Source of the DNA: an archaeon
GTDB taxonomy: Archaea > Nanobdellota > Nanobdellia > Woesearchaeales > UBA9642
Assembly (NCBI GenBank): GCA_043806035.1
Contig: JAZDHK010000041.1
Coordinates: 1-43,515, forward strand
Length of the DNA: 43,515 nucleotides
Direction of reading: 5' to 3'
The notes beneath the pieces are model-generated. The model worked only from the letters and a program-made list of their open reading frames with translations. It did no database searches and was not told where the DNA came from. Positions 1 to 43,515 of the stretch are shown here, one piece after another. Position 1 is the first letter of the stretch; the number at the start of each line of letters is the position of its first letter. A program made the position numbers and the translations under genes.

Positions 1-5
1 AGAGG

Positions 6-272
6 TTACCTGAGCTTTGCGGCCACAGCCTTGCCTAGCCTTGTTTTTTGGTACAATCTGCCTGTCCTAGCTTTCGGATTGGCTACCTTGACAAGACACT
101 CGTCTGATAGCTCCCTGAGTGCCCTAGAAACGAGCGTAAGGTTCGTATTGCCTTTGCCCCTGAAAACTGTTTCTGCTATCTCGGAGGGCATGATTGGCTT
201 GTCTACTGCGAGAAAGACCTTCTGCCTGTTCTTGCCTCTTTTCACGTAGGAAATGGCATTTAACAAAGACAT
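6..272 (-). CDS. ArsR-like winged-helix transcriptional regulator
   Basis: 88 aa with PSEIAE...VSRALRELSDECLV...RTGRLY..T..G, the helix-turn-helix plus wing pattern of small archaeal wHTH proteins. Confidence 0.75.
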   Translation of the reverse strand: MSLLNAISYVKRGKNRQKVFLAVDKPIMPSEIAETVFRGKGNTNLTLVSRALRELSDECLVKVANPKARTGRLYQKTRLGKAVAAKLR

Positions 273-393
273 AGCGATTTATAAACAAATAGCCTATAAG
301 AAACATGATTGACAATTTATTAACAAATTATGAACAAAAGATTTATAATGCAAATAACCCCTGAGTGTCTTTAAACTTCACAGGGAGGAAACA

Positions 394-711
394 ATGGCAA
401 AAAGTTTAAGTCAACAAGAATACGTGAAATTAAACAAAGAAGACCAGAGGAATTACGTCAAAGAGTGGCACTGTGGCTGTAATGAGTGTGGCGAAAAGTG
501 GCATTATCTGGACAAAGTAGAAAAAGAAATGAATTCACAAATTGGTCTGAATGGGCTTCTGCAAGCTGGAAACTGTTGTAATCCATGTGTCGGCACAGCT
601 ACAAGCAATGCGAATACGCAGCTCAAAAAACAAGTTCACGAACTCAAACAATGCCCTAAGTGCAAGAGCGGCAATGTCACCTGTCAAGCAAGATACTTCA
701 AGAAACAATAA
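394..711 (+). CDS. Zn-ribbon protein with two CxxC knuckles separated by an insert
   Basis: CNECGEKW ... CPKCKS, plus an internal CCNPC. GGAGG Shine-Dalgarno just upstream of the ATG. Confidence 0.7.
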   Translation: MAKSLSQQEYVKLNKEDQRNYVKEWHCGCNECGEKWHYLDKVEKEMNSQIGLNGLLQAGNCCNPCVGTATSNANTQLKKQVHELKQCPKCKSGNVTCQARYFKKQ

Positions 712-943
712 TCCTCTTGTCTTATTCTCCATTTGGGGCATTAAGTCTATCTACAGAAGAATGATAAGTCCTTTGCGTAACAGGCGACGGTATACTGTAT
801 GTAGCTTCTATCCTTCCTGTTCAGAGTATGGAATACTCGCTCTAAAAAAATATGGCTTCTTTATCGGATGGTATAGAACAATAAAAAGAATAAAAAAATG
901 TACGACCTACAAACATAAAGATAGTTGTGTAGATTATCCTTGA
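674..943 (+). CDS. yidD: YidD-like (membrane protein insertion efficiency factor / haemolytic domain) protein
   Basis: IYRRMISP...CSFYPSCSEYGILALKKYGFFIG...IKRIKKC matches the YidD consensus. Start moved to the in-frame ATG at 674; the track start is 551. Confidence 0.7.
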   Translation: MSPVKQDTSRNNNPLVLFSIWGIKSIYRRMISPLRNRRRYTVCSFYPSCSEYGILALKKYGFFIGWYRTIKRIKKCTTYKHKDSCVDYP

Positions 944-1590
944 CCGATGCTATTAAGATAATGTACTAACTCGTGTAAAGAATTCTTTCCTTTGAAAAGA
1001 AACGGTGCTTTTCTTGGATCGAGAAAGTAGTACGGCTTGTTGTTTCTCACTTTCTTCTGAAATTCCTCTCTGCATAGCAGCTCCTTGCCTGTAATTCCAA
1101 TAATTACTGTGCTTGTATCAGTGTACTCTGAGCAAATCCCTGTCATGGAAGTCATAGCCCAAACGGTATAATCTGCTCTGAGCACTTGTCTGAGTTTTGC
1201 AAATGGAAGAGTGCCTGTCATGTCCATATCGAGCTCTCCTGTAAACTTGCCAATGTAATAGTCGGGTTCATCGAATTTTGATTTTACTTCTACAAATTTT
1301 GTTATGGGCTGGGTCTTGTGTCTCAAGCGAATGTCAAAAATACTTCTATCCAGGAATAATGGGTCTACGTCCCAGTCTGGAAGGTTAGTGCGTAGATACT
1401 GCCACACCCATAGCTCAGCCACTCTCTCCTCTATCCTATTCTGAAAAGGAACGTACTCCCCTACCGCTCTATATTGATCTTGCGTTCGTTCTATAGAAAG
1501 AGCAATTGTGGGATGGTACAGTTGGGGCAGTATTACCTGACCAATTCCTTGCTCAAAAACTACGTTCTTTACGTCTATATTTGCTTCCAT
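934..1590 (-). CDS. Putative PD-(D/E)XK restriction-endonuclease-like protein
   Basis: Helical E (RVAE) followed by FDIRL...FVEVKSK, i.e. E...D...ExK. Confidence 0.55.
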   Translation of the reverse strand: MEANIDVKNVVFEQGIGQVILPQLYHPTIALSIERTQDQYRAVGEYVPFQNRIEERVAELWVWQYLRTNLPDWDVDPLFLDRSIFDIRLRHKTQPITKFVEVKSKFDEPDYYIGKFTGELDMDMTGTLPFAKLRQVLRADYTVWAMTSMTGICSEYTDTSTVIIGITGKELLCREEFQKKVRNNKPYYFLDPRKAPFLFKGKNSLHELVHYLNSIGQG

Positions 1591-1652
1591 ACTCTATAAC
1601 CTCTGTTTGTTGTTTATATTTGGCGAAGCAGACCGCCCCGCCGACGAGAAAG

Positions 1653-1723
1653 GGCTCAAAAAAGAGCGAGAAATAGACTCTTTCTCAACCCTTGGAAAGA
1701 GGCTATTTTGAGCTTATTGAGCC
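1653..1723. repeat. Long imperfect inverted repeat between the divergent nuclease-like genes
   Basis: Nested stems ggctcaa/ttgagcc, aaatag/ctattt, ctctttc/gaaagag and caa/ttg around a ccc loop. Confidence 0.6.
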
Positions 1724-1883
1724 TATGAATTCCTTCATTTTTTACAGAAGTCTAATTTCTACGAAAACATGGCTTTATAAAATAAAGTCAAAATGAGCTT
1801 ATTATCGAAAAATAAGTCTTATTCAGGTAATATCGAAAAGCATATTAACCTAGACTATACCTTGTTCTAGCATAGGGGTCAGT

Positions 1884-2792
1884 ATGTCAAAACACGATGT
1901 TGCTTACAAGAAAGTCAAGACCATGGGAGACTTACCTGCTTTTCTTGCGTACTGGAGAGGTCAGCTAACACCCTTAGGGATATCTGAAATTCTAGACTCT
2001 CCGAACGGTACTGGAAATAGGGGAAGGTACTACATAGAGACTAGGCGTTCACAAACAAGGGGACGACATTTTTCTGTGGAAACAGTGGAATTAAGCGAAA
2101 TAGAAAGAATAGCAAAAGAAGAGGGGTACAACTTAACTAATCCAGATAAACTAAATGGGCAGATGATAAATACAATAGCTCGCCTCATAGAACGACTTGC
2201 GCTTAAGAAACTCATGCGAATTCTAGAGAAGTATAGTTCCTTTTTAAAGAAACCATTACTCTTATCTTGCTTCGATAAAGAACATGCGTTGTATGATATT
2301 TACATACCGTCTCTAGAGCTATTTATCAATGTGAAATCGCACAATGTTTATACTTCCAAAGTCTTTCAAACATTCAAAGACAGGGCTAATAGAACTGTGG
2401 CAATTGATCAGCCCGTTCTGTTCACGCATAACATTAATCCAGAAAAGCTCCATGTCTTAGATTTAATTGGTCAAACCAATGTGGATTTGAGGTATTGGTC
2501 ATTTCCGTTTGCTATTAACTATCCAGGATACAGGTATCATAAAACTCAGTATTTCGGTGACTCAGAAATATTAATCCCTGAGACAATTCAGGGGAGCTCG
2601 GAAGATGGAGATATTACTAATGTCAAAGATCTAGTAAAGGATATAAGCGAACAAGAGTTACTTGGGAGACTCTTTGCTGTTATAAAAGCTCATTCAATGA
2701 CAGAACGTGGATTCTTAGGCGAAATTCAACAACGCCTTGAGGGGATAAAGAAAAGTCATAAAAAGGGTAATGCATTCTGGGATTGTAGGTGA
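1884..2792 (+). CDS. Hypothetical protein, possible divergent PD-(D/E)XK nuclease
   Basis: 302-aa ORF with ARLIER...YDIYIPSLELFINVKS, a D...(N)xK variant of the motif. Confidence 0.45.
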   Translation: MSKHDVAYKKVKTMGDLPAFLAYWRGQLTPLGISEILDSPNGTGNRGRYYIETRRSQTRGRHFSVETVELSEIERIAKEEGYNLTNPDKLNGQMINTIARLIERLALKKLMRILEKYSSFLKKPLLLSCFDKEHALYDIYIPSLELFINVKSHNVYTSKVFQTFKDRANRTVAIDQPVLFTHNINPEKLHVLDLIGQTNVDLRYWSFPFAINYPGYRYHKTQYFGDSEILIPETIQGSSEDGDITNVKDLVKDISEQELLGRLFAVIKAHSMTERGFLGEIQQRLEGIKKSHKKGNAFWDCR

Positions 2793-2859
2793 TATCATGG
2801 AAGGTTCAGAAACTCCCCCTCGTCGGGGTTTTGGTAGCCTTCCGTCGACGAGAAGAGGA

Positions 2860-2883
2860 AGGGTTCAAATCCCTGCATCCCCA
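2860..2883 (+). repeat. tRNA 3'-end fragment (putative att site)
   Basis: aggg-TTCAAAT-ccct g CATCCCC A is a T-arm, acceptor 3' strand and discriminator. No matching 5' GGGGATG, D-arm or anticodon arm upstream. Confidence 0.7.
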
Positions 2884-2958
2884 TAACTGACCTCAGTTAG
2901 CACGGACGTGGATTCGTTGAACCCATTGATTTCTATGTAGTGGTTTTAATGCCATCTT

Positions 2959-3519
2959 TTACGCTTTATCACTTAAAACCGATGTATATTGTAAGGCCAA
3001 AAAAACGCTAAGCAGTGAAAAACATATCATGATAACGAATAACGTTTTGAAATTATAATACTGAACGATCAGCCCTCCTGCGAAAGCTGCTATGCTGGTG
3101 ATAATACACGTGAAAAAAATGTCCAAACCCCACTCTGACGAGTATTGCCCCTTATCCAAATAGTTTGAAAACAGCGATCTATACGCAGGAGTACCGAATG
3201 CTTCTCCTAATGCAAGCACTATTTGAATCACGTACAAGTGCCAGAGCCGAGCTGCGAACAGGTAACCCACCCAGCCTAGCGCTCTTAAAAAAAAGCCGAG
3301 AATCAAATATTTGCTCGTTTTCTTGAGATTATTCTCAAATTTTCTTATGAACAGCACGAATAATCCCACAGAAAGAATGTACACACCCCAAATGGCCCCA
3401 ACATTCACGATATGCGCATCAATTTGTTGGACATAGAGTGCATACAACGGTGCAAACAAATTAGCGCCTAACAAAAAGAATGAATTAATCAATAACAGCT
3501 TCTTAATCTGCTTGTGCAC
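2959..3519 (-). CDS. Half-size (6-TM) MFS-type transporter
   Basis: Hydrophobic helices; LFAPLYALY, LALGEAFGTPAYRSLF and AAFAGGLIVQYYNF are typical MFS half-repeat segments. Confidence 0.7.
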   Translation of the reverse strand: MHKQIKKLLLINSFFLLGANLFAPLYALYVQQIDAHIVNVGAIWGVYILSVGLFVLFIRKFENNLKKTSKYLILGFFLRALGWVGYLFAARLWHLYVIQIVLALGEAFGTPAYRSLFSNYLDKGQYSSEWGLDIFFTCIITSIAAFAGGLIVQYYNFKTLFVIMICFSLLSVFLALQYTSVLSDKA

Positions 3520-3575
3520 TACACGTCACACGTGGGCTTATTTTATTAATCTTGCTGTTTCGAAACGCGCATTCT

Positions 3576-3962
3576 TCATTTTAGCGCGTCGACCACTTTG
3601 TTATAGAGCCTTCGTGACTGCTGCGCAGACAATGTATCTCGCTGCATAGGATATATTAGCGGCAGTTCTTTCACGACCACATCCCTACTAAGGATAGTAT
3701 ACCACTCAAGCTCTTGCGTCCGCATGTGACCTGCAGGAGGATTCAGAGCCATGTTTGTATACGTGCCTTGACTATTCTGATACAGAAATGTCCACCCGTA
3801 CTGTTTGTCAGGCCACTCAACACTAACATATTTCATTTTCATTTCACTCAGGCCTCTCTCCACCTTTCGCGTAGGCGTGCTTTGTACCTTCTTCAGCAAG
3901 CCGGAGAGATCTTGCGCATACGCTGCGGATGCCAGGCAGAGCAAGAGGAGTGCAGTTCTCAT
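3576..3962 (-). CDS. Hypothetical secreted protein
   Basis: Signal peptide MRTALLLLCLASAAYA-Q; fills the gap between neighbouring genes. Confidence 0.5.
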   Translation of the reverse strand: MRTALLLLCLASAAYAQDLSGLLKKVQSTPTRKVERGLSEMKMKYVSVEWPDKQYGWTFLYQNSQGTYTNMALNPPAGHMRTQELEWYTILSRDVVVKELPLIYPMQRDTLSAQQSRRLYNKVVDALK

Positions 3963-4047
3963 AAGAGAAAGGAGTGTTTTGTCATTTATAACGCTTTGGG
4001 GAAATCTTTATATACAACCTCAACTGTTAACCACTCGAGAAGGGAGA

Positions 4048-4476
4048 ATGGGAAGTCATGACTTTAACAGGGAAATGGACCATTACCTAGCTAAGAGGAG
4101 GAAATCCATGGGAGAAGAACCCTACACGCAGCAGACACTCAAGAAGGAAGCAGAAGAGCTCGACAAGACAGAAGAGCACATGGAAGAACTGGAAGAAGAT
4201 GTGGTGGAAGAAACAGAAGAAAAAACCCAACAGGGAAATTTTATCACGCGGCTCTTCCAACGATTCACGGCCAAAGAGGACAGCGTCGAGGTAGAAGAGG
4301 GCGTTGAGGTTGTCGATGTTGCCCACGAACAGCTCGATGAAGATGTCCGCTTGGTGCTCAAGCTCAGCTACAACTGGCTTAGCTATCTGCCTAAATCAAA
4401 GCTTGACGCGTTCAAGGAAAGCCCTGACTTCGAAATCTATAAGGAAGTCCTGAAAAAGTACGGGCTGATTAAGTAA
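4048..4476 (+). CDS. Hypothetical acidic protein with helical C-terminal domain
   Basis: Start at ATG 4048 after ggaga, with a tttatata box at about 4008. Glu-rich middle; C-terminal LP..KL..FKES.DFE.YKEVLKKYGL. Confidence 0.6.
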   Translation: MGSHDFNREMDHYLAKRRKSMGEEPYTQQTLKKEAEELDKTEEHMEELEEDVVEETEEKTQQGNFITRLFQRFTAKEDSVEVEEGVEVVDVAHEQLDEDVRLVLKLSYNWLSYLPKSKLDAFKESPDFEIYKEVLKKYGLIK

Positions 4477-4507
4477 TATTTTTATTCTCTTTCTGATTTC
4501 TCCTGCC

Positions 4508-5266
4508 ATGAAGCTCCTCACCTATAATATTCTTGACGGTGGACGGGAAAGAACAGACATCCTGCAGCGCATCATTACTGGCCAACAACCAGACATCGTT
4601 GCCTTGCAGGAAGCGAACAATTTCTCTCCAGAACAGCTCGCTGCATGGAAAACGGCGCTTGGCATGCAGCACTACATCCTCGCACGAGGAGGGGAACAAA
4701 CAGAGAATGGCACGTATGATGTCGTCCTTTTCTCAAAACATCCTCTACATGAGGTCAAGGCACTGAAGTTGCGCAACGCAGCGGCATTCGGAGCAATCAC
4801 GTACAACAAAGAACTGTGCATAGGCAGCGTCCACCTCAGCCCGTACACAGAGGATGACAGAAAAAGCGAACTGGAACAGATACTCTCCGCAATTACGCAG
4901 TACAAGAACTGCATCCTTCTAGGAGATTTTAACTCACTCTCTCACACTGATGACTATGGCAATTCCTGGAAGAACTGGAGCGAGCGCAGGAAAAAACGAT
5001 TCATGACCAATGGCAGGATCAGACACACCATAACGAACATGCTTGCCAAGCACGGATTTGTCGATGTGGGAAACCATCTGCACAACCACGACCTGACCTA
5101 CAGAGAACAGGTGCGCATCGACTACGTTTTCGTCACCAAGCCACTCCTGCCGGACGTGAAAGCAATAACCGTCCTGAAGCATGCGGATACGGCAAAGGCA
5201 TCAGACCATTATCCTATCGTCGTCGAGTTTTCCTCGTCGTCTTCTCGTAAAAGCTCAACTTCCTGA
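4508..5266 (+). CDS. Endonuclease/exonuclease/phosphatase (EEP) family protein
   Basis: TYNI, PDIVALQE, VHLSP, LGDFNS, RIDYVFV and ASDHYPI motifs. Confidence 0.92.
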   Translation: MKLLTYNILDGGRERTDILQRIITGQQPDIVALQEANNFSPEQLAAWKTALGMQHYILARGGEQTENGTYDVVLFSKHPLHEVKALKLRNAAAFGAITYNKELCIGSVHLSPYTEDDRKSELEQILSAITQYKNCILLGDFNSLSHTDDYGNSWKNWSERRKKRFMTNGRIRHTITNMLAKHGFVDVGNHLHNHDLTYREQVRIDYVFVTKPLLPDVKAITVLKHADTAKASDHYPIVVEFSSSSSRKSSTS

Positions 5267-5570
5267 CGAGCTTGGTGAGATTCATCTTGACCTGCTCAAG
5301 ATGCACGTATATTCTGTACACGAGATAGAACAAGACGATGATGCTGCCGTACACGAACAAGTCCAGCCCTCGCGTTATGCCGACCGCATTGGCAATCTTT
5401 GTCGTCACGCCGGGAACGATGGCAACGCCGATGATGCCTGCCCACACGACGCACCAGAACACGAACTCTGTCGTGGACATGTTCTTCTTGCGAAATGCCA
5501 AGTACACTCTGCTCCAGGCGAACAAGGCGAAGATGATGATGATGACCTGAAAGGGCTCGATAAATGCCAT
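5214..5570 (-). CDS. DUF2304-like membrane protein
   Basis: Three TM helices, IANAVGITRGLDL, and C-terminal LTKLVRKLS. Confidence 0.8.
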   Translation of the reverse strand: MAFIEPFQVIIIIFALFAWSRVYLAFRKKNMSTTEFVFWCVVWAGIIGVAIVPGVTTKIANAVGITRGLDLFVYGSIIVLFYLVYRIYVHLEQVKMNLTKLVRKLSFYEKTTRKTRRR

Positions 5571-5713
5571 TTCCCCAGGAAGATGAAGACGATATAAAAA
5601 TATTGTGGCGAAAACGTCTATCCGCCATTAAAAACAAGGGCCGAAGCGGTTTCTTCAGTTTTCCGTATCAGCAAGCCACCGATTCCCGCAAAGAATTTAT
5701 AAAACAGTGAGGA

Positions 5714-7405
5714 ATGCGTACACTGATGACTGCCGAATATATTGAAACGCCTCTTCTCATCATAGGTAGCGGCATAGCAGGACTGCGAGCTGCCATCGAA
5801 GCGAGCAAGCAAGGAGTGCAGGTCATCATCATTACGAAGTCAAAAATCACTGATGCAAACACGTACTACGCGCAAGGCGGCATAACAGGAGTGGATCCTG
5901 GCCGTGTAAAGAGAGGAGAGGACAGCTACGAATCGCTCACCCGTAACACCTTGGCTGCAGGCGACGGAATTTGCGACAAGACAGTCGTTGACTATTTCAG
6001 CAAAAACTCCTTCGAGCCCATACAGTTCCTCCTGCAACACAACGTCCCTTTCTCAAAAGAAGCAGACCATTTCGTACTGCACCAGGAAGGAGGGCACGAC
6101 TTTCCAAGAATCTACTGCGTTGCGGACTACACAGGCAAGGCAATAGAAGAAACGCTTGCACAAACAGTCCTTGCGGACAACAACATCACCGTTTTCGAAT
6201 ATCATCAGGCCATAGCACTGCTGACAAAAGCAAAGCTTGGCTGTTCGGGAGAGAACAGATGCATAGGCGCACATGTCATAGACAGGAAATCGGGAATGGT
6301 GAAGACGTTCAAGGCAGATGCGATACTGCTCGCGACGGGTGGTGGGGGAAGAGTGTTCCAGTTCACGAGCAACCCCGACGATGCGACGGGGGACGGCATT
6401 GCCATGGCATATGCTGCAGGTGCCGTTATTGCGAACATGGAATTCTTTCAGTTTCATCCAACCGTATTCTATGAACCAGCGAACGCGGAGTCAAGCGACA
6501 GACGATTTTTGCTCACGGAAGCCCTGCGCGGGGCGGCGATGGGGGGCATCCTCACCACTACTCCATCATCAAAAGAGGACTTTGTGCTCAAGTACGATGC
6601 ACAGGGATCTCACGCGACCCGTGACAAGGTCTCGCGGGCAATCGATACAGAGATGAAACGTGCAGGGCTAAAGAACGTGTACCTCAACGTCACCACAGAC
6701 GTGACGAAAAAATCCGATGAATACATCAGAGAGCACTTTCCCAAAATATATGAGCACTGCATGAAGCGAGGAATAGATATCACCAAACAGCCAATACCCA
6801 TCATCCCTGCAGCACACTACACCTGCGGCGGCGTACTCGTCGACATGTCGGGGAAGACAAACATTCAGGGACTCTACGCGATTGGCGAGGTTGCCTGCAC
6901 GGGCCTGATGGGCGCTAACCGACTCGCATCAAACTCGCTCACGGAAGGAGCGCTTTTCGGGAAGCTCGCCGTGCAGGATGCTCTGCAGTTCAGCAAGACC
7001 AAAAATACGGAGTGTGTGCCGTTGTGGTCGACGGAAGGCATTGTCCAGCATGCAGACATGGCAACCGTCAACCAAATATGGGACATCACCAGAACGACCA
7101 TGATGAGCCTGTGCGGCATCGACAGAACGCAAGAGCGCTTACAGGCAGCGTGCGCGATCCTCGATAGCCTCGGCACGGCCGTCAACAGCATTTACTGGAA
7201 CTACTACCCTAATGACCAAATACTCGAGCTCAGGAATCTGCTGCAGACGGCAAAGCTGATCGTACACGCAGCGCTCTTCCGCAAAGAAAGCAGAGGCGGG
7301 CACTTCAGATCAGACTATCCTGCAAAAGATGCTGCTTTTGAGGGAATGACGATACTCGAGCAAGGCAAGGAACTCAGGATAGAGAAACTGCATTCTGAAC
7401 AATAG
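5714..7405 (+). CDS. nadB: L-aspartate oxidase
   Basis: IIGSGIAGL, NTYYAQGGI, EGGH..PRI, MEFFQFHPT, LLTEALRG, AHYTCGG, GANRLASNSL and RKESRGGHFRSDYP. Confidence 0.9.
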   Translation: MRTLMTAEYIETPLLIIGSGIAGLRAAIEASKQGVQVIIITKSKITDANTYYAQGGITGVDPGRVKRGEDSYESLTRNTLAAGDGICDKTVVDYFSKNSFEPIQFLLQHNVPFSKEADHFVLHQEGGHDFPRIYCVADYTGKAIEETLAQTVLADNNITVFEYHQAIALLTKAKLGCSGENRCIGAHVIDRKSGMVKTFKADAILLATGGGGRVFQFTSNPDDATGDGIAMAYAAGAVIANMEFFQFHPTVFYEPANAESSDRRFLLTEALRGAAMGGILTTTPSSKEDFVLKYDAQGSHATRDKVSRAIDTEMKRAGLKNVYLNVTTDVTKKSDEYIREHFPKIYEHCMKRGIDITKQPIPIIPAAHYTCGGVLVDMSGKTNIQGLYAIGEVACTGLMGANRLASNSLTEGALFGKLAVQDALQFSKTKNTECVPLWSTEGIVQHADMATVNQIWDITRTTMMSLCGIDRTQERLQAACAILDSLGTAVNSIYWNYYPNDQILELRNLLQTAKLIVHAALFRKESRGGHFRSDYPAKDAAFEGMTILEQGKELRIEKLHSEQ

Positions 7406-7406
7406 T

Positions 7407-7421
7407 CCGGGCGGGGCTATA
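7407..7421 (+). repeat. Direct repeat R1 (CCGGGCGGGGCTATA), tRNA-Gln-like 3' end
   Basis: Identical 15-mer at 8095-8109 and a 13-mer at 9525-9537. Archaeal tRNA-Gln genes typically end ...CGGGGCTA. Confidence 0.8.
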
Positions 7422-7503
7422 GTCCCTAAAGTGACATTCAAGGGTCTATTTTTCCGGTTCTTTTAGCGAAAAATATATAAATTTCATGATACTTATGGAT
7501 ATT

Positions 7504-7713
7504 ATGGCTACCACAATATCCATATCAACGGCACTGCGAGATAAACTAAAAAATCTTGGACGCACGGGCGAGTCGTACGAAGACGTCATTGCCAGGATGT
7601 ACGAAGCGACGCGAAAGAACCTCCTGCTCGCGTACCTCTATGACACGTCAGACTGTGTCAGCATCGACGAAGCATTGGCAGAAGCGAGAAAACGATGGCC
7701 AAAGTCACGATAA
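7504..7713 (+). CDS. RHH-like antitoxin
   Basis: MATTISISTALRDKLKNLGRTGESYEDVIARM is a strand-helix-helix pattern. Overlaps the downstream toxin-like gene. Confidence 0.75.
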   Translation: MATTISISTALRDKLKNLGRTGESYEDVIARMYEATRKNLLLAYLYDTSDCVSIDEALAEARKRWPKSR

Positions 7714-8033
7714 CATCTTCTTTACGAGAGGACATTCTCAAGAGGTTCAAGGGAGATGCAGAGAACATATTCTTGCGCATGAAATCGCTCGAGGCAGAGC
7801 CGCACAAAGGAAAAGCTCTTGCACATGTAGCTGAAATAGTCATCAAGGAGCTTAAACATGAAAAATATCGTTTCTATTTCATCACAGACGGCAGAGTCCT
7901 GAAATTCGGCACGGAAGATGAACTGGCAGCATTACTCATAAAGTTTGTTCGGATGTCTGAGAAGAAAGACCAACAAAAGGTCATTAACAGTATCAAAGCG
8001 GTACTGCAGTCGATGGGTTTCAACGGTTTCTGA
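7695..8033 (+). CDS. RelE/ParE-fold toxin-like protein
   Basis: KVTIT...LEAEPHKGKAL...IKELKHEKYRFYF; 112 aa directly downstream of a small antitoxin. Confidence 0.65.
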   Translation: MAKVTITSSLREDILKRFKGDAENIFLRMKSLEAEPHKGKALAHVAEIVIKELKHEKYRFYFITDGRVLKFGTEDELAALLIKFVRMSEKKDQQKVINSIKAVLQSMGFNGF

Positions 8034-8094
8034 TGCTGTCTGTGTTGTTGCACTAAGAAACGGAGTCCTCTTGACACGATGGCACCATCCACCG

Positions 8095-8109
8095 CCGGGC
8101 GGGGCTATA
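8095..8109 (+). repeat. Direct repeat R2, tRNA-Gln-like 3' end
   Basis: CCGGGCGGGGCTATA, identical to R1. Confidence 0.8.
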
Positions 8110-8141
8110 AACAGTTTTGTGACATCAGAGAGACCAAATTT

Positions 8142-8735
8142 TTACCATTCAATAAACGCTTGGATGGCATGTTCTTTTCTAAGCTGTATCAAGTTTTTTT
8201 CTTCAATTATCTTATCATCTGCAGTAATCTGTTTTGAATTGTATGCTTTCTTAATTTTTTCAACAAGAAATCTCCGTTCATGAGCTAATTTTTTTATGTC
8301 TTCATTGAAAAAGTATATTTGCAAATCTTCTCGTAATTTTTTTTGTTTACTTTCCATCCTGATGATATCCTTACAGATATGAAGAAATCCTTTGATACAT
8401 TTTTCATAATCTGAATCATCAAGCTGGTCGAGAAATATTCGTATGGTTTGTTTTAGTGCGGATATCTTGAATTGTATGTGTCGCATTCCATGGCCTTTTT
8501 TATGATGATGTATCATCGTTTCTTTTGATTCTGTTGTGCCCTCAACTAGATATTTTGCTGATGAGAGGCTTAGGTTATATTCATCCTCCACAAGAGAATT
8601 TGTTTCTTCGAGCTCTATCTTCGTACCTTTTTCTGAATAGGTTATTCTCCAAGTGTTTTCTGTTTCTGAACGTATGTTCTGAAGATGTTTTCGGTTAGCA
8701 TATTCCTGAAGTATGTATCTGCTTGAAGATTTCAT
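8142..8735 (-). CDS. Hypothetical protein with His cluster (candidate toxin)
   Basis: 197 aa with IHHHKKGHGMRHIQF. ATGA overlap with the upstream gene. Confidence 0.6.
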   Translation of the reverse strand: MKSSSRYILQEYANRKHLQNIRSETENTWRITYSEKGTKIELEETNSLVEDEYNLSLSSAKYLVEGTTESKETMIHHHKKGHGMRHIQFKISALKQTIRIFLDQLDDSDYEKCIKGFLHICKDIIRMESKQKKLREDLQIYFFNEDIKKLAHERRFLVEKIKKAYNSKQITADDKIIEEKNLIQLRKEHAIQAFIEW

Positions 8736-9400
8736 TTTAGTACCTTCATGATATCTGAATATAACGAATCTCGTGATAGATTTGTCCGATTATATGCCTG
8801 TTTCCATTTACTTTGGCTATTGTAATCATCAACTGTTTCTAACTCATACAACTTTACATCGAATGTTTCTTCTAAGATTTGTTTCACACAGATTAAATAA
8901 ATCATTTCCTTTTCTTTTTTAGGCAATGTTGAAGGGCTTGTCCATTTTTTGTCAATCTTTACATTTACGATGTCTAAATCAACTTCCCAGCCCATATTTC
9001 CATTTTGTACTGAACTGTCAAGATTTGCTGTTAATCTCTTCGATCTCAGAAGCGCTATGATTGACAGGTCATTGTAAGTGCAAACAACATCATAACACTT
9101 GTTGTCTAATTCTACACTGACTGTGGTTGAAGTTCTTGCATATTTTGTGCCTACGACATTGTCTTTAAAAATAACCTCGGTTCCACCACCGTATCCAGTT
9201 CCATCGTCAAATCCGTGACCTGAAGCAGTTCCTCCGCCATAACCAGGATCATCTAGCATACCAACCATTTTTATTAATCTTAACAGTATCTGCTCGTGGG
9301 TTTCCTTACCTTTGGCTAGAGATTCCAGCATTTTCTTGGTTCGCTCTGACAGCCGCAGCGATGTTTGCTTATCCCGAGTGCTTACTTTAATTGTGTTCAT
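8732..9400 (-). CDS. Protein with N-terminal RHH-like antitoxin domain and extended C-terminus
   Basis: TSLRLSERTKKMLESLAKGKETHEQILLRLI resembles the antitoxin at 7504. Start placed at ATG 9400. Confidence 0.65.
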   Translation of the reverse strand: MNTIKVSTRDKQTSLRLSERTKKMLESLAKGKETHEQILLRLIKMVGMLDDPGYGGGTASGHGFDDGTGYGGGTEVIFKDNVVGTKYARTSTTVSVELDNKCYDVVCTYNDLSIIALLRSKRLTANLDSSVQNGNMGWEVDLDIVNVKIDKKWTSPSTLPKKEKEMIYLICVKQILEETFDVKLYELETVDDYNSQSKWKQAYNRTNLSRDSLYSDIMKVLK

Positions 9401-9416
9401 TTCGATTACCTTAGTT

Positions 9417-9434
9417 TGTATGCAATGTATGCAA
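9417..9434. promoter_or_regulatory. Tandem TGTATGCAA x2, putative RHH autoregulatory operator
   Basis: Perfect 9-bp tandem repeat between an AT-rich TATA-like region (about 9444-9456) and the start codon at 9400. Confidence 0.4.
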
Positions 9435-9524
9435 AATATGCTTTGTATATTTAAATCTTTTGATTTTGAATAATGCTTTTTACTAAAAGTTGGTCTCTGC
9501 CATGTCACTTAACCGATTGTCCAG

Positions 9525-9537
9525 CGGGCGGGGCTAT
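9525..9537 (+). repeat. Direct repeat R3, tRNA-Gln-like 3' end
   Basis: CGGGCGGGGCTAT, 13 nt shared with R1 and R2. Confidence 0.75.
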
Positions 9538-9564
9538 GTGCTATTAACGATAGCAGCGTCATTC

Positions 9565-10140
9565 CTAATAATTTTCCTCATGCAGTTCGAAGAACGACTG
9601 CGGGTGCAGGCAGGCGGGGCATTTTGCGGGGGCGGTCGTCCCCTCATGCAGATAACCGCAGTTGCGGCACTTCCAGATGCGTTTTTCTCCACGCACGAAC
9701 ACTTTGCCTTCCTCAAGATTCGTGAAGAGCTTGACGTATCGTTCCTGATGCGCCTTCTCGACAGTCGCGATCATCCTGAACGCCACGGCAATGTCGGGGA
9801 AGCCTTCCTCCTGAGCAATTTTTGCGAATTCAGGATAGAGCATGGTCCATTCTTCATGCTCACCTTCAGCTGCCGCCTTGAGATTTTCAAGCGTTGTTCC
9901 TATCTTTCCTGCAGGATACGTCGCCGTTATCTGCACGGGCCTGCCTTCCAGGAACTTGAAGAACCGCTTTGCATGCTCTTTCTCATTGAGGGAGGTCTCT
10001 GCGAAGATGGCCGAGATTTGTTCCAGACCTTCTTTCTTCGCCTGCGACGAGAAATAATCGTAGCGCATGCGCGCCTGACTCTCGCCAGCGAATGCTTTGA
10101 GGAGGTTCTGTTCGGTTCTGGTTCCTTGGAGCGGTTTCAT
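9565..10140 (-). CDS. rbr: Rubrerythrin
   Basis: NLLKAFAGESQARMRY, EKEHA and EKAH, plus a C-terminal rubredoxin domain WKCRNCGY...CPAC. Confidence 0.95.
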   Translation of the reverse strand: MKPLQGTRTEQNLLKAFAGESQARMRYDYFSSQAKKEGLEQISAIFAETSLNEKEHAKRFFKFLEGRPVQITATYPAGKIGTTLENLKAAAEGEHEEWTMLYPEFAKIAQEEGFPDIAVAFRMIATVEKAHQERYVKLFTNLEEGKVFVRGEKRIWKCRNCGYLHEGTTAPAKCPACLHPQSFFELHEENY

Positions 10141-10214
10141 GATTTTCTTTTGTGTTCCGTGTTTATTAAGTTTCTGGCAATAGATTAATAAATGCGTGCT
10201 GCAAGGTAAGACTC

Positions 10215-10844
10215 ATGCGGCAACTCTATTTTGTCAAATCCCTCGAGGAGGATTTTCACACAAAATTGCTTCGTGGCAAGAAGAAAATAAACTTCCAAAG
10301 CCTCAATGATATGCTCCGCCGCAAGATGATCAAGCCGAACACCATGAGTTTTGGCAGAAAGCGCAGGTTGAGCACGACCATACTCAGCGATAACTATCTG
10401 AAGACGTATCGGCCGCAAGGTATCATCTTCACGACGGCAGAAAAGCCAGAGTACGTCCTGCCTTGTGATCTGGTGCTGTTCAGCAAGGCAGAGAAAATCG
10501 TTGTGCATTATTATCGCATCAAGAACAACCTGCATGAGTACTACAACCACGAGCTCATTTCCGGGTTTGAGCGATTCCTCTTCAAAACATTCAATGCGTT
10601 GCTCAAGACGTTCTCATCGCCAAAGCAAGTCTGGACTGCAGTCAATGCTTTTCGCAAGCGTGCCGGCTGCGGTGCGTTGCAAAAAGAAAAGTATCGTCTC
10701 GTGGAGTACAATGAGGCAGTCTTTCACAAGCCCATACGAATAGTGCCTGTGGCCATTTTCGGTTACCGAAAAGAAGCACGAACCCTGGCAAAAAAACACC
10801 ACCTTCCCCATCACATGTCGGCAAAAGCGTTCTGGAAGGCGTGA
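10215..10844 (+). CDS. Hypothetical protein (possible ADP-ribosyltransferase-like fold)
   Basis: 209-aa ORF filling the gap, with LSTT...GIIF...YNEAV motifs. Confidence 0.6.
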   Translation: MRQLYFVKSLEEDFHTKLLRGKKKINFQSLNDMLRRKMIKPNTMSFGRKRRLSTTILSDNYLKTYRPQGIIFTTAEKPEYVLPCDLVLFSKAEKIVVHYYRIKNNLHEYYNHELISGFERFLFKTFNALLKTFSSPKQVWTAVNAFRKRAGCGALQKEKYRLVEYNEAVFHKPIRIVPVAIFGYRKEARTLAKKHHLPHHMSAKAFWKA

Positions 10845-12038
10845 TTATTTGTTGCTCATAATCTCAATGACATCCAGATGCTGCAGCACATGATCCTTGC
10901 CTATGGGCAGGCGCTTCTTGACGTCCATAGCCTTCACGAAATTCTTTCCGAAATCAGTGTGTAATTTGTAGGCGAACTCGAGCGCAGTCGTCGTCCCGGG
11001 AAGCAAGAAGCAGTCAGGCAATACTCTGCCGTACTGGTCCTCTAGCTTGTGCATGCCGCCAGGGAATACTGCTTTATACTTCAGCAGTTCAAAGACGGCC
11101 CTGTTCAGCACGTCCTGCACCCCCGTAGACCCCCCCTGATCAAGAACAGTCGTCTTAATGAATGCGAGCGCTGCCTGCTGCTTGTCGCTGAGACTTCCTG
11201 TAATTTCGTAATTGTTCTCCCCAGGAACGTACTCAATGAGATTATGCTTTGCTGCTTCCTTTAATGCAAGCTCTGATTCTGCAGAAACAGGCACGATGAG
11301 ATACTCAGGAAATTCCTTTTGTAGCCGCTCATAATTCTCCTTGCCCGTGCTCACATCTATTTTGTTTGCGGCAATAATCATGGGCTTTGCCTTCTTCCTG
11401 AGCAAAGAGGCAAGATGATGCAAGTCATCCTCAGTCCATTCCAAAATTCTCCCTCTATCCAGCCGGAGCTTTTCGATGCTGTCTTTCACCATCAGCTCAT
11501 CAACACCCATTCCCGAAAGCTGCTTTGCTATTGCCCTGTCGACGTCAGCATGCTCCTGCTGCACTTGCCTCGAGAATCTCCCCCAGGTCTTTTTCATGAT
11601 ATCAAGATACCAAAAGTCAAGCTCCTCTTCAAGAAATTTGATGTCCTCCGTAGGATCCCTCGTTCCGGGTGGGACAGGTTCTCCCTTCTCGTTCGTGCTG
11701 CCAGAAACGTCAATGACGTGAATGAGCGCGTTCGCCATGTTCAGATCGGAAAGGAACTGGTTGCCCATGCCCTTGCCTTCATGGGCGCCAGGGACGAGGC
11801 CTGCTACGTCGATCATCTCTACAGGCACGAAGCGGTTGTGTTTGAGACAAAACCCTTCTCGAGGATTGCACTGCACCTTAAAAAAAGTGTCCACGCACGG
11901 GATCTTGACGTATCCTGCCCCCCTGTTCGGAGCTATAGTTGCAAAGGGATAATTCGCGATGAGCACTTCAGCCAAAGTTGTGGCCTTGAAAAACGTGCTC
12001 TTGCCTACATTTGCTTTTCCCACGACTCCTATGAGCAT
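10845..12038 (-). CDS. ychF: OBG-family translation-associated GTPase/ATPase (archaeal YchF/Ygr210 type)
   Basis: GKANVGKST, YPFAT, DVAGLVPGAHEGKGMGNQFL, NKID, and a C-terminal TGS domain (FAYKLHTD). Confidence 0.92.
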   Translation of the reverse strand: MLIGVVGKANVGKSTFFKATTLAEVLIANYPFATIAPNRGAGYVKIPCVDTFFKVQCNPREGFCLKHNRFVPVEMIDVAGLVPGAHEGKGMGNQFLSDLNMANALIHVIDVSGSTNEKGEPVPPGTRDPTEDIKFLEEELDFWYLDIMKKTWGRFSRQVQQEHADVDRAIAKQLSGMGVDELMVKDSIEKLRLDRGRILEWTEDDLHHLASLLRKKAKPMIIAANKIDVSTGKENYERLQKEFPEYLIVPVSAESELALKEAAKHNLIEYVPGENNYEITGSLSDKQQAALAFIKTTVLDQGGSTGVQDVLNRAVFELLKYKAVFPGGMHKLEDQYGRVLPDCFLLPGTTTALEFAYKLHTDFGKNFVKAMDVKKRLPIGKDHVLQHLDVIEIMSNK

Positions 12039-12107
12039 AAACAACAGCAAACGAGGACGGTATAAAAATGTTTCTGCGTATTGCTACTTTTTCATTTCAG
12101 CTAACTT

Positions 12108-12113
12108 TTTAAA
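12108..12113 (+). promoter_or_regulatory. TATA box of the giant phosphotransferase gene (probably leaderless)
   Basis: TTTAAA about 25 nt upstream of GTG 12136. Confidence 0.45.
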
Positions 12114-12135
12114 TGTACTGCCAAGAAAAAGAACC

Positions 12136-15100
12136 GTGTTCATCAAACCCTTCACTGCCTTAACTATGCGAGACGTTTCCATTGCCGGAGGCAAAGGTGC
12201 CTCTCTGGGAGAGATGCTGCAAGCAGGCATCCCCGTTCCCGACGGCTTTGTCATTCTTGCCAGCACATTCGACGTATTCCTCAAGACAAACAAACTCGAT
12301 GCCACCATAGCAGCCATTCTTGCAAAAACAGAACACGAAGAAACGGCAGCTGTAGAGGAATCATCAAGAAAGATACAGACACGTATCCTCAATGCGGCAA
12401 TTCCCAAAGGCATCCAAACGGAGATTACTGCAGCATTCGCGAAGCTTGACACGATGTACGTCGCCGTCAGAAGCTCAGCAACAGCCGAAGATTCCTCCAG
12501 CGCAGCCTGGGCGGGACAATTGGACAGCCATCTCAACACTACAAAAGCAACGCTCCTTGAGAATGTGAAGCGCTGCTGGTCCAGCCTCTTCACCCCCAGA
12601 GCCATTTTCTACAGGTTCGAACAGAAACTCGAGAACGAACACGTCTCCGTCGCTGTCGTCGTCCAAAAAATGGTGGAGAGCGAACGATCAGGCATAGCGT
12701 TCACCGTTCATCCAGTGACGCAGAACAGGCAAGAGCTGCTCATCGAAGCAGGCTACGGCCTTGGTGAGGCAATCGTTTCAGGGCAAGTGACGCCTGACAA
12801 CTACACCATTCTCAAAAATCTTACTATCAAGGAAAAGAATCTTGCCGAGCAGACACGGCAGATCGTCAAAGGACAGGACGGCGGCGTGATGTGGGTTCCA
12901 TGTACGAAACAAGGACAGACGCTCTCTGACAAGGAAATCATCGAACTCTCGCAAATACTCCTACGCATCGAAAAGCATTACGGCTTCCCCAGCGACATCG
13001 AATGGGCGTACGAGAAAGGAAAGTTCTACATCGTCCAGTCAAGGCCGATAACGACGCTCACACCAGAGGAACCAACCCCTGTTGTTCCCTCGGGGCAGGT
13101 TATGCTCACCAAAATATTCTCCCGACAGAAATCCCTGATGTACATGATGATGTGGGACATTTCTGAACGTATAGGATACAAGGATTTCATCAACTATGAC
13201 CTCAAGCACAGCGTCTTCATCTATGATGGGCTGACGAGAAAAACATCCGTATGGTATGACCTACAAGAAGCAGAGCACATCAAGCAATTGCTCTTTGCAA
13301 AAGTCAAGGCGGACAAGACCTTTGTTGGAAACATCATCGCAAGACTGGACAAGCACTGGAAGCTCATTTCACCTTATTTGCTGAAAAAGAGCAGCATACG
13401 CTCTATCAAAGAATTCGAGCAGTACTACTCGAACATCACGCAGTGGTGGTCGGCGATGAACACAGTCTATCCCTTGATCAACGATCCCGATCTCTCTCCT
13501 GCAGCAAGCAGGACGTTCCTGCTCTACCGAGAACGTACAGAACGCTACACGGGAGAGATGGACACTACCATCTGCAATTTTTGGAAAAAATTGCTCCATT
13601 CCGATTTGGCAGAATTTGTCCTTCTCGATGAGGCGATCAAACTCTCGAAAAAAGAGATTCCTGCAGAACGTAAATCGATAGAAGAGAGAAAACGAGGATT
13701 TGGCATCTACAAAGGCAAACTTTACACGCCGACGGCGCTGAAGCAACGTATGGAAGAGCAAGTCCTTTCTTTGCACAAGGTAGAAACGCAGAACGTGCAG
13801 CAATTTACAGGTGTTACTGCATTTAAGGGCAACGTGCGGGGGCGAGTGAAGAAAATCATCGTCCGAGAAGACATCCGTGACTTTCGGCAAGGAGAAATAC
13901 TCGTTGCAGAAACGACATTCCCCGATCACGTTCCCGCCATGAAGAAAGCTGCCGCCATCATCACGGACGAGGGAGGCATTACCTGCCATGCAGCGATAAC
14001 AGCAAGAGAACTCAAGATTCCCTGCATCATCGGGACAAAAATAGCGACGCAAACACTCAGCGACGGCGACCTCGTCGAAGTAGACGCCACCGCAGGCATC
14101 GTACGCATCCTGACTGAGCAAACGTCTTCTCTCGTCGACACGTTCATCGCAGATCAGCATGGTAAAGAGATCACAAAGCACGAAGGCAACTTCTCTCTTC
14201 TTGTCTGGGGGACGGCTGCATCGCTGCAATCAAGTCCACTCTACAAGAAATACTACGCTGGTGATTTTAGCAGTCTGCTTTTTCTCGTTGAAGAAAAACG
14301 TGGCATCGGCTTCTTCAACATGGACGCGTACAAGCGCTGCGCAGAACAGGCAATAGATCAATACGTGCACGATCGTTTTCCCTTACTTGATGCATGCAAA
14401 AAAATTTTCGTCACCATCAAAAAAATGTATGATACCTACACTACAGAGACGCTCAAGACGTTTTCGGGCAAAGCACTTGAACAGATTATCATTCTTGCAT
14501 TCCAGACCTGGCGTAATTTGCAAGTGCTCACCCTCTTCTGTGAGGCGCTCGATGAGCACATGGTTAAGGCATATGCTGATAAAGAAAAAATAAAGATTGA
14601 CATCAACAGTTTCTTTGAGCATGCGTCCCTGTGTGACTTCGAGGAATTCCTCGCTATACGAGATAGGGCTCTGCTCGAGGAGAAAAGACCCGCATGGGTG
14701 CTTTCTAGCTATCTCTTTACGCCGAAAGCGACACCTGCATTGATTAATCAACTGATCAAAGAATCAGGTGGGCAGAAGAAACTTCGAGAAGAACTGCAAC
14801 GCTCGCTCGACCAAACCAAGAAAAATAAACAGCGTTCTGCAGCGTACAGAACAACACTTTCTGGCAAAGTGTGCAAACTCTACGACTACGTCAAGACGGC
14901 CATTGCATTGCGGGACATGCGCAAGGCAGATACGTTCAAGAACATTGCAGTCCTCTCTGACAGTGTCAGAGAAATGTTCAAGCGCATGCATCTTGATGAA
15001 GAAAATATCATCTATGCTCGTGCAGAAGACTTTGAAGAGAAAACATACGAGAACAAAGACTATAATGCCCTTCTACAGAGGAGAAAGCACGGTGTTGCAG

Positions 15101-18100
15101 TCCTTTACAGTGCAGCTGTAACCAAGGAAGAATGTGTGCCTTTCGAGGAAACGCGAAACAAAATATTCTCAGTTCAGGATGCCGGAAAAGAAAAAGACGT
15201 TACGGGAAATTGCGCTTGTTCGGGGAAAGCACAAGGGGCAGCACGCATCATCCTGAGCAGCAAAGATTTCGAAAAATTCCAGCAAGGAGACGTTCTTGTC
15301 ACATCCATGACGAGACCTGAATTTGTCCCGCTCTTGAAGAAAGCGTCAGCCATCATCACCGACGAAGGGGGCATCACCTGCCACGCAGCAATCATCTCTC
15401 GTGAGTTAAAGATTCCTTGTATCATTGGCACTAAGCATGCAACACGCACAATTAAAGACGGTCAGCTGCTTGAGATTAATGCCTCTGCAGGAGTCGTGCG
15501 CATCATCGAGAACCAGCAGCAATGGACGAAGCTCTGGGAGGACAGGTCATACGGCCTTGGCATCGTCTGCAGCGCAGAAAATTCAGTAACAGAACAGTTC
15601 ACCAAACGGTTTGACGTCGCTATGCAACTTATTGTTATTAGATATGAGAACGGCAAAAGCTCCTGCTATTGTCTGACCAATGATTTGCGAGCAGGAGGAC
15701 AAAAGATCATCGCAAAAATCAGGACGAGCGACTTCGCAAAAAAGACAATAAACGAGGTTAGAGCAGAGACGGAGAAGCTGAAATCATCCATTTCCCCGAT
15801 ACTGGATATGGAATTGCAGAGCAAAAATTATGAGCAATTGACAAACATGTATCGTGACGTTTTGCAGCGCCTTGAAGAATTCTATGCGGTCGCATTCATC
15901 CCCATCTTCTTGGAGACGGGAGAGAACCAGCTCTCAGATGAGACAGAACGCATCATCAAAGAGGCACTCGCATGCGAGAAACGAGAAAAGGAATTTGCAG
16001 AAATCTTCACCGTACTGCTCACGCCAACGACTCCCTCAACCATCATGGAAGAAGAACTCGCCTTGCTCCGTACGCTCAAGCAACTACGCGGATCTCCCCA
16101 AGAAATACTGCAGAGCATCCTCGTCAAAAAACACATTCGTGATTGGTCCTGGATTAGCTTCAATTTCGTTGACAAGATAGAATGGGATGAGAGCGTCTAT
16201 GCGGACAGGATACGAAAGATACTGGCAGAGAAAAAAATCGATCAAAAAATGCGCGAAATCCTCGACTATTCAAAAACGATACAGAAAAAGCAAGAATCCA
16301 TTCTCAAGAGCATTCGCTTCTCAAAAGAGGAGTTAGCACTCATTACTGCAACACGTCAATTCGCTGAAGTGAAAGAATACCGGAAGAACATCATCACGCT
16401 ACTCTTCTACTGTTGTTTTATCATTCTCAAAGAATTGGCCAGCAAGAAGAAAAGATCTCTGCCGGATATGAACTTCCTCACTCCCAACGAGATAGCAGAG
16501 CAGAAATACACAGAGGCAAAGGAGAGAATGACGTATTCTGTCATCCTTGTCAAGGATGGCAAATCCACCATCCTCACTGGCGACACTGCGCGAAAGAAAG
16601 CAGAAGAACTGCAGCTTGACGCAGAAGAGAAGATTGCAAACGTCGATGAACTCAAAGGGACGCCCGCACAAATTGGAAACGCAAAAGGCACCGTGCGCAT
16701 CGTGAACTCATTTGCTGATGTCAAAAAAGTCCAGGAAGGAGATATTCTCGTGAGCATCGCGACGTTCCCTGACCTCGTACCTGCAATGAAAAGAGCGGGC
16801 GCCATCGTCACGGACGAAGGGGGAATGACCTGCCACGCTGCCATCATCTCCCGAGAGCTCAAGAAGCCCTGCATTATCGGGACGAAGATAGCGACGAAGG
16901 TGCTGCACGATGGTGATATTGTCGAAGTCGATGCAAATAACGGTCTTGTACGGCGAGTCACGGAAAAGAAAACGTTCACGAAATCATATACGAGAGACTT
17001 CTCCATCATCATGGAAGAGGCATGGTATCATGGCTGCACGAAAGGACTGCAGGACGTGTTCGGTTGGACGATGCAGCACCTGCCGTTCGCCATCTATTAT
17101 CTCAACCAAGGATCCATCGAGGTATGGGAGAATGAAAAAGCGCGTAAGGAACTGCTCGACCGCATCCTTGAAGCGAACAAAAAAACCGCATTCTTGCAGA
17201 ACGTCCAGAAGAAATACGCAGCACTGCTCAAGCAGCTAGAGCCATCCTGGAAAAAAGGATATGCGGAGAATCTTCCTGCATTCGCGCAATCCCTTTTTGC
17301 CATCATGCCTTACTTCGTCGTCCAATACTACACTGCACTTGATGAACGAACCCCTCCTGCTATTCGGAAATTGGCGCTTGGCATGCGCAACACCGACGTC
17401 TTGTTCGATTGTTGCGACAAGATAATCAGGACATCGTTACTCGGAAAATCCATCATCAGAGGAGTTGAGACCTGCGTGCTTGAAAAAGAGCTTGAAAAGA
17501 TCCCTCCACCAAACGTTCTTGAGGAGAGAAAGAAACATTTCGTCGTCATTCCCGGAACGGTTGAAGCATGTCTGCCTCTAGAAAAATATGTAGAACAGAA
17601 TCCTACCGTACAACTCGTGCACACCAAAGGAGATTTTGACGGGCAACGATTGCAGGGCACGTGTGCATTCAAAGGCAAGGCGTCAGGAACAGTCCGTATA
17701 CTAAGAACCAAGGACCAGATAGCGCTTATTCAGGAAGGGGACGTGCTTGTCTCGCCCATGACCACTCCTGACTTTCTGCCTGCCATGAAGAAGGCAGCTG
17801 CCATCATTACCGATGAGGGAGGGATAACGTGCCATGCAGCTATCACTGCCCGTGAGCTCAAGAAGCCAACGGTCGTTGGCACGGAAATAGCGACACACGT
17901 ACTCAAGGACGGCATGTACGTTGAAGTTGACGCAGATAACGGGCTGATTCTTTTGCAAAAAGGCCAAGACAATGCACAAAATAATGCATTCACGAAACTT
18001 GTCGAAGAAGTCAAGCAAACACCCATGGACATCCAGAAAGCACAAGGAAACATCTGCGGACCAGACCTCGTGTTTCCCGTGTACGCATCAGCATCCATAC

Positions 18101-20862
18101 TTCCAGGAACGGCATACCCGCTCCAGCTCGGATACGTAAAGGAACTACACTTCCTCCAAATGACTCCCGTAACAGCATTAGCCAACCTCACACGCTCGTT
18201 ACGGACGATGATGAACACTCCTGAACGCTTTGACGCCATTCTCAAAAACGCGCACAAGGCAGCAGAACAGATGGATGCCGCATGGGCTGACTATCAACGA
18301 AACGGCTTCAGCAGCAAAACGTTCGACACGCTCATAACAAACATACGTGCATTCTGGCAGTACGGCATCCTCGGAGAGGATAAGGGTGCATTCCTCGAAT
18401 CCATACTCATCCCCCTTCTTGTCAAAAATCACGAACTTACTCAGAACGAGGCGCACAGCCTGCTCTCCGCACTCACCCATCCAGAAAGACCAGCATCATT
18501 CAGCAAGGAACGTCTCGATTTTTACAACTTGTGCCTTTCTGTCTCATCACTACAGGATACGCAGAGCAGTACAGCAAATGCACTCTGCAACAAACCATTG
18601 CTCACGAAACTGAACCGATACGTGACGGAATACTTTTTCAAAGACACGAACTTTGTCGACAGAAAAATAGTCACTCCAGAAAGCGTCTTGGCAGATATAC
18701 AGAAAGAGCTGCACGACATCAACGCCGTTCGCCAATCCCGCAAGGAAATACTCAATGGATTTGTTACGGTACGAAAAGAAAGAGAACACGCCACAAAAAA
18801 ATACACCTTCAGCGTAGAGGAAAGAAAGAAACTGGCATTTGCCCAAACATTCATCAGCTTTGTTGACGAGCGAAAAGAAGCAATGATGAAAACATTCTAC
18901 TACTTCTTCTCTGCCATTCATGACATTTGCGACAAACTCCATTTGTCCTATGCTGATGTGCAGTGGTTGACGGTCGATGAAATTCGTGCAATCCTGAATG
19001 AAAATATGCAGTTCGAACTAACGCGTGTACAGCAACGAAAACAGGGAACGATGCTCGTCTACTATCCAGGAAAACCCGTAATCATTTACACAGGAGGGCA
19101 GGCAGAGGCACTCTATGCCGTGTCGCAACATGAAGTGTACGAGGCAACCGTGAAAGGAATGGTTGCAAGCCCAGCAAAAGATGGAAAACGCATCAGAGGC
19201 AGAGCACGAATCATCACGAACCCTTCAACAAGCACATTCAACAAAGGAGACGTGCTTGTCGCAAGCATGACACGTATAGAGTTCGTGCCGCTCATGAAGA
19301 AAGCAGCAGCCATCATCACGGATGAGGGAGGCATTGCCTGTCATGCAGCCATTGTCTCCAGAGAATTAAACATTCCCTGCATCATCGGCACGAAAAATGC
19401 AACGCAAGCGCTCAAGATCGGAGACCTTCTCGAGGTGGACACAACGACGGGCAGGGTACACGTAATCGAGCGAAAAACAGACATGCAAGAACTACACGAA
19501 CGCGTTGCATCAACAGCATGGTACAGGCAAGGAGGATCCTTGCTGCCGTTCTTCATCAGCACGCCCTACCAATGCGTGTATCAGGCATGGGGGCAGGATG
19601 CTGGATTCATCATCCAGCAAGGCATGGACAACATCGCATACTTCAACAAAAGCATAGAGAAGGAAAAACTCGATGAGGCAATAGCAGCATCCCTTGAAGA
19701 CAAGCAGTTCTTGCAGAAAAAGATGAAGGAATGGAGAGTTCTCGTGCGACTGCAGCAAGAAGAACTCAACATGCTGCTGCAGGAACCTACACGAGACATT
19801 CGTGCGTTCGTCAAGGCAACCATCGATGCCTGGGCAGCAACGCTCTTCATCGAAGAAACTGATCCCTGGGGGGATATCGTCCTGCACGACTATCTGCGCA
19901 CGTATGGTGTTTCAGACAAAGAGCTTGCCATACTCACCTCTCCCAAACACTACGGCTACCTGCAACAGGAAGTGCTTGATTTCTGGAAAGCAGTCGAGAA
20001 GGGAGGGGCTCTCAAAAAACATCACGCAACGTATTCCTGGTATTTGGCGTCATGGCTGCACGCCCCGCAACTCACTGAAGAACACTTCCTTGGCAGATTG
20101 CACAAGAAAGGAAAAGTGGGCATACGCAAAGAAGCCAACACCATACGCAAACACCGCCAGGAGACGGAACGGCAGCGGCAGCACCTTCTCAAAAAATATG
20201 CGTTCGACACAAAAACTCGGCGTGTGCTCGACTACTTCAGAACACTGAACGACTGGCGTGATGAACGGAAAAGAGAACTTGTCTGCAAGACAAACACCCT
20301 TCTCGATCAGCTCATCCACCGAGTGTGCATGTTGAACGCCATTCCCCTGCAGGAAGCAAAACACCTTGCCTTCTTCGAAATCAGCAGTCTCCTCCTTACC
20401 GAACAGTACAAGGAAGAGCTGAAGAAGAGAAACCAACAATCGTACGCGTACTGGCAAGACACGCCCGGACACTACACGTATTTGTGTGGGGCAGAGGCAG
20501 AACAGCTCAAGGCAGCCCTCGAGGAAGCCCTCAAAAGTGCACAAAAGGACCTCTGCGGCAGGCCAGCCTATCCAGGAAAAACTCAAGGAATAGTCAGAAT
20601 CATCAATGCGCCCGCTGACTTTTCAAAGATGAATCCTGGAGACATTCTCGTTTCGGTCATGACCCGCCCTGAACTCGTCCCTGCGATGAAAAAGGCAGGA
20701 GCGATTATCACTGATGAAGGAGGCATTACCTGTCACGCTGCCATCATCTCCCGAGAGCTCAAGATTCCGTGCATTGTCGGCACGCAATTAGCAACCACCA
20801 TACTGAAAGACGGAGATGTCGTAGAAGTCGATGCTATGCAGGGCAAAGTTCACAAACTATAG
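12136..20862 (+). CDS. Giant modular PEP-utilising-family phosphotransferase: PPDK_N ATP-grasp domain plus 6 x [acceptor-like domain + phospho-His swivel]
   Basis: N-terminal GGKGASLGEM, VAVRSSATAED, VVVQKMV and DIEWA...QSRPITT. Six TDEGGxxCHAAI motifs with His codons at 13987, 15382, 16834, 17833, 19342 and 20734. No C-terminal PEP-binding TIM barrel. Start placed at GTG 12136 (2908 aa) because the track start overlaps ychF. Confidence 0.9.
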   Translation: MFIKPFTALTMRDVSIAGGKGASLGEMLQAGIPVPDGFVILASTFDVFLKTNKLDATIAAILAKTEHEETAAVEESSRKIQTRILNAAIPKGIQTEITAAFAKLDTMYVAVRSSATAEDSSSAAWAGQLDSHLNTTKATLLENVKRCWSSLFTPRAIFYRFEQKLENEHVSVAVVVQKMVESERSGIAFTVHPVTQNRQELLIEAGYGLGEAIVSGQVTPDNYTILKNLTIKEKNLAEQTRQIVKGQDGGVMWVPCTKQGQTLSDKEIIELSQILLRIEKHYGFPSDIEWAYEKGKFYIVQSRPITTLTPEEPTPVVPSGQVMLTKIFSRQKSLMYMMMWDISERIGYKDFINYDLKHSVFIYDGLTRKTSVWYDLQEAEHIKQLLFAKVKADKTFVGNIIARLDKHWKLISPYLLKKSSIRSIKEFEQYYSNITQWWSAMNTVYPLINDPDLSPAASRTFLLYRERTERYTGEMDTTICNFWKKLLHSDLAEFVLLDEAIKLSKKEIPAERKSIEERKRGFGIYKGKLYTPTALKQRMEEQVLSLHKVETQNVQQFTGVTAFKGNVRGRVKKIIVREDIRDFRQGEILVAETTFPDHVPAMKKAAAIITDEGGITCHAAITARELKIPCIIGTKIATQTLSDGDLVEVDATAGIVRILTEQTSSLVDTFIADQHGKEITKHEGNFSLLVWGTAASLQSSPLYKKYYAGDFSSLLFLVEEKRGIGFFNMDAYKRCAEQAIDQYVHDRFPLLDACKKIFVTIKKMYDTYTTETLKTFSGKALEQIIILAFQTWRNLQVLTLFCEALDEHMVKAYADKEKIKIDINSFFEHASLCDFEEFLAIRDRALLEEKRPAWVLSSYLFTPKATPALINQLIKESGGQKKLREELQRSLDQTKKNKQRSAAYRTTLSGKVCKLYDYVKTAIALRDMRKADTFKNIAVLSDSVREMFKRMHLDEENIIYARAEDFEEKTYENKDYNALLQRRKHGVAVLYSAAVTKEECVPFEETRNKIFSVQDAGKEKDVTGNCACSGKAQGAARIILSSKDFEKFQQGDVLVTSMTRPEFVPLLKKASAIITDEGGITCHAAIISRELKIPCIIGTKHATRTIKDGQLLEINASAGVVRIIENQQQWTKLWEDRSYGLGIVCSAENSVTEQFTKRFDVAMQLIVIRYENGKSSCYCLTNDLRAGGQKIIAKIRTSDFAKKTINEVRAETEKLKSSISPILDMELQSKNYEQLTNMYRDVLQRLEEFYAVAFIPIFLETGENQLSDETERIIKEALACEKREKEFAEIFTVLLTPTTPSTIMEEELALLRTLKQLRGSPQEILQSILVKKHIRDWSWISFNFVDKIEWDESVYADRIRKILAEKKIDQKMREILDYSKTIQKKQESILKSIRFSKEELALITATRQFAEVKEYRKNIITLLFYCCFIILKELASKKKRSLPDMNFLTPNEIAEQKYTEAKERMTYSVILVKDGKSTILTGDTARKKAEELQLDAEEKIANVDELKGTPAQIGNAKGTVRIVNSFADVKKVQEGDILVSIATFPDLVPAMKRAGAIVTDEGGMTCHAAIISRELKKPCIIGTKIATKVLHDGDIVEVDANNGLVRRVTEKKTFTKSYTRDFSIIMEEAWYHGCTKGLQDVFGWTMQHLPFAIYYLNQGSIEVWENEKARKELLDRILEANKKTAFLQNVQKKYAALLKQLEPSWKKGYAENLPAFAQSLFAIMPYFVVQYYTALDERTPPAIRKLALGMRNTDVLFDCCDKIIRTSLLGKSIIRGVETCVLEKELEKIPPPNVLEERKKHFVVIPGTVEACLPLEKYVEQNPTVQLVHTKGDFDGQRLQGTCAFKGKASGTVRILRTKDQIALIQEGDVLVSPMTTPDFLPAMKKAAAIITDEGGITCHAAITARELKKPTVVGTEIATHVLKDGMYVEVDADNGLILLQKGQDNAQNNAFTKLVEEVKQTPMDIQKAQGNICGPDLVFPVYASASILPGTAYPLQLGYVKELHFLQMTPVTALANLTRSLRTMMNTPERFDAILKNAHKAAEQMDAAWADYQRNGFSSKTFDTLITNIRAFWQYGILGEDKGAFLESILIPLLVKNHELTQNEAHSLLSALTHPERPASFSKERLDFYNLCLSVSSLQDTQSSTANALCNKPLLTKLNRYVTEYFFKDTNFVDRKIVTPESVLADIQKELHDINAVRQSRKEILNGFVTVRKEREHATKKYTFSVEERKKLAFAQTFISFVDERKEAMMKTFYYFFSAIHDICDKLHLSYADVQWLTVDEIRAILNENMQFELTRVQQRKQGTMLVYYPGKPVIIYTGGQAEALYAVSQHEVYEATVKGMVASPAKDGKRIRGRARIITNPSTSTFNKGDVLVASMTRIEFVPLMKKAAAIITDEGGIACHAAIVSRELNIPCIIGTKNATQALKIGDLLEVDTTTGRVHVIERKTDMQELHERVASTAWYRQGGSLLPFFISTPYQCVYQAWGQDAGFIIQQGMDNIAYFNKSIEKEKLDEAIAASLEDKQFLQKKMKEWRVLVRLQQEELNMLLQEPTRDIRAFVKATIDAWAATLFIEETDPWGDIVLHDYLRTYGVSDKELAILTSPKHYGYLQQEVLDFWKAVEKGGALKKHHATYSWYLASWLHAPQLTEEHFLGRLHKKGKVGIRKEANTIRKHRQETERQRQHLLKKYAFDTKTRRVLDYFRTLNDWRDERKRELVCKTNTLLDQLIHRVCMLNAIPLQEAKHLAFFEISSLLLTEQYKEELKKRNQQSYAYWQDTPGHYTYLCGAEAEQLKAALEEALKSAQKDLCGRPAYPGKTQGIVRIINAPADFSKMNPGDILVSVMTRPELVPAMKKAGAIITDEGGITCHAAIISRELKIPCIVGTQLATTILKDGDVVEVDAMQGKVHKL

Positions 20863-21735
20863 TCTATGCCAGTGCTTCTTGTAATAGAGCTCGTTGCATT
20901 CCACTTTGGCGAATTCTGCTGTGCCGATGAGCTCTCTGATGCCTGTTCTCTTGTACAAGAATGTGTCTAGTGTCCACGAGTGGCTAAGCCCTATGGTTAT
21001 GGTGTTGTTGCTGATGTCTTGTTCAGCATGTTCTAGCACATCCTTGACGAATGCGGTGATGTTCCTTTCGACGATGTCCGGATCGGCAACATTTCCTGCA
21101 CGAACGTGCTGCATGAACGCATCCTTGTGCTCGACCCATTGGAGAAAGGCATCGAACTCCGTCCCTTTTTCCATAACTTTTCCGATAAGCTCCATGACGG
21201 GAGCATTTGCAGGTCCCATGAACAATTGCACATGCTCTCTTGGCCCATCAATAGTCACTGCAGCACCCGTCCGCTGGGCATCATTGACGTGCTGGATAAT
21301 CCTTCCAAAAATTTCCGTGCGGTTCAGCTCACTCGTCCATATGCGCAAGAGCACGGGTTTTATCGAGAGCAAGACATCATCACGCAGATGCTCTCCCGCA
21401 AGTTTTGCCTGCAAAACCCCTTTATTAGAAAGTGCCCTTCCTGGTTCTTTCGTCTTGTCAGGATGCCTGAACAAATAAACGCTCGGCAGCAATGTGTAGT
21501 GGCTAAGCGAGTCTGCAAGCTGCGCATACTGAGTAGGAACATTATTGTTTTTTTCAATCTCTTTCAGGCATCTGACGGCAATCTCGAGATGATATCTCTT
21601 CTTGGCATGAATGTCCTCTCGCTTGCTCATCTTCTCGAGAAAAGGCAGCATGTTCTTGGCCTGGGCAGCGATGAGCTTCTGCTGACCAGTCTTTATGAGA
21701 CGGTTCAGACGCTGGATGTCTTGGAAAACAGCCAT
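20857..21735 (-). CDS. Histidine phosphatase superfamily protein with N-terminal helical extension
   Basis: YLFRHP, LSNKGVLQA, WTSELNRT and IGLSHS correspond to the RH(G), LxxxG, SxxxR and H motifs. Confidence 0.7.
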   Translation of the reverse strand: MAVFQDIQRLNRLIKTGQQKLIAAQAKNMLPFLEKMSKREDIHAKKRYHLEIAVRCLKEIEKNNNVPTQYAQLADSLSHYTLLPSVYLFRHPDKTKEPGRALSNKGVLQAKLAGEHLRDDVLLSIKPVLLRIWTSELNRTEIFGRIIQHVNDAQRTGAAVTIDGPREHVQLFMGPANAPVMELIGKVMEKGTEFDAFLQWVEHKDAFMQHVRAGNVADPDIVERNITAFVKDVLEHAEQDISNNTITIGLSHSWTLDTFLYKRTGIRELIGTAEFAKVECNELYYKKHWHRL

Positions 21736-21769
21736 GGCAACGTTTTACTCTCATTTTTTATAAATGTAT

Positions 21770-21964
21770 TTATTCTTGTATCTTTCTTCTTTTGCCATTA
21801 ACGTAGCTGTAGAGTTTTCCGGGCTGCTCGTCCAGCGTCATCTTGTGGGATCCATCGCAGAACGGCTGATTCTTGGACAGGCCGCACTGGCATATCCACT
21901 TGCGCTCATTGCCCACTTTTACTTCAACAGGCCCATTTGCCTCATGCTTGACGAGTCGCGCCAT
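21770..21964 (-). CDS. CDGSH iron-sulfur domain protein
   Basis: ICQCGLSKNQPFCDGSH; GGAGG Shine-Dalgarno before ATG 21964. Confidence 0.92.
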   Translation of the reverse strand: MARLVKHEANGPVEVKVGNERKWICQCGLSKNQPFCDGSHKMTLDEQPGKLYSYVNGKRRKIQE

Positions 21965-21980
21965 GTTTTCCTCCATTTAT

Positions 21981-22064
21981 TACGGCTGCCGGGATTTGAA
22001 CCCGGGCTGCAACCTCTCTTCAGATTTGTGGGAGGGTTGATTGCTACCCCTACAACACAGCCGT
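21981..22064 (-). tRNA. tRNA-Gly(CCC) with 13-nt intron at 37/38 (intron 22016-22028)
   Basis: Acceptor ACGGCTG/CAGCCGT+A, D stem TTGT/GCAA, anticodon stem CAACC/GGTTG with loop CT-CCC-A|A, T arm CCGGG-TTCAAAT-CCCGG. 71 nt after splicing. Confidence 0.88.
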
Positions 22065-22166
22065 GCACTCTCGGGAACGTCCGTTTTCTTTATTTGTTTT
22101 TCGAAAAAAAAAGATTTATAAACGACTTTGCTCAGGAGTGAAGAAAACAGGCATAAAGGTGGTAGT

Positions 22167-25100
22167 GTGAAGAAACTGTTTCTCCTCTCATTGGTGGCAA
22201 TGCTTTTGGTCGTTTCTGCATGCAGCACGGGACAGGCGACAAAGCTCTATCTCGGCAACGTACAGGCAGTCGATAAATCTGAAGGCACACTTTATGTCGA
22301 GAGCAATCCGACAGGTGCAGCCATATCCATCTACAACGAAAAAAGCACAGGCGCAACTCCTTGGGAAGAGAGAGGAAGGACTCCCCTCAACATGAACTTG
22401 CCACCCGGAACATATGTTTTTAGAGTTGAGTTGGAAGAGAGAAAAGTAGTAGAGCAAAAGGTAACTGTTCTTGCAGGTCAGATCTCGAGAATACGCATAG
22501 AACTCCCTCTGCTCAACGTTCCTCCCGTCATACTCAACTTCTCCGTCACTCCAAACGGCAACACGCCAGAACGCACATCAGCAATCATGGCATTCGCTTC
22601 TGATGAAGACAATAACCTCGCAAGCATGACGCTCGAACTGTCATTCAACGGTGAACCCTGGTCGGCATATGCTACACAGCCTTGTTCGGGAGCAACCTGC
22701 CAGTTAATCGCGTCACACTACAGAGAGAATCCAGGATCGTACAGGTATAGAGTGACTGCAGTAGACAGCACGGGGGTGACATCCACCTCTCAAATTATTG
22801 ACGCACTCTATGAACTAACATGCACTGATTCTGACGGCGGCATCAACTATGAAGTCCGAGGACAGGTTGTTGGCCCAATAGGGCCTGGCGAGGGCAGCAA
22901 CGGCTGGGATTACTGCTTTACTCCCAATCCTGATGGCAGCGGCACTCCGGGAGAGACAGGAACACGCCTCCTCGAATGGTATTGTGTGGGGAATGGCGTC
23001 AACCAAGACATTGTGACGTGCAACTGCAGTGGTGGCGCATGCCTTCCCGCAAATAACTCGTGGTGCAACGACACGGATGGTGGTCTGAACTATGACGTGT
23101 GGGGTAGGTGCACTGATTCGTTGGGCAATAATTATCCTGATGTTTGTGGCGGTAATGGCTCGGTGATGGAAAGTGTTTGTGTTGGTCCCCCTGGCAATCA
23201 GTCCTGTGGCGTGCAATACTGGACTTGCTCATATGGCTGCAGCGAAGGAGCATGTGTGAGCAACCAGATGGGCGTTTTCCTTCATGTGAACGACGAAACA
23301 CAAGTGGGCAATCATACTGTGCGCTTAATCAATGTCACCAGTTCAGGTGATGTTGTGGTTAGCATTGATGGATACTGGGTATACGTTGATGGAGCAGCTG
23401 ATTCCAATGGTGTCAATGTCGTCATTCTTGACACGTTCTATTCTAATGATGTCAATGAACGATCTGCAACGTTGCAACTCTTCTCAATTGTTCCTGGGAA
23501 TTTCATGCGAGTGGGTTATGTTGATACCGTTCCCCCTGATTATGTTGATACTGTGGAACTCATCAATGTGGCATCAAACTCACTGACTGTTGTAGTTAAT
23601 GTGAGCGGTGTCATGCAGACCGTCACCAACTCCGAAACAGTCAATGATGTGCAGATAAATGTCCTGCAGACCATGTACACAGACACTATTGCGTATAGAG
23701 CTGCTGTGCTGCAGTTCGGAAATACTGACTGTGGCAGCGAATGCAATACCACTGATGGTGGAGATAATATTTTCGTTAGAGGCACGGACACGTATTGGGA
23801 TCTCGGAGCGAACGGTGTTTGTGAGCTTAGGACGTGGACAGACTATTGCGTGGACAACGACACGTTATGGGAATACAATTGTAGATCAGCAGGCATACGA
23901 GAATGTCCGAACGGCTGCAGCGATGGCGCATGCAACCAGAACAACAACAGTACGCCACCGACCATACTGAATTTCTCAGTGGTGCCTTCAGGTGTTACGT
24001 CACAACCAACTTCGCAGGTCTATGTGTATGCAACATCCCATGGTGCCAACATGAATCATATTGATGTATGGGTGACTAAGGATGGTGTAAACCAAGAACC
24101 GATGACTGTTTATTGTTCGGGAACATCCTGCACATTTAATCAGGTGACAACGCGTAATTCATCCGGCTATTATTTGTATTCACCTATAGTCTATGATGCA
24201 TTCGGTAGAGTGGATTCGGAGCCTTCAATAGCTGTCAACTACACCCAATCTGGAAATGTTTGCACGGATTCCGACGGCGGCCTGAACTACGATGTTTCAG
24301 GTTCGGTATTCCTGAACGGGATGAACGTGTGCAATGACTTCTGCACATCAGGAACCCAAGTGAGGGAGTGCTATTGCAGCTCGGGAAATAACGCCACTAT
24401 CCTGCACTTTTGCGGTGCAGGCCAGTACTGCTCGAACGGAGCCTGCGTGCTGAACCACAACCCAACAATAAGCTACTTCCAGGTAATGCCTGATGGTACG
24501 ACCAGTCAGAACTGGTCGAATGTGACGGTGGTTGCGCTGGATCAGGATAACAACATGCACAACATAACCGTGGCAGTGAGACTTAATAATACCTGGCAGT
24601 GGTACTCGACGTACTGTTATGGCAGCCCCTGCGTGTATAGCTTCATACACTACAGGACACTTCAGGGCATGTACAATTACACTGCCTTCGCTTTAGATGT
24701 TGCGGGCGGCTGGAGTAATCAGAACTCTGTATTGGTGAACTACACAGATAGTGGTTCTTGCTCTGACTCGGATGGTGGGCTGAATTATTACACGTCTGGA
24801 TACGTAACGGGCAATTTGATGAATGGCACACCATATACGCAGTACGACTTTTGCGCCAGTGGTAGTTTGCTCGCTGAACAATATTGTAGTGGTACTATTC
24901 CTGCATCAGCAGTTTACACATGTCCCAACGGCTGCAACGCTAACAGATGCATGAACCAAACGAACCAGCCACCAAATCTGACGTACGTCTACGTCCAGTA
25001 CCAATACACGAATACGACATCAAGTATAAGTAACGTAACCTGGTCTGCATTTGACATAAACGACAACATGGCATATGTGGAGTTAAAGGTCTACCGTAAT

Positions 25101-25268
25101 GGCGTAATCCAGAGCACGTCAACCTTCCCCTGCACAGGAACATCCTGCTCTGGAGGAACACTGACGCTGAGAAACCAGACTGGCTACTACGTCTATAATG
25201 CGACTGCAGTGGATGCCGCATCTGCGAGAAGCACCATGCTCGTGCGCTGGCTCTACTACGTACCATAA
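22167..25268 (+). CDS. Large Cys-rich surface (lipo)glycoprotein with PEGA-like domain, CxD(S/T)DGG repeats and Ig-like repeats
   Basis: Lipobox signal MKKLFLLSLVAMLLVVSA-C (GTG 22167 after aggtgg). GTLYVESNPTGA is PEGA-like. Five C.(D/T)(S/T)DGG repeats, four Ig-like units (P.I..F.V.P.G.T-type starts) and many NxS/T sequons. Confidence 0.8.
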   Translation: MKKLFLLSLVAMLLVVSACSTGQATKLYLGNVQAVDKSEGTLYVESNPTGAAISIYNEKSTGATPWEERGRTPLNMNLPPGTYVFRVELEERKVVEQKVTVLAGQISRIRIELPLLNVPPVILNFSVTPNGNTPERTSAIMAFASDEDNNLASMTLELSFNGEPWSAYATQPCSGATCQLIASHYRENPGSYRYRVTAVDSTGVTSTSQIIDALYELTCTDSDGGINYEVRGQVVGPIGPGEGSNGWDYCFTPNPDGSGTPGETGTRLLEWYCVGNGVNQDIVTCNCSGGACLPANNSWCNDTDGGLNYDVWGRCTDSLGNNYPDVCGGNGSVMESVCVGPPGNQSCGVQYWTCSYGCSEGACVSNQMGVFLHVNDETQVGNHTVRLINVTSSGDVVVSIDGYWVYVDGAADSNGVNVVILDTFYSNDVNERSATLQLFSIVPGNFMRVGYVDTVPPDYVDTVELINVASNSLTVVVNVSGVMQTVTNSETVNDVQINVLQTMYTDTIAYRAAVLQFGNTDCGSECNTTDGGDNIFVRGTDTYWDLGANGVCELRTWTDYCVDNDTLWEYNCRSAGIRECPNGCSDGACNQNNNSTPPTILNFSVVPSGVTSQPTSQVYVYATSHGANMNHIDVWVTKDGVNQEPMTVYCSGTSCTFNQVTTRNSSGYYLYSPIVYDAFGRVDSEPSIAVNYTQSGNVCTDSDGGLNYDVSGSVFLNGMNVCNDFCTSGTQVRECYCSSGNNATILHFCGAGQYCSNGACVLNHNPTISYFQVMPDGTTSQNWSNVTVVALDQDNNMHNITVAVRLNNTWQWYSTYCYGSPCVYSFIHYRTLQGMYNYTAFALDVAGGWSNQNSVLVNYTDSGSCSDSDGGLNYYTSGYVTGNLMNGTPYTQYDFCASGSLLAEQYCSGTIPASAVYTCPNGCNANRCMNQTNQPPNLTYVYVQYQYTNTTSSISNVTWSAFDINDNMAYVELKVYRNGVIQSTSTFPCTGTSCSGGTLTLRNQTGYYVYNATAVDAASARSTMLVRWLYYVP

Positions 25269-25299
25269 TTTTTTTATACTCTTTCTTTTTTCTTTCTTC

Positions 25300-26421
25300 A
25301 TGACCTGTCAATACTTCGAAAAATGCGGCGGCTGCACTGCCCAGCACATTCCCTATGAATTGCAGCTCGAGAATAAGCGAAAACTCGTCGAGCGCATCGT
25401 GCAGCACCCCGTCAACGTGTACTCTGCTGCTCCTTTCGGCTATCGCAACCGCATGGACTTCGTCTTCTCCAAAGACGGCCTCGCCTTGAGGAAGAAAGGA
25501 GACTGGAAGACACTCATTCCCGTTGCACACTGCCCTATCTCTAACGAAGGAGTGAATAGACTGCTCGGCGAGGTGCAGGACTGGTTTTCCAGAACAAAAC
25601 TCGACGTCTTCGACATCAGCAGCAAGCATGGAACGCTTCGCTACTGTGTCATCAGGCACACGAAGGACGACTCCTCTCTTGGATTCATCATCAACGCAGA
25701 CTCCACAAAAGTTAAAGAGGCAGTGGACGCCATAACCCTCTTCTCAAGTACAACATCGGCGGGCAACGTCATCATAGGCTATGTTCCTTCCGAAACGGAC
25801 GTCAGCAATACAGAAGACTATTTTGTGGTCAAGGGAAAAGAAGACATCATCGAAGAACTGCTCGGCAGAGCTTTCAGTTTCAACGTACAAGGCTTCTTCC
25901 AGAACAACACCACCATGGCTGAACGCATGGTACAATTCGTTAAAGAAACGCTTACCAAGGAACAGACGGCAAACGCAACCCTCCTTGATCTTTACGGCGG
26001 TGTAGGCTTGTTCGGCATCAGCCTCGCTGACAAATTCAGGCACGTGCATGTCGTGGAGAATTTTGCAGGCAGTATCGCTTCGGCGAAGAAGAACGCGGAA
26101 CTAAATCATGTCCAGATCAACGCTGTCGTCGGTGATGCAGCAAATGCGTACAAGCTGCCCCTTCGAAAGCCACTCTACGTCATCACCGACCCTCCACGCA
26201 GCGGCATGCATTCCAAAGCCATTGAACGCTTGCTCGCATTGCAGCCGAGCATGATTATCTACATTTCCTGCAATCCAGAACAATTAGGTAAGGAACTGCC
26301 AAAATTCCTCAAACACTATTCATTGGCAGATGCTGCAATGTTTGATCTCTTCCCGCAAACACTGCATGTAGAATGCATTGTTGTCCTCAAAGCAAACGTA
26401 GCAAACCCTCAAGTAGTATAG
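25300..26421 (+). CDS. rlmD: RlmD/TrmA-family RNA m5U methyltransferase (no TRAM domain)
   Basis: C.....CGGC Fe-S motif, GYRNRMDF, FFQNN, DLYGGVG, DPPRSG, YISCNP and DLFPQT.HVE. The RNA target cannot be read from the sequence. Confidence 0.85.
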   Translation: MTCQYFEKCGGCTAQHIPYELQLENKRKLVERIVQHPVNVYSAAPFGYRNRMDFVFSKDGLALRKKGDWKTLIPVAHCPISNEGVNRLLGEVQDWFSRTKLDVFDISSKHGTLRYCVIRHTKDDSSLGFIINADSTKVKEAVDAITLFSSTTSAGNVIIGYVPSETDVSNTEDYFVVKGKEDIIEELLGRAFSFNVQGFFQNNTTMAERMVQFVKETLTKEQTANATLLDLYGGVGLFGISLADKFRHVHVVENFAGSIASAKKNAELNHVQINAVVGDAANAYKLPLRKPLYVITDPPRSGMHSKAIERLLALQPSMIIYISCNPEQLGKELPKFLKHYSLADAAMFDLFPQTLHVECIVVLKANVANPQVV

Positions 26422-26734
26422 CTGCGCAAAGCGCAAGTGGCACGATGCTCGGCATCTCAAAGAGTAGCAGTACCAGATATGCCGCTGCAGGAAGCATGAT
26501 GATGATGCGTAGTACTGTGCGTCCAGCAGGCATGACCTCGCCATGCGCATACCTTTCTGATGCTAGCATGATGAGCAGGTACACCTCAAAAATGATGAGG
26601 ATGATGGCTGCAATCATCGTCAGATCGAATGGAAAGTCCATAGAATACAGGCCGAGCAACAACACGCCCAGAACTGCCCCTAACGCAAGAAAGAAGACAC
26701 CTGCGATCTTGTTGATGAAGGTCATGGTTCTCAA
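26387..26734 (-). CDS. Small 4-TM membrane protein (paralog 2)
   Basis: Hydrophobic helices; ATGA overlap with the upstream paralog. Confidence 0.6.
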   Translation of the reverse strand: MRTMTFINKIAGVFFLALGAVLGVLLLGLYSMDFPFDLTMIAAIILIIFEVYLLIMLASERYAHGEVMPAGRTVLRIIIMLPAAAYLVLLLFEMPSIVPLALCAAILLEGLLRLL

Positions 26735-27060
26735 TGCAGTGCATATACTCCTTCCGTGAACATCATGACCGCCATGATGAGCAGGATGGGCTGGGCTATG
26801 CCGGGAAAGAAACTCCTGAACAGGGCAAGAACTGCAGGAATGATGAAGACAACAGCAGTGATGATGTTTATCGTACGAATCCCCTGCTTGTGGATGCCGA
26901 GCATGATGATCGTGATGAACTGTAATGCAATCATCAGAATGGCCCCCACAACGACTTTGTCGAATGGCAACGTGAGAGAAAAGAGATTGAGCTCCTCAAG
27001 TGCGATGAGGATGCTGAATGGCAGCAATGAAATGCCCAATATCTTGCCAAGCATGCTCAT
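26731..27060 (-). CDS. Small 4-TM membrane protein (paralog 1)
   Basis: Four hydrophobic segments; shares KI.G, PFD, PA and C-terminal EG motifs with 26387-26734. Confidence 0.65.
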   Translation of the reverse strand: MSMLGKILGISLLPFSILIALEELNLFSLTLPFDKVVVGAILMIALQFITIIMLGIHKQGIRTINIITAVVFIIPAVLALFRSFFPGIAQPILLIMAVMMFTEGVYALH

Positions 27061-27130
27061 TCTTCACGAGGTGTCTATTTAAATATTGTGCAGCAATAAC
27101 TATAAAAACACACGACCACTTCTTCAGCAT

Positions 27131-28312
27131 ATGACGGTTCTTCCTTGGTTCAGGCAATATGCTCCAAAGACACTATCTGACGTCAAAGGCCAGGACGCCG
27201 CTCTCGACCAGCTCAAAAAATATGTGGCAAAAAAGCAGAAGAAAGCACTCCTGCTCTACGGGCCGACGGGAACAGGAAAGACGGCAGCAGTCTATGCGTT
27301 GGCTCGCGACCTCAACTTTGAGCTTATTGAAGTCAATGCATCTGACGTGAGGAACAAGGACGCCATCAACACCGTTCTCGGCGGTGCAGTTAAGCAGATG
27401 AGCCTGTTCAGCAAAGGAAAGATCATCCTCATCGACGAAATAGACGGCATCTCTGGCAATGACGATAGAGGGGGCATGCAGGCAATAACAGAACTCATCG
27501 CAGTGAGCACCTTTCCCATCATCATAACGGGCAATGACATTTTTGAGCAGAAATTCTCACAGCTCAGAAAGCACTGCATGCTTACCGAGTGCAAGCCATT
27601 GCCCGCTAGCACTATCGCACACCTCCTCAAGGACATCTGTGCGAAAGAACACATCACCTATGATGAGAACGTCCTCAACCAGCTTGCCCGGATGGCAGAA
27701 GGTGATGCCCGATCAGCCATCAACGACTTACAAGTGCTTGCATCTGACAAGAAACTACTCAAGGACGATCTTGATCTCATCGGCCAACGAACAAAGACGA
27801 CGAGCATGCAGCATGCCCTTGCCGCAATATTCAAAACTCGACAACCAGAAATCGTCAGGAGAGCATATGAGACTGTTGACCAGGATATCGATAAGGTTTT
27901 TTTGTGGGTGGATGAGAACTTGCCGAAGGAATACTCTGGACAAGGATTGGCAAGCGGTTTCGACATGCTCTCTCTCGCAGATGTCTTTTACGGCAGGATA
28001 CGGCATTGGCAATACTACCGGTTCTACGTGTACTGCTACGAGGCATTGAGCACAGGCATAGCTCTTGCCAAAGAGGAAAGGAATCCTGCATTCGTCACCT
28101 ATACGCCGACGACGAGACTGCTCAAGATATGGATGGCAAACCAAAAATATGCGAAGAGAAAGGCCATAGCGGCAAAGCTAGGCGCGCACACACACCAAAG
28201 CGGAAAAAAAGCACTCAGCTCCGTTCCTCTGCTACAAACGCTTGCACACCAAAAACAGTTCATTGAAGAACTCGAATTGAGCGAAGAAGAGCAATCCTGG
28301 CTCATCGTGTGA
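27131..28312 (+). CDS. rfcL: Replication factor C large subunit
   Basis: PW...Y.PK, GPTGTGKT, EVNASD.R, DEIDG, GDARSAINDLQ and WVDENLP.EY. Confidence 0.92.
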   Translation: MTVLPWFRQYAPKTLSDVKGQDAALDQLKKYVAKKQKKALLLYGPTGTGKTAAVYALARDLNFELIEVNASDVRNKDAINTVLGGAVKQMSLFSKGKIILIDEIDGISGNDDRGGMQAITELIAVSTFPIIITGNDIFEQKFSQLRKHCMLTECKPLPASTIAHLLKDICAKEHITYDENVLNQLARMAEGDARSAINDLQVLASDKKLLKDDLDLIGQRTKTTSMQHALAAIFKTRQPEIVRRAYETVDQDIDKVFLWVDENLPKEYSGQGLASGFDMLSLADVFYGRIRHWQYYRFYVYCYEALSTGIALAKEERNPAFVTYTPTTRLLKIWMANQKYAKRKAIAAKLGAHTHQSGKKALSSVPLLQTLAHQKQFIEELELSEEEQSWLIV

Positions 28313-28431
28313 TTCTCTTTTTGGGTTGTCTTTTTCTAGCAAAGCAGCACGGCCTGACTGATGATGTGCTTGTCAAATCCTGACAAAAACATTTAAATAA
28401 CCCCTGTCAACTCTCACTCGTGGTGAGAGTA

Positions 28432-28731
28432 ATGGCAGATACGTTCATGAACATCAGCGACCTGCAACCCAAGCAGGGCAACGCCAACGTCAAAGGCATC
28501 ATCACTGAGAAAGGTGACGTTAGAGAGTTTCAGAAGTTCGGCAAGCCAGGCAGGGTCTGCAATGCAAAACTCAAGGACGCTTCTGGAAATATCAGTCTCA
28601 CCCTGTGGAATGATGAAATAGACCAAGTGAATGTCGGCGACAAAATCAAGATACTGAACGGCTTCGTCAGCGAATGGCAAGGCCAAAAGCAACTTTCTGC
28701 AGGCAAGTTCGGAAATATAGAAAAAGAATAA
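28432..28731 (+). CDS. Single-OB-fold ssDNA-binding protein (SSB/RPA)
   Basis: GRVCNAKLKDASGNISLTLWNDEI...GD.IKI.NG.V..W.G..QL. A ggtga SD precedes ATG 28432. Confidence 0.88.
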   Translation: MADTFMNISDLQPKQGNANVKGIITEKGDVREFQKFGKPGRVCNAKLKDASGNISLTLWNDEIDQVNVGDKIKILNGFVSEWQGQKQLSAGKFGNIEKE

Positions 28732-28766
28732 AACTTAAAAAGCCACGGGTGTTTTTCTTTTTTTAC

Positions 28767-28872
28767 GGGTCAGTAGCTCAGACTGGGAGAGCACACGGCT
28801 GAAGCGTTGCGAAGCAAGAAGCTTTGCTTCCTCGAAACCGTGGTGTCCTGGGTTCAAATCCCAGCTGACCCA
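28767..28872 (+). tRNA. tRNA-Phe(GAA) with 32-nt intron at 37/38 (intron 28805-28836)
   Basis: Acceptor GGGTCAG/CTGACCC+A, D stem GCTC/GAGC, anticodon stem CACGG/CCGTG with loop CT-GAA-G|A, T arm CTGGG-TTCAAAT-CCCAG. 74 nt after splicing. Confidence 0.9.
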
Positions 28873-28901
28873 TGAACGTTCTCAACGACGGCTTTAAGCA
28901 A

Positions 28902-29753
28902 TCAATCGAAAATCCATTCGATGAAGCGCCCTTTCCAGTTTTCCCAGTTGTCTGGATACTGTCTCCTGTCCTGTTGGGACATGTCAGTCGTGGTTATGGT
29001 CAGCAAGTCTGCGGGCTCGATGTTGACAACAAAGGAGTGCAGATGTGTCTCCCCCGCATGCATTCGTTGCTCATACCACGTTGTACTTGCGAAGCATATT
29101 GCAGGGTCATCAACAAATTCTTTCAGCGGTAAGGGATTTGTATACATGCGCATCATCGTCACCTTTCTCCTCTTTACATACTTCCTCAACACGCTTTCTA
29201 ACAAAGTCTCTGTTTCGTTTCCCAATGATAACGAGTAGAGTTGCATGCGTCCTTCTGGTTTAAGATGTGTTTCTACGTCTCGCACGATAGCCTCGACGAG
29301 CAGCATGCCCGTCTCGCCACCACCGCTATGAAGCGTAGCTTTAACGCCAGGAGGAATGGGAACGAATGGCGGATTGGTTACGATGTAATCGAAATGCTCC
29401 CACCGTACTGGCTCGAAGAGATTTCCGCACCTGTACTCGATATTCTGCAATGCGTTCTGATCAGCATTTCGTTGTGCACAGGCTATCGCTCGCGGGTTGA
29501 TGTCCGTGCATATGACGCGTGATGCACTTCGTGCAGCATACAGTCCCAGTATGCCTGAGCCAGTACACAAATCCAAGACTACGTCCCCATCCTGAATGAG
29601 CGAATGATCAATCAAATAATGAACTCCACTTCCCACATATATTGGAAGTACGTTGTCTTCACGTTTATCGTCCTTTCTGTCTGTCTCGATATGCAATCCT
29701 CGATACCAAAACGTCTCTGCGGTGTCGCCTACCACTATACTCGGTTTATCCAT
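28902..29753 (-). CDS. HemK/PrmC-like class I N-methyltransferase with C-terminal extension
   Basis: VLDLCTGSG, TDINPRA, GNLFEP, TNPPF and GGETG motifs. Confidence 0.85.
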   Translation of the reverse strand: MDKPSIVVGDTAETFWYRGLHIETDRKDDKREDNVLPIYVGSGVHYLIDHSLIQDGDVVLDLCTGSGILGLYAARSASRVICTDINPRAIACAQRNADQNALQNIEYRCGNLFEPVRWEHFDYIVTNPPFVPIPPGVKATLHSGGGETGMLLVEAIVRDVETHLKPEGRMQLYSLSLGNETETLLESVLRKYVKRRKVTMMRMYTNPLPLKEFVDDPAICFASTTWYEQRMHAGETHLHSFVVNIEPADLLTITTTDMSQQDRRQYPDNWENWKGRFIEWIFD

Positions 29754-29758
29754 GGCTC

Positions 29759-30388
29759 TTACCAAAAGACCTTTTTGAATGAAAAAATGCCATAATTATT
29801 GCTTGCCCGGTCAGACTCATACTCTGGAAGGGGTCTTCCCAGTGTGAATCCTGAAGAAAGATACAGCTCCAGGATGGGGCTGCTAATCCTTCCCATCTGC
29901 ACGGAACGAATGTATTCATCAATGGACATCCCTGCAGCGTGCTGCTTGCCGAATCCCTTGACCCGTAACACTGATGCACGATACGCCAATGTATTTTCTC
30001 GAGCTAGTTCCAGACTATGTTGTACCAACGCTTTTCCTATGCCTCTTCCCTGATATTTGGTAGTAACTGCAGTTGACGTTACGTACAACGTGTTGAATTC
30101 TTGTGATGTCCGATATTGCTCAAACCATCGACAGTAATGAGGGTGACGATTCTTTTGAATCTCGTCTATTACGTTCTGCTCCTTAGACCAATCGAGGAGG
30201 ACAGGCACGCACGTGTAGAAACCAACGAGGTCACGATTCAACTCAGCGACTCTGATGCCAAATATCTCCATTCTGTTGGCAAGTATGTGGTGAGGCGCTT
30301 GAAGTTCAGGAGGGTAACTTCGCTTCTCTATTCTGAAAATTGCAGGCAAATCCTTCTCCTCTGCGCAGCGAATTTTAATATTTACCAT
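29759..30388 (-). CDS. GNAT-family N-acetyltransferase
   Basis: IRCAEEKDLPAIFRIE and AVTTKYQGRGIGKALV (acetyl-CoA binding motif). Confidence 0.85.
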   Translation of the reverse strand: MVNIKIRCAEEKDLPAIFRIEKRSYPPELQAPHHILANRMEIFGIRVAELNRDLVGFYTCVPVLLDWSKEQNVIDEIQKNRHPHYCRWFEQYRTSQEFNTLYVTSTAVTTKYQGRGIGKALVQHSLELARENTLAYRASVLRVKGFGKQHAAGMSIDEYIRSVQMGRISSPILELYLSSGFTLGRPLPEYESDRASNNYGIFSFKKVFW

Positions 30389-30418
30389 CAAATAGTAGTA
30401 TTTTATGTGCATAAAAGT

Positions 30419-30447
30419 TTTCACTCTCTATATATTGGAGAGTAAAA
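30419..30447. promoter_or_regulatory. Inverted repeat, putative TrmB operator in the divergent promoter
   Basis: tttcACTCTC-tatatattg-GAGAGTaaaa, with 9/10 arm symmetry, between the GNAT and TrmB start codons. Confidence 0.55.
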
Positions 30448-30483
30448 CGATAATTTTATATAGAATGCAATCAAGAAAATTTC

Positions 30484-31263
30484 ATGGATGAGAAACTGCT
30501 TTCAGCTATCGGCTTTACTGTAGGAGAGGCGAATGTCTACCTCTACCTGCTGCAGCAAGGAGTTTCTTCAGCGGGGACGCTTATCAAAAAGACAGGTCTG
30601 CAGAGTTCTACTATCTACCACATTACAGATTCGCTTATAGAAAAAGGTGCAATATCGTCTATAACAAAGAACGGACGAAAACAGTTCATTGCTGCAGATC
30701 CTGAAACATTAGCAACACTTCTTGAAAAAAAACGGCAGACGATAGAAGAGCAAAAACAAGTGTTGCAGCGACTCATCCCACAACTTAAAGCGCAAAATCT
30801 CTTGGCGAAACATCCAGAACAAGAGACATTCATATTTGAAGGGTGGAACGGTGTGCTCTCTGCGTTCAAAGATGCATATACTAAGATTGTGCCTGGAACA
30901 ACGCTCTATGCCTATACTATTACAAAAGAATTTGGTGGTGCAGATCCAAAGCAGGTGCGCTGGCTCATCAATAAACTACGAGAGATGCGGGCAGTGATGA
31001 ATAAGAAAACCAAGAGAAAAATTAGGATGCGAATTATCGCAGAGAAAGGGTCATCTATAGGCGAAGATCAGGCGAAAACGAGTTTCACCGAAGTGAAATT
31101 CATCGAAAAAAAATTTATCAACCCGGCAGTCATCAATATTTATGGGCAGGTCACAATCATTGCATTATGGCTCAAAAAACCTGTTGCCTTCTATATCGTC
31201 AGTAAGGAAGTGGCCGATTCGTTTAGAAACAACTTTCTCATGTTGTGGAAGTTGGTTAGCTGA
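30484..31263 (+). CDS. TrmB-family transcriptional regulator
   Basis: IGFTVGEANVYLYLL...IYHITDSLIEKG...F.AADPE.L, then a coiled coil and FEGW.G. Confidence 0.88.
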   Translation: MDEKLLSAIGFTVGEANVYLYLLQQGVSSAGTLIKKTGLQSSTIYHITDSLIEKGAISSITKNGRKQFIAADPETLATLLEKKRQTIEEQKQVLQRLIPQLKAQNLLAKHPEQETFIFEGWNGVLSAFKDAYTKIVPGTTLYAYTITKEFGGADPKQVRWLINKLREMRAVMNKKTKRKIRMRIIAEKGSSIGEDQAKTSFTEVKFIEKKFINPAVINIYGQVTIIALWLKKPVAFYIVSKEVADSFRNNFLMLWKLVS

Positions 31264-31291
31264 GCACAGGATAGTACGAAGCACACGTCTT

Positions 31292-33514
31292 TTATCCCAC
31301 AACAATCGTGCTCATGATTGTCCCCGCGACGAAGTTGAAGATCAAGGAGACGATGAGCGCAAGCACGGTGTAGAGAATGCTGGACATGATCATGTTCTGG
31401 CCAAGCATGTACTTCTCTGAGAGCGGATCAGCACCATTCTGGATGCCATTGATGAGAATAGTCAATAAATAGACGATCTGCACCACGTACAAGCCAACAA
31501 TGATTTGGAAATAGAACATCGGTACGCCATTGCCGAACATGCCCAGCAGGCTGGCGCCCGCAACGTTATCGGACTGCTGTGCGGTCAACAGTTTCATCTT
31601 CGTCGACAAATCGCCCAAAATGGTCGTGATCATTGATGTGATGCCCACAACGATGCCTGCAATGGCAGGAGTTAAAAAACTAATTTGGGATTTCATGCTG
31701 CTGATGATGTCTGCCATCAAGTCTTTTAAGCGTTCGTCCACGCGGTGCATTTCCTTGATGTACTGACTCACGTTAATGAGCGCCTGCGATGCCACTAACG
31801 GTCCTTTCCGTATAGATTCAGTGAGCACTTTCATGCTGCTCTCTATCAGGCTGCTGGGATAGCTCGTGAGGCTGCCGTGCTGCGGGTCAAAGATGGCCTG
31901 CTCGATATTATACCCCAAGGTGGTAATGTTATTGGACGTAAGTCTGAAGAAATCCCCAGAAACTGTTCCTTCCATGACCTTCGCCACTTTCGTCACGGCA
32001 ATCTCCACAGGCATGCCATCTCCCAGTCTGTTGCCGAGCTGAAAGAGCGCAGAGGCAAATTCTTCCTCGAGCCGTTTTGCATTCTCACGAATTTTGATGA
32101 CGTTCTGGCTACGCAGCTTAAAGTACAAGCCTATGCTGAGGCCTATGCTCAGCGGAACGAACATGCCCAGAATACCCGCACCCAGACCGAACGGACCTAT
32201 CTCCTGTTCTGTCGCATCATCCAACCGGTAGCCGAGAAAGTAGAACGTCGCTTTCGGATCAGTATACTCGGTAATAACCACTAATTCTCCATCCACCATG
32301 GCAAGATCATGCTTCGGATTTGCGGCATGGATGATGAGCGGACTGATGCCTATGGCGAACAGCACGAGAAAGACGATGATGCTGAAGAATAACGGATTGA
32401 TCCGCAACTCAATATCGCCAAGCTTGACGCCCACATTCCTGTACTTTTTCAGCTCTGGGTTGTCCTCGGAAATGTCCGACTCACCGTATCCCGTGGGTCG
32501 CGTGGAGAGGATGACCTTGGCAAGGTAGAACACGCCGATAGGCAAGAGGATGTTGTACAGTGTGAAGATATGATACCAGGCAACTCCCTCCATGAACGAG
32601 ACGAGCAAGGGCAGCACAACTAACCCGAGAATGGGGAGGATGATGCCCATCATATGCAGTGTCGTCAATGGACCCTTGAGGTTGTGCGCGTAGTGCAGCA
32701 TGCGCTCGTACGTCTCGTCGAGAATAACGCTTAAGCTCTTGTCCAGTGCATTGAGGCGCCTGCCTTCCTCTGGCTCGTACAGGGAACTCTCGATGAGGTG
32801 CATGCTTTCAATGAACTCCATGTTCCACTTCTTCCAGGAATCCAGATAGGTGTCGAGGCTCTCCTTGACGGAATCGAACTTCTCTGTCTCCACATTCCAC
32901 AGCACTTTTTTCATGTCCAGACTCATGGGCGGGGCGAGATGCTCTGCGGCAAAACCAATAGCGTTTTCTAGATTTGAGGAATGTCGCATGTACGTGACCA
33001 CGTAAAAGACGCAGAGCACCATCTGGTTGCTTGCTTTCATCCGCCAATTGTTAGCGAGAAAGTACGCCATCTTGGAGAGCGGCATGATCATGATGAGCCC
33101 CACCAAAACGCCAAAGCCGACGAAGAACATGCTGCTGAACTCACCTTGCGTCAAAACGTAGGGGATGGCATAGCCGAAGAGCACGCTCAGCATGATGAAC
33201 AGTGTCGGGAAGAGGATGGCGAAGCTTTTCACACCCGTGGGCGTGATGTTGAGATGGCAAATACCTATAGCTTCCTCCAGCTCGGGAAGTTCTTTCTTGT
33301 CCGGCTGGATGGGCATGATCTTCTCGGCGATATTGCACCATTTTTCGTAGAGGGAATGATGCAGCGGTGCATAGGTCTTCCTGAACTCCTCATATTCTCT
33401 GGATATTGCCTCGTCTTCGTGCGTCTTGCCCAGTTCCTGCTCGAGCTTCTTTTTTACACGTGCCTTGAATGCCTTGATGCTGGCATCCTCTACTTTGCGT
33501 TCTTTTTCAGCCAT
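31292..33514 (-). CDS. Type IV pilus/T2SS membrane platform protein (TadB/TadC-, ArlJ-like)
   Basis: Polytopic 740-aa protein with two cytoplasmic domains (e.g. EFASALFQLGNRLGDGMPVE). Overlaps the upstream secretion ATPase. Confidence 0.75.
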   Translation of the reverse strand: MAEKERKVEDASIKAFKARVKKKLEQELGKTHEDEAISREYEEFRKTYAPLHHSLYEKWCNIAEKIMPIQPDKKELPELEEAIGICHLNITPTGVKSFAILFPTLFIMLSVLFGYAIPYVLTQGEFSSMFFVGFGVLVGLIMIMPLSKMAYFLANNWRMKASNQMVLCVFYVVTYMRHSSNLENAIGFAAEHLAPPMSLDMKKVLWNVETEKFDSVKESLDTYLDSWKKWNMEFIESMHLIESSLYEPEEGRRLNALDKSLSVILDETYERMLHYAHNLKGPLTTLHMMGIILPILGLVVLPLLVSFMEGVAWYHIFTLYNILLPIGVFYLAKVILSTRPTGYGESDISEDNPELKKYRNVGVKLGDIELRINPLFFSIIVFLVLFAIGISPLIIHAANPKHDLAMVDGELVVITEYTDPKATFYFLGYRLDDATEQEIGPFGLGAGILGMFVPLSIGLSIGLYFKLRSQNVIKIRENAKRLEEEFASALFQLGNRLGDGMPVEIAVTKVAKVMEGTVSGDFFRLTSNNITTLGYNIEQAIFDPQHGSLTSYPSSLIESSMKVLTESIRKGPLVASQALINVSQYIKEMHRVDERLKDLMADIISSMKSQISFLTPAIAGIVVGITSMITTILGDLSTKMKLLTAQQSDNVAGASLLGMFGNGVPMFYFQIIVGLYVVQIVYLLTILINGIQNGADPLSEKYMLGQNMIMSSILYTVLALIVSLIFNFVAGTIMSTIVVG

Positions 33515-35757
33515 TCATTCCACGCGAAGAATATTCTTTTGGTATCCATACTGCCGACATCTTCCTTGACCTGATTGCTGATCTTGTGGAAGGCATCATT
33601 CGCCTGTATCACAAATTCTGCCTCGAGCAGCTCGGGATTGTTCAGCCGCTTGCTCGTACTCAGCAGTTCTTCCTTCGTCTTCGCACGAAGGAGGATGTTC
33701 TGCCACACGGCATCCCAGTTGCCCGCCCATTCCTTGACATTGCCCGCTATGCTCTTGATGATCTCAGAATCGCCGTTGATGAGTGCATCAGTCGGTTCGA
33801 GGCTGTCTTTCTTCGCATCATACTTCATCAAGTCAACAAAGCCACCTTCTGCCAACGGATTATCTTCCCATTTCTTGCGTACTTCCGTAATCTGCGTCAC
33901 ACGCCTCCAGCGGTGCAGGCCATCTGCGCTCTTCACAGGATTAGCCACGATGATAATGTCCGTTGCCTTGAAACTCGTCTTGGGTACCTCAAGATCATTC
34001 ACCACCCTATCATACACGCCGTACGGCGAGTCACCGTGAATAGTGCCTGCAACGACATTCGCCAATGCGCCCACACGCATGGCCTCGTACAACGCTTTTG
34101 CTTCCGTGCTTCGCACTTCGCCGATGATCAGGCAGCTGTCTCCCAGTCGCAGCGTCGTCCGGATGCCCACGTCGGCAGGCACTTCGCTCGTGCCCTTGCT
34201 CAATGCTCCCGCTACTTTCATCTGCTGAATGTTATAGCCCAGCTTTTGCAATGCCTCGCTCGGCAATTCCAACGTGTCTTCAATGGTGAGAATCCTGTAC
34301 TTGCGCATAATCTCCACCATGACGCTGCCCAGCAATGACGACTTGCCTGCGCTTCTCGTCCCTGCAATGAGCAACGTCCTGCTGCCATCGACGAGGAAAC
34401 TGATGAGGCCCGCACCGAGCGGCGTAAGCATGTTCTGCTTGATGAACAATGGCAGCGTCCACGGCTTGTTCCTGTGCCTCCTGAACGCGTACGCAATACC
34501 TGTCGGATTGAGGGGATCGGAGATGACGCCCACTCTTGCGTTCGCAACGCCAGGAATGACGACTTCCGTGTCCAATATGGGATTTGCCTCGTCTAATGGT
34601 CTGCCGGAAATGAGTCTAAGCTTGCTCGCCCAACTCTCCGCATCCTTCGTCGTCGAAAAAATGTTCGTCCGGCAATCATCATAATCGGCATGGACGATGA
34701 AGATAGGGCTGCTGCCAGAAGGGCTATTGATGGTGATGTCCTGCACCTTCTCGTCAGCCAACAGAACCTCAATCAACCCGAAGCCCACCGTGTACCTGAT
34801 GAGAATGTCTGTGAGTTCTTCCAATTCGCGCTCGCTGAGCTGCACCTTCTTGTAGTCGGCAAGCTCCTCGAGCAAATCCCTGCCCACATTGCTGAAGACT
34901 TCCCGCATGCGCTTGGGATCGATGAACTCCTGCTTGTCCGGCTTGTGCTCTGACAGGATCTTCCTTGCCGTGTCGAGGATCTCATATTTTTCCTCGCTCA
35001 GCTTGAACTCAGGAGGCATGATGTGATAGAGCAGCTGTACACTGTCCGGCAGCTTGAAGATAACGACCTCAGTGGATCCTATCATGTAATTATCAATTTC
35101 CTCTCCTTTCTTGGGATACTGGGCCATGAGTCGAGTAAACATGAAATCTGGCTTGATGCTCGGCGTGAAAATATTCCTGTACACATCCCTGTCCCCCAGC
35201 TTATGCCCTGCAAGATACGGGGCCGCGAGCTGGATGATCTTCGTCTTCTCCAGCAACTGCGTGGTGTAGTCCAGCATGCTCATGTACTTGTGGATGAAAC
35301 CAGCATAGTCCTGGTCTACCGTGCGTTCCATCTCTATCTTTTCACGACGGAGAATCCTGCGCAGTTCCACATAGCAGTCGAGCGGACTGCGCTTCAGCAC
35401 CACGTATAGCAGGTTCTGCAATTCTGTATACCTTTGCGCAGCCAACGTCGCAAATCGTGCACTGGCAATGTTCTGGTAGCTGAAAATCTGCTTCTGCTTC
35501 AGCAGCGTGTTGAGCAGGCGAGCGATCTCGATGAGCAATGATGTCTGCGCATAATCGTACTCGTACTCGCGCTTCTGCGTGAAGATGATACGGGTAACGC
35601 TGAGATTCTGTGCAAGATACTCCACCGTCCTGCTCATCAGCTCAGGGCTATCCTCGAGGCTCGGCGCAGAAGGGTATTTCTCGCAATCGACGAGCAGCGT
35701 GCTGTCTTCCCCCTCACGTACAATCTCATATGATGTATCCCTGGAAAACAAGCCCAT
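33490..35757 (-). CDS. Type II/IV secretion ATPase (CpaF/VirB11/ArlI family)
   Basis: Walker A AGTRSAGKS, Asp box TIEDTLEL, Walker B LIIGEVR and His box GTIHG. Confidence 0.9.
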   Translation of the reverse strand: MGLFSRDTSYEIVREGEDSTLLVDCEKYPSAPSLEDSPELMSRTVEYLAQNLSVTRIIFTQKREYEYDYAQTSLLIEIARLLNTLLKQKQIFSYQNIASARFATLAAQRYTELQNLLYVVLKRSPLDCYVELRRILRREKIEMERTVDQDYAGFIHKYMSMLDYTTQLLEKTKIIQLAAPYLAGHKLGDRDVYRNIFTPSIKPDFMFTRLMAQYPKKGEEIDNYMIGSTEVVIFKLPDSVQLLYHIMPPEFKLSEEKYEILDTARKILSEHKPDKQEFIDPKRMREVFSNVGRDLLEELADYKKVQLSERELEELTDILIRYTVGFGLIEVLLADEKVQDITINSPSGSSPIFIVHADYDDCRTNIFSTTKDAESWASKLRLISGRPLDEANPILDTEVVIPGVANARVGVISDPLNPTGIAYAFRRHRNKPWTLPLFIKQNMLTPLGAGLISFLVDGSRTLLIAGTRSAGKSSLLGSVMVEIMRKYRILTIEDTLELPSEALQKLGYNIQQMKVAGALSKGTSEVPADVGIRTTLRLGDSCLIIGEVRSTEAKALYEAMRVGALANVVAGTIHGDSPYGVYDRVVNDLEVPKTSFKATDIIIVANPVKSADGLHRWRRVTQITEVRKKWEDNPLAEGGFVDLMKYDAKKDSLEPTDALINGDSEIIKSIAGNVKEWAGNWDAVWQNILLRAKTKEELLSTSKRLNNPELLEAEFVIQANDAFHKISNQVKEDVGSMDTKRIFFAWNEWLKKNAK

Positions 35758-35844
35758 ATCCTACACCCTCTTTTGGTGAAATCTCGTGGGCGGCGTATTT
35801 AAATTTTTGCAAACGTTTATAAACAAAAAGTCCTCACGCACTGC

Positions 35845-36198
35845 ATGGGTGGGAAGGTGATGCACAAGCGGCAGCATACACGACGAACAGCAGTATCCCT
35901 CACTGCAGATCATGAAAAACGCCTGCATGCGGCAAAGCACGGGCATGCGCACGTTCCTCGGGAGCATCATCTGCCGCTTGGCAGATACGTCTCATTTATC
36001 CTGTTGTTCGGTGCAGTACTCGTCGTATTTCTTCTCCTGATTCTTCCCGTGGCCATTTCTCCTGCTGATCAGTTCGGCTGCGAAGTGAGTCAAACCTGCA
36101 ACACGTACTGCAAGCAACTCGGTCTCAGCACGGGCAATTGTAAAGTCGTCGATGAGCGAGACCAGTACGACTGGCTCGTCTGCGCCTGTGTGACGTGA
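35845..36198 (+). CDS. Membrane-anchored protein with C-terminal CSab (defensin-like) six-Cys domain
   Basis: His/Arg-rich N-terminus, one TM helix, then FGC-x5-C-x3-C-x7-GNC-x13-CAC. TTTATAAA about 22 nt upstream. Confidence 0.6.
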   Translation: MGGKVMHKRQHTRRTAVSLTADHEKRLHAAKHGHAHVPREHHLPLGRYVSFILLFGAVLVVFLLLILPVAISPADQFGCEVSQTCNTYCKQLGLSTGNCKVVDERDQYDWLVCACVT

Positions 36199-36584
36199 TG
36201 CGCGTGGCCGATGATCCTTTTGTAGCAATCATTGCCAGCGTCAATGAACTAGACCGTAGGCTGAAAGGGCTCGAGAACAAGTACTTCGGGCTGCGCAAAC
36301 GAACAGAGGCGACCGAAGAGAACATGGTCGAGCTGGAGAAGACGATGTACAAGGACGTGCGCAGCGTCAACGATGACGTCCTGGACATCAAGACGCAGCT
36401 CCAGGAGCTCAAGGAGAAGATCGAGCTCTTCACCGCAGAATTCAAGACCGTCGCCAACAAGTACGACCTCAAAGAAACAGAGGCATACCTGCACTTGTGG
36501 CAACCGATCGATTTCGTGAGAAAGGACGAGCTCAGGGCCGCGCTCAACCAATTGCGCATGCGCCTCGAATCAAAACAGAGCTGA
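36198..36584 (+). CDS. Coiled-coil hypothetical protein
   Basis: Heptad-rich with C-terminal YLHLWQPIDFV; translationally coupled to the upstream gene. Confidence 0.7.
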   Translation: MRVADDPFVAIIASVNELDRRLKGLENKYFGLRKRTEATEENMVELEKTMYKDVRSVNDDVLDIKTQLQELKEKIELFTAEFKTVANKYDLKETEAYLHLWQPIDFVRKDELRAALNQLRMRLESKQS

Positions 36585-36589
36585 ACACT

Positions 36590-36886
36590 ATGGCAACCAT
36601 AACCCGATACGTGGCAATGGACAAGAAAAACAATCTCTACTACCTCTCGCACCATCACGGCTGGTTCACACACAACCGATGGACAGTAGGCGTGCATGAA
36701 GTTTCTTCAACGATCATAGGCGTAGGGCACGATATGCCCAATAAAGATATCAAGGTGCTGCATGAGAGCACGTTCAATGGATTCCATCTCTTCATCAAAA
36801 AGAAGGGCGAACCGCACAAGATAACCCACGACATCATCATCTCGCTCTGGAAGCTGCACAAGTGGACGCTGCACAAACTCTACTGA
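36590..36886 (+). CDS. Hypothetical His-rich protein
   Basis: ATG 5 nt after the upstream stop; operon-like position. Confidence 0.55.
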   Translation: MATITRYVAMDKKNNLYYLSHHHGWFTHNRWTVGVHEVSSTIIGVGHDMPNKDIKVLHESTFNGFHLFIKKKGEPHKITHDIIISLWKLHKWTLHKLY

Positions 36887-36926
36887 TGAGGAAACCATAT
36901 TAAGCAATTGTTGCAGGAGTAACTCT

Positions 36927-37772
36927 ATGGAAAGAGGACAGGATGTCGCATTCCACCTCAAGAAAGTAGAGCAGTCCGTACGCACATTCTCCACGTTGTG
37001 GAATCAACGCATAGACCTTCTCACCGACTATTTTCGCAAGAAGAAAGGATTCCATTTTCTCATTTTTAACAAGCTTCCCGCAGTGCAGGGCCGGCTCGAC
37101 CAGGCATACAACATCATGGCGGTGCGCCTCAAGCTCATCAACCACAGAGAGACCACTGTTTTTGGCCTCATCATGAGGGGAATGACTGAAACGCTGGACA
37201 CGCTCAAGGCAGCGCAAAACGATCTCATCCGCTTGGAAGCTGGTGCCCATGGACCTGTTCGGTGTTCTGAGGCCCTGCGCGACCAGGTAACGGCAATCGT
37301 TTCCCTCATAGAGCATTATCAGCATGTCAATGCACAGCACAAGAAATTCCTTGATGCGGAAAAAACCCTCCTGGACAATCCCGATGATGCAGGTTGGAAG
37401 GACTATTTCGAACGCTTGCGGCATCTCTCCTATGAATTTTCTGAGATGATCCGTATGAGCGCGCAGCTTATAGAAAAAAAAGAAGAAGTGCAGGCATTGC
37501 AGCAGGACATCCAAAAACTCTATGAGGTTTCAACTCGTGCGCATCCGAACGAGCACTTGCTCCCCAGCTTCGTCTCCTCCTTTTTCAGGGTGGTCCTCGC
37601 ACTAGGCATGTCCCAGATCATGGCGGATAAGAACGCTCCCCATTATTTCACGCAGCTCATGGTGTTTTCCATCCTTTTCTCATCATTGCTCAATTTTGTC
37701 GACTACTATTTTGGCGTCTTCCCCAAGATAACCAAAAAAACAGTAGCCCTCCTTAAGTTAGCCACGGGATAA
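36927..37772 (+). CDS. Hypothetical helical protein with two C-terminal TM segments
   Basis: 281 aa, AGGAG SD, hydrophobic C-terminus. Confidence 0.65.
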   Translation: MERGQDVAFHLKKVEQSVRTFSTLWNQRIDLLTDYFRKKKGFHFLIFNKLPAVQGRLDQAYNIMAVRLKLINHRETTVFGLIMRGMTETLDTLKAAQNDLIRLEAGAHGPVRCSEALRDQVTAIVSLIEHYQHVNAQHKKFLDAEKTLLDNPDDAGWKDYFERLRHLSYEFSEMIRMSAQLIEKKEEVQALQQDIQKLYEVSTRAHPNEHLLPSFVSSFFRVVLALGMSQIMADKNAPHYFTQLMVFSILFSSLLNFVDYYFGVFPKITKKTVALLKLATG

Positions 37773-37867
37773 TAGCCGTTCCGTTTGCCTCAACACCACT
37801 CTCCATCGCCCAATAATAACAAAAATTTATAAATCGTCTTCTCGCACAGTGCACGGAGAGGTGGGGT

Positions 37868-40288
37868 ATGGATAAGAGCAAAGAGTTCATTCTCTGGTTT
37901 GACCAATTAGGCATAGACGACATTCCTTTCGTCGGCGGCAAGAACGCCAGCCTAGGCGAGATGTACAGAAATCTGAGCGGCAAGGGTGTGCGCGTGCCCA
38001 ATGGCTTCGCCATTACTGCATTTGCCTACAGATACTTCCTCGACAAGGCAGGACTGGCACAGAAGATACGTGATGAACTGCAGACACTCGATGCCAACGA
38101 CCTGCACCTGCTCGAGCAGAAAGGCCATGTCGTGCGGCAACTCCTCCTCAACGCAACCTTCCCTCACGAACTGCAAACCGTCATCCTCGAGGCGTACAGG
38201 AACCTATGCGGTGCCTACAGCAAAGAACGGCACGACGTCGATGTCGCTGTGCGCAGCTCAGCAACGGCAGAAGACCTTCCTGACGCGAGCTTTGCAGGAC
38301 AGCAGGAAACGTATCTTAACATCAAAGGCGACTACCAGATCCTTGATGCGGTCAAGCGATGCTTTGCCAGCCTCTTCACCAACAGGGCCATCAGCTACCG
38401 GCAGAACAAGGGCTTCGATCACTTCTCCATTGCCTTAAGTTGTGGCGTCCAGAAAATGGTGCGTTCTGACAAGGCATGCAGCGGCGTCATGTTCACGCTC
38501 GACACCGAATCGGGATTCGGCGACGTCGTGCTCATCACGGCAGCATACGGCCTCGGCGAGAACGTCGTGCAAGGCGCCGTCAACCCTGACGAATATTACG
38601 TGTTCAAGCCGACGCTCAAGAAAGGGTTCAAGGCAATCATCAGCAAGCAGATAGGCACGAAAGAGCAGAAAATGGTCTACACGCACGGCGGGCCAAAGCC
38701 AACGAAGAACGTCAAGGTCGCCTTCGAGGACAGGAAGAAATTCTCTCTGGCTGATGACGAAGTGCTCCAGCTCGCAACGTGGGGCTGCATCATCGAAGAC
38801 CATTACAGCCAGAATGCGGGCAAGTGGAAACCCATGGACATCGAATGGGCGAAAGACGGCGAGAGCAACGAGCTCTTCATCGTCCAGGCACGGCCAGAAA
38901 CCGTGCAGAGCAGGAAGAACAGGAACGTCTACGAGAATTACGAGCTCAAGCAGCGCGGAACAGTCATTGCAGAAGGCAAGAGCGTAGGAAACAAGATAGG
39001 CCAGGGCCCTGCACACATTATCAAGGACGTCCACGAAATCGAGCAGTTCAAGAAAGGAGAAGTTTTAGTTACGGAAATGACCGATCCTGATTGGGAGCCC
39101 ATCATGAAGATAGCCTCTGCCATCGTCACGAACAAGGGAGGCAGAACCTGCCACGCAGCCATTGTCTCCCGAGAACTCGGCATACCCTGCGTCGTCGGCA
39201 CCATCACGGGAACGGGACACATTAAGGACAAGCAGGACATCACCGTTAGTTGTGCGGAAGGGGATATCGGCTACGTCTATGATGGGAAGCTTCCGTTCGA
39301 GATAAAACAAACAAACCTCGACCACATCCCCAAGACAAAAACAAAAATCATGATGAACGTTGGCAATCCCGAGGAAGCGTTCAACTTCAGCTTCATCCCC
39401 TGCGAGGGAGTTGGGCTTGCCAGAGAGGAGTTCATTATCAACTCCTACATAAAAATCCATCCTAAAGCACTCATGCACTTTGACACGCTCAAGGACCCGC
39501 ACGTGAAACACATAATCAACATACTCACGCACGGCTACGCGAACAAGGCAGACTACTTTGTTGACAAGCTCGCCTACGGCGTCGCACTCATCGGCGCAGC
39601 ATTCTACCCCAAAGATGTCATCGTGCGCATGTCAGACTTCAAGAGCAATGAGTACGCGAACCTTATCGGCGGCAGAGAGTTCGAGCCCGTCGAGGACAAT
39701 CCCATGATCGGCTGGCGAGGCGCCTCCCGCTACTACAGCGACTACAAGGACGCCTTCGCATTGGAATGCAAGGCCATGAAGAAAGTCAGGGATGAACTGG
39801 GATTGACAAATGTCAAGCTCATGGTGCCCTTCTGCAGGACGCTGGACGAGGCGAGGAAGGTCATCGCGGAAATGGAACATGCAGGACTGAAGCAAGGCCA
39901 GAACGGCCTGCAGATCGTGTGCATGTGCGAAATCCCCAGCAACGTTATCCTCGCCGACGAATTCCTCAGCCTCTACGACGGATTCTCCATCGGCAGCAAT
40001 GACTTAACACAGCTCACGCTAGGATTGGACAGGGACTCTGCACTCGTCGCAGACATCTACGACGAACGAAACCCCGCCGTACAGAAACTCATCAAGCAAG
40101 TCATCGACGTCGCCAACAGGCGAGGCAAGTACATCGGCATTTGCGGGCAAGGACCATCAGACCATGAGGACTTCGCGCAGTTTTTAGTTGAGTGCGGCAT
40201 CACATCCATAAGCCTGAACCCGGACACGGTCATCAAGACAACACTGAAGATCGCGGAGAAGGAGAAGGCGCTCGGTATTGCACCATAA
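37868..40288 (+). CDS. ppsA: Phosphoenolpyruvate synthase (pyruvate,water dikinase)
   Basis: VGGKNASLGEM, RSSATAEDLPDASFAGQQETYLN, GGRTCHAAI, EDNPMIGWRGASRY, SIGSNDLTQL and GICGQGPSD; full three-domain enzyme. Confidence 0.97.
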   Translation: MDKSKEFILWFDQLGIDDIPFVGGKNASLGEMYRNLSGKGVRVPNGFAITAFAYRYFLDKAGLAQKIRDELQTLDANDLHLLEQKGHVVRQLLLNATFPHELQTVILEAYRNLCGAYSKERHDVDVAVRSSATAEDLPDASFAGQQETYLNIKGDYQILDAVKRCFASLFTNRAISYRQNKGFDHFSIALSCGVQKMVRSDKACSGVMFTLDTESGFGDVVLITAAYGLGENVVQGAVNPDEYYVFKPTLKKGFKAIISKQIGTKEQKMVYTHGGPKPTKNVKVAFEDRKKFSLADDEVLQLATWGCIIEDHYSQNAGKWKPMDIEWAKDGESNELFIVQARPETVQSRKNRNVYENYELKQRGTVIAEGKSVGNKIGQGPAHIIKDVHEIEQFKKGEVLVTEMTDPDWEPIMKIASAIVTNKGGRTCHAAIVSRELGIPCVVGTITGTGHIKDKQDITVSCAEGDIGYVYDGKLPFEIKQTNLDHIPKTKTKIMMNVGNPEEAFNFSFIPCEGVGLAREEFIINSYIKIHPKALMHFDTLKDPHVKHIINILTHGYANKADYFVDKLAYGVALIGAAFYPKDVIVRMSDFKSNEYANLIGGREFEPVEDNPMIGWRGASRYYSDYKDAFALECKAMKKVRDELGLTNVKLMVPFCRTLDEARKVIAEMEHAGLKQGQNGLQIVCMCEIPSNVILADEFLSLYDGFSIGSNDLTQLTLGLDRDSALVADIYDERNPAVQKLIKQVIDVANRRGKYIGICGQGPSDHEDFAQFLVECGITSISLNPDTVIKTTLKIAEKEKALGIAP

Positions 40289-40289
40289 T

Positions 40290-40709
40290 TTATTTTTTCT
40301 TCTTTACGGATTTCTTTTTTGTAGTTGCCTTCCTGACCTTTTTTTTCTTCTCAATTTTTTGCTCTTCCTTCTTCTCTTCAGGAGGCGCTTCCAACGCCTT
40401 GGGATTCTGCTTGTTAAGAATATCCCTTAAGTCCTCGAGATTTCGTTTTATTGCGCGGTAGTAGGAGTCGTTCTTGATCTTGCCCGATGATGCGAGCACG
40501 ACCATCTCATACACGTCCTGCATGAGCGCCCAGTCATACTTTTCGATCAAGGTGAAGCAGCGCATAAGCTCGTCACGAGAGAGTTTCTGCTGCTCGTGCA
40601 AGCCAAAGAGCTGCAATAGTTCCTCAACGACCAGCATGTTGAACTTCGTCTTGTGCAGCTCAAGCTCCTTGAAGGTGTCTGCCGTCTGAATGACTTTTGA
40701 AACGTCCAT
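40290..40709 (-). CDS. Hypothetical protein with Lys-rich tail
   Basis: 139-aa ORF filling the gap, convergent with ppsA. Confidence 0.6.
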   Translation of the reverse strand: MDVSKVIQTADTFKELELHKTKFNMLVVEELLQLFGLHEQQKLSRDELMRCFTLIEKYDWALMQDVYEMVVLASSGKIKNDSYYRAIKRNLEDLRDILNKQNPKALEAPPEEKKEEQKIEKKKKVRKATTKKKSVKKKK

Positions 40710-40847
40710 GAACGTTACGTACAGAAGTGGCTTTTTATAGCTATTGCTTTTTTCGCAACAATCATTTGTTATTCATAAGTTAGATAAGGAAACAATCCCT
40801 GTCGAGTGACCGAAACGCCTTTATACTCATTTGCATTCTCCTTTTCC

Positions 40848-41396
40848 ATGACGAACTATCTGATCGGCATTGCAGGCAGAAGCTGCTCAGGAAAGACAGA
40901 GATAATCAAGGCATGCATGCGTGTTTATCCTGAAGCAATGCATATCAATCAGGATTTGTTCTTCAAACAAGAGGCAGACCATTGGGAGCGGCCAGAAAGT
41001 GTCCGCTTCGACCTTCTGGAACATGTCCTCGTTGACGTAAAGCAAGGACGTACAGCATTGCTGCCCAGCACGGGCTGGACGGAAATCTGTGATAGGCTCG
41101 TAACTCCAGCACCGCTCGTGTTCGTCGAAGGATTCCTGCTCTACACGCAACCACGCATCACTGCCCTTTTCGAAAAGAAAATTTACTTGAACGTTTCGAA
41201 TAAAAACCTTCTCCAACGGCGTCTGCAGAGGAACGGAGAACGCGAGCACGGCTACATTCAACGTAAGGTCATTCCAGATTCTCTCCTGTATGAACGCATG
41301 CAACGACAAGCGGCAGACGTTGTCATCGATGCCAATCGCAATCTTTCTGTGGTGACGCAGTACGTTCTCGGCTATCTGGACGGAATACTGCGCTAG
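40848..41396 (+). CDS. Uridine kinase-family P-loop kinase
   Basis: IGIAGRSCSGKT, QDLFFK, WERPES, VFVEGFL, RRLQRN and ADVVI. Confidence 0.8.
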   Translation: MTNYLIGIAGRSCSGKTEIIKACMRVYPEAMHINQDLFFKQEADHWERPESVRFDLLEHVLVDVKQGRTALLPSTGWTEICDRLVTPAPLVFVEGFLLYTQPRITALFEKKIYLNVSNKNLLQRRLQRNGEREHGYIQRKVIPDSLLYERMQRQAADVVIDANRNLSVVTQYVLGYLDGILR

Positions 41397-41433
41397 CACA
41401 AAGTATATAAACTCCTTTTCGAAGAAGTATGTC

Positions 41434-41625
41434 GTGGCAAAAAAGAGCGAGCTTAGCGATCAGCTATCTTTGGCACAAGTCAAGGAACTATTGCTCATAA
41501 CCCAGTACAAGCTCGCATTTACTCGGGCGCAGCTCGAGGCTGTCTGTGACGTGCTCGTCAAGCACAAGCTCACGACGCAAGAAGAATTGTGGAAGAAGAC
41601 AAACGAACACTTCAAGAACATCTGA
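41434..41625 (+). CDS. Small hypothetical protein
   Basis: 63 aa with GTG start and a tatataa box upstream; C-terminal LVKHKLTTQEEL. Confidence 0.55.
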   Translation: MAKKSELSDQLSLAQVKELLLITQYKLAFTRAQLEAVCDVLVKHKLTTQEELWKKTNEHFKNI

Positions 41626-41651
41626 AATTTTTTTTGTAAGGGGTGAGTGGC

Positions 41652-42641
41652 ATGAGAGTTGCTATCAACGGTTTCGGCAGAATAGGAAGGATGGTTCTGC
41701 GCGCAGGCATTTATGACAAGAACATAGACTTCGTCGCCATCAATGACCTGGGCGATACACACATGCTTTCCCATCTGCTCCATTATGATTCTGCGCACGG
41801 CCCGTTCGAGGGCGCTGTCGAAACAGTCACTGATGGACTCATCATCAACGGCAAGCATATCAGGACGTTTTCTGAGAAAGACGTCACCAAGCTCCCGTGG
41901 GGTGAGTTGCATGTCGACGTCGTGGTAGAAGCGACAGGCATATTCCTCGACAAGACCAGCTGCCAGAAGCACATCGATGCAGGCGCCAAAAAAGTACTCA
42001 TTACTGCCCCTGCCAAGGATCCTGACTTTTTCTTCGTAAAAGGAGTCAACGAACACCTGTACGACAGAGCAAAGCACCACATCGTCACGAACGAATCATG
42101 CACGACAAACTGCTTCGCGCCCATGGCGAAAGTCATCAACGACAATTATGGCATCATCAACGGTTTCATGCTGACCGTGCATGCCTATACTGCAGACCAG
42201 AACCTCGTCGACGGCCCTCACCGGAAAGGGGATTTGCGGAGGGCGAGGGCTGCAGGGCTGAACATCGTCCCGACGTCGAGCGGGGCAGCAAAGGCTCTCG
42301 GTAGGGTCATTCCTGAACTCAACGGGAAAGTGCACGCGGAAGCGTTCAGAGTGCCTATTTCCTGTGGCTCCGTTACCTACTTCACGTGCAAAATAAAAAA
42401 GCAAACCACTGCTGCTGACGTGAATACGTTGTTCAGGAACGTGGCAAACTTCCACCTCAAAGGCATCCTACAGTATTCGGAAGAAGACCTCGTCGTGCAG
42501 GACATCGTCGGCAGGCCATACTCTTGCATCTTCGACAGCAAACTCACCGAAGTCAACGGGGATCTCCTCAAGGTCGTCGGCTGGTACGACAACGAGTGGG
42601 GCTACTCCTGCAGGGTCGTGGACGTCATCAAACTGCTCTAA
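41652..42641 (+). CDS. gap: Type I (bacterial-type) glyceraldehyde-3-phosphate dehydrogenase
   Basis: VAINGFGRIGR, SCTTNC, TVHAYTADQ and WYDNEWGYS. Confidence 0.97.
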   Translation: MRVAINGFGRIGRMVLRAGIYDKNIDFVAINDLGDTHMLSHLLHYDSAHGPFEGAVETVTDGLIINGKHIRTFSEKDVTKLPWGELHVDVVVEATGIFLDKTSCQKHIDAGAKKVLITAPAKDPDFFFVKGVNEHLYDRAKHHIVTNESCTTNCFAPMAKVINDNYGIINGFMLTVHAYTADQNLVDGPHRKGDLRRARAAGLNIVPTSSGAAKALGRVIPELNGKVHAEAFRVPISCGSVTYFTCKIKKQTTAADVNTLFRNVANFHLKGILQYSEEDLVVQDIVGRPYSCIFDSKLTEVNGDLLKVVGWYDNEWGYSCRVVDVIKLL

Positions 42642-42765
42642 GGTATTGCTGGTATAAGATTAATGACGTGGGCGTTCTTTCGTTGCACGGTGCATTTTGC
42701 TTTCAAAAGTACATTCAAATTCAGATGTAGAAAGAATTAAAAACTAAGAAAGATGTTCATCCGTT

Positions 42766-43245
42766 ATGAGTCCGTACAAGCTGTCAAAAAACATTTATCG
42801 ACTGCCATTTACTGGAGCGGTTGATGTTCGGCCTGCCCCGTATCATTTTGAAAAGATTTGGCAAAGGAATGCTGTTGATTTTGCTTTGGCTGTTGGCAAG
42901 CCTATTTTTGCTGTAAAAGATGGTCGCGTATTCGAAGTTGTTGACGGGCGCGGAATAGGCAAACCAAATAAGAAATGCGCAAATCTGGCCAATCTAGTAA
43001 TAATCGAACACCAAGGGGATGAATATTCGGAATATGTGCATTTAAGGAAGGGAATTCTCGTTAAGGAAGGTCAACAAGTAAACTCAGGTCAAATCATTGG
43101 TTATTCGGGGGTATCAGGATATACGACGTATCCTCATTTGCACTTTGGAACATTAGTTATAGATTCTGCTGGCGATTGGATGACCATTCCGACACGATTT
43201 AGAATGAACGGAAGAGTGAAAGTGTTAATTTCTCCTAAGGACTAA
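42766..43245 (+). CDS. M23 family metallopeptidase (catalytic domain only)
   Basis: AVDFA...G.PIFAVKDGRV, YVHL, GQIIGYSGVSG and PHLHF. Confidence 0.85.
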   Translation: MSPYKLSKNIYRLPFTGAVDVRPAPYHFEKIWQRNAVDFALAVGKPIFAVKDGRVFEVVDGRGIGKPNKKCANLANLVIIEHQGDEYSEYVHLRKGILVKEGQQVNSGQIIGYSGVSGYTTYPHLHFGTLVIDSAGDWMTIPTRFRMNGRVKVLISPKD

Positions 43246-43358
43246 AGTATTACTTCAGTCAAAATGAGGAATCATAATTGGTGCAACAACATAGTGATTT
43301 TTTTCTTCTTGTATTTTTTCACAAAACTATTTAAACAATCGCTGTCTGTCTCTCGTGT

Positions 43359-43515
43359 ATGAAACTCCTCCAACACGTCGACCTTATGAACAAGCGCGTG
43401 CTCATGCGCGTTGACTTCAACGTGCCTATCGACGAGAAAGGCATGATTACTGATGACACGAGGATTAGAGAAACCCTGCCTACAATCCAGCACGTGCTCA
43501 AGGACTGCTCACAAT
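43359..43515 (+). CDS. pgk: Phosphoglycerate kinase, 5' partial (runs off the window)
   Basis: Translated by hand: [43 protein letters not shown]. Confidence 0.92.

Follow-up and report, generated by a model that had tools for sequence, protein, structure and literature searches.

Between an L-aspartate oxidase gene and a rubrerythrin gene of a Woesearchaeales archaeon, three copies of one short repeat enclose two small gene pairs, and the locus raises the question of what these repeats are and how the units between them came to be there. We analysed the whole 43,515-nt stretch of DNA (hereafter the window, which is contig C41 of the source genome, labelled G000 and 93.7% complete) together with other genomes of the order. 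The two units are probably non-autonomous integrative cassettes, and we propose that a tyrosine integrase acting in trans stacked them. They are a known kind of mobile DNA, here unusually minimal and away from a tRNA gene.

The preliminary description of the locus reported three same-orientation copies of a repeat resembling the 3′ end of tRNA-Gln, and both parts of this claim hold. The 13-mer CGGGCGGGGCTAT occurs three times exactly, always on the + strand (7408–7420, 8096–8108 and 9525–9537). At up to two mismatches the window contains four matches against 0.36 expected, and because none of 100 shuffles reached four, a chance repeat is ruled out. The 14-mer CCGGGCGGGGCTAT is true of copies 1 and 2, the first base of copy 3 being G. 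Start-to-start distances between the cores are 688 and 1,429 nt, and the inner units between the 12-mers measure 676 and 1,417 bp. The core is identical over 13–14 nt to the 3′ end of the genome's own tRNA-Gln(CTG), an intron-bearing gene on another contig (C24:2692–2825, ending ...GGTTCGAATCCGGGCGGGGCTAT; Rfam tRNA, 44.3 bits), where it corresponds to the 3′ strand of the T-stem, the 3′ strand of the acceptor stem and the discriminator base. Exact copies in the 1.5-Mb genome number seven, all of them either at tRNA-Gln(CTG) or at the ends of cassettes on C1, C25 and C41; a dispersed repeat unrelated to tRNA, the possibility set against this origin in the preliminary description, is not what the genome contains. 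Comparison of 18 junction cores with the tRNA core of the same genome revealed no differences in GGGGCT and five in the first five bases, and the sequence flanking these cores varies freely. Such a distribution is expected if each incoming element supplies the left half of the core and strands are exchanged in GGGGCT(A), which is probably the strand-exchange region.

In the window, the array begins immediately behind a nadB-like gene for a 563-aa L-aspartate oxidase (5714–7405, + strand; Pfam FAD_binding_2, 3.8e-82, and Succ_DH_flav_C), the stop codon of which lies 1 nt upstream of core copy 1. This copy (7407–7420, +; CCGGGCGGGGCTAT) is of attL type, with nadB on its left and the arm P′1 on its right, and no right-end arm was found upstream of it. 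Copy 2 (8095–8108, +) forms the junction of cassettes 1 and 2, and copy 3 (9524–9537, +; GCGGGCGGGGCTAT), of attR type, is followed by host sequence and a gene for a 191-aa rubrerythrin (9565–10140, −; Pfam Rubrerythrin, 2.9e-31, and RUBY_RBDX, 2.8e-15). The composition of the cassettes is foreign, with a GC content of 0.45 in cassette 1 and 0.35 in cassette 2 versus 0.50–0.57 in the flanks. As the preliminary description stated, the units lack a recombinase: the four cassette ORFs in 7407–9537 match no recombinase family, and PF00589 has no match on the whole of C41. Short contigs of a public run, which may derive from the source sample, span copy 1 (7096–7503) and copy 2 (7928–8156) with no differences from the window, their coverage stopping short of the copy 3 junction (9468–9574).

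A tRNA gene is absent from the window according to ARAGORN, and Rfam detected none at E ≤ 1 in 4214–8902. The left repeat is not part of an intact tRNA gene at this locus, but it is in the genomes G023, G114, G049, G255 and G302, and no tRNA remnants were detected at the non-tRNA cassette loci (Rfam, E ≤ 1). Our guess is that such a site most likely arose by secondary-site insertion or because a cassette once present upstream was lost. The window array lies away from any tRNA, and a core would have to be resident there for conservative recombination to take place. The nadB gene was found in only 2 of the 19 genomes of the family, the second of which shares no neighbours with the window, and its closest metagenome relatives (67–69% identical) have different gene neighbours. 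A hidden left boundary upstream of nadB was considered and rejected, the arm-like motif at 5540–5566 being coreless, situated in a membrane-protein gene and not significant (E 0.56).

Both units were initially described as two-gene, toxin–antitoxin-like modules, which holds for the first only; in the second, the sole sign of such a pair is a weak antitoxin-family match, given below. Cassette 1 is a predicted type II toxin–antitoxin pair of the RelE/ParE superfamily with an overlapping upstream antitoxin. Its first gene (7504–7713, +) encodes an RHH-type antitoxin-like protein of 69 aa from the ATG (75 aa from 7486), with matches to Pfam DUF7557 (8.6e-07) and VAPB_antitox (1.5e-05) and to NCBIfam PRK13696 (3.1e-09, below its cut-off). 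The second gene (7695–8033, +) overlaps the first by 19 nt and encodes a 112-aa protein that matches no Pfam family, toxin families included, and whose AlphaFold2 model (pLDDT 91.4) adopts a predicted RelE/ParE-type fold. The best Foldseek matches in the PDB are all RelE/ParE toxins, the matches themselves being weak (best E 3.5e-3; 1wmi_A, TMt 0.73). Of 401 genomes in the order, 115 had a member of this protein's family, a tally that takes in one unpublished genome (G149), on which nothing else reported here depends. A 14-nt palindrome (7494–7524, +; 93% complementary, 3-nt gap) covers the start codon of the antitoxin gene and is likely to be an operator.

Cassette 2 is the low-GC unit of 1.42 kb, and its two genes lie on the − strand. 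Gene 1 (8732–9400) encodes 222 aa from the ATG, in an ORF open to 9508, and overlaps gene 2 (8142–8735; a 197-aa protein with no assigned family) by 4 nt. The N-terminus of the 222-aa protein is weakly RHH-like (Pfam DUF7557, residues 13–45, E 0.025, below cut-off). The 197-aa protein has relatives in 27 further clusters, each of which comes from Woesearchaeota/Nanoarchaeia or has an unnamed source. Its structural model is confident (pLDDT 89), and searches of PDB folds gave no clear match, only generic beta-sheet (best Z 6.6). Neither protein has an NCBIfam match at E ≤ 1; PADLOC yielded one weak match for the 197-aa protein (MTase_II, E 0.021) and PHROGs one weak match for each protein (E about 0.03) to a family of unknown function.

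Just within the repeats, both cassettes carry inverted arms. The left arm (P′) follows the plan of core, about 10 nt and then a G.GACAT...GGACTC-like sequence, and the right arm (P) that of a GAGTCC-like box, 26–27 nt and then the core; the conserved boxes are set back from the repeat by about 10 to 15 nt. In cassette 1, the left arm P′1 (7421–7453, +; ..GTGACATTCAAGGGTCTATTTTT) was matched at 7407–7443 (E 0.013 genome-wide) by a left-arm profile built without window sequences, and a 31-nt direct repeat (77%) ties it to 8095–8125. The right arm P1 (8063–8094, +), which consists of GAGTCC and 26 nt and is followed by the core, fits GAGTCC-N(26-27)-CGGGCGGGGCTA, and the window sequence 8077–8108 is identical to C25 2824–2855 at 31 of 32 positions. 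In cassette 2, the same left-arm profile matched P′2 (8109–8142, +) at 8095–8130 (E 3.7e-4), and P′2 is an inverted repeat of 9485–9518 (34 nt, 76% complementary), the longest in the region. The spacing of the right arm P2 (9485–9523, +; GGTCTC and 27 nt, then the core) was read from the sequence, the right-arm profile giving only a partial match there (9502–9537, E 1.1). Within the order, GAGTCC-N(26-27)-core occurs in 7 of 401 genomes, and the reversed control had one match in total. The arms can pair with each other through their outer 9 nt, and single-strand DNA folds of five junction or end sequences were no better than those of shuffles (z +0.40 to −1.09). In viral contigs, the arm-plus-core pattern had four matches, all in unrelated, mostly coding phage-like sequence from which the architecture is absent.

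The core-bounded architecture recurs elsewhere in G000 and in other Woesearchaeales, usually directly downstream of tRNA-Gln. We list 22 core-bounded cassettes in 13 arrays; these counts are lower bounds, the probe having been the core as it occurs in G000. An integrase homologue is present in one of the 22; the remaining 21 lack one, most of them keeping the right arm at the fixed spacing, and the smallest units measure 0.56–0.68 kb. The toxin–antitoxin cassette lies between two cores in G255 (682 bp), G203 (666 bp) and G302 (675 bp), compared with 676 bp in the window; these four genomes come from four families, in G255 and G302 the cassette comes straight after a predicted tRNA-Gln gene, and G000 holds three copies of the cassette at three loci. 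Cassette content differs widely among related genomes, in which arrays with n + 1 cores are present, in agreement with the serial integration and variable content envisaged at the outset. Several cores are degenerate (C26, C25:1273 and the left core of the C1 array, the last judged by eye rather than computed), which implies that some cassettes are fixed. A possible synteny of the antiporter genes beside the G023 core and the G000 tRNA-Gln was abandoned because the two antiporters are only 27% identical.

A candidate for the enzyme that stacked the cassettes is encoded on C24 (2911–4020), 85 nt after tRNA-Gln(CTG). This tyrosine integrase matches PF00589 (3e-14); its best NCBIfam match is XerA (2.7e-25, below its cut-off), and it scores 16.3 bits on the IntI-type model TIGR02249, for which the cut-off is 265. 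It is the only G000 sequence matched by tblastn with the integrases of two elements from G114 and G334. The G114 element spans 5.1 kb at tRNA-Gln(TTG) and has both arms, and its sole recombinase is a homologue of the C24 integrase. In G334, the tRNA is followed by two small cassettes and then by an integrase-bearing element, and further along the same contig lies an 8.6-kb element without an integrase. The preliminary description suggested looking for a recombinase whose own element has the same ends, and these full elements contain one: in other genomes, the integrase and the arms are linked. A core lies within about 350 nt of the gene at 5 of 18 integrase-homologue loci, and identities among the integrases are low (24–31%). 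Beside the C24 integrase, the sequence beyond the core has no match to the left-arm profile. The ends of C24 and C25 share no overlap of at least 20 nt, and since the two contigs cannot be joined, the autonomous element in G000 is incomplete.

In the mechanism that we favour, the three repeats are attachment-site cores that derive from the tRNA-Gln 3′ end and bound two cassettes, and these cassettes belong to a tRNA-Gln-targeting family of integrative elements spread through Woesearchaeales, in which the members with a recombinase carry a XerA-like tyrosine integrase. The integrase from C24 would join a circular cassette (P-core-P′) by recombination to any core already in place, and every insertion would add one cassette and one core. 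That the integrase works in trans and that the cassettes are mobile today are inferences. Four public runs (Logan contigs, depth about 4–5) contained no joints, empty sites or excision products and are too shallow to bear on excision.

A more elaborate scheme, which we regard as possible though doubtful, is integron-like gene capture on tRNA-Gln, in which the tRNA gene would serve as a landing pad where cassettes are stacked, shuffled and inverted by a XerA-like integrase acting in trans, and from which secondary sites are seeded. Each one- or two-gene cassette would then carry a recombination site of about 70 nt (right arm, 12-nt core and left arm), and the nadB–rubrerythrin locus would be an occasional secondary chromosomal site. 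If true, streamlined symbionts would share a pool of toxin–antitoxin, defence and surface genes. The likeness to integrons that the preliminary description saw holds for the outcome but does not extend to the machinery, as an IntI-type integrase is lacking and the junctions fold no better than shuffles.

Among the alternatives to stacking in trans, we consider it unlikely that the cassettes are immobile relics, that is, serially integrated integrase-bearing elements that later lost the integrase and most of their genes by deletion and did not move in trans. Degenerate cores and arms at C25:1273, at C26 and at the left of the C1 array would suit relics, as would the fact that the integrase clade was not found in 6 of the 10 further genomes with cassettes, one of the six being rated 100% complete; archaeal integrated elements are moreover described as losing their integrase gene and integrating in tandem (PMC8371274). 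Decay is harder to reconcile with the core-bounded toxin–antitoxin cassette, a discrete unit of about 670 bp shared by four genomes from four families, equal unit length not being expected from independent deletions, or with its presence at three loci within G000. It also sits poorly with the 21 integrase-free cassettes of 22, which mostly retain the right arm at fixed spacing.

It is improbable that a chromosomal recombinase of the host, Xer-type or another tyrosine recombinase, moves the cassettes and makes the element-borne clade unnecessary, in the way that IMEX elements and pdif modules in bacteria are moved by a host recombinase. The associated integrase is itself XerA-like, G000 has seven tyrosine-recombinase matches (PF00589), and cassettes are present where the clade was not found. 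Against such an arrangement, the core is a tRNA 3′ end, which we take to be other than dif-like, and the full elements with the same arms carry their own integrase beside the core.

We rate as very improbable a transposon with target-site duplication, in which a casposase (Cas1) or other transposase would have inserted elements with terminal inverted repeats at the 3′ end of tRNA-Gln and duplicated 13–14 bp there, even though inverted arms stand beside direct repeats of casposon-like length, the repeats agree with the tRNA-Gln variant of each host and tandem casposon insertions are described (PMC6563490). A search of G000, which is 93.7% complete, found no Cas1 (PF01867), the G114 element has a tyrosine integrase only and no transposase, the arms are set about 10 to 15 nt off the repeat, and the core occurs at non-tRNA sites as well. 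Within one array of G101, the junction cores differ in their left half (CGGA/CGGA/CGGC/CGGG), unlike a duplication, and junction-core differences of this kind fit site-specific recombination better than target-site duplication. The casposon likeness drawn from the repeat length in the preliminary description is accordingly not upheld. Scarcely credible is an RNA-level signal, for processing or termination, or a repeat arisen by chance, in place of a recombination site: the one point in favour is that the repeats lie at gene ends, but all three face the same way even though cassette 2 has its genes on the other strand, shuffles exclude chance, the single-strand folds are unremarkable against shuffles, and the core is tied to arms, integrases and tRNA-Gln across genomes.

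Woesearchaeota and other DPANN archaea are small-genomed, and gene exchange among them is little understood. If the cassettes are mobile in trans, they would have docks at tRNA-Gln and at a few secondary sites, through which genes for toxin–antitoxin pairs, abortive infection (AbiE), Fic proteins, glyoxalases and glycosyltransferases would spread across the families of the order, and the whole would be a simple recombination system that needs one integrase and two arms around a 12-nt core. If the cassettes are immobile, serial integration and decay are nevertheless cleanly recorded at the locus.

Among known systems, CIMEs (cis-mobilizable elements) of Streptococcus are flanked by att sites, contain no recombination genes, occur as tandem accretions with integrase-bearing elements or as what these leave behind, and are thought to move by the integrase of a relative. 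Like the window cassettes, they share att-type flanks with integrase-bearing relatives, have no recombination genes of their own and are stacked in tandem. The cassettes differ in their Woesearchaeota host, in the tRNA-Gln target, in units down to 0.56–0.68 kb and in having no link to conjugation, and the G000 arrays are not adjacent to an autonomous element or a tRNA.

Casposons likewise combine inverted repeats with direct repeats of about 14 bp, insert at tRNA 3′ ends and, as described (PMC6563490), occur in tandem copies; the present cassettes depart from them in that Cas1 was not found, the arms do not abut the repeat and the core variation fits recombination. Integrons, including archaeal ones (bioRxiv 10.1101/2022.02.06.479319), are described with one- or two-gene cassettes that are rich in toxin–antitoxin genes and either bear a promoter or are promoterless, and they too have recombination sites at cassette ends and are stacked by a tyrosine recombinase encoded outside the cassette. 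Here, in contrast, there is no IntI-type integrase, the core is a 12–14-nt tRNA end rather than GTTRRRY, and genes lie on either strand.

Tycheposons, which form islands in Prochlorococcus, integrate at tRNA genes and stack at the same site, and their mobility is reported to have been shown experimentally (bioRxiv 10.1101/2020.12.28.424599). Their arrays, as described there, resemble those reported here in tyrosine-recombinase elements at tRNA genes, scattered partial tRNAs, adaptive or defensive cargo and streamlined hosts; they belong to another domain and use another integrase family, whereas most units here are integrase-free with both arms and are known from sequence. A literature search found no description of a tRNA-Gln cassette family. 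Archaeal tRNA-targeting elements, according to the cited passages, also have a tyrosine integrase and a tRNA 3′-end core, form tandem arrays and lose the integrase (PMC8371274, PMC6563490); the passages mention neither DPANN hosts nor tRNA-Gln, two terms absent from the review PMC8371274, nor cassettes under 1 kb. Unlike these elements as described, the cassettes analysed here have conserved inverted arms at fixed spacing.

The 13-mer CGGGCGGGGCTAT lies on the plus strand of the window at 7408, 8096 and 9525, confirming the three same-orientation repeats of the preliminary description, with start-to-start distances of 688 nt and 1429 nt and an extra 5′ base that is C in copies 1 and 2 and G in copy 3. 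With up to two mismatches allowed, the window holds four matches against 0.36 expected, a number reached in none of 100 shuffles. A full-length L-aspartate oxidase gene (nadB-like; 5714–7405) ends 1–2 nt before copy 1 begins, and beyond copy 3 comes a rubrerythrin gene on the opposite strand, its 3′ end facing the repeat. The nadB-like gene is itself accessory in this lineage, since of 19 genomes from the family just 2 were found to contain it. Short contigs from a public run, possibly the sample of origin, span the junctions of copies 1 and 2 with no differences, their coverage excluding the copy 3 junction.

In the genome that holds the window (G000; 1.50 Mb in 42 contigs, rated 93.7% complete), the exact 13-mer occurs seven times: three times in the window, twice on contig C1, once on C25 and once on C24, where it constitutes the genuine 3′ terminus of a tRNA-Gln(CTG) gene that contains an intron (2692–2825; called by ARAGORN in intron mode; Rfam 44.3 bits). 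The core is identical to the 3′ end of a tRNA of the same genome, and the tRNA-Gln origin that had been guessed for it is therefore right. Reading of the tRNA sequence revealed that the repeat takes in the 3′ strands of both T stem and acceptor stem together with the discriminator base; the other tRNA-Gln of the genome (TTG, contig C4) differs, ending in CTGGGCGGGGCTAC. Introns, some of them long, occur in many tRNAs of this genome, and a tRNA-Gly(CCC) with a 13-nt intron (window 21981–22064, minus strand) was found only in ARAGORN intron mode, the default scan reporting no tRNA.

Each window unit carries arms immediately inside its repeats. Copies 1 and 2 are followed by a similar left arm, in which about 10 nt separate the core from GTGACAT (a 31-nt direct repeat, 77%), and the right arm reads GAGTCC plus 26 nt ahead of copy 2 and GGTCTC plus 27 nt ahead of copy 3. 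In unit 2 the left and right ends are inverted copies of each other over 34 nt (76% complementary), longer than any other inverted repeat in the region. Scanned across the whole of G000, a left-arm profile trained on 12 junctions, none from the window, matched the two window junctions (E 3.7e-4 and 0.013), the core alone scoring E ~1. Both units look foreign in composition, because their GC content (0.45 in unit 1, 0.35 in unit 2) is lower than that of the flanking genes (0.50–0.57). Upstream of nadB, a sequence near the right-arm consensus (ATCGAGCCCTTTCAGGTCATCATC, minus strand; 5540–5566) falls within the opening codons of a gene for a small membrane protein, with no core after it and a match that is not significant (E 0.56).

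The first protein of unit 1 is of RHH type (69 aa; Pfam DUF7557, 8.6e-07; VAPB_antitox, 1.5e-05), with a palindrome spanning the antitoxin start codon, and the gene for the second, 112-aa protein overlaps the first by 19 nt. The 112-aa protein matched no Pfam family; the top PDB matches of its AlphaFold2 model (pLDDT 91) are all RelE/ParE toxins, weak yet consistent (best E 3.5e-3; archaeal RelE 1wmi_A, TMt 0.73). We accept unit 1 as a predicted toxin–antitoxin-like module, the reading that had been proposed for both units; unit 2 is less clearly of this kind, with two overlapping genes on the minus strand and a 222-aa product that has only a weakly DUF7557-like N terminus (E 0.025). The other product of unit 2 (197 aa; 8142–8735, minus strand) belongs to a small family with 27 other clusters, only in Woesearchaeota/Nanoarchaeia records, and gave a confident model (pLDDT 89) yet no clear PDB fold match; its H76, H78 and H86 are invariant, and H77 and H82 nearly so. 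As had been stated, no recombinase is encoded: family searches found none in either unit or on the whole contig.

The same architecture recurs elsewhere in G000. On C1, a cassette of 1.9 kb between two exact cores carries a 308-aa ORF and a TrmB-type regulator and has clear inverted arms; outside its left core lies a second toxin–antitoxin pair, 50% identical to that of the window, and beyond it a degenerate core and a left arm ending in AGGGTCTATTTTT were read by eye at the same spacing as in the window. A third pair, on C26, has a core with two mismatches on one side and, on the other, a GAGTCC arm with a degenerate core after it. The toxin–antitoxin genes of C1 and C26 are inverted relative to the arms, unlike those of the window. 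On C25, a right arm whose core has decayed comes before an AbiEi/AbiEii pair, and after the pair stand a right arm and core identical to those of the window at 31/32 positions. Directly 3′ of that core (C25:2950–3472, locus L163), overlapping genes of 91 and 86 aa, with no core after them, look like a further toxin–antitoxin module.

The pattern GAGTCC-N(20–34)-CGGGCGGGGCTA was present in 7 of 401 genomes sampled across the order, always with a gap of 26–27 nt, and its reversed control gave 1 match in all. Thirteen arrays yielded 22 units bounded by cores and ranging from 79 bp to 8.6 kb; an integrase homologue is present in just one (phmmer with three integrase queries; part of the ORFs also scanned against Pfam). 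In genome G023, a tRNA is followed by five same-orientation cores bounding four cassettes (560, 1574, 729 and 1442 bp), three of which carry a glyoxalase-family gene, a repeat-rich surface protein and a Fic protein; this genome also has an AbiE-only cassette at tRNA-Gln(TTG) and a 3.6-kb cassette. Cargo elements of 7.8 kb (G049) and 8.6 kb (G334) are without an integrase homologue. In G101 (L053:11101–11203 and 13440–13496), a second copy of the tRNA 3′ end follows after only 79 bp and another junction retains part of the T loop (..GGTTCGAATC plus core), so the length of tRNA carried varies between elements. In a Woesearchaeota genome (UBA153 record; L068:6313–6550), the 230 nt after tRNA-Gln(CTG) contain two further exact cores and one inverted near-copy, all with the same ~22-nt sequence in front: a tight grouping of cargo-free att-like sites.

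The 112-aa toxin family is found in 115 of 401 genomes of the order, one unpublished genome (G149) included, with 1 to 6 matches each. At 9 of the 30 toxin–antitoxin loci examined, the window's own among them, no more than 400 nt separate the pair from a core (≤2 mismatches); of these nine cores two are doubtful. The pair stands between two cores in G255, G203 and G302, spaced 682, 666 and 675 bp apart versus 676 bp in the window. tRNA-Gln was called directly upstream of the cassette in G255 and G302, a tRNA abuts the pair in G313, and none was called at the G203 cassette (ARAGORN; Rfam gathering threshold). The four cassettes align over promoter and coding parts, and their arms have diverged; independent decay would hardly have left one and the same small unit in four families of the order. 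Upstream of the core in G203 (L169:1170–1225) and G025 (L018:780–845) there is a tRNA-Gln-like sequence with a T-loop insertion.

A gene for a 369-aa tyrosine recombinase begins 85 nt after tRNA-Gln(CTG) on C24 (PF00589, 3e-14; best NCBIfam match XerA, under the model cut-off). Its homologue (31% identity, MAFFT; phmmer 6e-20) is the only recombinase of a 5.1-kb element of G114, located at tRNA-Gln(TTG) with both arms present, and by-eye reading of the pairwise alignment shows conserved catalytic residues, among them R, K, H-x-x-R and Y. This tyrosine integrase is a candidate for the recombinase or solo Cas1 anticipated for an element with the same ends; no Cas1 was found in G000. A close relative of the G114 integrase is encoded by a long element of G334, part of an array located at a tRNA, and in G000 both integrases match the C24 gene only. 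Among 18 loci of integrase relatives, five have a core within ~350 nt of the gene; at a sixth, a core with one mismatch lies 146 nt from it, and others adjoin tRNA-Leu or tRNA-Asp. At C24 the left arm did not fit the left-arm profile, and no join of C24 to C25 could be made.

When 18 junction cores were compared with the core of their own tRNA, no differences fell in GGGGCT and five in the preceding five bases, with flanks varying freely; the four cores of G101 begin CGGA, CGGA, CGGC and CGGG. This variation would be explained by conservative recombination in which strands exchange within GGGGCT(A) and each incoming element supplies the left half of the core, whereas target-site duplication would copy the host sequence every time. 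The locus probably works in the manner known from integrative elements that stack in tandem at tRNA genes, as exemplified by CIMEs in streptococci. Comparable cases are tycheposon arrays of Prochlorococcus, where partial tRNAs are scattered (bioRxiv 10.1101/2020.12.28.424599), and integrated archaeal elements in tandem and without integrase (PMC8371274, PMC6563490). Integrons with many toxin–antitoxin cassettes are also reported from Nanoarchaeota (bioRxiv 10.1101/2022.02.06.479319); our literature search found no description of this element family in Woesearchaeota. A classical tRNA island differs in two defining features that the window locus lacks, its own integrase and a left-end tRNA. The suggested likeness to integrons holds in outcome only: junctions folded as single-stranded DNA gave nothing beyond shuffles, and an attC-like mechanism is therefore not proposed. 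Casposon identity is very unlikely, with no Cas1 found in G000 and core variation unlike a target-site duplication. The description that fits the locus best is a non-autonomous, CIME-like cassette belonging to an integrase family specific for tRNA-Gln.

The window array lies away from any tRNA gene, and ARAGORN and Rfam detected no tRNA remnant at it. It could have arisen by insertion at a secondary site sharing the short overlap, after which the perfect cores would become targets for further insertions, or a cassette once present upstream could have been deleted as far as nadB. GTC, typical of right-arm junctions elsewhere, precedes window copy 1 and the left copy on C1; tRNAs have ATC. Weighing against mobility, the integrase clade was not found in 6 of 10 other cassette-bearing genomes, one of them rated 100% complete. 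The low-depth public-run contigs showed no circles, empty sites or variant cassette orders, which such contigs could not have revealed. Some cassettes are stranded, because several cores have decayed, and all of them might be. Outside the array, a single 2967-aa ORF (11959–20862, plus strand) contains, as read from its translation, about six copies of a module (..TDEGG.TCHAAI..RELK.PC..GT..) similar to the phosphohistidine swivel domain of PEP-utilising enzymes, with long spacers between.

Follow-up and report, generated by a model that had tools for sequence, protein, structure and literature searches.

Two integrase-less cassettes in tandem in a Woesearchaeota-type archaeon, probably bounded by tRNA-Gln-derived attachment cores of a tyrosine-integrase family

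Results

We analysed a 43,515-nt stretch of DNA (the window; contig C41, JAZDHK010000041.1 of assembly GCA_043806035.1) from an archaeon of the order Woesearchaeales, in which two small gene cassettes lie between an L-aspartate oxidase-like gene and a rubrerythrin gene. The features of the locus, with positions in the window, are given below.

5714..7405, + strand: left flank, L-aspartate oxidase-like gene (nadB); Pfam FAD_binding_2 277 bits, Succ_DH_flav_C 60.6 bits
7406..7420, + strand: R1, 15-nt copy of the tRNA-Gln(CTG) 3' end (TCC plus the 12-nt core)
7431..7451, + strand: cassette 1 left arm, GTGACAT box and TCAAGGGTCTA-type motif, 10 nt past the core
7486..7713, + strand: cassette 1 gene 1, small antitoxin-like protein (75 aa as listed)
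7695..8033, + strand: cassette 1 gene 2, 112-aa RelE/ParE-fold toxin candidate, overlapping gene 1 by 19 nt
8063..8086, + strand: cassette 1 right arm, GGAGTCC...GATGGCACC type, degenerate compared with its own left arm
8095..8108, + strand: R2, 14-nt core copy between the cassette 1 right arm and the cassette 2 left arm
8109..8142, + strand: cassette 2 left arm, GTGACAT at 8119-8125
8142..8735, - strand: cassette 2 gene, 197-aa protein with an invariant His-rich motif
8732..9400, - strand: cassette 2 gene, 222-aa protein (ORF and homolog alignment)
9485..9518, + strand: cassette 2 right arm, ATGTCAC at 9502-9508
9525..9537, + strand: R3, 13-nt core copy, attR-type junction (cassette 2 right arm, core, host)
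9565..10140, - strand: right flank, rubrerythrin gene; Pfam Rubrerythrin 109 bits, RUBY_RBDX 55.9 bits

The three repeats share the 12-nt core GGGCGGGGCTAT, with intact copies at 7409-7420, 8097-8108 and 9526-9537; the coordinates given in an earlier note on this locus were all correct on re-checking. A fourth match with one mismatch, at 26788, lies inside a coding sequence. The chance expectation for core copies in the window is 0.05 and at least four were reached in 0 of 100 shuffles, while genome-wide (1.5 Mb) the core was counted seven times and a reversed control pattern not once. The identity of the repeat, absent from the earlier note, is the final 12-15 bases of a tRNA-Gln gene, the core (up to TCCGGGCGGGGCTAT) comprising the 3' strand of the T-stem, the 3' strand of the acceptor stem and the discriminator. 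An intron-bearing tRNA-Gln(CTG) on contig C24 of the same genome (C24:2692-2825; Rfam tRNA 44.3 bits; aragorn), complete over Rfam model positions 1-71, ends in the core, and the 15 nt of R1 are identical to C24:2812-2826, where this tRNA ends. A tRNA-Gln ending in the core was likewise found in four other genomes (G175, G106, G206, G295). No RNA family besides tRNA was detected at E <= 1 in six core loci, and the array in the window itself has no adjoining tRNA. Its cassette boundaries are formed by GGGCGGGGCTA, the tRNA core, and R1 is an attL-type junction of host, core and cassette 1 left arm.

As the earlier note had pointed out, GTGACAT stands at 7431 and 8119, 10 nt past the 12-nt core of R1 and R2, and is absent after R3. 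The + strand has no further copy of it between 7300 and 9700, where the complement is confined to 9502-9508, 17 nt before R3; genome-wide the box occurs 155 times on both strands. As a common cassette end it holds for both cassettes of the window but is not universal among left junctions of the family, in which GTG was found at the exact offset in 10 and at most 1 nt off in 14 of 18 junctions chosen by eye. An nhmmer left-junction profile matched the left arm of cassette 1 with an E value of 3.9e-7. The arms of cassette 2 are indeed inverted, 8119-8142 matching 9485-9508 in reverse complement at 20 of 24 positions, and in a repeat search the inverted repeat extended to 34 nt with 76% identity (8109-8142 and 9485-9518). 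Joined in silico, the right end, core and left end of cassette 2 folded into a single hairpin, in agreement with the imperfect palindrome that had been proposed, taking up about 90 of 102 nt and including the inner pairing aaccgattgt/ataaacagtt, with a minimum free energy of -32.1 against a mean of -19.8 in shuffled sequences (z -3.6; 0 of 200 as good). The right arm of cassette 1 had been called degenerate, and its joined ends gave a z of -0.8, with 49 of 200 shuffles folding equally well and an arm complementarity score of 8, close to the background of 6.6 +/- 1.6; the cognate score of the cassette 2 arms is 18, with the dyad at core position 2.5.

Across 15 cassettes of the family the gap between arm and core ranges from 1 to 11 nt on the left and from 7 to 17 nt on the right, and the dyad is nonetheless constant: nine of them have arms whose symmetry is centred on core positions 2-3 (dyad 2.0-3.0), and in the other six neither a dyad nor a cognate inverted repeat could be clearly made out. 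The asymmetric spacing remarked on in the window (about 11 nt left, 15-18 nt right) proved typical of the family and yields this constant dyad. Furthermore, the arms co-vary inside cassettes, five of 15 cognate pairs scoring above the 95th percentile of 210 non-cognate pairs. The arms are candidate recombinase-binding sites; the variable arm-core distance is odd for fixed protein-binding sites and counts against the explanation that we favour below.

Cassette 1 is a candidate antitoxin and RelE-fold toxin pair, as suggested by profile and structure-model comparisons. Gene 1 matched Pfam DUF7557 with 28.5 bits (cut-off 25) and VAPB_antitox with 25.7 bits, under the cut-off of 27.9, and has paralogs on contigs C1 and C26. 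For gene 2 no family was matched in Pfam, PADLOC, NCBIfam or PHROGs, and a profile of three paralogs found nothing among the sequences of solved structures (best E 0.1). Its AF2 model (pLDDT 79.7, from an alignment of three paralogs only) had RelE, HigB, ParE and YoeB toxins as all its top Foldseek matches, with a TM-score to the target of 0.65-0.75, a probability of 1.00 and E values from 1e-3 to 1e-2 (best 1.1e-3, none <= 0.001); the best match was 1wmi_A (TM 0.60/0.75, rmsd 2.3, probability 1.00). The cassette 1 paralogs sit in cassettes of their own on C1 and C26. The right-arm type of cassette 1 recurs at C25:2810-2833, C25:1268-1296 and C25:3530-3556 and on C1 and C26, and its right end (8077-8108) is identical to C25:2824-2855 at 31 of 32 positions. 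Among 80 loci of the cassette 1 module from 259 relatives, a core with at most one mismatch lies within 1.5 kb in six, and only one has core copies on both flanks. Direct repeats of at least 11 nt around the pair showed no enrichment, occurring in 16 of 62 loci compared with 21 when the windows were shifted as a control; those of at least 14 nt were present in seven of the 62 loci and in no control window.

Neither protein of cassette 2 belongs to a family in Pfam, PADLOC, NCBIfam or PHROGs. The model of the 197-aa protein (pLDDT 87.5) had no Foldseek match at E <= 0.001, and VIA-align returned only generic beta-sheet matches (best Z 7.4). The N-terminus of the 222-aa protein reads like a ribbon-helix-helix DNA binder, judging from its sequence. 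Homologs of this protein were found in seven of 301 genomes of the order, its own included, and the two genes form a conserved pair that is adjacent in six further genomes, in one of which (G295) it lies downstream of a tRNA-Gln(TTG) and two cores. A near-identical cassette 2 left arm was found after a tRNA-Gln in G205 (locus L042). The GC content of cassette 2 is 0.28-0.45 against 0.49-0.60 in its flanks, a foreign composition.

The earlier note had suggested searching DPANN genomes for core-and-arm elements that encode a recombinase, and such elements were found at tRNA-Gln. On C24 the tRNA-Gln(CTG) is followed by the left arm GTGCACTTCTGGGGCTA, 12 nt past an 11-nt core, and then by a complete integrase gene. 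The 369-aa product is a tyrosine integrase of XerA-like type (PF00589 53.6-55 bits; NCBIfam XerA_Arch 89 bits, under the cut-off), whose closest solved relative is P. abyssi XerA (4a8e, E 5e-9) and whose residues R186, K213/K215, H271, R274, W296 and Y306 are invariant in four homologs; the catalytic R..K..HxxR..[H/W]..Y set is present in the autonomous members. The SSV-type integrase family PF16795 had 0 matches, and C24 has no terminal overlap with any contig. Integrase-bearing members with the same left arm at tRNA-Gln are present in this genome and in G175, G106 and G206. In G175 a tRNA-Gln(TTG), core, arm and integrase (54% identical) are followed by a second core 11.4 kb further on; in G106 the tRNA, core and integrase (47%) are followed by cores at +3.9, +5.6 and +6.2 kb, the first two each with GTGAC..GAGAGGGCTAA after it. 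In the relatives, small cassettes without an integrase thus stand in tandem with a tRNA-Gln, a core and an integrase element. Close integrase homologs (E <= 1e-30) were found in only three of 19 genomes of the family and the core, often clustered, in 16 of the 19, so that many arrays may be relics; these genomes are kin and their counts not independent.

The palindromic attP predicted in the earlier note was observed in a relative. A pair of metagenome contigs (7,684 and 7,781 bp) represent the same 7,654-bp sequence, 100% identical and circularly permuted relative to each other, and their terminal overlaps of 30 and 127 nt point to a circle. This element encodes an integrase 60% identical to that of this genome; right arm, 15 nt, core, 11 nt and left arm are contiguous in it. 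The joined site folds as DNA with a z of -5.06, equalled by 0 of 200 shuffles. This free circular form was seen in the relative only, and not for the cassettes of the window in the contigs of read run X1. Viral contigs contained no relative of the integrase, and 31 pattern matches in them were discarded as chance occurrences in GC-rich sequence, with neither arms nor tRNA.

That the cassettes belong to one element family, as had been proposed, is borne out by the same layout of core and arms, which bounds unrelated cargo on C24, C25, C1 and C26 and in relatives. The cassettes are tight units of 0.07-2 kb, consisting of arm, one or two genes and arm, and a cargo-less 80-nt unit in G213 consists of two arms only. 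The cargo is often toxin-antitoxin or defence genes but also includes genes of metabolism and restriction-modification. With respect to the core it is found in either orientation, and its modules recur beside cores in different genera and contexts. The outer cores are degenerate at C25, C1, C26 and G295.

The nadB gene terminates immediately before the 15-nt match, its stop codon being separated from the 12-nt core by 3 nt. Homologs of nadB are present in five of 31 related genomes (its own included) and in one of 18 of the same family; in an empty-site comparison the closest of them (G215, 71% identical) had neither shared downstream synteny nor a core. Rubrerythrin, purA, archease, the C24 antiporter and other flank genes were not near a core in the loci of relatives examined. 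Upstream of R1 there is no arm complementary to any left arm, the sequence before R1 scored 6 against the C24 left arm, which equals background, and no degenerate core lies upstream of nadB. Read run X1, the one informative run, which accounts for 63% of sampled words and may be the source sample, gave contigs of a depth of about 4 that bridge R1 (7096-7503) and R2 (7928-8156); at this depth, with 9468-9788 (R3) uncovered and low power, they contained no joints, excision product or empty site.

Discussion

The window probably holds a tandem array of two integrase-less cassettes that are bounded by att cores of a tRNA-Gln-targeting tyrosine-integrase family and moved in trans. The host range of this family is Woesearchaeota-type archaea; its general kind is already known and the variant is new. 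Cores flank both cassettes and the four ORFs inside them (the candidate toxin-antitoxin pair and two further proteins) include no integration genes, nor were integrase fragments detected in them among the ORFs or with PF00589, which has no match on C41. By analogy, the best reading is that they would behave as cis-mobilizable elements (CIMEs) or tycheposon arrays do. What the data establish is the anatomy, the derivation of the core from a tRNA, the existence of relatives with an integrase or in circular form, the constancy of the dyad and the presence of the same cargo modules beside cores elsewhere; we infer that the C24 integrase acts on the window cassettes, where strands are exchanged, what the arms do and that mobility continues. 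An integrase supplied in trans, the candidate being the 369-aa XerA-like enzyme beside the C24 tRNA-Gln(CTG), would recombine two flanking cores and release a circle, in which right arm, core and left arm would form an imperfect palindrome with its dyad between core nucleotides 2 and 3, the point on which strand exchange would presumably be centred. Such a circle could then re-enter any core copy, in a tRNA-Gln gene or an existing array, and its re-entry would regenerate the core on both sides so that arrays build. With R1 and R3 intact and no arm before R1, conservative recombination would need a pre-existing 12-15-nt core here; such a core at the nadB site is not given by chance and counts against this explanation, as do the position of the array away from a tRNA, the poor complementarity of the cassette 1 arms and the six cassettes with no evident dyad.

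The cassettes might instead be dead relics of once-autonomous integrase elements, decayed by the route described for CIMEs and fixed, with arms and cores as fossils. Such decay would fit an array with no integrase on C41, the degenerate cassette 1 arms and outer cores, cores far commoner than close integrases and X1 contigs with no joints, at low power. We nonetheless consider it unlikely, since the three cores of the window are intact and the cassette 2 arms keep 20 of 24 positions and a precise dyad, the units are compact and not ragged deletion products, the same cargo modules stand beside cores across genera and contexts, and the same genome encodes a family integrase with intact catalytic residues. 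The compact layout and the cargo-less units also argue for dedicated mini-elements rather than decay products, though not decisively.

Alternatively, the junction could act as a folded single-stranded hairpin, recognised by shape and not sequence as attC is, with the tRNA-Gln end as attI. Small arrayed cassettes of one or two genes, often with toxin-antitoxin cargo, a junction of 80-100 nt and an imperfect palindrome whose symmetry is kept recall integrons, and the dyad is fixed though the stem starts at a variable distance; archaeal integrons have been reported (10.1101/2022.02.06.479319). Arm sequence varies between cassettes with complementarity kept within each, but inverted sites for a recombinase dimer would co-vary too. 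Unlike in integrons there is no IntI-type integrase, the C24 enzyme reaching 16.3 bits against the TIGR02249 integron-integrase cut-off of 265; the boundary is the tRNA core and not of GTTRRRY type, and R''/L''/L'/R' boxes are lacking; the palindrome is split between opposite cassette ends, which places the crossover in its middle and not at its base; and cargo in either orientation makes a common promoter impossible. We therefore regard this reading as improbable, and give hardly any credence to a transposon-type origin, in which a non-autonomous casposon or DDE element would end in terminal inverted repeats and would have duplicated 12-15 bp of its target. Casposons are described with tRNA 3'-end targets, tandem arrays and non-tRNA copies with near-identical duplications (PMC4779613), the last of which would fit the position of the array, and inverted arms with a direct repeat of similar length are shared features. 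Here, however, no PolB was found, Cas1 (PF01867) had 0 matches in a genome estimated to be 93.7% complete (a control search found it in seven of 14 known genomes), the arms stand 1-17 nt away from the repeat instead of abutting it as terminal inverted repeats would, the repeat has the same sequence at all loci, and all autonomous relatives found have a tyrosine integrase directly beside the tRNA. The earlier preference for site-specific recombination over DDE or casposase activity is thus strengthened by the lack of a Cas1 match in this genome and by tyrosine integrases with the same left arm beside tRNA-Gln.

Archaeal integrative elements, as outlined in PMC8371274 and, for thaumarchaea, PMC6563490, have tyrosine integrases kept as intact genes, tRNA targets and att sites that in thaumarchaea measure 8-26 bp (median 17), and protein-gene 3' ends are also described as their integration sites. 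The family resembles them in a tyrosine recombinase beside att, a tRNA 3'-end target, a direct repeat that restores the tRNA, a short att and tandem re-use of the site; unlike them, it is dominated by cassettes of 0.07-2 kb that lack an integrase, possess inverted arms of their own and have a fixed dyad. The hosts are different too, being Woesearchaeota-type DPANN archaea; the terms DPANN, Woesearchaeota and Nanoarchaeota have 0 occurrences in the main text of the review (PMC8371274). CIMEs, outlined together with site-specific accretion in streptococci, keep attL and attR, lack integration genes and are described as bacterial elements that arose by decay of conjugative or mobilizable ones (PMC5704250). 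Tandem position with integrase-bearing elements at a tRNA 3' end and possible composite excision are shared with them, whereas compact single-module units, cargo-less 80-nt forms and a host among archaea with no known conjugation are not. Prochlorococcus tycheposons, which carry cargo of about 10 kb and modules for replication (10.1101/2020.12.28.424599), are likewise tRNA-targeted integrase elements with exchangeable cargo, older elements pushed inward, partial tRNAs and degraded elements in islands, and small streamlined genomes lacking other transfer routes. They belong to another domain of life and have other integrases, and the outline given there does not describe a fixed-dyad palindromic junction or mini-cassettes.

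The locus and its relatives make up a concrete and testable system, with a tRNA-Gln att core, a matching integrase, a free circular member and numerous cassettes that lack an integrase. The genomes of DPANN archaea are tiny and, to our knowledge, almost nothing is known about gene exchange in this group. A more far-reaching reading, possible in our opinion but doubtful, is that the Woesearchaeota-type DPANN archaea have an integron-like, tRNA-based gene capture with mini-cassettes (70 bp to 2 kb), symmetry-defined junctions and a XerA-like integrase shuffling in trans. If so, the junction would be set by symmetry and not sequence, with the dyad at nucleotides 2-3 of the tRNA-Gln-derived core, and cassettes would move between tRNA-Gln genes, arrays and seeded sites at protein-gene ends, a private cassette economy for tiny genomes with cargo often of toxin-antitoxin or defence type. 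Copies of the tRNA-Gln 3' end with symmetric arms offer a rule for accessory islands in these genomes, the fixed dyad predicts the position of strand exchange, and small cassettes with symmetry-conserved junctions raise the question of an independent archaeal integron-like device. Among the recurring cargo, the AbiEi/AbiEii and DUF2683/YafQ-like pairs on C25 are 73% and 72% identical to core-adjacent copies in G206 and G213.

Cassette ends in the window

The 12-nt core was read at three positions in the window, where 0.05 copies are expected by chance and none of 100 shuffles reached the observed number.

Copies of the 12-nt core GGGCGGGGCTAT in the window
7409, core of R1
8097, core of R2
9526, core of R3

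The GTGACAT box starts at 7431 and 8119, each time 10 nt past the core (R1 and R2), and is absent after R3; its complement occupies 9502-9508, 17 nt ahead of R3. The inverted arms of cassette 2 (between R2 and R3) match at 20 of 24 positions, as the earlier note had read them, and a repeat search extended them to 34 nt at 76%. That note had also predicted that circularisation of cassette 2 rebuilds a long palindrome; joined in silico, its right end, the core and its left end indeed fold into a single hairpin of ~90 nt (z -3.6; equalled by 0 of 200 shuffles). Cassette 1 (between R1 and R2), described there as having a degenerate right arm, has joined ends that fold no better than chance (z -0.8; 49 of 200 shuffles as good). 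The composition of cassette 2 is foreign, with a GC content of 0.28-0.45 vs about 0.5-0.6 in the flanks. The observation on repeats and arms is confirmed, and its interpretation, one element family whose putative recombinase-binding arms are shared by unrelated cargo units, is supported.

Origin of the core and the integrase family

The 1.5-Mb genome (G000) contains seven core copies and none of the reversed control pattern. One of the seven forms the 3' terminus of a tRNA-Gln(CTG) gene with an intron, on contig C24 (2692-2825; Rfam tRNA 44.3 bits; aragorn with introns), and there the core takes in the 3' strand of the T-stem, the acceptor strand and the discriminator; R1, R2 and R3 have 15, 14 and 13 nt in common with this end. 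Twelve nucleotides past the 11-nt core of this tRNA lies GTGCACTTCTGGGGCTA, a left arm of the type seen in the window, followed by a complete gene for a 369-aa tyrosine integrase, with the contig ending 13 nt past the stop codon. The protein matches Phage_integrase at 53.6-55 bits and is XerA-like (NCBIfam XerA_Arch 89 bits, under that model's cut-off; nearest solved structure P. abyssi XerA, 4a8e), and its catalytic residues (Arg, Lys, His-x-x-Arg, Trp and Tyr) do not vary across four homologs. Searches of the genome (93.7% estimated completeness) gave no match to Cas1 or to an SSV-type integrase. The tRNA-Gln(TTG) gene on contig C4 has the same final 11 nt and nothing arm-like downstream, and thus looks like an unoccupied site.

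At E <= 1e-20, 15 of the 201 order genomes sampled, G000 included, have a homolog of the integrase; at E <= 1e-30, 3 of the 19 family genomes do. The core was found in 16 of these 19, often clustered. The related genome G175 has tRNA-Gln(TTG), core, left arm and integrase gene in this order, with a right arm and a second core 11.4 kb on. In another, G106, a tRNA, core and integrase element is accompanied by more cores, at distances of 3.9, 5.6 and 6.2 kb (one mismatch in the farthest) from the initial one, and GTGAC..GAGAGGGCTAA stands after each of the second and third. At non-tRNA cores the rule is a right arm ending 15-18 nt ahead of GGGC and a left arm starting ~11 nt past the core; among 18 left junctions, chosen by eye, GTG lies exactly at the ~11-nt offset in 10 and within 1 nt of it in 14. 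One unit (L072, G213:C3) measures 80 nt core to core and consists only of left and right arm, with no cargo, and at L070 (G206:C15) three cores lie 58 nt apart, the first two both having the same left arm behind them, which makes likewise cargo-less tandem units of core and left arm. Among metagenome contigs, 174 integrase relatives were detected. At 13 of the 72 loci having sequence upstream of the integrase gene, a strict T-loop motif was present within 600 nt, belonging to tRNAs such as Glu, Phe, Leu and Gly; the wider integrase family targets several tRNAs.

Both tRNA-Gln genes of G000 carry introns of 61-64 nt, and the aragorn count of tRNA genes in this genome rises from only 19 to 24 once introns are allowed, so long or non-canonical introns may occur in many of its tRNAs. 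At L085 (~2340-2398; G212:C4) and L060 (~1450-1511; G208:C6) the tRNA-Gln body runs to the T-loop (..ccagttcgaa), followed by 28-48 unrelated nt and then tctGGGCGGGGCTA; the interruption is either a non-canonical T-loop intron or a hybrid recombination junction.

A circular relative and the symmetry of the arms

The two nearest metagenome integrases (60% and 57% identical to that of G000) are encoded on contigs of 7,684 and 7,781 bp (L087/L089), which are circular permutations, 100% identical, of a single 7,654-bp sequence and have terminal overlaps of 30 and 127 nt; we counted them as one observation because the samples may be related. On the circle, right arm CTCTTAATCCGAACAA, 15 nt, core, 11 nt and left arm TGTTCGGATTTAGGGCT are contiguous, and the joined site folded as DNA reaches z -5.06 (0 of 200 shuffles equal). 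The predicted palindromic junction, an intact right arm-core-left arm, therefore occurs naturally in one family member. The circle, which may be a plasmid or a virus, also codes for a serine resolvase (101 bits) and a protein weakly matching Zot-like ATPases. Its 670-aa protein without Pfam match is a candidate replication protein.

Symmetry was analysed in 15 cassettes with both cores intact. Arms of one cassette are more complementary than arms from different cassettes: cognate scores range from 4 to 20, vs a mean of 6.6 (sd 1.6, maximum 12) for 210 non-cognate pairs, and 5 of the 15 exceed the 95th percentile of the latter (Mann-Whitney p = 5e-4, the cassettes being kin and not independent). 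The symmetry centre falls at core position 2.0-3.0 in nine cassettes, despite varying distances from arm start to core (1-11 nt left, 7-17 nt right); in the remaining six, matches are at background level and centres are scattered. We infer that strand exchange is centred at core position 2.0-3.0. The remaining core sequence up to the discriminator would be retained only for rebuilding the tRNA.

Proposed mode of mobility

The mechanism with the best support is conservative site-specific recombination catalysed by integrases of the XerA-like family; as non-autonomous members of it, the window's two cassettes would be mobilised in trans or in cis. They would behave like streptococcal cis-mobilizable elements (PMC5704250) and also like the tRNA-anchored arrays of tycheposons (10.1101/2020.12.28.424599); in archaeal elements, att sites are known to be short and to be re-used in tandem (PMC8371274, PMC6563490). 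Full-text literature searches returned no paper describing this system in Woesearchaeota or DPANN, two words that are absent from the main text of the review PMC8371274. An integron-like reading of the cassettes has modest odds.

What conservative recombination accommodates poorly is the position of the array, which is not at a tRNA: R1 lies directly 3' of the nadB stop codon, and no right arm was found upstream of R1. Since R1 and R3 are both intact, the site must under conservative recombination have held a 12-15-nt core beforehand, and chance is no source for one. The same misfit recurs in a second array on contig C1, whose distal core overlaps the purA stop codon. Earlier core seeding, rearrangement between core copies or a mechanistic step not yet understood are possible answers.

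Cargo and further arrays

In cassette 1, a gene for a small DUF7557/VapB-like protein is overlapped by one for a 112-aa protein. The structure model of the latter (pLDDT 79.7) retrieved exclusively RelE, HigB, ParE and YoeB toxins at the top of the Foldseek list, with E-values of only 1e-3 to 1e-2 (best row archaeal RelE 1wmi_A; TM 0.60/0.75, rmsd 2.3 A). Paralogs of the pair on contigs C1 and C26 are 46-50% identical; both sit in separate cassettes whose cores are degenerate, and there the pair has the opposite orientation relative to the arms from that in the window. The two genes of cassette 2 gave no family match in Pfam, PADLOC, NCBIfam or PHROGs, and the structure model of the 197-aa protein gave no specific fold match. 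Of 300 other genomes in the order, six, all from different genera, retain the pair; in G295 it lies downstream of tRNA-Gln(TTG) and two core copies. On contig C25, an AbiEi-like/AbiEii cassette and a DUF2683/YafQ-like cassette flank another intact core, and cassette copies stand beside cores in G206 and G213 (73% and 72% identical). Relatives have as cargo a MutH-like nuclease accompanied by a C5 methylase, PIN, Schlafen-AlbA, Fic, nucleotidyltransferase, TrmB regulators and metabolic genes.

Other arrays of G000
C1:76337-78971 (L001, L002, L056), second array: intact core containing the purA stop codon, TrmB-regulator + 308-aa cassette (strongest palindromic ends seen, z -6.2), intact core, cassette-1 paralog pair, degenerate core (10/14) beside the archease gene
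C25:1-3600 (L004): AAA ATPase gene, degenerate core, AbiEi/AbiEii cassette, intact core, DUF2683/YafQ-like cassette, degenerate core
C26:46685-47390 (L175): cassette-1 paralog whose flanking cores, one with 2 mismatches and one degenerate, lie ~690 bp apart, matching cassette 1 of the window in size

At 7 of 62 loci, relatives of the cassette-1 pair lie between direct repeats of 14-71 nt with a spacing of 647-692 bp; shifted control windows gave none of at least 14 nt.

Repeat-flanked loci
L207, L217, L219, L232, L238, L253, L255: contigs of Woesearchaeota/Nanoarchaeota-labelled MAGs

The repeats differ by locus, two of them resembling tRNA 3' ends, and the same ~0.67-kb toxin-pair module may ride several att systems.

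The nadB-like gene left of R1 (window 5714-7405) is rare among relatives, being found in 1 of 18 other family genomes with the query used; the sequence upstream of it showed no att site, and it may itself be accessory DNA. Further along the window, a 2,967-aa ORF (11959-20862, + strand) has an unusual architecture of multiple repeats, in which a PEP-utilising-enzyme mobile-domain motif (..ITDEGGITCHAAI..ELKIPCI.GT..) recurs about six times.

Follow-up and report, generated by a model that had tools for sequence, protein, structure and literature searches.

The gene at positions 12136–20862 of the window, the whole 43,515-nt stretch of DNA analyzed here, encodes a giant protein of 2,908 aa. It is the fused form of an undescribed, probable kinase system, widespread among ultra-small archaea and bacteria, in which one charging domain serves many acceptors. 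The analysis establishes its domain composition, its intact catalytic motifs, its folds like those of rifampin phosphotransferase (RPH), the equivalence of fused and split layouts, and the ratio of one ATP-grasp domain to many modules. To our knowledge, RPH-type dikinases have been known only as single enzymes or one-to-one pairs. Full-text literature searches found no description of the one-grasp-six-module layout, as anticipated by the original prediction, made from the DNA alone, which had stated that no such enzyme was described.

The open frame lies on the forward strand and spans 11959 to 20862. The GTG start at 12136, which is that of the original prediction, was retained because three features fit it: the divergent upstream GTPase gene extends to 12050, alignments of homologues begin at the same residue, and a TATA-box-like TTTTTAAAT is found on the same strand at 12104–12112, 24–32 nt 5′ of the GTG. 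As read from the sequence, TTTTTAAAT is a possible leaderless archaeal promoter element. The frame ends with the stop codon at 20860–20862. The host is a small symbiotic-type archaeon. Rfam identified one tRNA and ARAGORN none.

A Pfam scan of the giant protein gave one PPDK_N match (E 1.5e-94, profile positions 2–316 of 328), six PEP-utilizers (PF00391) stretches (E 3e-146) and no match to PEP-utilizers_C (PF02896), the PEP/pyruvate-binding TIM barrel; exactly these counts had been expected. The PPDK_N match (PF01326) corresponds to aa 1–313 (12136–13074) and is the single ATP-binding "charger" of the protein. Its closest matches in the PDB by sequence are PEP synthase 8a8e (E 2e-95) and RPH 5fbs (E 3.1e-79), the latter aligning query residues 6–323 to chain residues 8–330. 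Among 29 stand-alone ATP-grasp ORFs compared with it, 28 share 54–62% identity and the remaining one, from genome G025, 41%. A phylogenetic tree groups it with the other array-type grasp domains in a 57-member clade (SH-aLRT 100) that leaves out the grasp domain of the window's ppsA gene.

The remainder of the protein consists of six modules, each made of an acceptor domain followed by a swivel. All six swivels carry TDEGG[I/M][T/A]CHAAI, a GGxx(S/C)H-type motif, so that the intact catalytic histidine predicted for every swivel was indeed found, at aa 618, 1083, 1567, 1900, 2403 and 2867. Module 1 (13075–14112) has a short acceptor domain of 254 residues (aa 314–567) and a swivel at aa 568–659 with the His618 codon at nt 13987; its acceptor is closest to that of module 1 of protein P0011 (49% identity). 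Module 2 (14113–15507) has a long acceptor of 373 residues (aa 660–1032), closest to that of module 2 of P0005 (44%), and its His1083 codon lies at nt 15382. Module 3 (15508–16959) has a long acceptor of 392 residues (aa 1125–1516) and His1567 at nt 16834. In module 4 (16960–17958), a short acceptor of 241 residues (aa 1609–1849) precedes the swivel with His1900 at nt 17833, and in module 5 (17959–19467) a long acceptor of 411 residues (aa 1942–2352) precedes that with His2403 at nt 19342. Module 6 (19468–20859) has a long acceptor of 372 residues (aa 2445–2816), closest to that of module 3 of P0010, the G009 protein (36%), and His2867 at nt 20734. All modules are on the forward strand. The divergence of these spacers was correctly predicted, with lengths somewhat different from the measured 241–411 aa (about 220–390 aa had been given). 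The swivels are 51–66% identical to one another in protein and 58–69% in DNA. The repeated pattern of domain plus swivel is far beyond what chance would produce.

The fold of the acceptor domains was examined using AF2 models of modules 5 and 4. The model of module 5 has a pLDDT of 95.0 and a pTM of 0.93, and in a Foldseek search its top six matches all belong to RPH-Lm (E 8.5e-16 to 1.5e-13). Structural comparison of the module with RPH-Lm (VIA) gave a Z score of 19.2 over 435 aligned residues, covering both acceptor domain and swivel, and the acceptor domain alone matched RPH residues 325–752 with a Z score of 13.5 over 320 residues. The domain of RPH-Lm that binds RIF (RIF-BD) comprises residues 327–754 as described in PMC4844700. 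The identity of the acceptor domain in the structural alignment to the RIF-BD is only 14–16%, and a PDB sequence search with the acceptor domain alone returned only chance coiled-coil matches. A profile of module-5-type proteins aligned to RPH 590–866 (E 1.3e-30). A second, long-class profile, which was built without window sequences, scored 335 bits for the acceptor of module 5, 99 bits for module 3 (E 1e-32), 95 bits for module 6 (E 2e-31) and 42.5 bits for module 2 (E 2e-15). The long spacers of modules 2, 3, 5 and 6 are thus RIF-BD-like, module 5 by its model and the other three as joined to it by the profile.

In the HMM alignment, a conserved D-x-R-K falls on the helix of RPH that carries the catalytic residues Arg666-Glu667…Lys670, with the D opposite Glu667 and the K opposite Lys670. 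The near-invariant arginine is opposite Pro669 and not Arg666; by its position, it may be the catalytic equivalent of Arg666. This arginine is at least 90% conserved across 63 long acceptor domains that have a mean column identity of 18%, and in module 5 the Arg305-Lys306 pair (module numbering) is encoded at nt 18871–18876. In the short class, 40 of 44 modules keep a conserved arginine, among them modules 1 and 4 of the giant protein; in module 4 it is Arg143 (module numbering; nt 17386–17388).

The long-class HMMER profile found no match in the short acceptor domains of modules 1 and 4. Comparison of the two classes by hhalign, with the swivel included, gave a probability of 100% and an E value of 3.7e-70 over 333 columns, and placed the short-class deficit of about 150–170 residues inside the helical part. 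The model of module 4 (pLDDT 95.1, pTM 0.91) retains the N-terminal α/β part of the acceptor domain. It aligned to RPH-Lm 5fbt with a Z score of 19.8 and an rmsd of 7.0 Å over 278 residues, about 105 of them belonging to the swivel; the Foldseek match to RPH had an E value of 3.4e-12 with a TMq of only 0.32. Given this rmsd, this TMq and the lack of a long-class profile match, the acceptor fold is less certain for these two of the six modules, whose spacers may be a trimmed version of the long RIF-BD-like acceptor. The RPH architecture proposed originally is therefore matched over RIF-binding domain and swivel by module 5 and partially by module 4. Two earlier ideas about the short modules were discarded. 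That they lack the N-terminal α/β part was ruled out by the module 4 model and hhalign, and the equation of their "ERT" arginine with that of the long modules' D-x-R-K, suggested by a first six-module alignment, was dropped when the class alignment showed Arg143 instead.

In the models of modules 4 and 5, the next acceptor domain begins folding within 2–4 residues of the swivel end, so swivels 1–5 are predicted to be tethered on both sides. In RPH, the C-terminal swivel is free and must travel about 49 Å, according to PMC4844700. This difference in tethering weighs against the dikinase reading.

About 100 proteins with 3–9 modules were identified in CPR bacteria and DPANN archaea, from about 100 independent assemblies, in answer to the survey of module number that had been suggested. 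The one-grasp-many-modules layout was present in 36 of 201 sampled genomes of the host's archaeal phylum and also in many CPR lineages. More common, in 34 of 53 related loci, is an operon in which a stand-alone ATP-grasp gene (about 316–360 aa) lies beside up to 6–7 module genes (about 340–640 aa each), which bears out the proposal that the giant protein is the fused form of stand-alone PEP-mobile-domain proteins. Single stand-alone modules are the commonest form. Genome G025 has a five-module protein without a grasp domain and a stand-alone grasp elsewhere. An exhaustive HMMER search with the module 5 acceptor domain retrieved 176 representatives. In a word-index search with the same domain no protein of 276–881 aa scored, a null result that reflects the sensitivity limit of that method, since the HMMER search found these representatives.

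By the following comparisons, the modules are old, diverged cassettes and not recent duplicates. The acceptor domains of the window are 24–49% identical to relatives in other proteins, at other positions, compared with at most 25% to their own sisters. Among 642 module pairs within one protein, nine belonged to the same cluster (at least 130 bits), against 8.4 expected by shuffling. The acceptors fall into 72 clusters at a threshold of at least 80 bits. Across the family the swivels keep 51–75% identity, as would suit a single docking partner shared by all. Identity between swivels is 61–74% for orthologous modules and 52–66% for sister modules, which argues that an acceptor and its swivel are inherited as a unit. 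Module order is partly shared between genomes: G026 has types 3-1-0, like window modules 1–3, and G009 has types 1-0 and 0-19, like window modules 2–3 and 5–6.

Directly downstream and convergent with the giant gene, an ORF on the reverse strand (20857–21735) encodes a 292-aa divergent protein probably of the histidine-phosphatase fold (His_Phos_1-like), assigned by profile and structure comparison. It carries FRH and LSHSW motifs, and the second histidine is invariant in seven of seven aligned sequences. An hhalign comparison with an in-array family (family C) aligned the RH and HSW motifs, at a probability of 67.8% and an E value of 4.9e-5; in the Atlas, the feature score to His_Phos_1 clusters was 0.94 and the structural TM 0.59–0.61. 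The ORF had no Pfam match at E ≤0.01, no NCBIfam match and no PDB sequence match, and its archaeal homologues likewise fall in no Pfam family. PADLOC matched no defence-system model to the giant protein or to this neighbor. The fused dikinase genes of G012 and G009 also have homologues of it directly downstream (E 6e-21 and 2e-11, respectively), and the neighbor is probably an accessory gene of the dikinase system. With a phosphatase-fold neighbor, simple phosphorylation might become futile unless time or pathway keeps the two steps apart, a point that counts against the dikinase reading.

On balance, the product of the giant gene is probably an RPH-type dikinase that serves several small molecules from one ATP-grasp domain; we infer its chemistry, the small-molecule nature of its acceptors and the way it is charged, whether in cis or in trans. 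ATP would be bound by the single grasp domain at the N-terminus, and the histidine of any of the six swivels would attack the β-phosphate to give AMP, Pi and His~P, a chemistry established for RPH, PpsAB and HpeHI. The charged swivel is then predicted to dock on its own RIF-BD-like acceptor domain and phosphorylate a hydroxyl on the small molecule held there, assisted by the conserved arginine of that domain. Because the six acceptor domains are of different, anciently diverged types, up to six different compounds might be phosphorylated for one ATP-binding domain. Charging in trans has precedents in the split enzymes HpeHI, CreHI and PpsAB, and it would fit the stand-alone grasp genes of the related loci and the grasp-free five-module protein of G025. 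More speculatively, the phosphatase-fold neighbor may later remove the phosphate, either from the products (trap-and-release or pathway turnover) or from His~P as a reset. The purpose may be small-molecule inactivation or metabolite scavenging. A bolder proposal, which we regard as possible but doubtful, is a programmable multi-substrate kinase, with its cassette modules shuffled, fused, split and exchanged across bacteria and archaea by CPR and DPANN symbionts and serving, with the phosphatase-fold partners, a phospho-trapping salvage of many host-derived small molecules.

Other readings of the protein were considered alongside the dikinase. The modules might phosphorylate a hydroxyl or enol ahead of coupling, carboxylation or elimination, and thereby feed several biosynthetic or catabolic steps. 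Activation of this kind occurs in prodiginine condensation by PigC, RedH and HapC and, with PpsAB, before phenylphosphate carboxylation. For module 5, the matches to the NCBIfam models of PigC and RedH are on a par with those to the RPH models; its residues 271–502, which start within the acceptor domain and reach the module's end, align to PigC 638–881 with an E value of 1.3e-23. Some arrays are also interleaved with other, non-dikinase enzymes (M20 peptidase, carbamoyltransferase, NTP-transferase and RmlD-like genes). Nevertheless, the arrays show no coupling enzyme that consistently goes with them as a downstream step, the phosphatase-fold family being their only recurrent partner, and the giant gene itself has no operon partner in the window apart from its phosphatase-fold neighbor. 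CPR and DPANN genomes, moreover, hold few biosynthetic pathways. Such an activating role is rather unlikely on this evidence, even though the split relatives PpsAB, CreHI and HpeHI all begin catabolic pathways in the account given by PMC12167813. Inactivation of antibiotics or toxic secondary metabolites of hosts or neighbors, as RPH inactivates rifamycins, would agree with RPH-Lm being the closest solved structure and with the rph-like genes reported among resistance candidates in a CPR genome survey (PMC8651080). It is made improbable by the low identity of the acceptor domains to the RIF-BD and by the rifamycin-phosphotransferase equivalog, which is far under cut-off (342 bits for the first unit and 67.7 bits for module 5). 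For the whole protein, over seven stretches, NCBIfam NF041857 and NF000283 reached 625.6 of 999 and 438 of 1700 bits, both below cut-off. In addition, dozens of acceptor types seem many for resistance alone, and a co-encoded phosphatase would reverse the inactivation.

A phosphorelay from swivel to swivel, or a kinase acting on a protein or a polymer such as a surface glycan, has precedent in the PTS, where His-to-His transfer between swivel-type domains is known, and in glucan water dikinase, which phosphorylates a polymer; the neighbor could in that case be a phosphohistidine phosphatase. Each swivel, however, has its own RPH-like acceptor domain, the pair being modeled as a compact docked unit (pTM 0.91–0.93) and apparently inherited together, and stand-alone single modules would be needless for a linear relay. 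The Pfam scan of the giant protein found no carbohydrate-binding or protein-interaction domain, which argues against a macromolecular substrate, and we consider these options improbable as well. Of the two functions originally put forward, the multi-substrate phosphotransferase is thus favored by the separate acceptor and conserved arginine of each module, and nothing points to the intramolecular relay. It is extremely unlikely that the gene is an assembly chimera, a decaying pseudogene or a plain PEP synthase. The whole protein exceeds the cut-offs of the NCBIfam PEP-synthase equivalogs TIGR01418 and NF005057 (1029.6 against 598 and 947.2 against 739.75), but these scores are sums over seven stretches; the first unit (442.7 bits) and single modules (112–123 bits) are all under cut-off, and the PEP-binding barrel that defines PEP synthase is missing. 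The genome has its own PEP synthase at 37868–40288, an ORF with PPDK_N, PEP-utilizers and PEP-utilizers_C in keeping with the complete ppsA noted at 37868, and a PPDK on contig C25, so the view that the giant gene is not the housekeeping enzyme holds. The 8.7-kb frame is uninterrupted, every catalytic motif is intact, and repeat-driven misassembly is unlikely because the sole DNA repeat family of the gene, six 197-nt swivel cores at 63–76% identity, is too diverged to mislead an assembler. In a sequencing-run search, two DNA runs of one sample contained the gene, with no RNA run among those matched. Low-depth contigs, none longer than 658 nt, together span 27 of the gene's 30 bins and show no joints or indels; they probably come from the sample behind the window assembly and bridge no module boundary, and therefore give no independent proof of the assembly. 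The partly shared module order in G026 and G009, and the multi-module proteins of about 100 independent assemblies, argue further against an artefact.

If the predicted dikinase activity is true, the protein is a multi-specific kinase built in a new way. The family points to an unrecognized, widespread piece of metabolism in organisms whose physiology has been deduced largely from the pathways they lack. It also corrects a systematic "PEP synthase" misannotation that skews the calling of gluconeogenesis when CPR and DPANN metabolism is reconstructed. The dozens of diverged acceptor domains form a natural library for small-molecule phosphorylation, and the programmable kinase, if real, would be a general way for reduced genomes to save genes, standing in for many separate kinases.

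Among known systems, PEP synthase and pyruvate phosphate dikinase have homologous ATP-grasp and swivel domains, 8a8e being the best sequence match for both, and differ from the giant protein in having the PEP/pyruvate TIM barrel. In the Omnitrophota giant-gene preprint (10.1101/2023.11.21.568195), PPDK_N comes up only as one of the many domains of unrelated giant proteins. The prodiginine ligases PigC, RedH and HapC share an RPH-like three-domain build, and the PigC model aligns to module 5; the scores are nevertheless far under cut-off (82.9 against 1300 bits), and the ligases are single-module enzymes encoded in pigment gene clusters, which are absent at the giant gene.

RPH, which normally has one ATP-grasp, one acceptor and one His-swivel domain, is closer. 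RPH-Lm (5FBS/5FBT/5FBU, 5HV1–3) has an ATP-grasp, a helical acceptor and a His swivel in the same order, is the structure that modules 5 and 4 match best, and shares the acidic/basic helix under the swivel histidine; its dikinase chemistry, from ATP to AMP, Pi and phospho-acceptor, is presumed for the giant protein. The domain ratio is 1:1:1 in RPH and 1:6:6 in the giant protein, whose acceptors are 14–16% identical to the RIF-BD with RPH equivalog scores below cut-off. In contrast to RPH, its inner swivels are not C-terminal and free, and two of its modules have an acceptor shorter by about 150–170 residues.

According to PMC12167813, in the split enzymes HpeHI, CreHI and PpsAB (phenylphosphate synthase) the ATP-grasp is one subunit and the RIF-BD with the swivel another, and the two associate only transiently. 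The stand-alone relatives of the giant gene show the same division into grasp and acceptor–swivel, which are fused in the window and separate in 34 of the 53 related loci. Thermodesulfobacteriota loci L087–L092, retrieved by the same query, have the classical pair of a 322-aa grasp and a module of about 585 aa. In HpeHI, CreHI and PpsAB each grasp is partnered by a single acceptor subunit of about 600 aa; these enzymes act on phenolics and occur in free-living bacteria, whereas the family described here combines one grasp with six fused modules or up to seven separate ones per locus, has acceptors of 240–410 aa and is found in CPR and DPANN hosts. Its array-type grasp domains form a clade of their own (SH-aLRT 100).

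A single open frame of 2,967 codons occupies 11959-20862 (+) of the window. Translation is likely to start at GTG 12136, giving a protein of 2,908 aa, because the divergently transcribed Obg/YchF-like GTPase gene covers 10845-12050, homologues align from that residue, and a TATA-like element (TTTTTAAAT) lies 24-32 nt upstream. As the original prediction held, a Pfam scan found one N-terminal PPDK_N ATP-grasp domain (E 1.5e-94), six PEP-utilizers swivel domains (E 3e-146) and no PEP-utilizers_C, that is, no barrel. The motif TDEGGxxCHAAI is kept with its catalytic His in 6/6 swivels. The spacer, or acceptor, domains of modules 1-6 are 254, 373, 392, 241, 411 and 372 aa long.

Several lines of evidence indicate that the gene is real. 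The six swivels share 51-66% pairwise identity as protein and 58-69% as DNA, and their cores (63-76% identity) are the only DNA repeat family within the gene; these are so diverged that an assembler had nothing to mis-join. The GC content stays even from the flanks through the gene. In two public runs of one sample, contigs matched the gene with 0 joints and 0 indels, but they are given little weight because they are short and probably derive from the source sample. Independent genomes offer stronger support. Among proteins of 1,599-5,089 aa there were 105 matches (the window's own counted), from Parcubacteria, Paceibacterota, Patescibacteria, Woesearchaeota, Nanoarchaeota and unnamed sources. 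Of 110 sequences 1,500 aa or longer, 102 have at least three swivels by a swivel HMM; the set of 110 includes the window protein, four ORFs from scanned loci and eight sequences below that number, which mostly lie outside the family. The 102 carry three (48 proteins), four (31), five (13), six (5), seven (4) or nine (1) swivels. The ATP-grasp is N-terminal in most, internal or C-terminal in eight and absent in a few; it is possibly doubled in one relative (P0035). Parts of the window's order of module types (3-1-0-5-0-19) recur in relatives, which read 3-1-0 in genome G026 and 1-0-19-1 in genome G009.

Sequence comparison alone gave the module 5 spacer no match in the PDB. When 1.84 billion representatives were searched exhaustively with HMMER, 176 relatives emerged, most of about 470-530 aa and consisting of spacer then swivel only. 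The AlphaFold2 model of module 5, whose alignment held 75 of these relatives, reached pLDDT 95.0 and pTM 0.93, and its best six Foldseek matches were all Listeria rifampin phosphotransferase (RPH; E 8.5e-16 to 1.5e-13). With VIA-align, model residues 1-503 superposed on RPH 287-866 (Z 19.2, rmsd 5.0, 435 residues aligned) and the spacer alone on RPH 325-752 (Z 13.5, 320 residues aligned). The latter region is RPH's domain for RIF binding (the RIF-BD), since passages of the RPH study place that domain at residues 327-754 (PMC4844700). The module 5 alignment profile also matched RPH 590-866 by sequence (E 1.3e-30). In the profile alignment the family's D-x-R-K motif falls on the RPH helix of Arg666, Glu667 and Lys670, its D lying across from Glu667 and its K across from Lys670; mutagenesis described in the same passages found Arg666 and Glu667 essential for the second phosphotransfer (PMC4844700). 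The long-class Arg is nearly invariant across 63 spacers despite a mean column identity of only 18%. A long-class profile built without the window scored 335, 99, 95 and 42.5 bits against the spacers of modules 5, 3, 6 and 2 (LK5, LK3, LK6 and LK2), and did not match the two short spacers of modules 1 and 4.

For the short class, the module 4 model (pLDDT 95.1, pTM 0.91) had the Listeria enzyme as its only multi-domain match, with Z 19.8 and 278 residues aligned but an rmsd of 7.0; Foldseek gave E 3.4e-12 and TMq 0.32. Profile-profile comparison linked the short and long classes with a probability of 100% (E 3.7e-70, 333 columns). Relative to the short class, the long class is larger by about 150-170 helical residues. 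A conserved Arg particular to the short class occurs in 40/44 sequences, modules 1 and 4 among them. The models, the profiles and the profile-profile match together lead to a description of all six units as a RIF-BD-like acceptor domain plus swivel. The RPH-like units originally predicted are thus firm for the long modules 2, 3, 5 and 6, through the fit of module 5 on the RIF-BD and the profile links, and probable for the short modules 1 and 4, given the rmsd of module 4.

When species-representative genomes were scanned with the first unit, 80 loci were recovered, 53 of them in the family; the others were PEP synthases, RPH-length enzymes and pairs like the two-component dikinase PpsAB. Of the 53 family loci, 34 encode the grasp on its own, in a frame of about 316-360 aa (471 in one), and 19 have it fused to 1-3 modules. 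Beside the grasp, and on its strand, are module genes of about 340-640 aa, which often overlap. Swivels per locus, many loci being cut by contig ends, numbered zero in 7, one in 13, two in 12, three in 10, four in 3, five in 6 (L021, L029, L033, L039, L046 and L058), six in 1 (L055) and seven in 1 (L042). Within the window's own order, multi-swivel genes or arrays occur in 6/41 genomes. One of these, G025, encodes a 2,815-aa five-swivel protein without a grasp and at least five stand-alone modules, with a stand-alone grasp of 341 aa on a contig other than that of the five-swivel protein. Long-type acceptor domains occur in 36/201 sampled genomes of the phylum (34/158 genera), mostly as tandem stand-alone genes; in seven of these genomes frames reach 1,500 aa or more, with a maximum of 4,201 aa. 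The constant feature is one charger, the grasp, to many acceptor modules, and fusion is variable.

Other observations were made at these loci. Swivel-only ORFs of 112-121 aa lie within arrays of CPR bacteria (L029:6684-7019 and L042:13503-13865), and the one in L042 has just upstream of it an ORF for a 361-aa acceptor domain that lacks a swivel; either modules are divisible further or frameshifts account for these ORFs. Two CPR dikinase arrays (L025:15086-15757; L084:5195-6244) enclose, between them, genes for an AbiEii-type nucleotidyltransferase toxin and for a Fic-domain protein. On contig G025:C1 (locus L012:3-11789), a giant frame, of 6,471 aa in the genome search and 3,929 aa in the sequence retrieved, joins a PP2C phosphatase domain, a partial PPDK_N and a swivel, and is a different, likewise unusual dikinase fusion.

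In 18 of the 53 loci, ORFs of four related families occur in the arrays or no more than 2.5 kb away. There are 24 such ORFs in 261 kb and 0 in 427 kb of farther flank at the same loci, a contrast biased by the definition of the families from in-array ORFs. Several match Pfam His_Phos_1 (E down to 8.7e-14); two loci have HAD phosphatases instead. The convergent neighbour of the giant gene (20857-21735, -; 292 aa) had no match in sequence searches of Pfam, NCBIfam or the PDB. Against in-array family C, hhalign gave a probability of 67.8% (E 4.9e-5) with RH and HSW histidine motifs in register, and in the ESM Atlas the neighbour falls among His_Phos_1 clusters (score 0.94, structural TM 0.59-0.61, 194-204 residues). 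Its homologues lie directly downstream of fused dikinase genes in two relative genomes, G012 (E 6e-21) and G009 (E 2e-11). The neighbour is probably part of the system, and candidate roles are a product phosphatase, a mutase-like step or a phosphohistidine reset.

The host genome (1.5 Mb, 93.7% complete) holds eight swivel domains in all, those of the giant gene, of ppsA (37868-40288, complete with all three domains) and of a PPDK gene on another contig, so the genome's full set of modules is confined to the giant gene. The contig is archaeal, with RFC-like, TrmB and YGR210-type GTPase genes, a 106-nt tRNA and a ppsA that groups with archaeal PEP synthases in the grasp-domain tree. The tRNA (28767-28872, +; Rfam 53.5 bits, none reported there by ARAGORN) is probably an intron-containing archaeal tRNA. 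A 1,046-aa protein, possibly a surface protein, is encoded at 22128-25268 (+), just downstream of the dikinase locus; its sole recognisable domain is an N-terminal PEGA. Two large ORFs with overlapping ends (31292-35757, -), one of 740 aa without a Pfam match and one of 755 aa with a T2SSE/type-IV secretion ATPase domain confined to its C-terminal half, are possibly an assembly pair of the pilus or archaellum type, with long uncharacterised extensions. GC is 0.35 at 8001-9000 versus about 0.48 elsewhere, and four consecutive ORFs in 8001-10844 (8142-8735, 8732-9508, 9490-10188 and 10215-10844) lack a Pfam family.

The window acceptor domains share 24-49% identity with their nearest relatives in other proteins versus at most 25% with their sisters, and those relatives occupy other chain positions. 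Single-linkage at 80 bits or more placed 547 acceptor domains, a set enriched in module-5-type proteins through the mode of gathering, in 72 clusters. Same-protein pairs shared a cluster somewhat above chance at this threshold (67 versus 41.7 +/- 6 shuffled) and at about chance at 130 bits or more (9 of 642 versus 8.4). Swivels are 61-74% identical to that of the best orthologous module versus 52-66% to sister swivels; acceptor domains and their swivels travel together. The mean column identity of swivels is 61% (43 sequences), and the window grasp is 54-62% identical to CPR stand-alone grasps, a pattern expected of a docking interface held in common. The array-type grasps fall together in one clade of 47 bacterial and 10 archaeal rows (SH-aLRT 100) in the tree built from 88 grasp domains, and the window ppsA grasp lies outside it. 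Many inner forks are weakly supported, and the archaeal rows are scattered at several places within the clade, which makes transfer between CPR bacteria and DPANN archaea, in one direction or the other, likely. The stand-alone grasp of G025 (L011:4549-5571, contig G025:C6) falls outside the clade, nearer archaeal PEP synthases, and is 40.5% identical to the window grasp and 41.6% to the ppsA grasp, which suggests independent recruitment.

By analogy with RPH and the two-component dikinases HpeHI, CreHI and PpsAB, the grasp would present ATP and a swivel His would take the beta-phosphate, with release of AMP and Pi. The charged swivel would then dock on its own acceptor domain and phosphorylate the bound compound, one grasp serving six such cycles. 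In the split enzymes, contact of the grasp subunit with the acceptor subunit is reported to be only transient, and HpeH alone to move phosphate between substrates (PMC12167813). Since stand-alone modules in relatives are served by stand-alone grasps, the fused form could plausibly be charged in trans, also between molecules. In the models the next acceptor domain begins 2-4 residues past each swivel end, which would leave the inner swivels tethered at both ends. The RPH swivel, in contrast, is described as having a free C-terminus and having to travel about 49 Å (PMC4844700).

By fold and motifs the giant protein belongs to the RPH-type dikinase superfamily, and by analogy it would work like such an enzyme. 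Identity as a rifamycin phosphotransferase was ruled out by an equivalog score far below the cut-off. PEP synthase identity was ruled out by the absent barrel; with a complete ppsA at 37868-40288, the gene is, as anticipated, not the housekeeping enzyme. The PEP synthase equivalogs NF005057 and TIGR01418 pass their curated cut-offs only by summing seven partial matches, single units scoring below, which explains the source name "phosphoenolpyruvate synthase" among the large-protein matches. Summed equivalog scores are thus an annotation hazard, and pipelines will call such proteins PEP synthase. In the full-text literature searched, subscription-only papers being outside its scope, no description of multi-swivel or one-to-many dikinases was found, in line with the claim that no enzyme of this layout is known to have been described. 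The chemistry and the domains are known from RPH-type dikinases; the stoichiometry and modular organisation are undescribed in the literature searched.

Follow-up and report, generated by a model that had tools for sequence, protein, structure and literature searches.

We have found, in an archaeon of the order Woesearchaeales, a small gene (P0001) that would code for a membrane protein ending in a short domain with six cysteines. [quoted passage not shown] We give roughly even chances to the reading that P0001 is anchored in the type II orientation and exposes at the cell surface a binding module of CS-alpha/beta-like fold; its fold and topology are predictions, and disulfides, display and binding are what we infer.

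The window analyzed is one whole contig (43,515 nucleotides) of a 1.5-Mb genome (42 contigs, 93.7% complete), and ordinary housekeeping genes make up the remainder of it. The features of the gene, all on the forward strand, are the following:

35816..35823, forward strand: TATA-box-like element TTTATAAA, recognized by sequence, with its centre about 26 nt upstream of the first ATG
35845..36198, forward strand: P0001 open reading frame, 117 aa, stop included, from the ORF list and its translation
35845..35976, forward strand: N-terminal tail, residues 1-44, basic (net +6 without His), with 9 His, predicted cytoplasmic
35977..36054, forward strand: hydrophobic helix, residues 45-70 (AF2), probably a signal anchor or a transmembrane segment
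36055..36075, forward strand: linker ISPADQF, residues 71-77, with a possible signal-peptidase-like site S-P-A/D seen by eye
36076..36195, forward strand: six-Cys domain, residues 78-117, 40 aa, holding the only Cys of the protein
36196..36200, forward strand: TGATG, where the P0001 stop overlaps the ATG of the next gene by one base
36198..36584, forward strand: gene of a coiled-coil protein, about 128 aa long (129 aa in the ORF list, where it begins at GTG 36195), with no TM segment seen

Judged by the general architecture of archaeal promoters, the position of TTTATAAA would give the gene a leaderless mRNA or one with a very short leader. A second in-frame ATG appears at 35860 (Met6), preceded by a GGTG-rich stretch and aligned with the start of the only homolog detected (P0002, see below). 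This codon may be the true start, giving a protein of 112 aa. Reading the sequence from Met6 to the hydrophobic helix, we found no in-frame ATG, GTG or TTG. At the other end, the TGATG overlap points to co-transcription and translational coupling of P0001 with the coiled-coil gene. The sequence is not a one-off assembly error, since short contigs from two further studies were identical to it over positions 35730-35880, 35975-36125 and 36344-36506. By comparison of G+C content (54% for the ORF, 54% for the coiled-coil gene, 53% for the divergent ATPase gene on the other side and 48% for the whole window), the ORF gave no sign of a foreign composition with respect to the neighbor genes.

We ran phmmer exhaustively against 1.84 billion representative proteins and obtained two matches at E <= 0.001, P0002 and P0003. 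The first one, a protein of 109 aa coded in a 3.4-kb metagenome contig, is the only true homolog (E 6.9e-27), with an identity of 48% over residues 21-116, of 47% over the whole protein and of 50% over the domain. It has the same order of tail, helix and domain, and in both proteins the Cys are confined to the domain. The similarity extends along most of the length: 23 identical residues out of the 40 of the domain, 13 out of the 26 of the helix and 15 out of 39 for tail residues 6-44, among them H11, H28, H36, H41 and H42. The linker, on the other hand, reads VVSSSYA in P0002 and is not conserved. The tail would be translated and under selection, because it is conserved in P0002 and no start codon is found between Met6 and the helix. 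The other match, P0003, is a 606-aa eukaryote-like repeat protein aligned only to the His-rich tail (residues 27-49), and it was rejected as a relative.

No further members appeared by other routes. In a word-index search of 5.8 billion proteins P0001 found only itself, and the alignment of P0001 with P0002 found only these two. The same alignment, when compared with genome contigs and metagenome contigs, gave 34 and 84 pattern matches, none of which was confirmed. We also scanned in six frames the DNA of 40 relatives, of 400 genomes belonging to the class and of 400 belonging to the order, and obtained weak matches but no copy of P0001; the 11 of these matches that were inspected were TM-only, an M3-peptidase-like ORF or frames with stops. 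A search of the ESM Atlas by features gave no usable match either. Judging from these comparisons, we consider that P0001 is a real, very narrowly distributed gene. It is short, lies in a region of about 54% G+C and shares the area with antisense ORFs of 69-190 aa, as could be expected if it were a chance intergenic ORF and not a gene. Such an origin is hardly credible when P0002, at the E value given above, keeps the order of the domains and every Cys, a TATA-like box is suitably spaced from the first ATG and the stop codon runs into the start of the conserved coiled-coil gene.

The first-pass annotation of this DNA had described one TM helix followed, at 36073-36189, by a peptide with the pattern C..CxxxC..GxC..CxC. 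Translation and hydropathy confirm both elements: the best 19-residue Kyte-Doolittle window covers residues 49-67 (mean 3.23), and FGCEVSQTCNTYCKQLGLSTGNCKVVDERDQYDWLVCAC at 36073-36189 corresponds to residues 77-115 of P0001. The Cys are located at 79, 85, 89, 99, 113 and 115, with the spacing C-x5-C-x3-C-x9-C-x13-C-x-C, including G97-N-C99 and C113-A-C115. This is the CS-alpha/beta arrangement C...CxxxC...GxC...CxC, as the annotation had recognized. In P0002, the only homolog in which the conservation of the spacing could be examined, the spacing is identical and the six Cys and the Gly of GxC (G97) are all invariant. By itself, the Cys motif is no rarer than chance. When all six frames of the 1.5-Mb genome were searched with a regular expression for the full motif, 5 places matched, three of them Cys-rich frames that look non-coding, one inside an ORF of 2921 aa and one the P0001 ORF, and a looser expression gave four chance places within 80 related loci. 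It is the conservation in P0002 that lifts the motif above chance. Other large Cys-rich ORFs are also present in this genome.

The net charge of the P0001 domain (GCE...VT) is -2, or -3 when counted by hand from D75, which agrees with the acidic character noted in the annotation; that of the P0002 domain is 0. Neither is a cationic peptide as the antimicrobial defensins are.

We have compared both proteins with the curated models of known families. The actinodefensin model NF038042 was the best-scoring HMM for P0001, with 19 bits (E 0.0015, profile positions 30-61) for a cut-off of 65. Gamma-thionin PF00304 gave 16 bits (E 0.015, cut-off 25.1) and Defensin-like PF24552 gave 13.9 bits (E 0.056, cut-off 27), also below their thresholds. 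PF00304 matches both P0001 and P0002 weakly (E about 0.02), the scorpion Toxin_2 model PF00451 matched only P0002 (E 0.034) and Defensin_2 PF01097 had no match at E <= 10 in the genome search. When the whole genome was scanned in six frames, the P0001 locus was the top match for three of the four defensin HMMs, and control genomes also yield sub-threshold matches to these models. A profile made of the two domains aligned with the scorpion toxin OSK1 without gaps over the first four Cys, C-x5-C-x3-C-x9-C, at an E value of 0.19. Taken together, the HMM matches are concordant and all sub-threshold, and no significant match to a curated family model was obtained. At this level P0001 looks like a CS-alpha/beta domain, and its descent from a described family is left unsupported by such scores. 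The kinship with defensins put forward in the annotation holds for the motif and for the predicted fold described below, and not for the HMMs, none of which reached its cut-off.

The annotation had also proposed a check of the fold with AlphaFold and Foldseek. AF2 gave a pLDDT of 68 for the whole protein and of 73.2 for residues 72-117 alone. The model of the domain has a helix at residues 82-91 (11-20 in the model) and two strands at 96-105 (25-34) and 108-116 (37-45), so that the helix carries C85xxxC89, the first strand G97xC99 and the second strand C113xC115. The model of P0001 that the ESM Atlas itself provides, made with a different predictor, also gives a helix plus a beta-hairpin. Both were obtained without an informative alignment, the AF2 one from the single sequence. 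The comparison of the domain model with the PDB by Foldseek gave 48 CS-alpha/beta proteins by entry title among the 50 matches listed (scorpion toxins, brazzein and plant, insect, fungal and bacterial defensins), the other two being enteropeptidase. Among these listed matches the TM-scores by query were between 0.35 and 0.57 and all the E values 0.8 or higher; the whole-protein model produced the same picture.

A search with VIA-align, which relies neither on Foldseek nor on sequence, placed CS-alpha/beta proteins at ranks 1 to 19 among 48,161 representative chains. The best match, with 38 of 46 residues superimposed at an rmsd of 1.9 A, was NsD7, a plant defensin. Its Z of 4.5 is to be read with the caution of the program itself that a Z under 8 may mean a mere common arrangement. 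Unrelated folds, for example POTRA domains, begin at Z 2.9. In the ESM Atlas, the nearest clusters were plant defensin-like, gamma-thionin, actinobacterial 'arthropod defensin' and scorpion alpha-toxin, with TM values by query of 0.59-0.71. A domain of 40 residues could not reasonably be expected to reach higher structural scores than these, and none is significant alone. The check therefore gave what had been anticipated, a helix plus beta-hairpin with defensins and scorpion toxins as nearest structures, although with weak scores (Z of 4.5 at most, E of at least 0.8).

The evidence from the fold is not independent of the motif, since the predictors may merely recognize the Cys pattern. This bears on a different explanation, in which the Cys pattern would only mimic CS-alpha/beta and the domain would be another disulfide-rich or metal-binding mini-domain, specific of the lineage and possibly born de novo from intergenic DNA. 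Every similarity score is indeed sub-threshold, the regular expression alone matches 5 places of the genome, the family has two members among 1.84 billion representatives, and the models, built from single sequences with pLDDT 68-73, could reproduce a defensin fold from the motif. Besides, the gene lies in an expanded intergenic gap, 438 nt long where the median of the relatives is 162 nt. However, two predictors agree and place each Cys pair where the CS-alpha/beta fold needs it, a sequence-free search of 48,161 chains had only CS-alpha/beta proteins in its top 19, and three separately built HMM families rank the P0001 locus as the best of the genome. The residues conserved with P0002 apart from the Cys (GCEVSQ, YCKQ, GL.TG) sit in the helix and turn of the domain, which lacks the CxxC or His patterns usual in zinc sites. 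We consider mimicry doubtful on this balance, and a CS-alpha/beta-like fold of the P0001 domain likely from the models.

Among the described CS-alpha/beta proteins, the bacterial cis-defensins (actinomycesin and actifensin of Actinomyces and the myxobacterial peptides) are also prokaryotic and have six Cys in the pattern C..CxxxC..GxC..CxC on a helix and a hairpin, as is predicted for P0001. Actinomycesin (2ru0) was among the Foldseek matches, and P0001 fits the expression CX(2,18)CX(3)CX(2,12)CX(4,17)CXC that was used for mining bacterial defensins, in the form given in the main text of PMC11561630. In spite of actinodefensin being its best HMM, P0001 is no member of that family by sequence, with 19 bits against 65. 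It differs from the bacterial peptides in being archaeal, in having a 44-aa tail and a TM helix where they have a short leader, in being acidic where they are cationic, and in its longer C4-C5 loop (13 residues).

The scorpion alpha-KTx toxins (OSK1, Toxin_2) have the same spacing of the first four Cys and many of them were among the structural matches, but the E values (0.19-0.3) are not significant, the toxins are basic and secreted, and nothing indicates a channel target for P0001. In these toxins the last strand comes after about 4 residues, where P0001 has 13. Plant defensins provided the best superpositions, with Ah-AMP1 (Z 4.2) and PsDef2 (Z 4.1) after NsD7 (Z 4.5). Their eight Cys and additional strand at the N-terminus set them apart from P0001, which has six Cys, no predicted first strand and HMM scores below the cut-off. 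As a side observation, the C4-C5 loop of the P0001 domain is longer than in the best-matching scorpion toxins and defensins alike, a feature that counts against the resemblance.

The annotation had stressed that F-G-C at the first Cys mirrors the GFGC of plectasin, a lipid II binder, in which the N-terminal (G)FGC contributes to the binding of pyrophosphate. A plectasin derivative (9e3v) does superimpose on the model over 30 residues, with a Z of 2.9 and an rmsd of 1.6 A. The argument is nevertheless weak: P0002 reads YAGC at the place where P0001 has QFGC, so that only G-C is invariant, P0001 is acidic and PF01097, the family model to which plectasin and similar defensins belong, had no match at E <= 10. 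Besides, the n-loop of plectasin has about 10 residues and that of P0001 has 5.

The difference in charge between the N-tail (+6) and the domain (-2) of P0001 predicts an N-in, C-out topology with the six-Cys domain outside the cell. In the explanation that we propose, the single, strongly hydrophobic helix would anchor P0001 in the membrane, which the protein would cross once in the type II orientation, and the N-tail of some 40 aa, basic and rich in His, would remain in the cytoplasm. Outside the cell would then stand the last 40 aa, as a CS-alpha/beta mini-domain similar to cis-defensins or scorpion toxins. Three disulfides, made by the VKOR/DsbA-type system of the cell and expected from the superfamily to join C1-C4, C2-C5 and C3-C6, may lock this mini-domain into a small rigid module that most likely binds a ligand present in the envelope or on a partner cell. 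Extracellular disulfides are plausible since the genome encodes VKOR (two matches over the Pfam cut-off) and DsbA-like proteins (several matches to DsbA/Thioredoxin_4). Many Woesearchaeota are thought to be anaerobic, which makes such disulfides less certain. Being tethered, and acidic to neutral in charge, the domain is likelier to work as a surface binding module than as a diffusible cationic antimicrobial.

The same architecture could also belong to the precursor of a secreted defensin-like peptide, a competition factor of the archaeocin type, whose helix would be an unusually long signal or leader. Cleavage near S-P-A/D75 (S-Y-A/G in P0002), a site seen by eye, would release a three-disulfide peptide of about 40-43 aa, which is the size of known defensins, and small residues are found by eye at -3 and -1 before the domain in both proteins. 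The whole-protein search of the ESM Atlas aligned the helix together with the domain (residues 41-113 and 53-117) to signal-peptide-plus-defensin precursors of plant DEFL and nematode ABF, an outcome that a cleaved precursor explains no worse than an anchor does. Bacterial defensins are also made with leaders, and in those of actinobacteria the cut is made at an acidic residue, according to the main text of PMC8819291. Against release, a mature peptide with a charge of -3, or with none, would depart from most antimicrobial defensins, the linker with the putative cleavage site is not conserved in P0002, and the identity of 15 out of 39 residues in the N-tail, five His included, suggests that the tail retains a function. 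Measured against the typical dimensions of Sec signal peptides, an n-region of 39-44 aa and a hydrophobic stretch of about 23-26 aa (hydropathy 3.2-3.3) are atypical of one that is cleaved. There is no immunity, transporter or processing gene adjacent to P0001, the neighbors being conserved housekeeping or apparatus genes. Actually, the conserved long N-tail, the long and strong helix and the lack of a start nearer to the helix favor retention in the membrane over release. A secreted precursor, the main rival explanation, seems to us rather unlikely, and we keep the anchored surface module as the preferred reading.

Cis-defensins were long held to be eukaryotic, and the bacterial ones are a recent finding, discussed as possible ancestors in the main texts of PMC8819291 and PMC11561630. 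The former describes them as restricted to actinobacteria and myxobacteria. In the latter, 74 bacterial defensins were found by mining in which candidates containing TM segments were discarded by design, so that proteins like P0001 would be missed by the procedure as its main text describes it. The word Archaea has 0 occurrences in the main texts of both articles. Our search of the literature, combining defensin terms with archaea or DPANN, gave no archaeal CS-alpha/beta peptide and, within it, the fold was reported only from eukaryotes and a few bacteria. [quoted passage not shown]

The case for P0001 rests on two sequences and on predicted structures, and a tethered CS-alpha/beta domain in an archaeon would be surprising to a defensin specialist. 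We would suggest, as a speculation with a small chance of being right, that P0001 is the first cis-defensin of Archaea and the first one naturally tethered to a membrane, with which a DPANN episymbiont would, on contact, bind or block a channel, a lipid-linked precursor of the cell wall or some other component of the host envelope. If this were true, the range of the fold would reach the third domain of life, with a bearing on the origins of defensins. The confirmation of the fold would by itself provide an archaeal, membrane-anchored and non-cationic use of the scaffold, with a long C4-C5 hairpin, in a DPANN organism that relies on cell-surface contacts. It would also provide a 40-aa domain, small enough for synthesis, in which binding to host surfaces or to precursors of the envelope could be looked at. 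Without confirmation of the fold, the locus would be just a small membrane protein specific of this lineage.

The gene is found next to an apparatus of the pilus or secretion type, coded on the opposite strand:

33490..35757, reverse strand: FlaI/TadA/VirB11-type secretion or pilus ATPase, 755 aa, divergent from the P0001 gene
31292..33514, reverse strand: polytopic membrane protein, 740 aa, downstream of the ATPase, with no Pfam match

We have examined 80 related loci of Woesearchaeota type, in which the ATPase is 60-70% identical. The coiled-coil gene is present in 48 of these and is the divergent upstream neighbor of the ATPase gene in 46. The P0001 gene was absent from all 80, and no ORF with a TM segment plus Cys was found in the gap of the 46 loci that have the divergent pair. 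This gap has a median of 162 nt in the 46 loci, exceeding 250 nt in 10 of them and 400 nt in four of those. Here it measures 438 nt (35757 to 36195) and is filled by the P0001 ORF. The adjacency to the ATPase is positional and not conserved, since the gene is missing from the related ATPase loci. From this pattern we consider that the P0001 gene is a recent lineage-specific insertion that heads the coiled-coil operon and not a conserved part of the pilus or secretion apparatus. In our proposal, it would have been inserted in this lineage ahead of the coiled-coil gene and be co-transcribed with it.

The annotation had suggested a recognition or adhesion module displayed at the surface, perhaps associated with pili, and had proposed a search of DPANN genomes for homologs near type IV pilus loci. 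Display is made plausible by the distribution of charges (+6 against -2). The link to pili found no support in the comparison, with the gene absent from the 80 ATPase loci and with no homologs in the genomes of the class and order that were searched. P0001 could still be thought of as a dedicated component or accessory of the neighboring type IV pilus or secretion apparatus, serving for instance in its assembly or as an adhesin at its tip, as the gene lies 87 nt from the divergent ATPase gene and is translationally coupled, in all appearance, to a coiled-coil gene that accompanies the ATPase in 48 of 80 loci. We find this very improbable, for besides its absence from the 80 loci there is no TM or Cys-rich ORF in the short gaps (median 162 nt) of the 46 with the same arrangement, no homolog in the 40 relatives or in the 400 class and 400 order genomes, and no class III (pilin) signal in P0001, whose hydrophobic helix is preceded by 44 residues. 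As to the apparatus itself, the 740-aa membrane protein adjoins the ATPase in 73 of the 80 loci and is probably its platform protein.

The His-rich N-terminal tail of P0001, the 117-aa protein with the six-Cys domain, carries a segment that recalls another family.
35923-35991 (+), residues 27-49 of P0001: tail segment HAAKHGHAHVPREHHLPLGRYV, with likeness to the HA motif
This segment is similar to the repeat motif of the Helicase-associated (HA, PF03457) domains, with a Pfam E-value of 0.11. Besides the homolog P0002 (109 aa), the sole further phmmer match was P0003, a 606-aa HA-repeat protein, whose E-value of 1.7e-5 was summed over 5 stretches. The likeness to HA is probably due to chance, but P0002 keeps part of the segment.

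A further six-Cys motif was found in the same genome, outside the window.
Contig C20, ~1805 (-): 2921-aa ORF with the six-Cys motif CADTECDLDCGTLTGTCQDSACVC
It is compact, with the spacing C-x4-C-x3-C-x6-C-x4-C-x-C, and the CS-alpha/beta regular expression also fitted it. This small DPANN genome also contains genes for disulfide formation.
C4:10521-10874, C26:21573-21881, C33:65335-67716 and C27:30400-30867: VKOR homologs and DsbA/Thioredoxin_4 genes
The presence of two VKOR homologs together with a DsbA/Thioredoxin_4 gene cluster suggests a substantial extracytoplasmic disulfide chemistry in this archaeon. One 587-aa ORF of this cluster has two DsbA/Thioredoxin_4 domains.

The FlaI/TadA-type ATPase has a recurrent neighbor.
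36195-36584 (+): coiled-coil protein of ~129 aa, also present in related loci
No Pfam family was found for this protein. It is the divergent upstream neighbor of the ATPase in 46 of the 80 Woesearchaeota-type loci, and may be a conserved, so far undescribed partner of the ATPase apparatus.

Two overlapping ORFs of the window may form a toxin-antitoxin pair.
7486-7710 (+): 75-aa ORF, DUF7557 and VapB-type antitoxin matches
7695-8030: 112-aa ORF overlapping the former, no family

The window also contains a giant, multidomain ORF of unusual architecture, with one PPDK_N (ATP-grasp) domain, six PEP-utilising 'mobile' phosphohistidine domains and an Epimerase_2 match. A PEP synthase of the normal type is present as well.
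11959-20859 (+): 2967-aa ORF, PPDK_N, PEP-utilising 'mobile' domain and Epimerase_2 matches
37868-40288: PEP synthase, 806 aa
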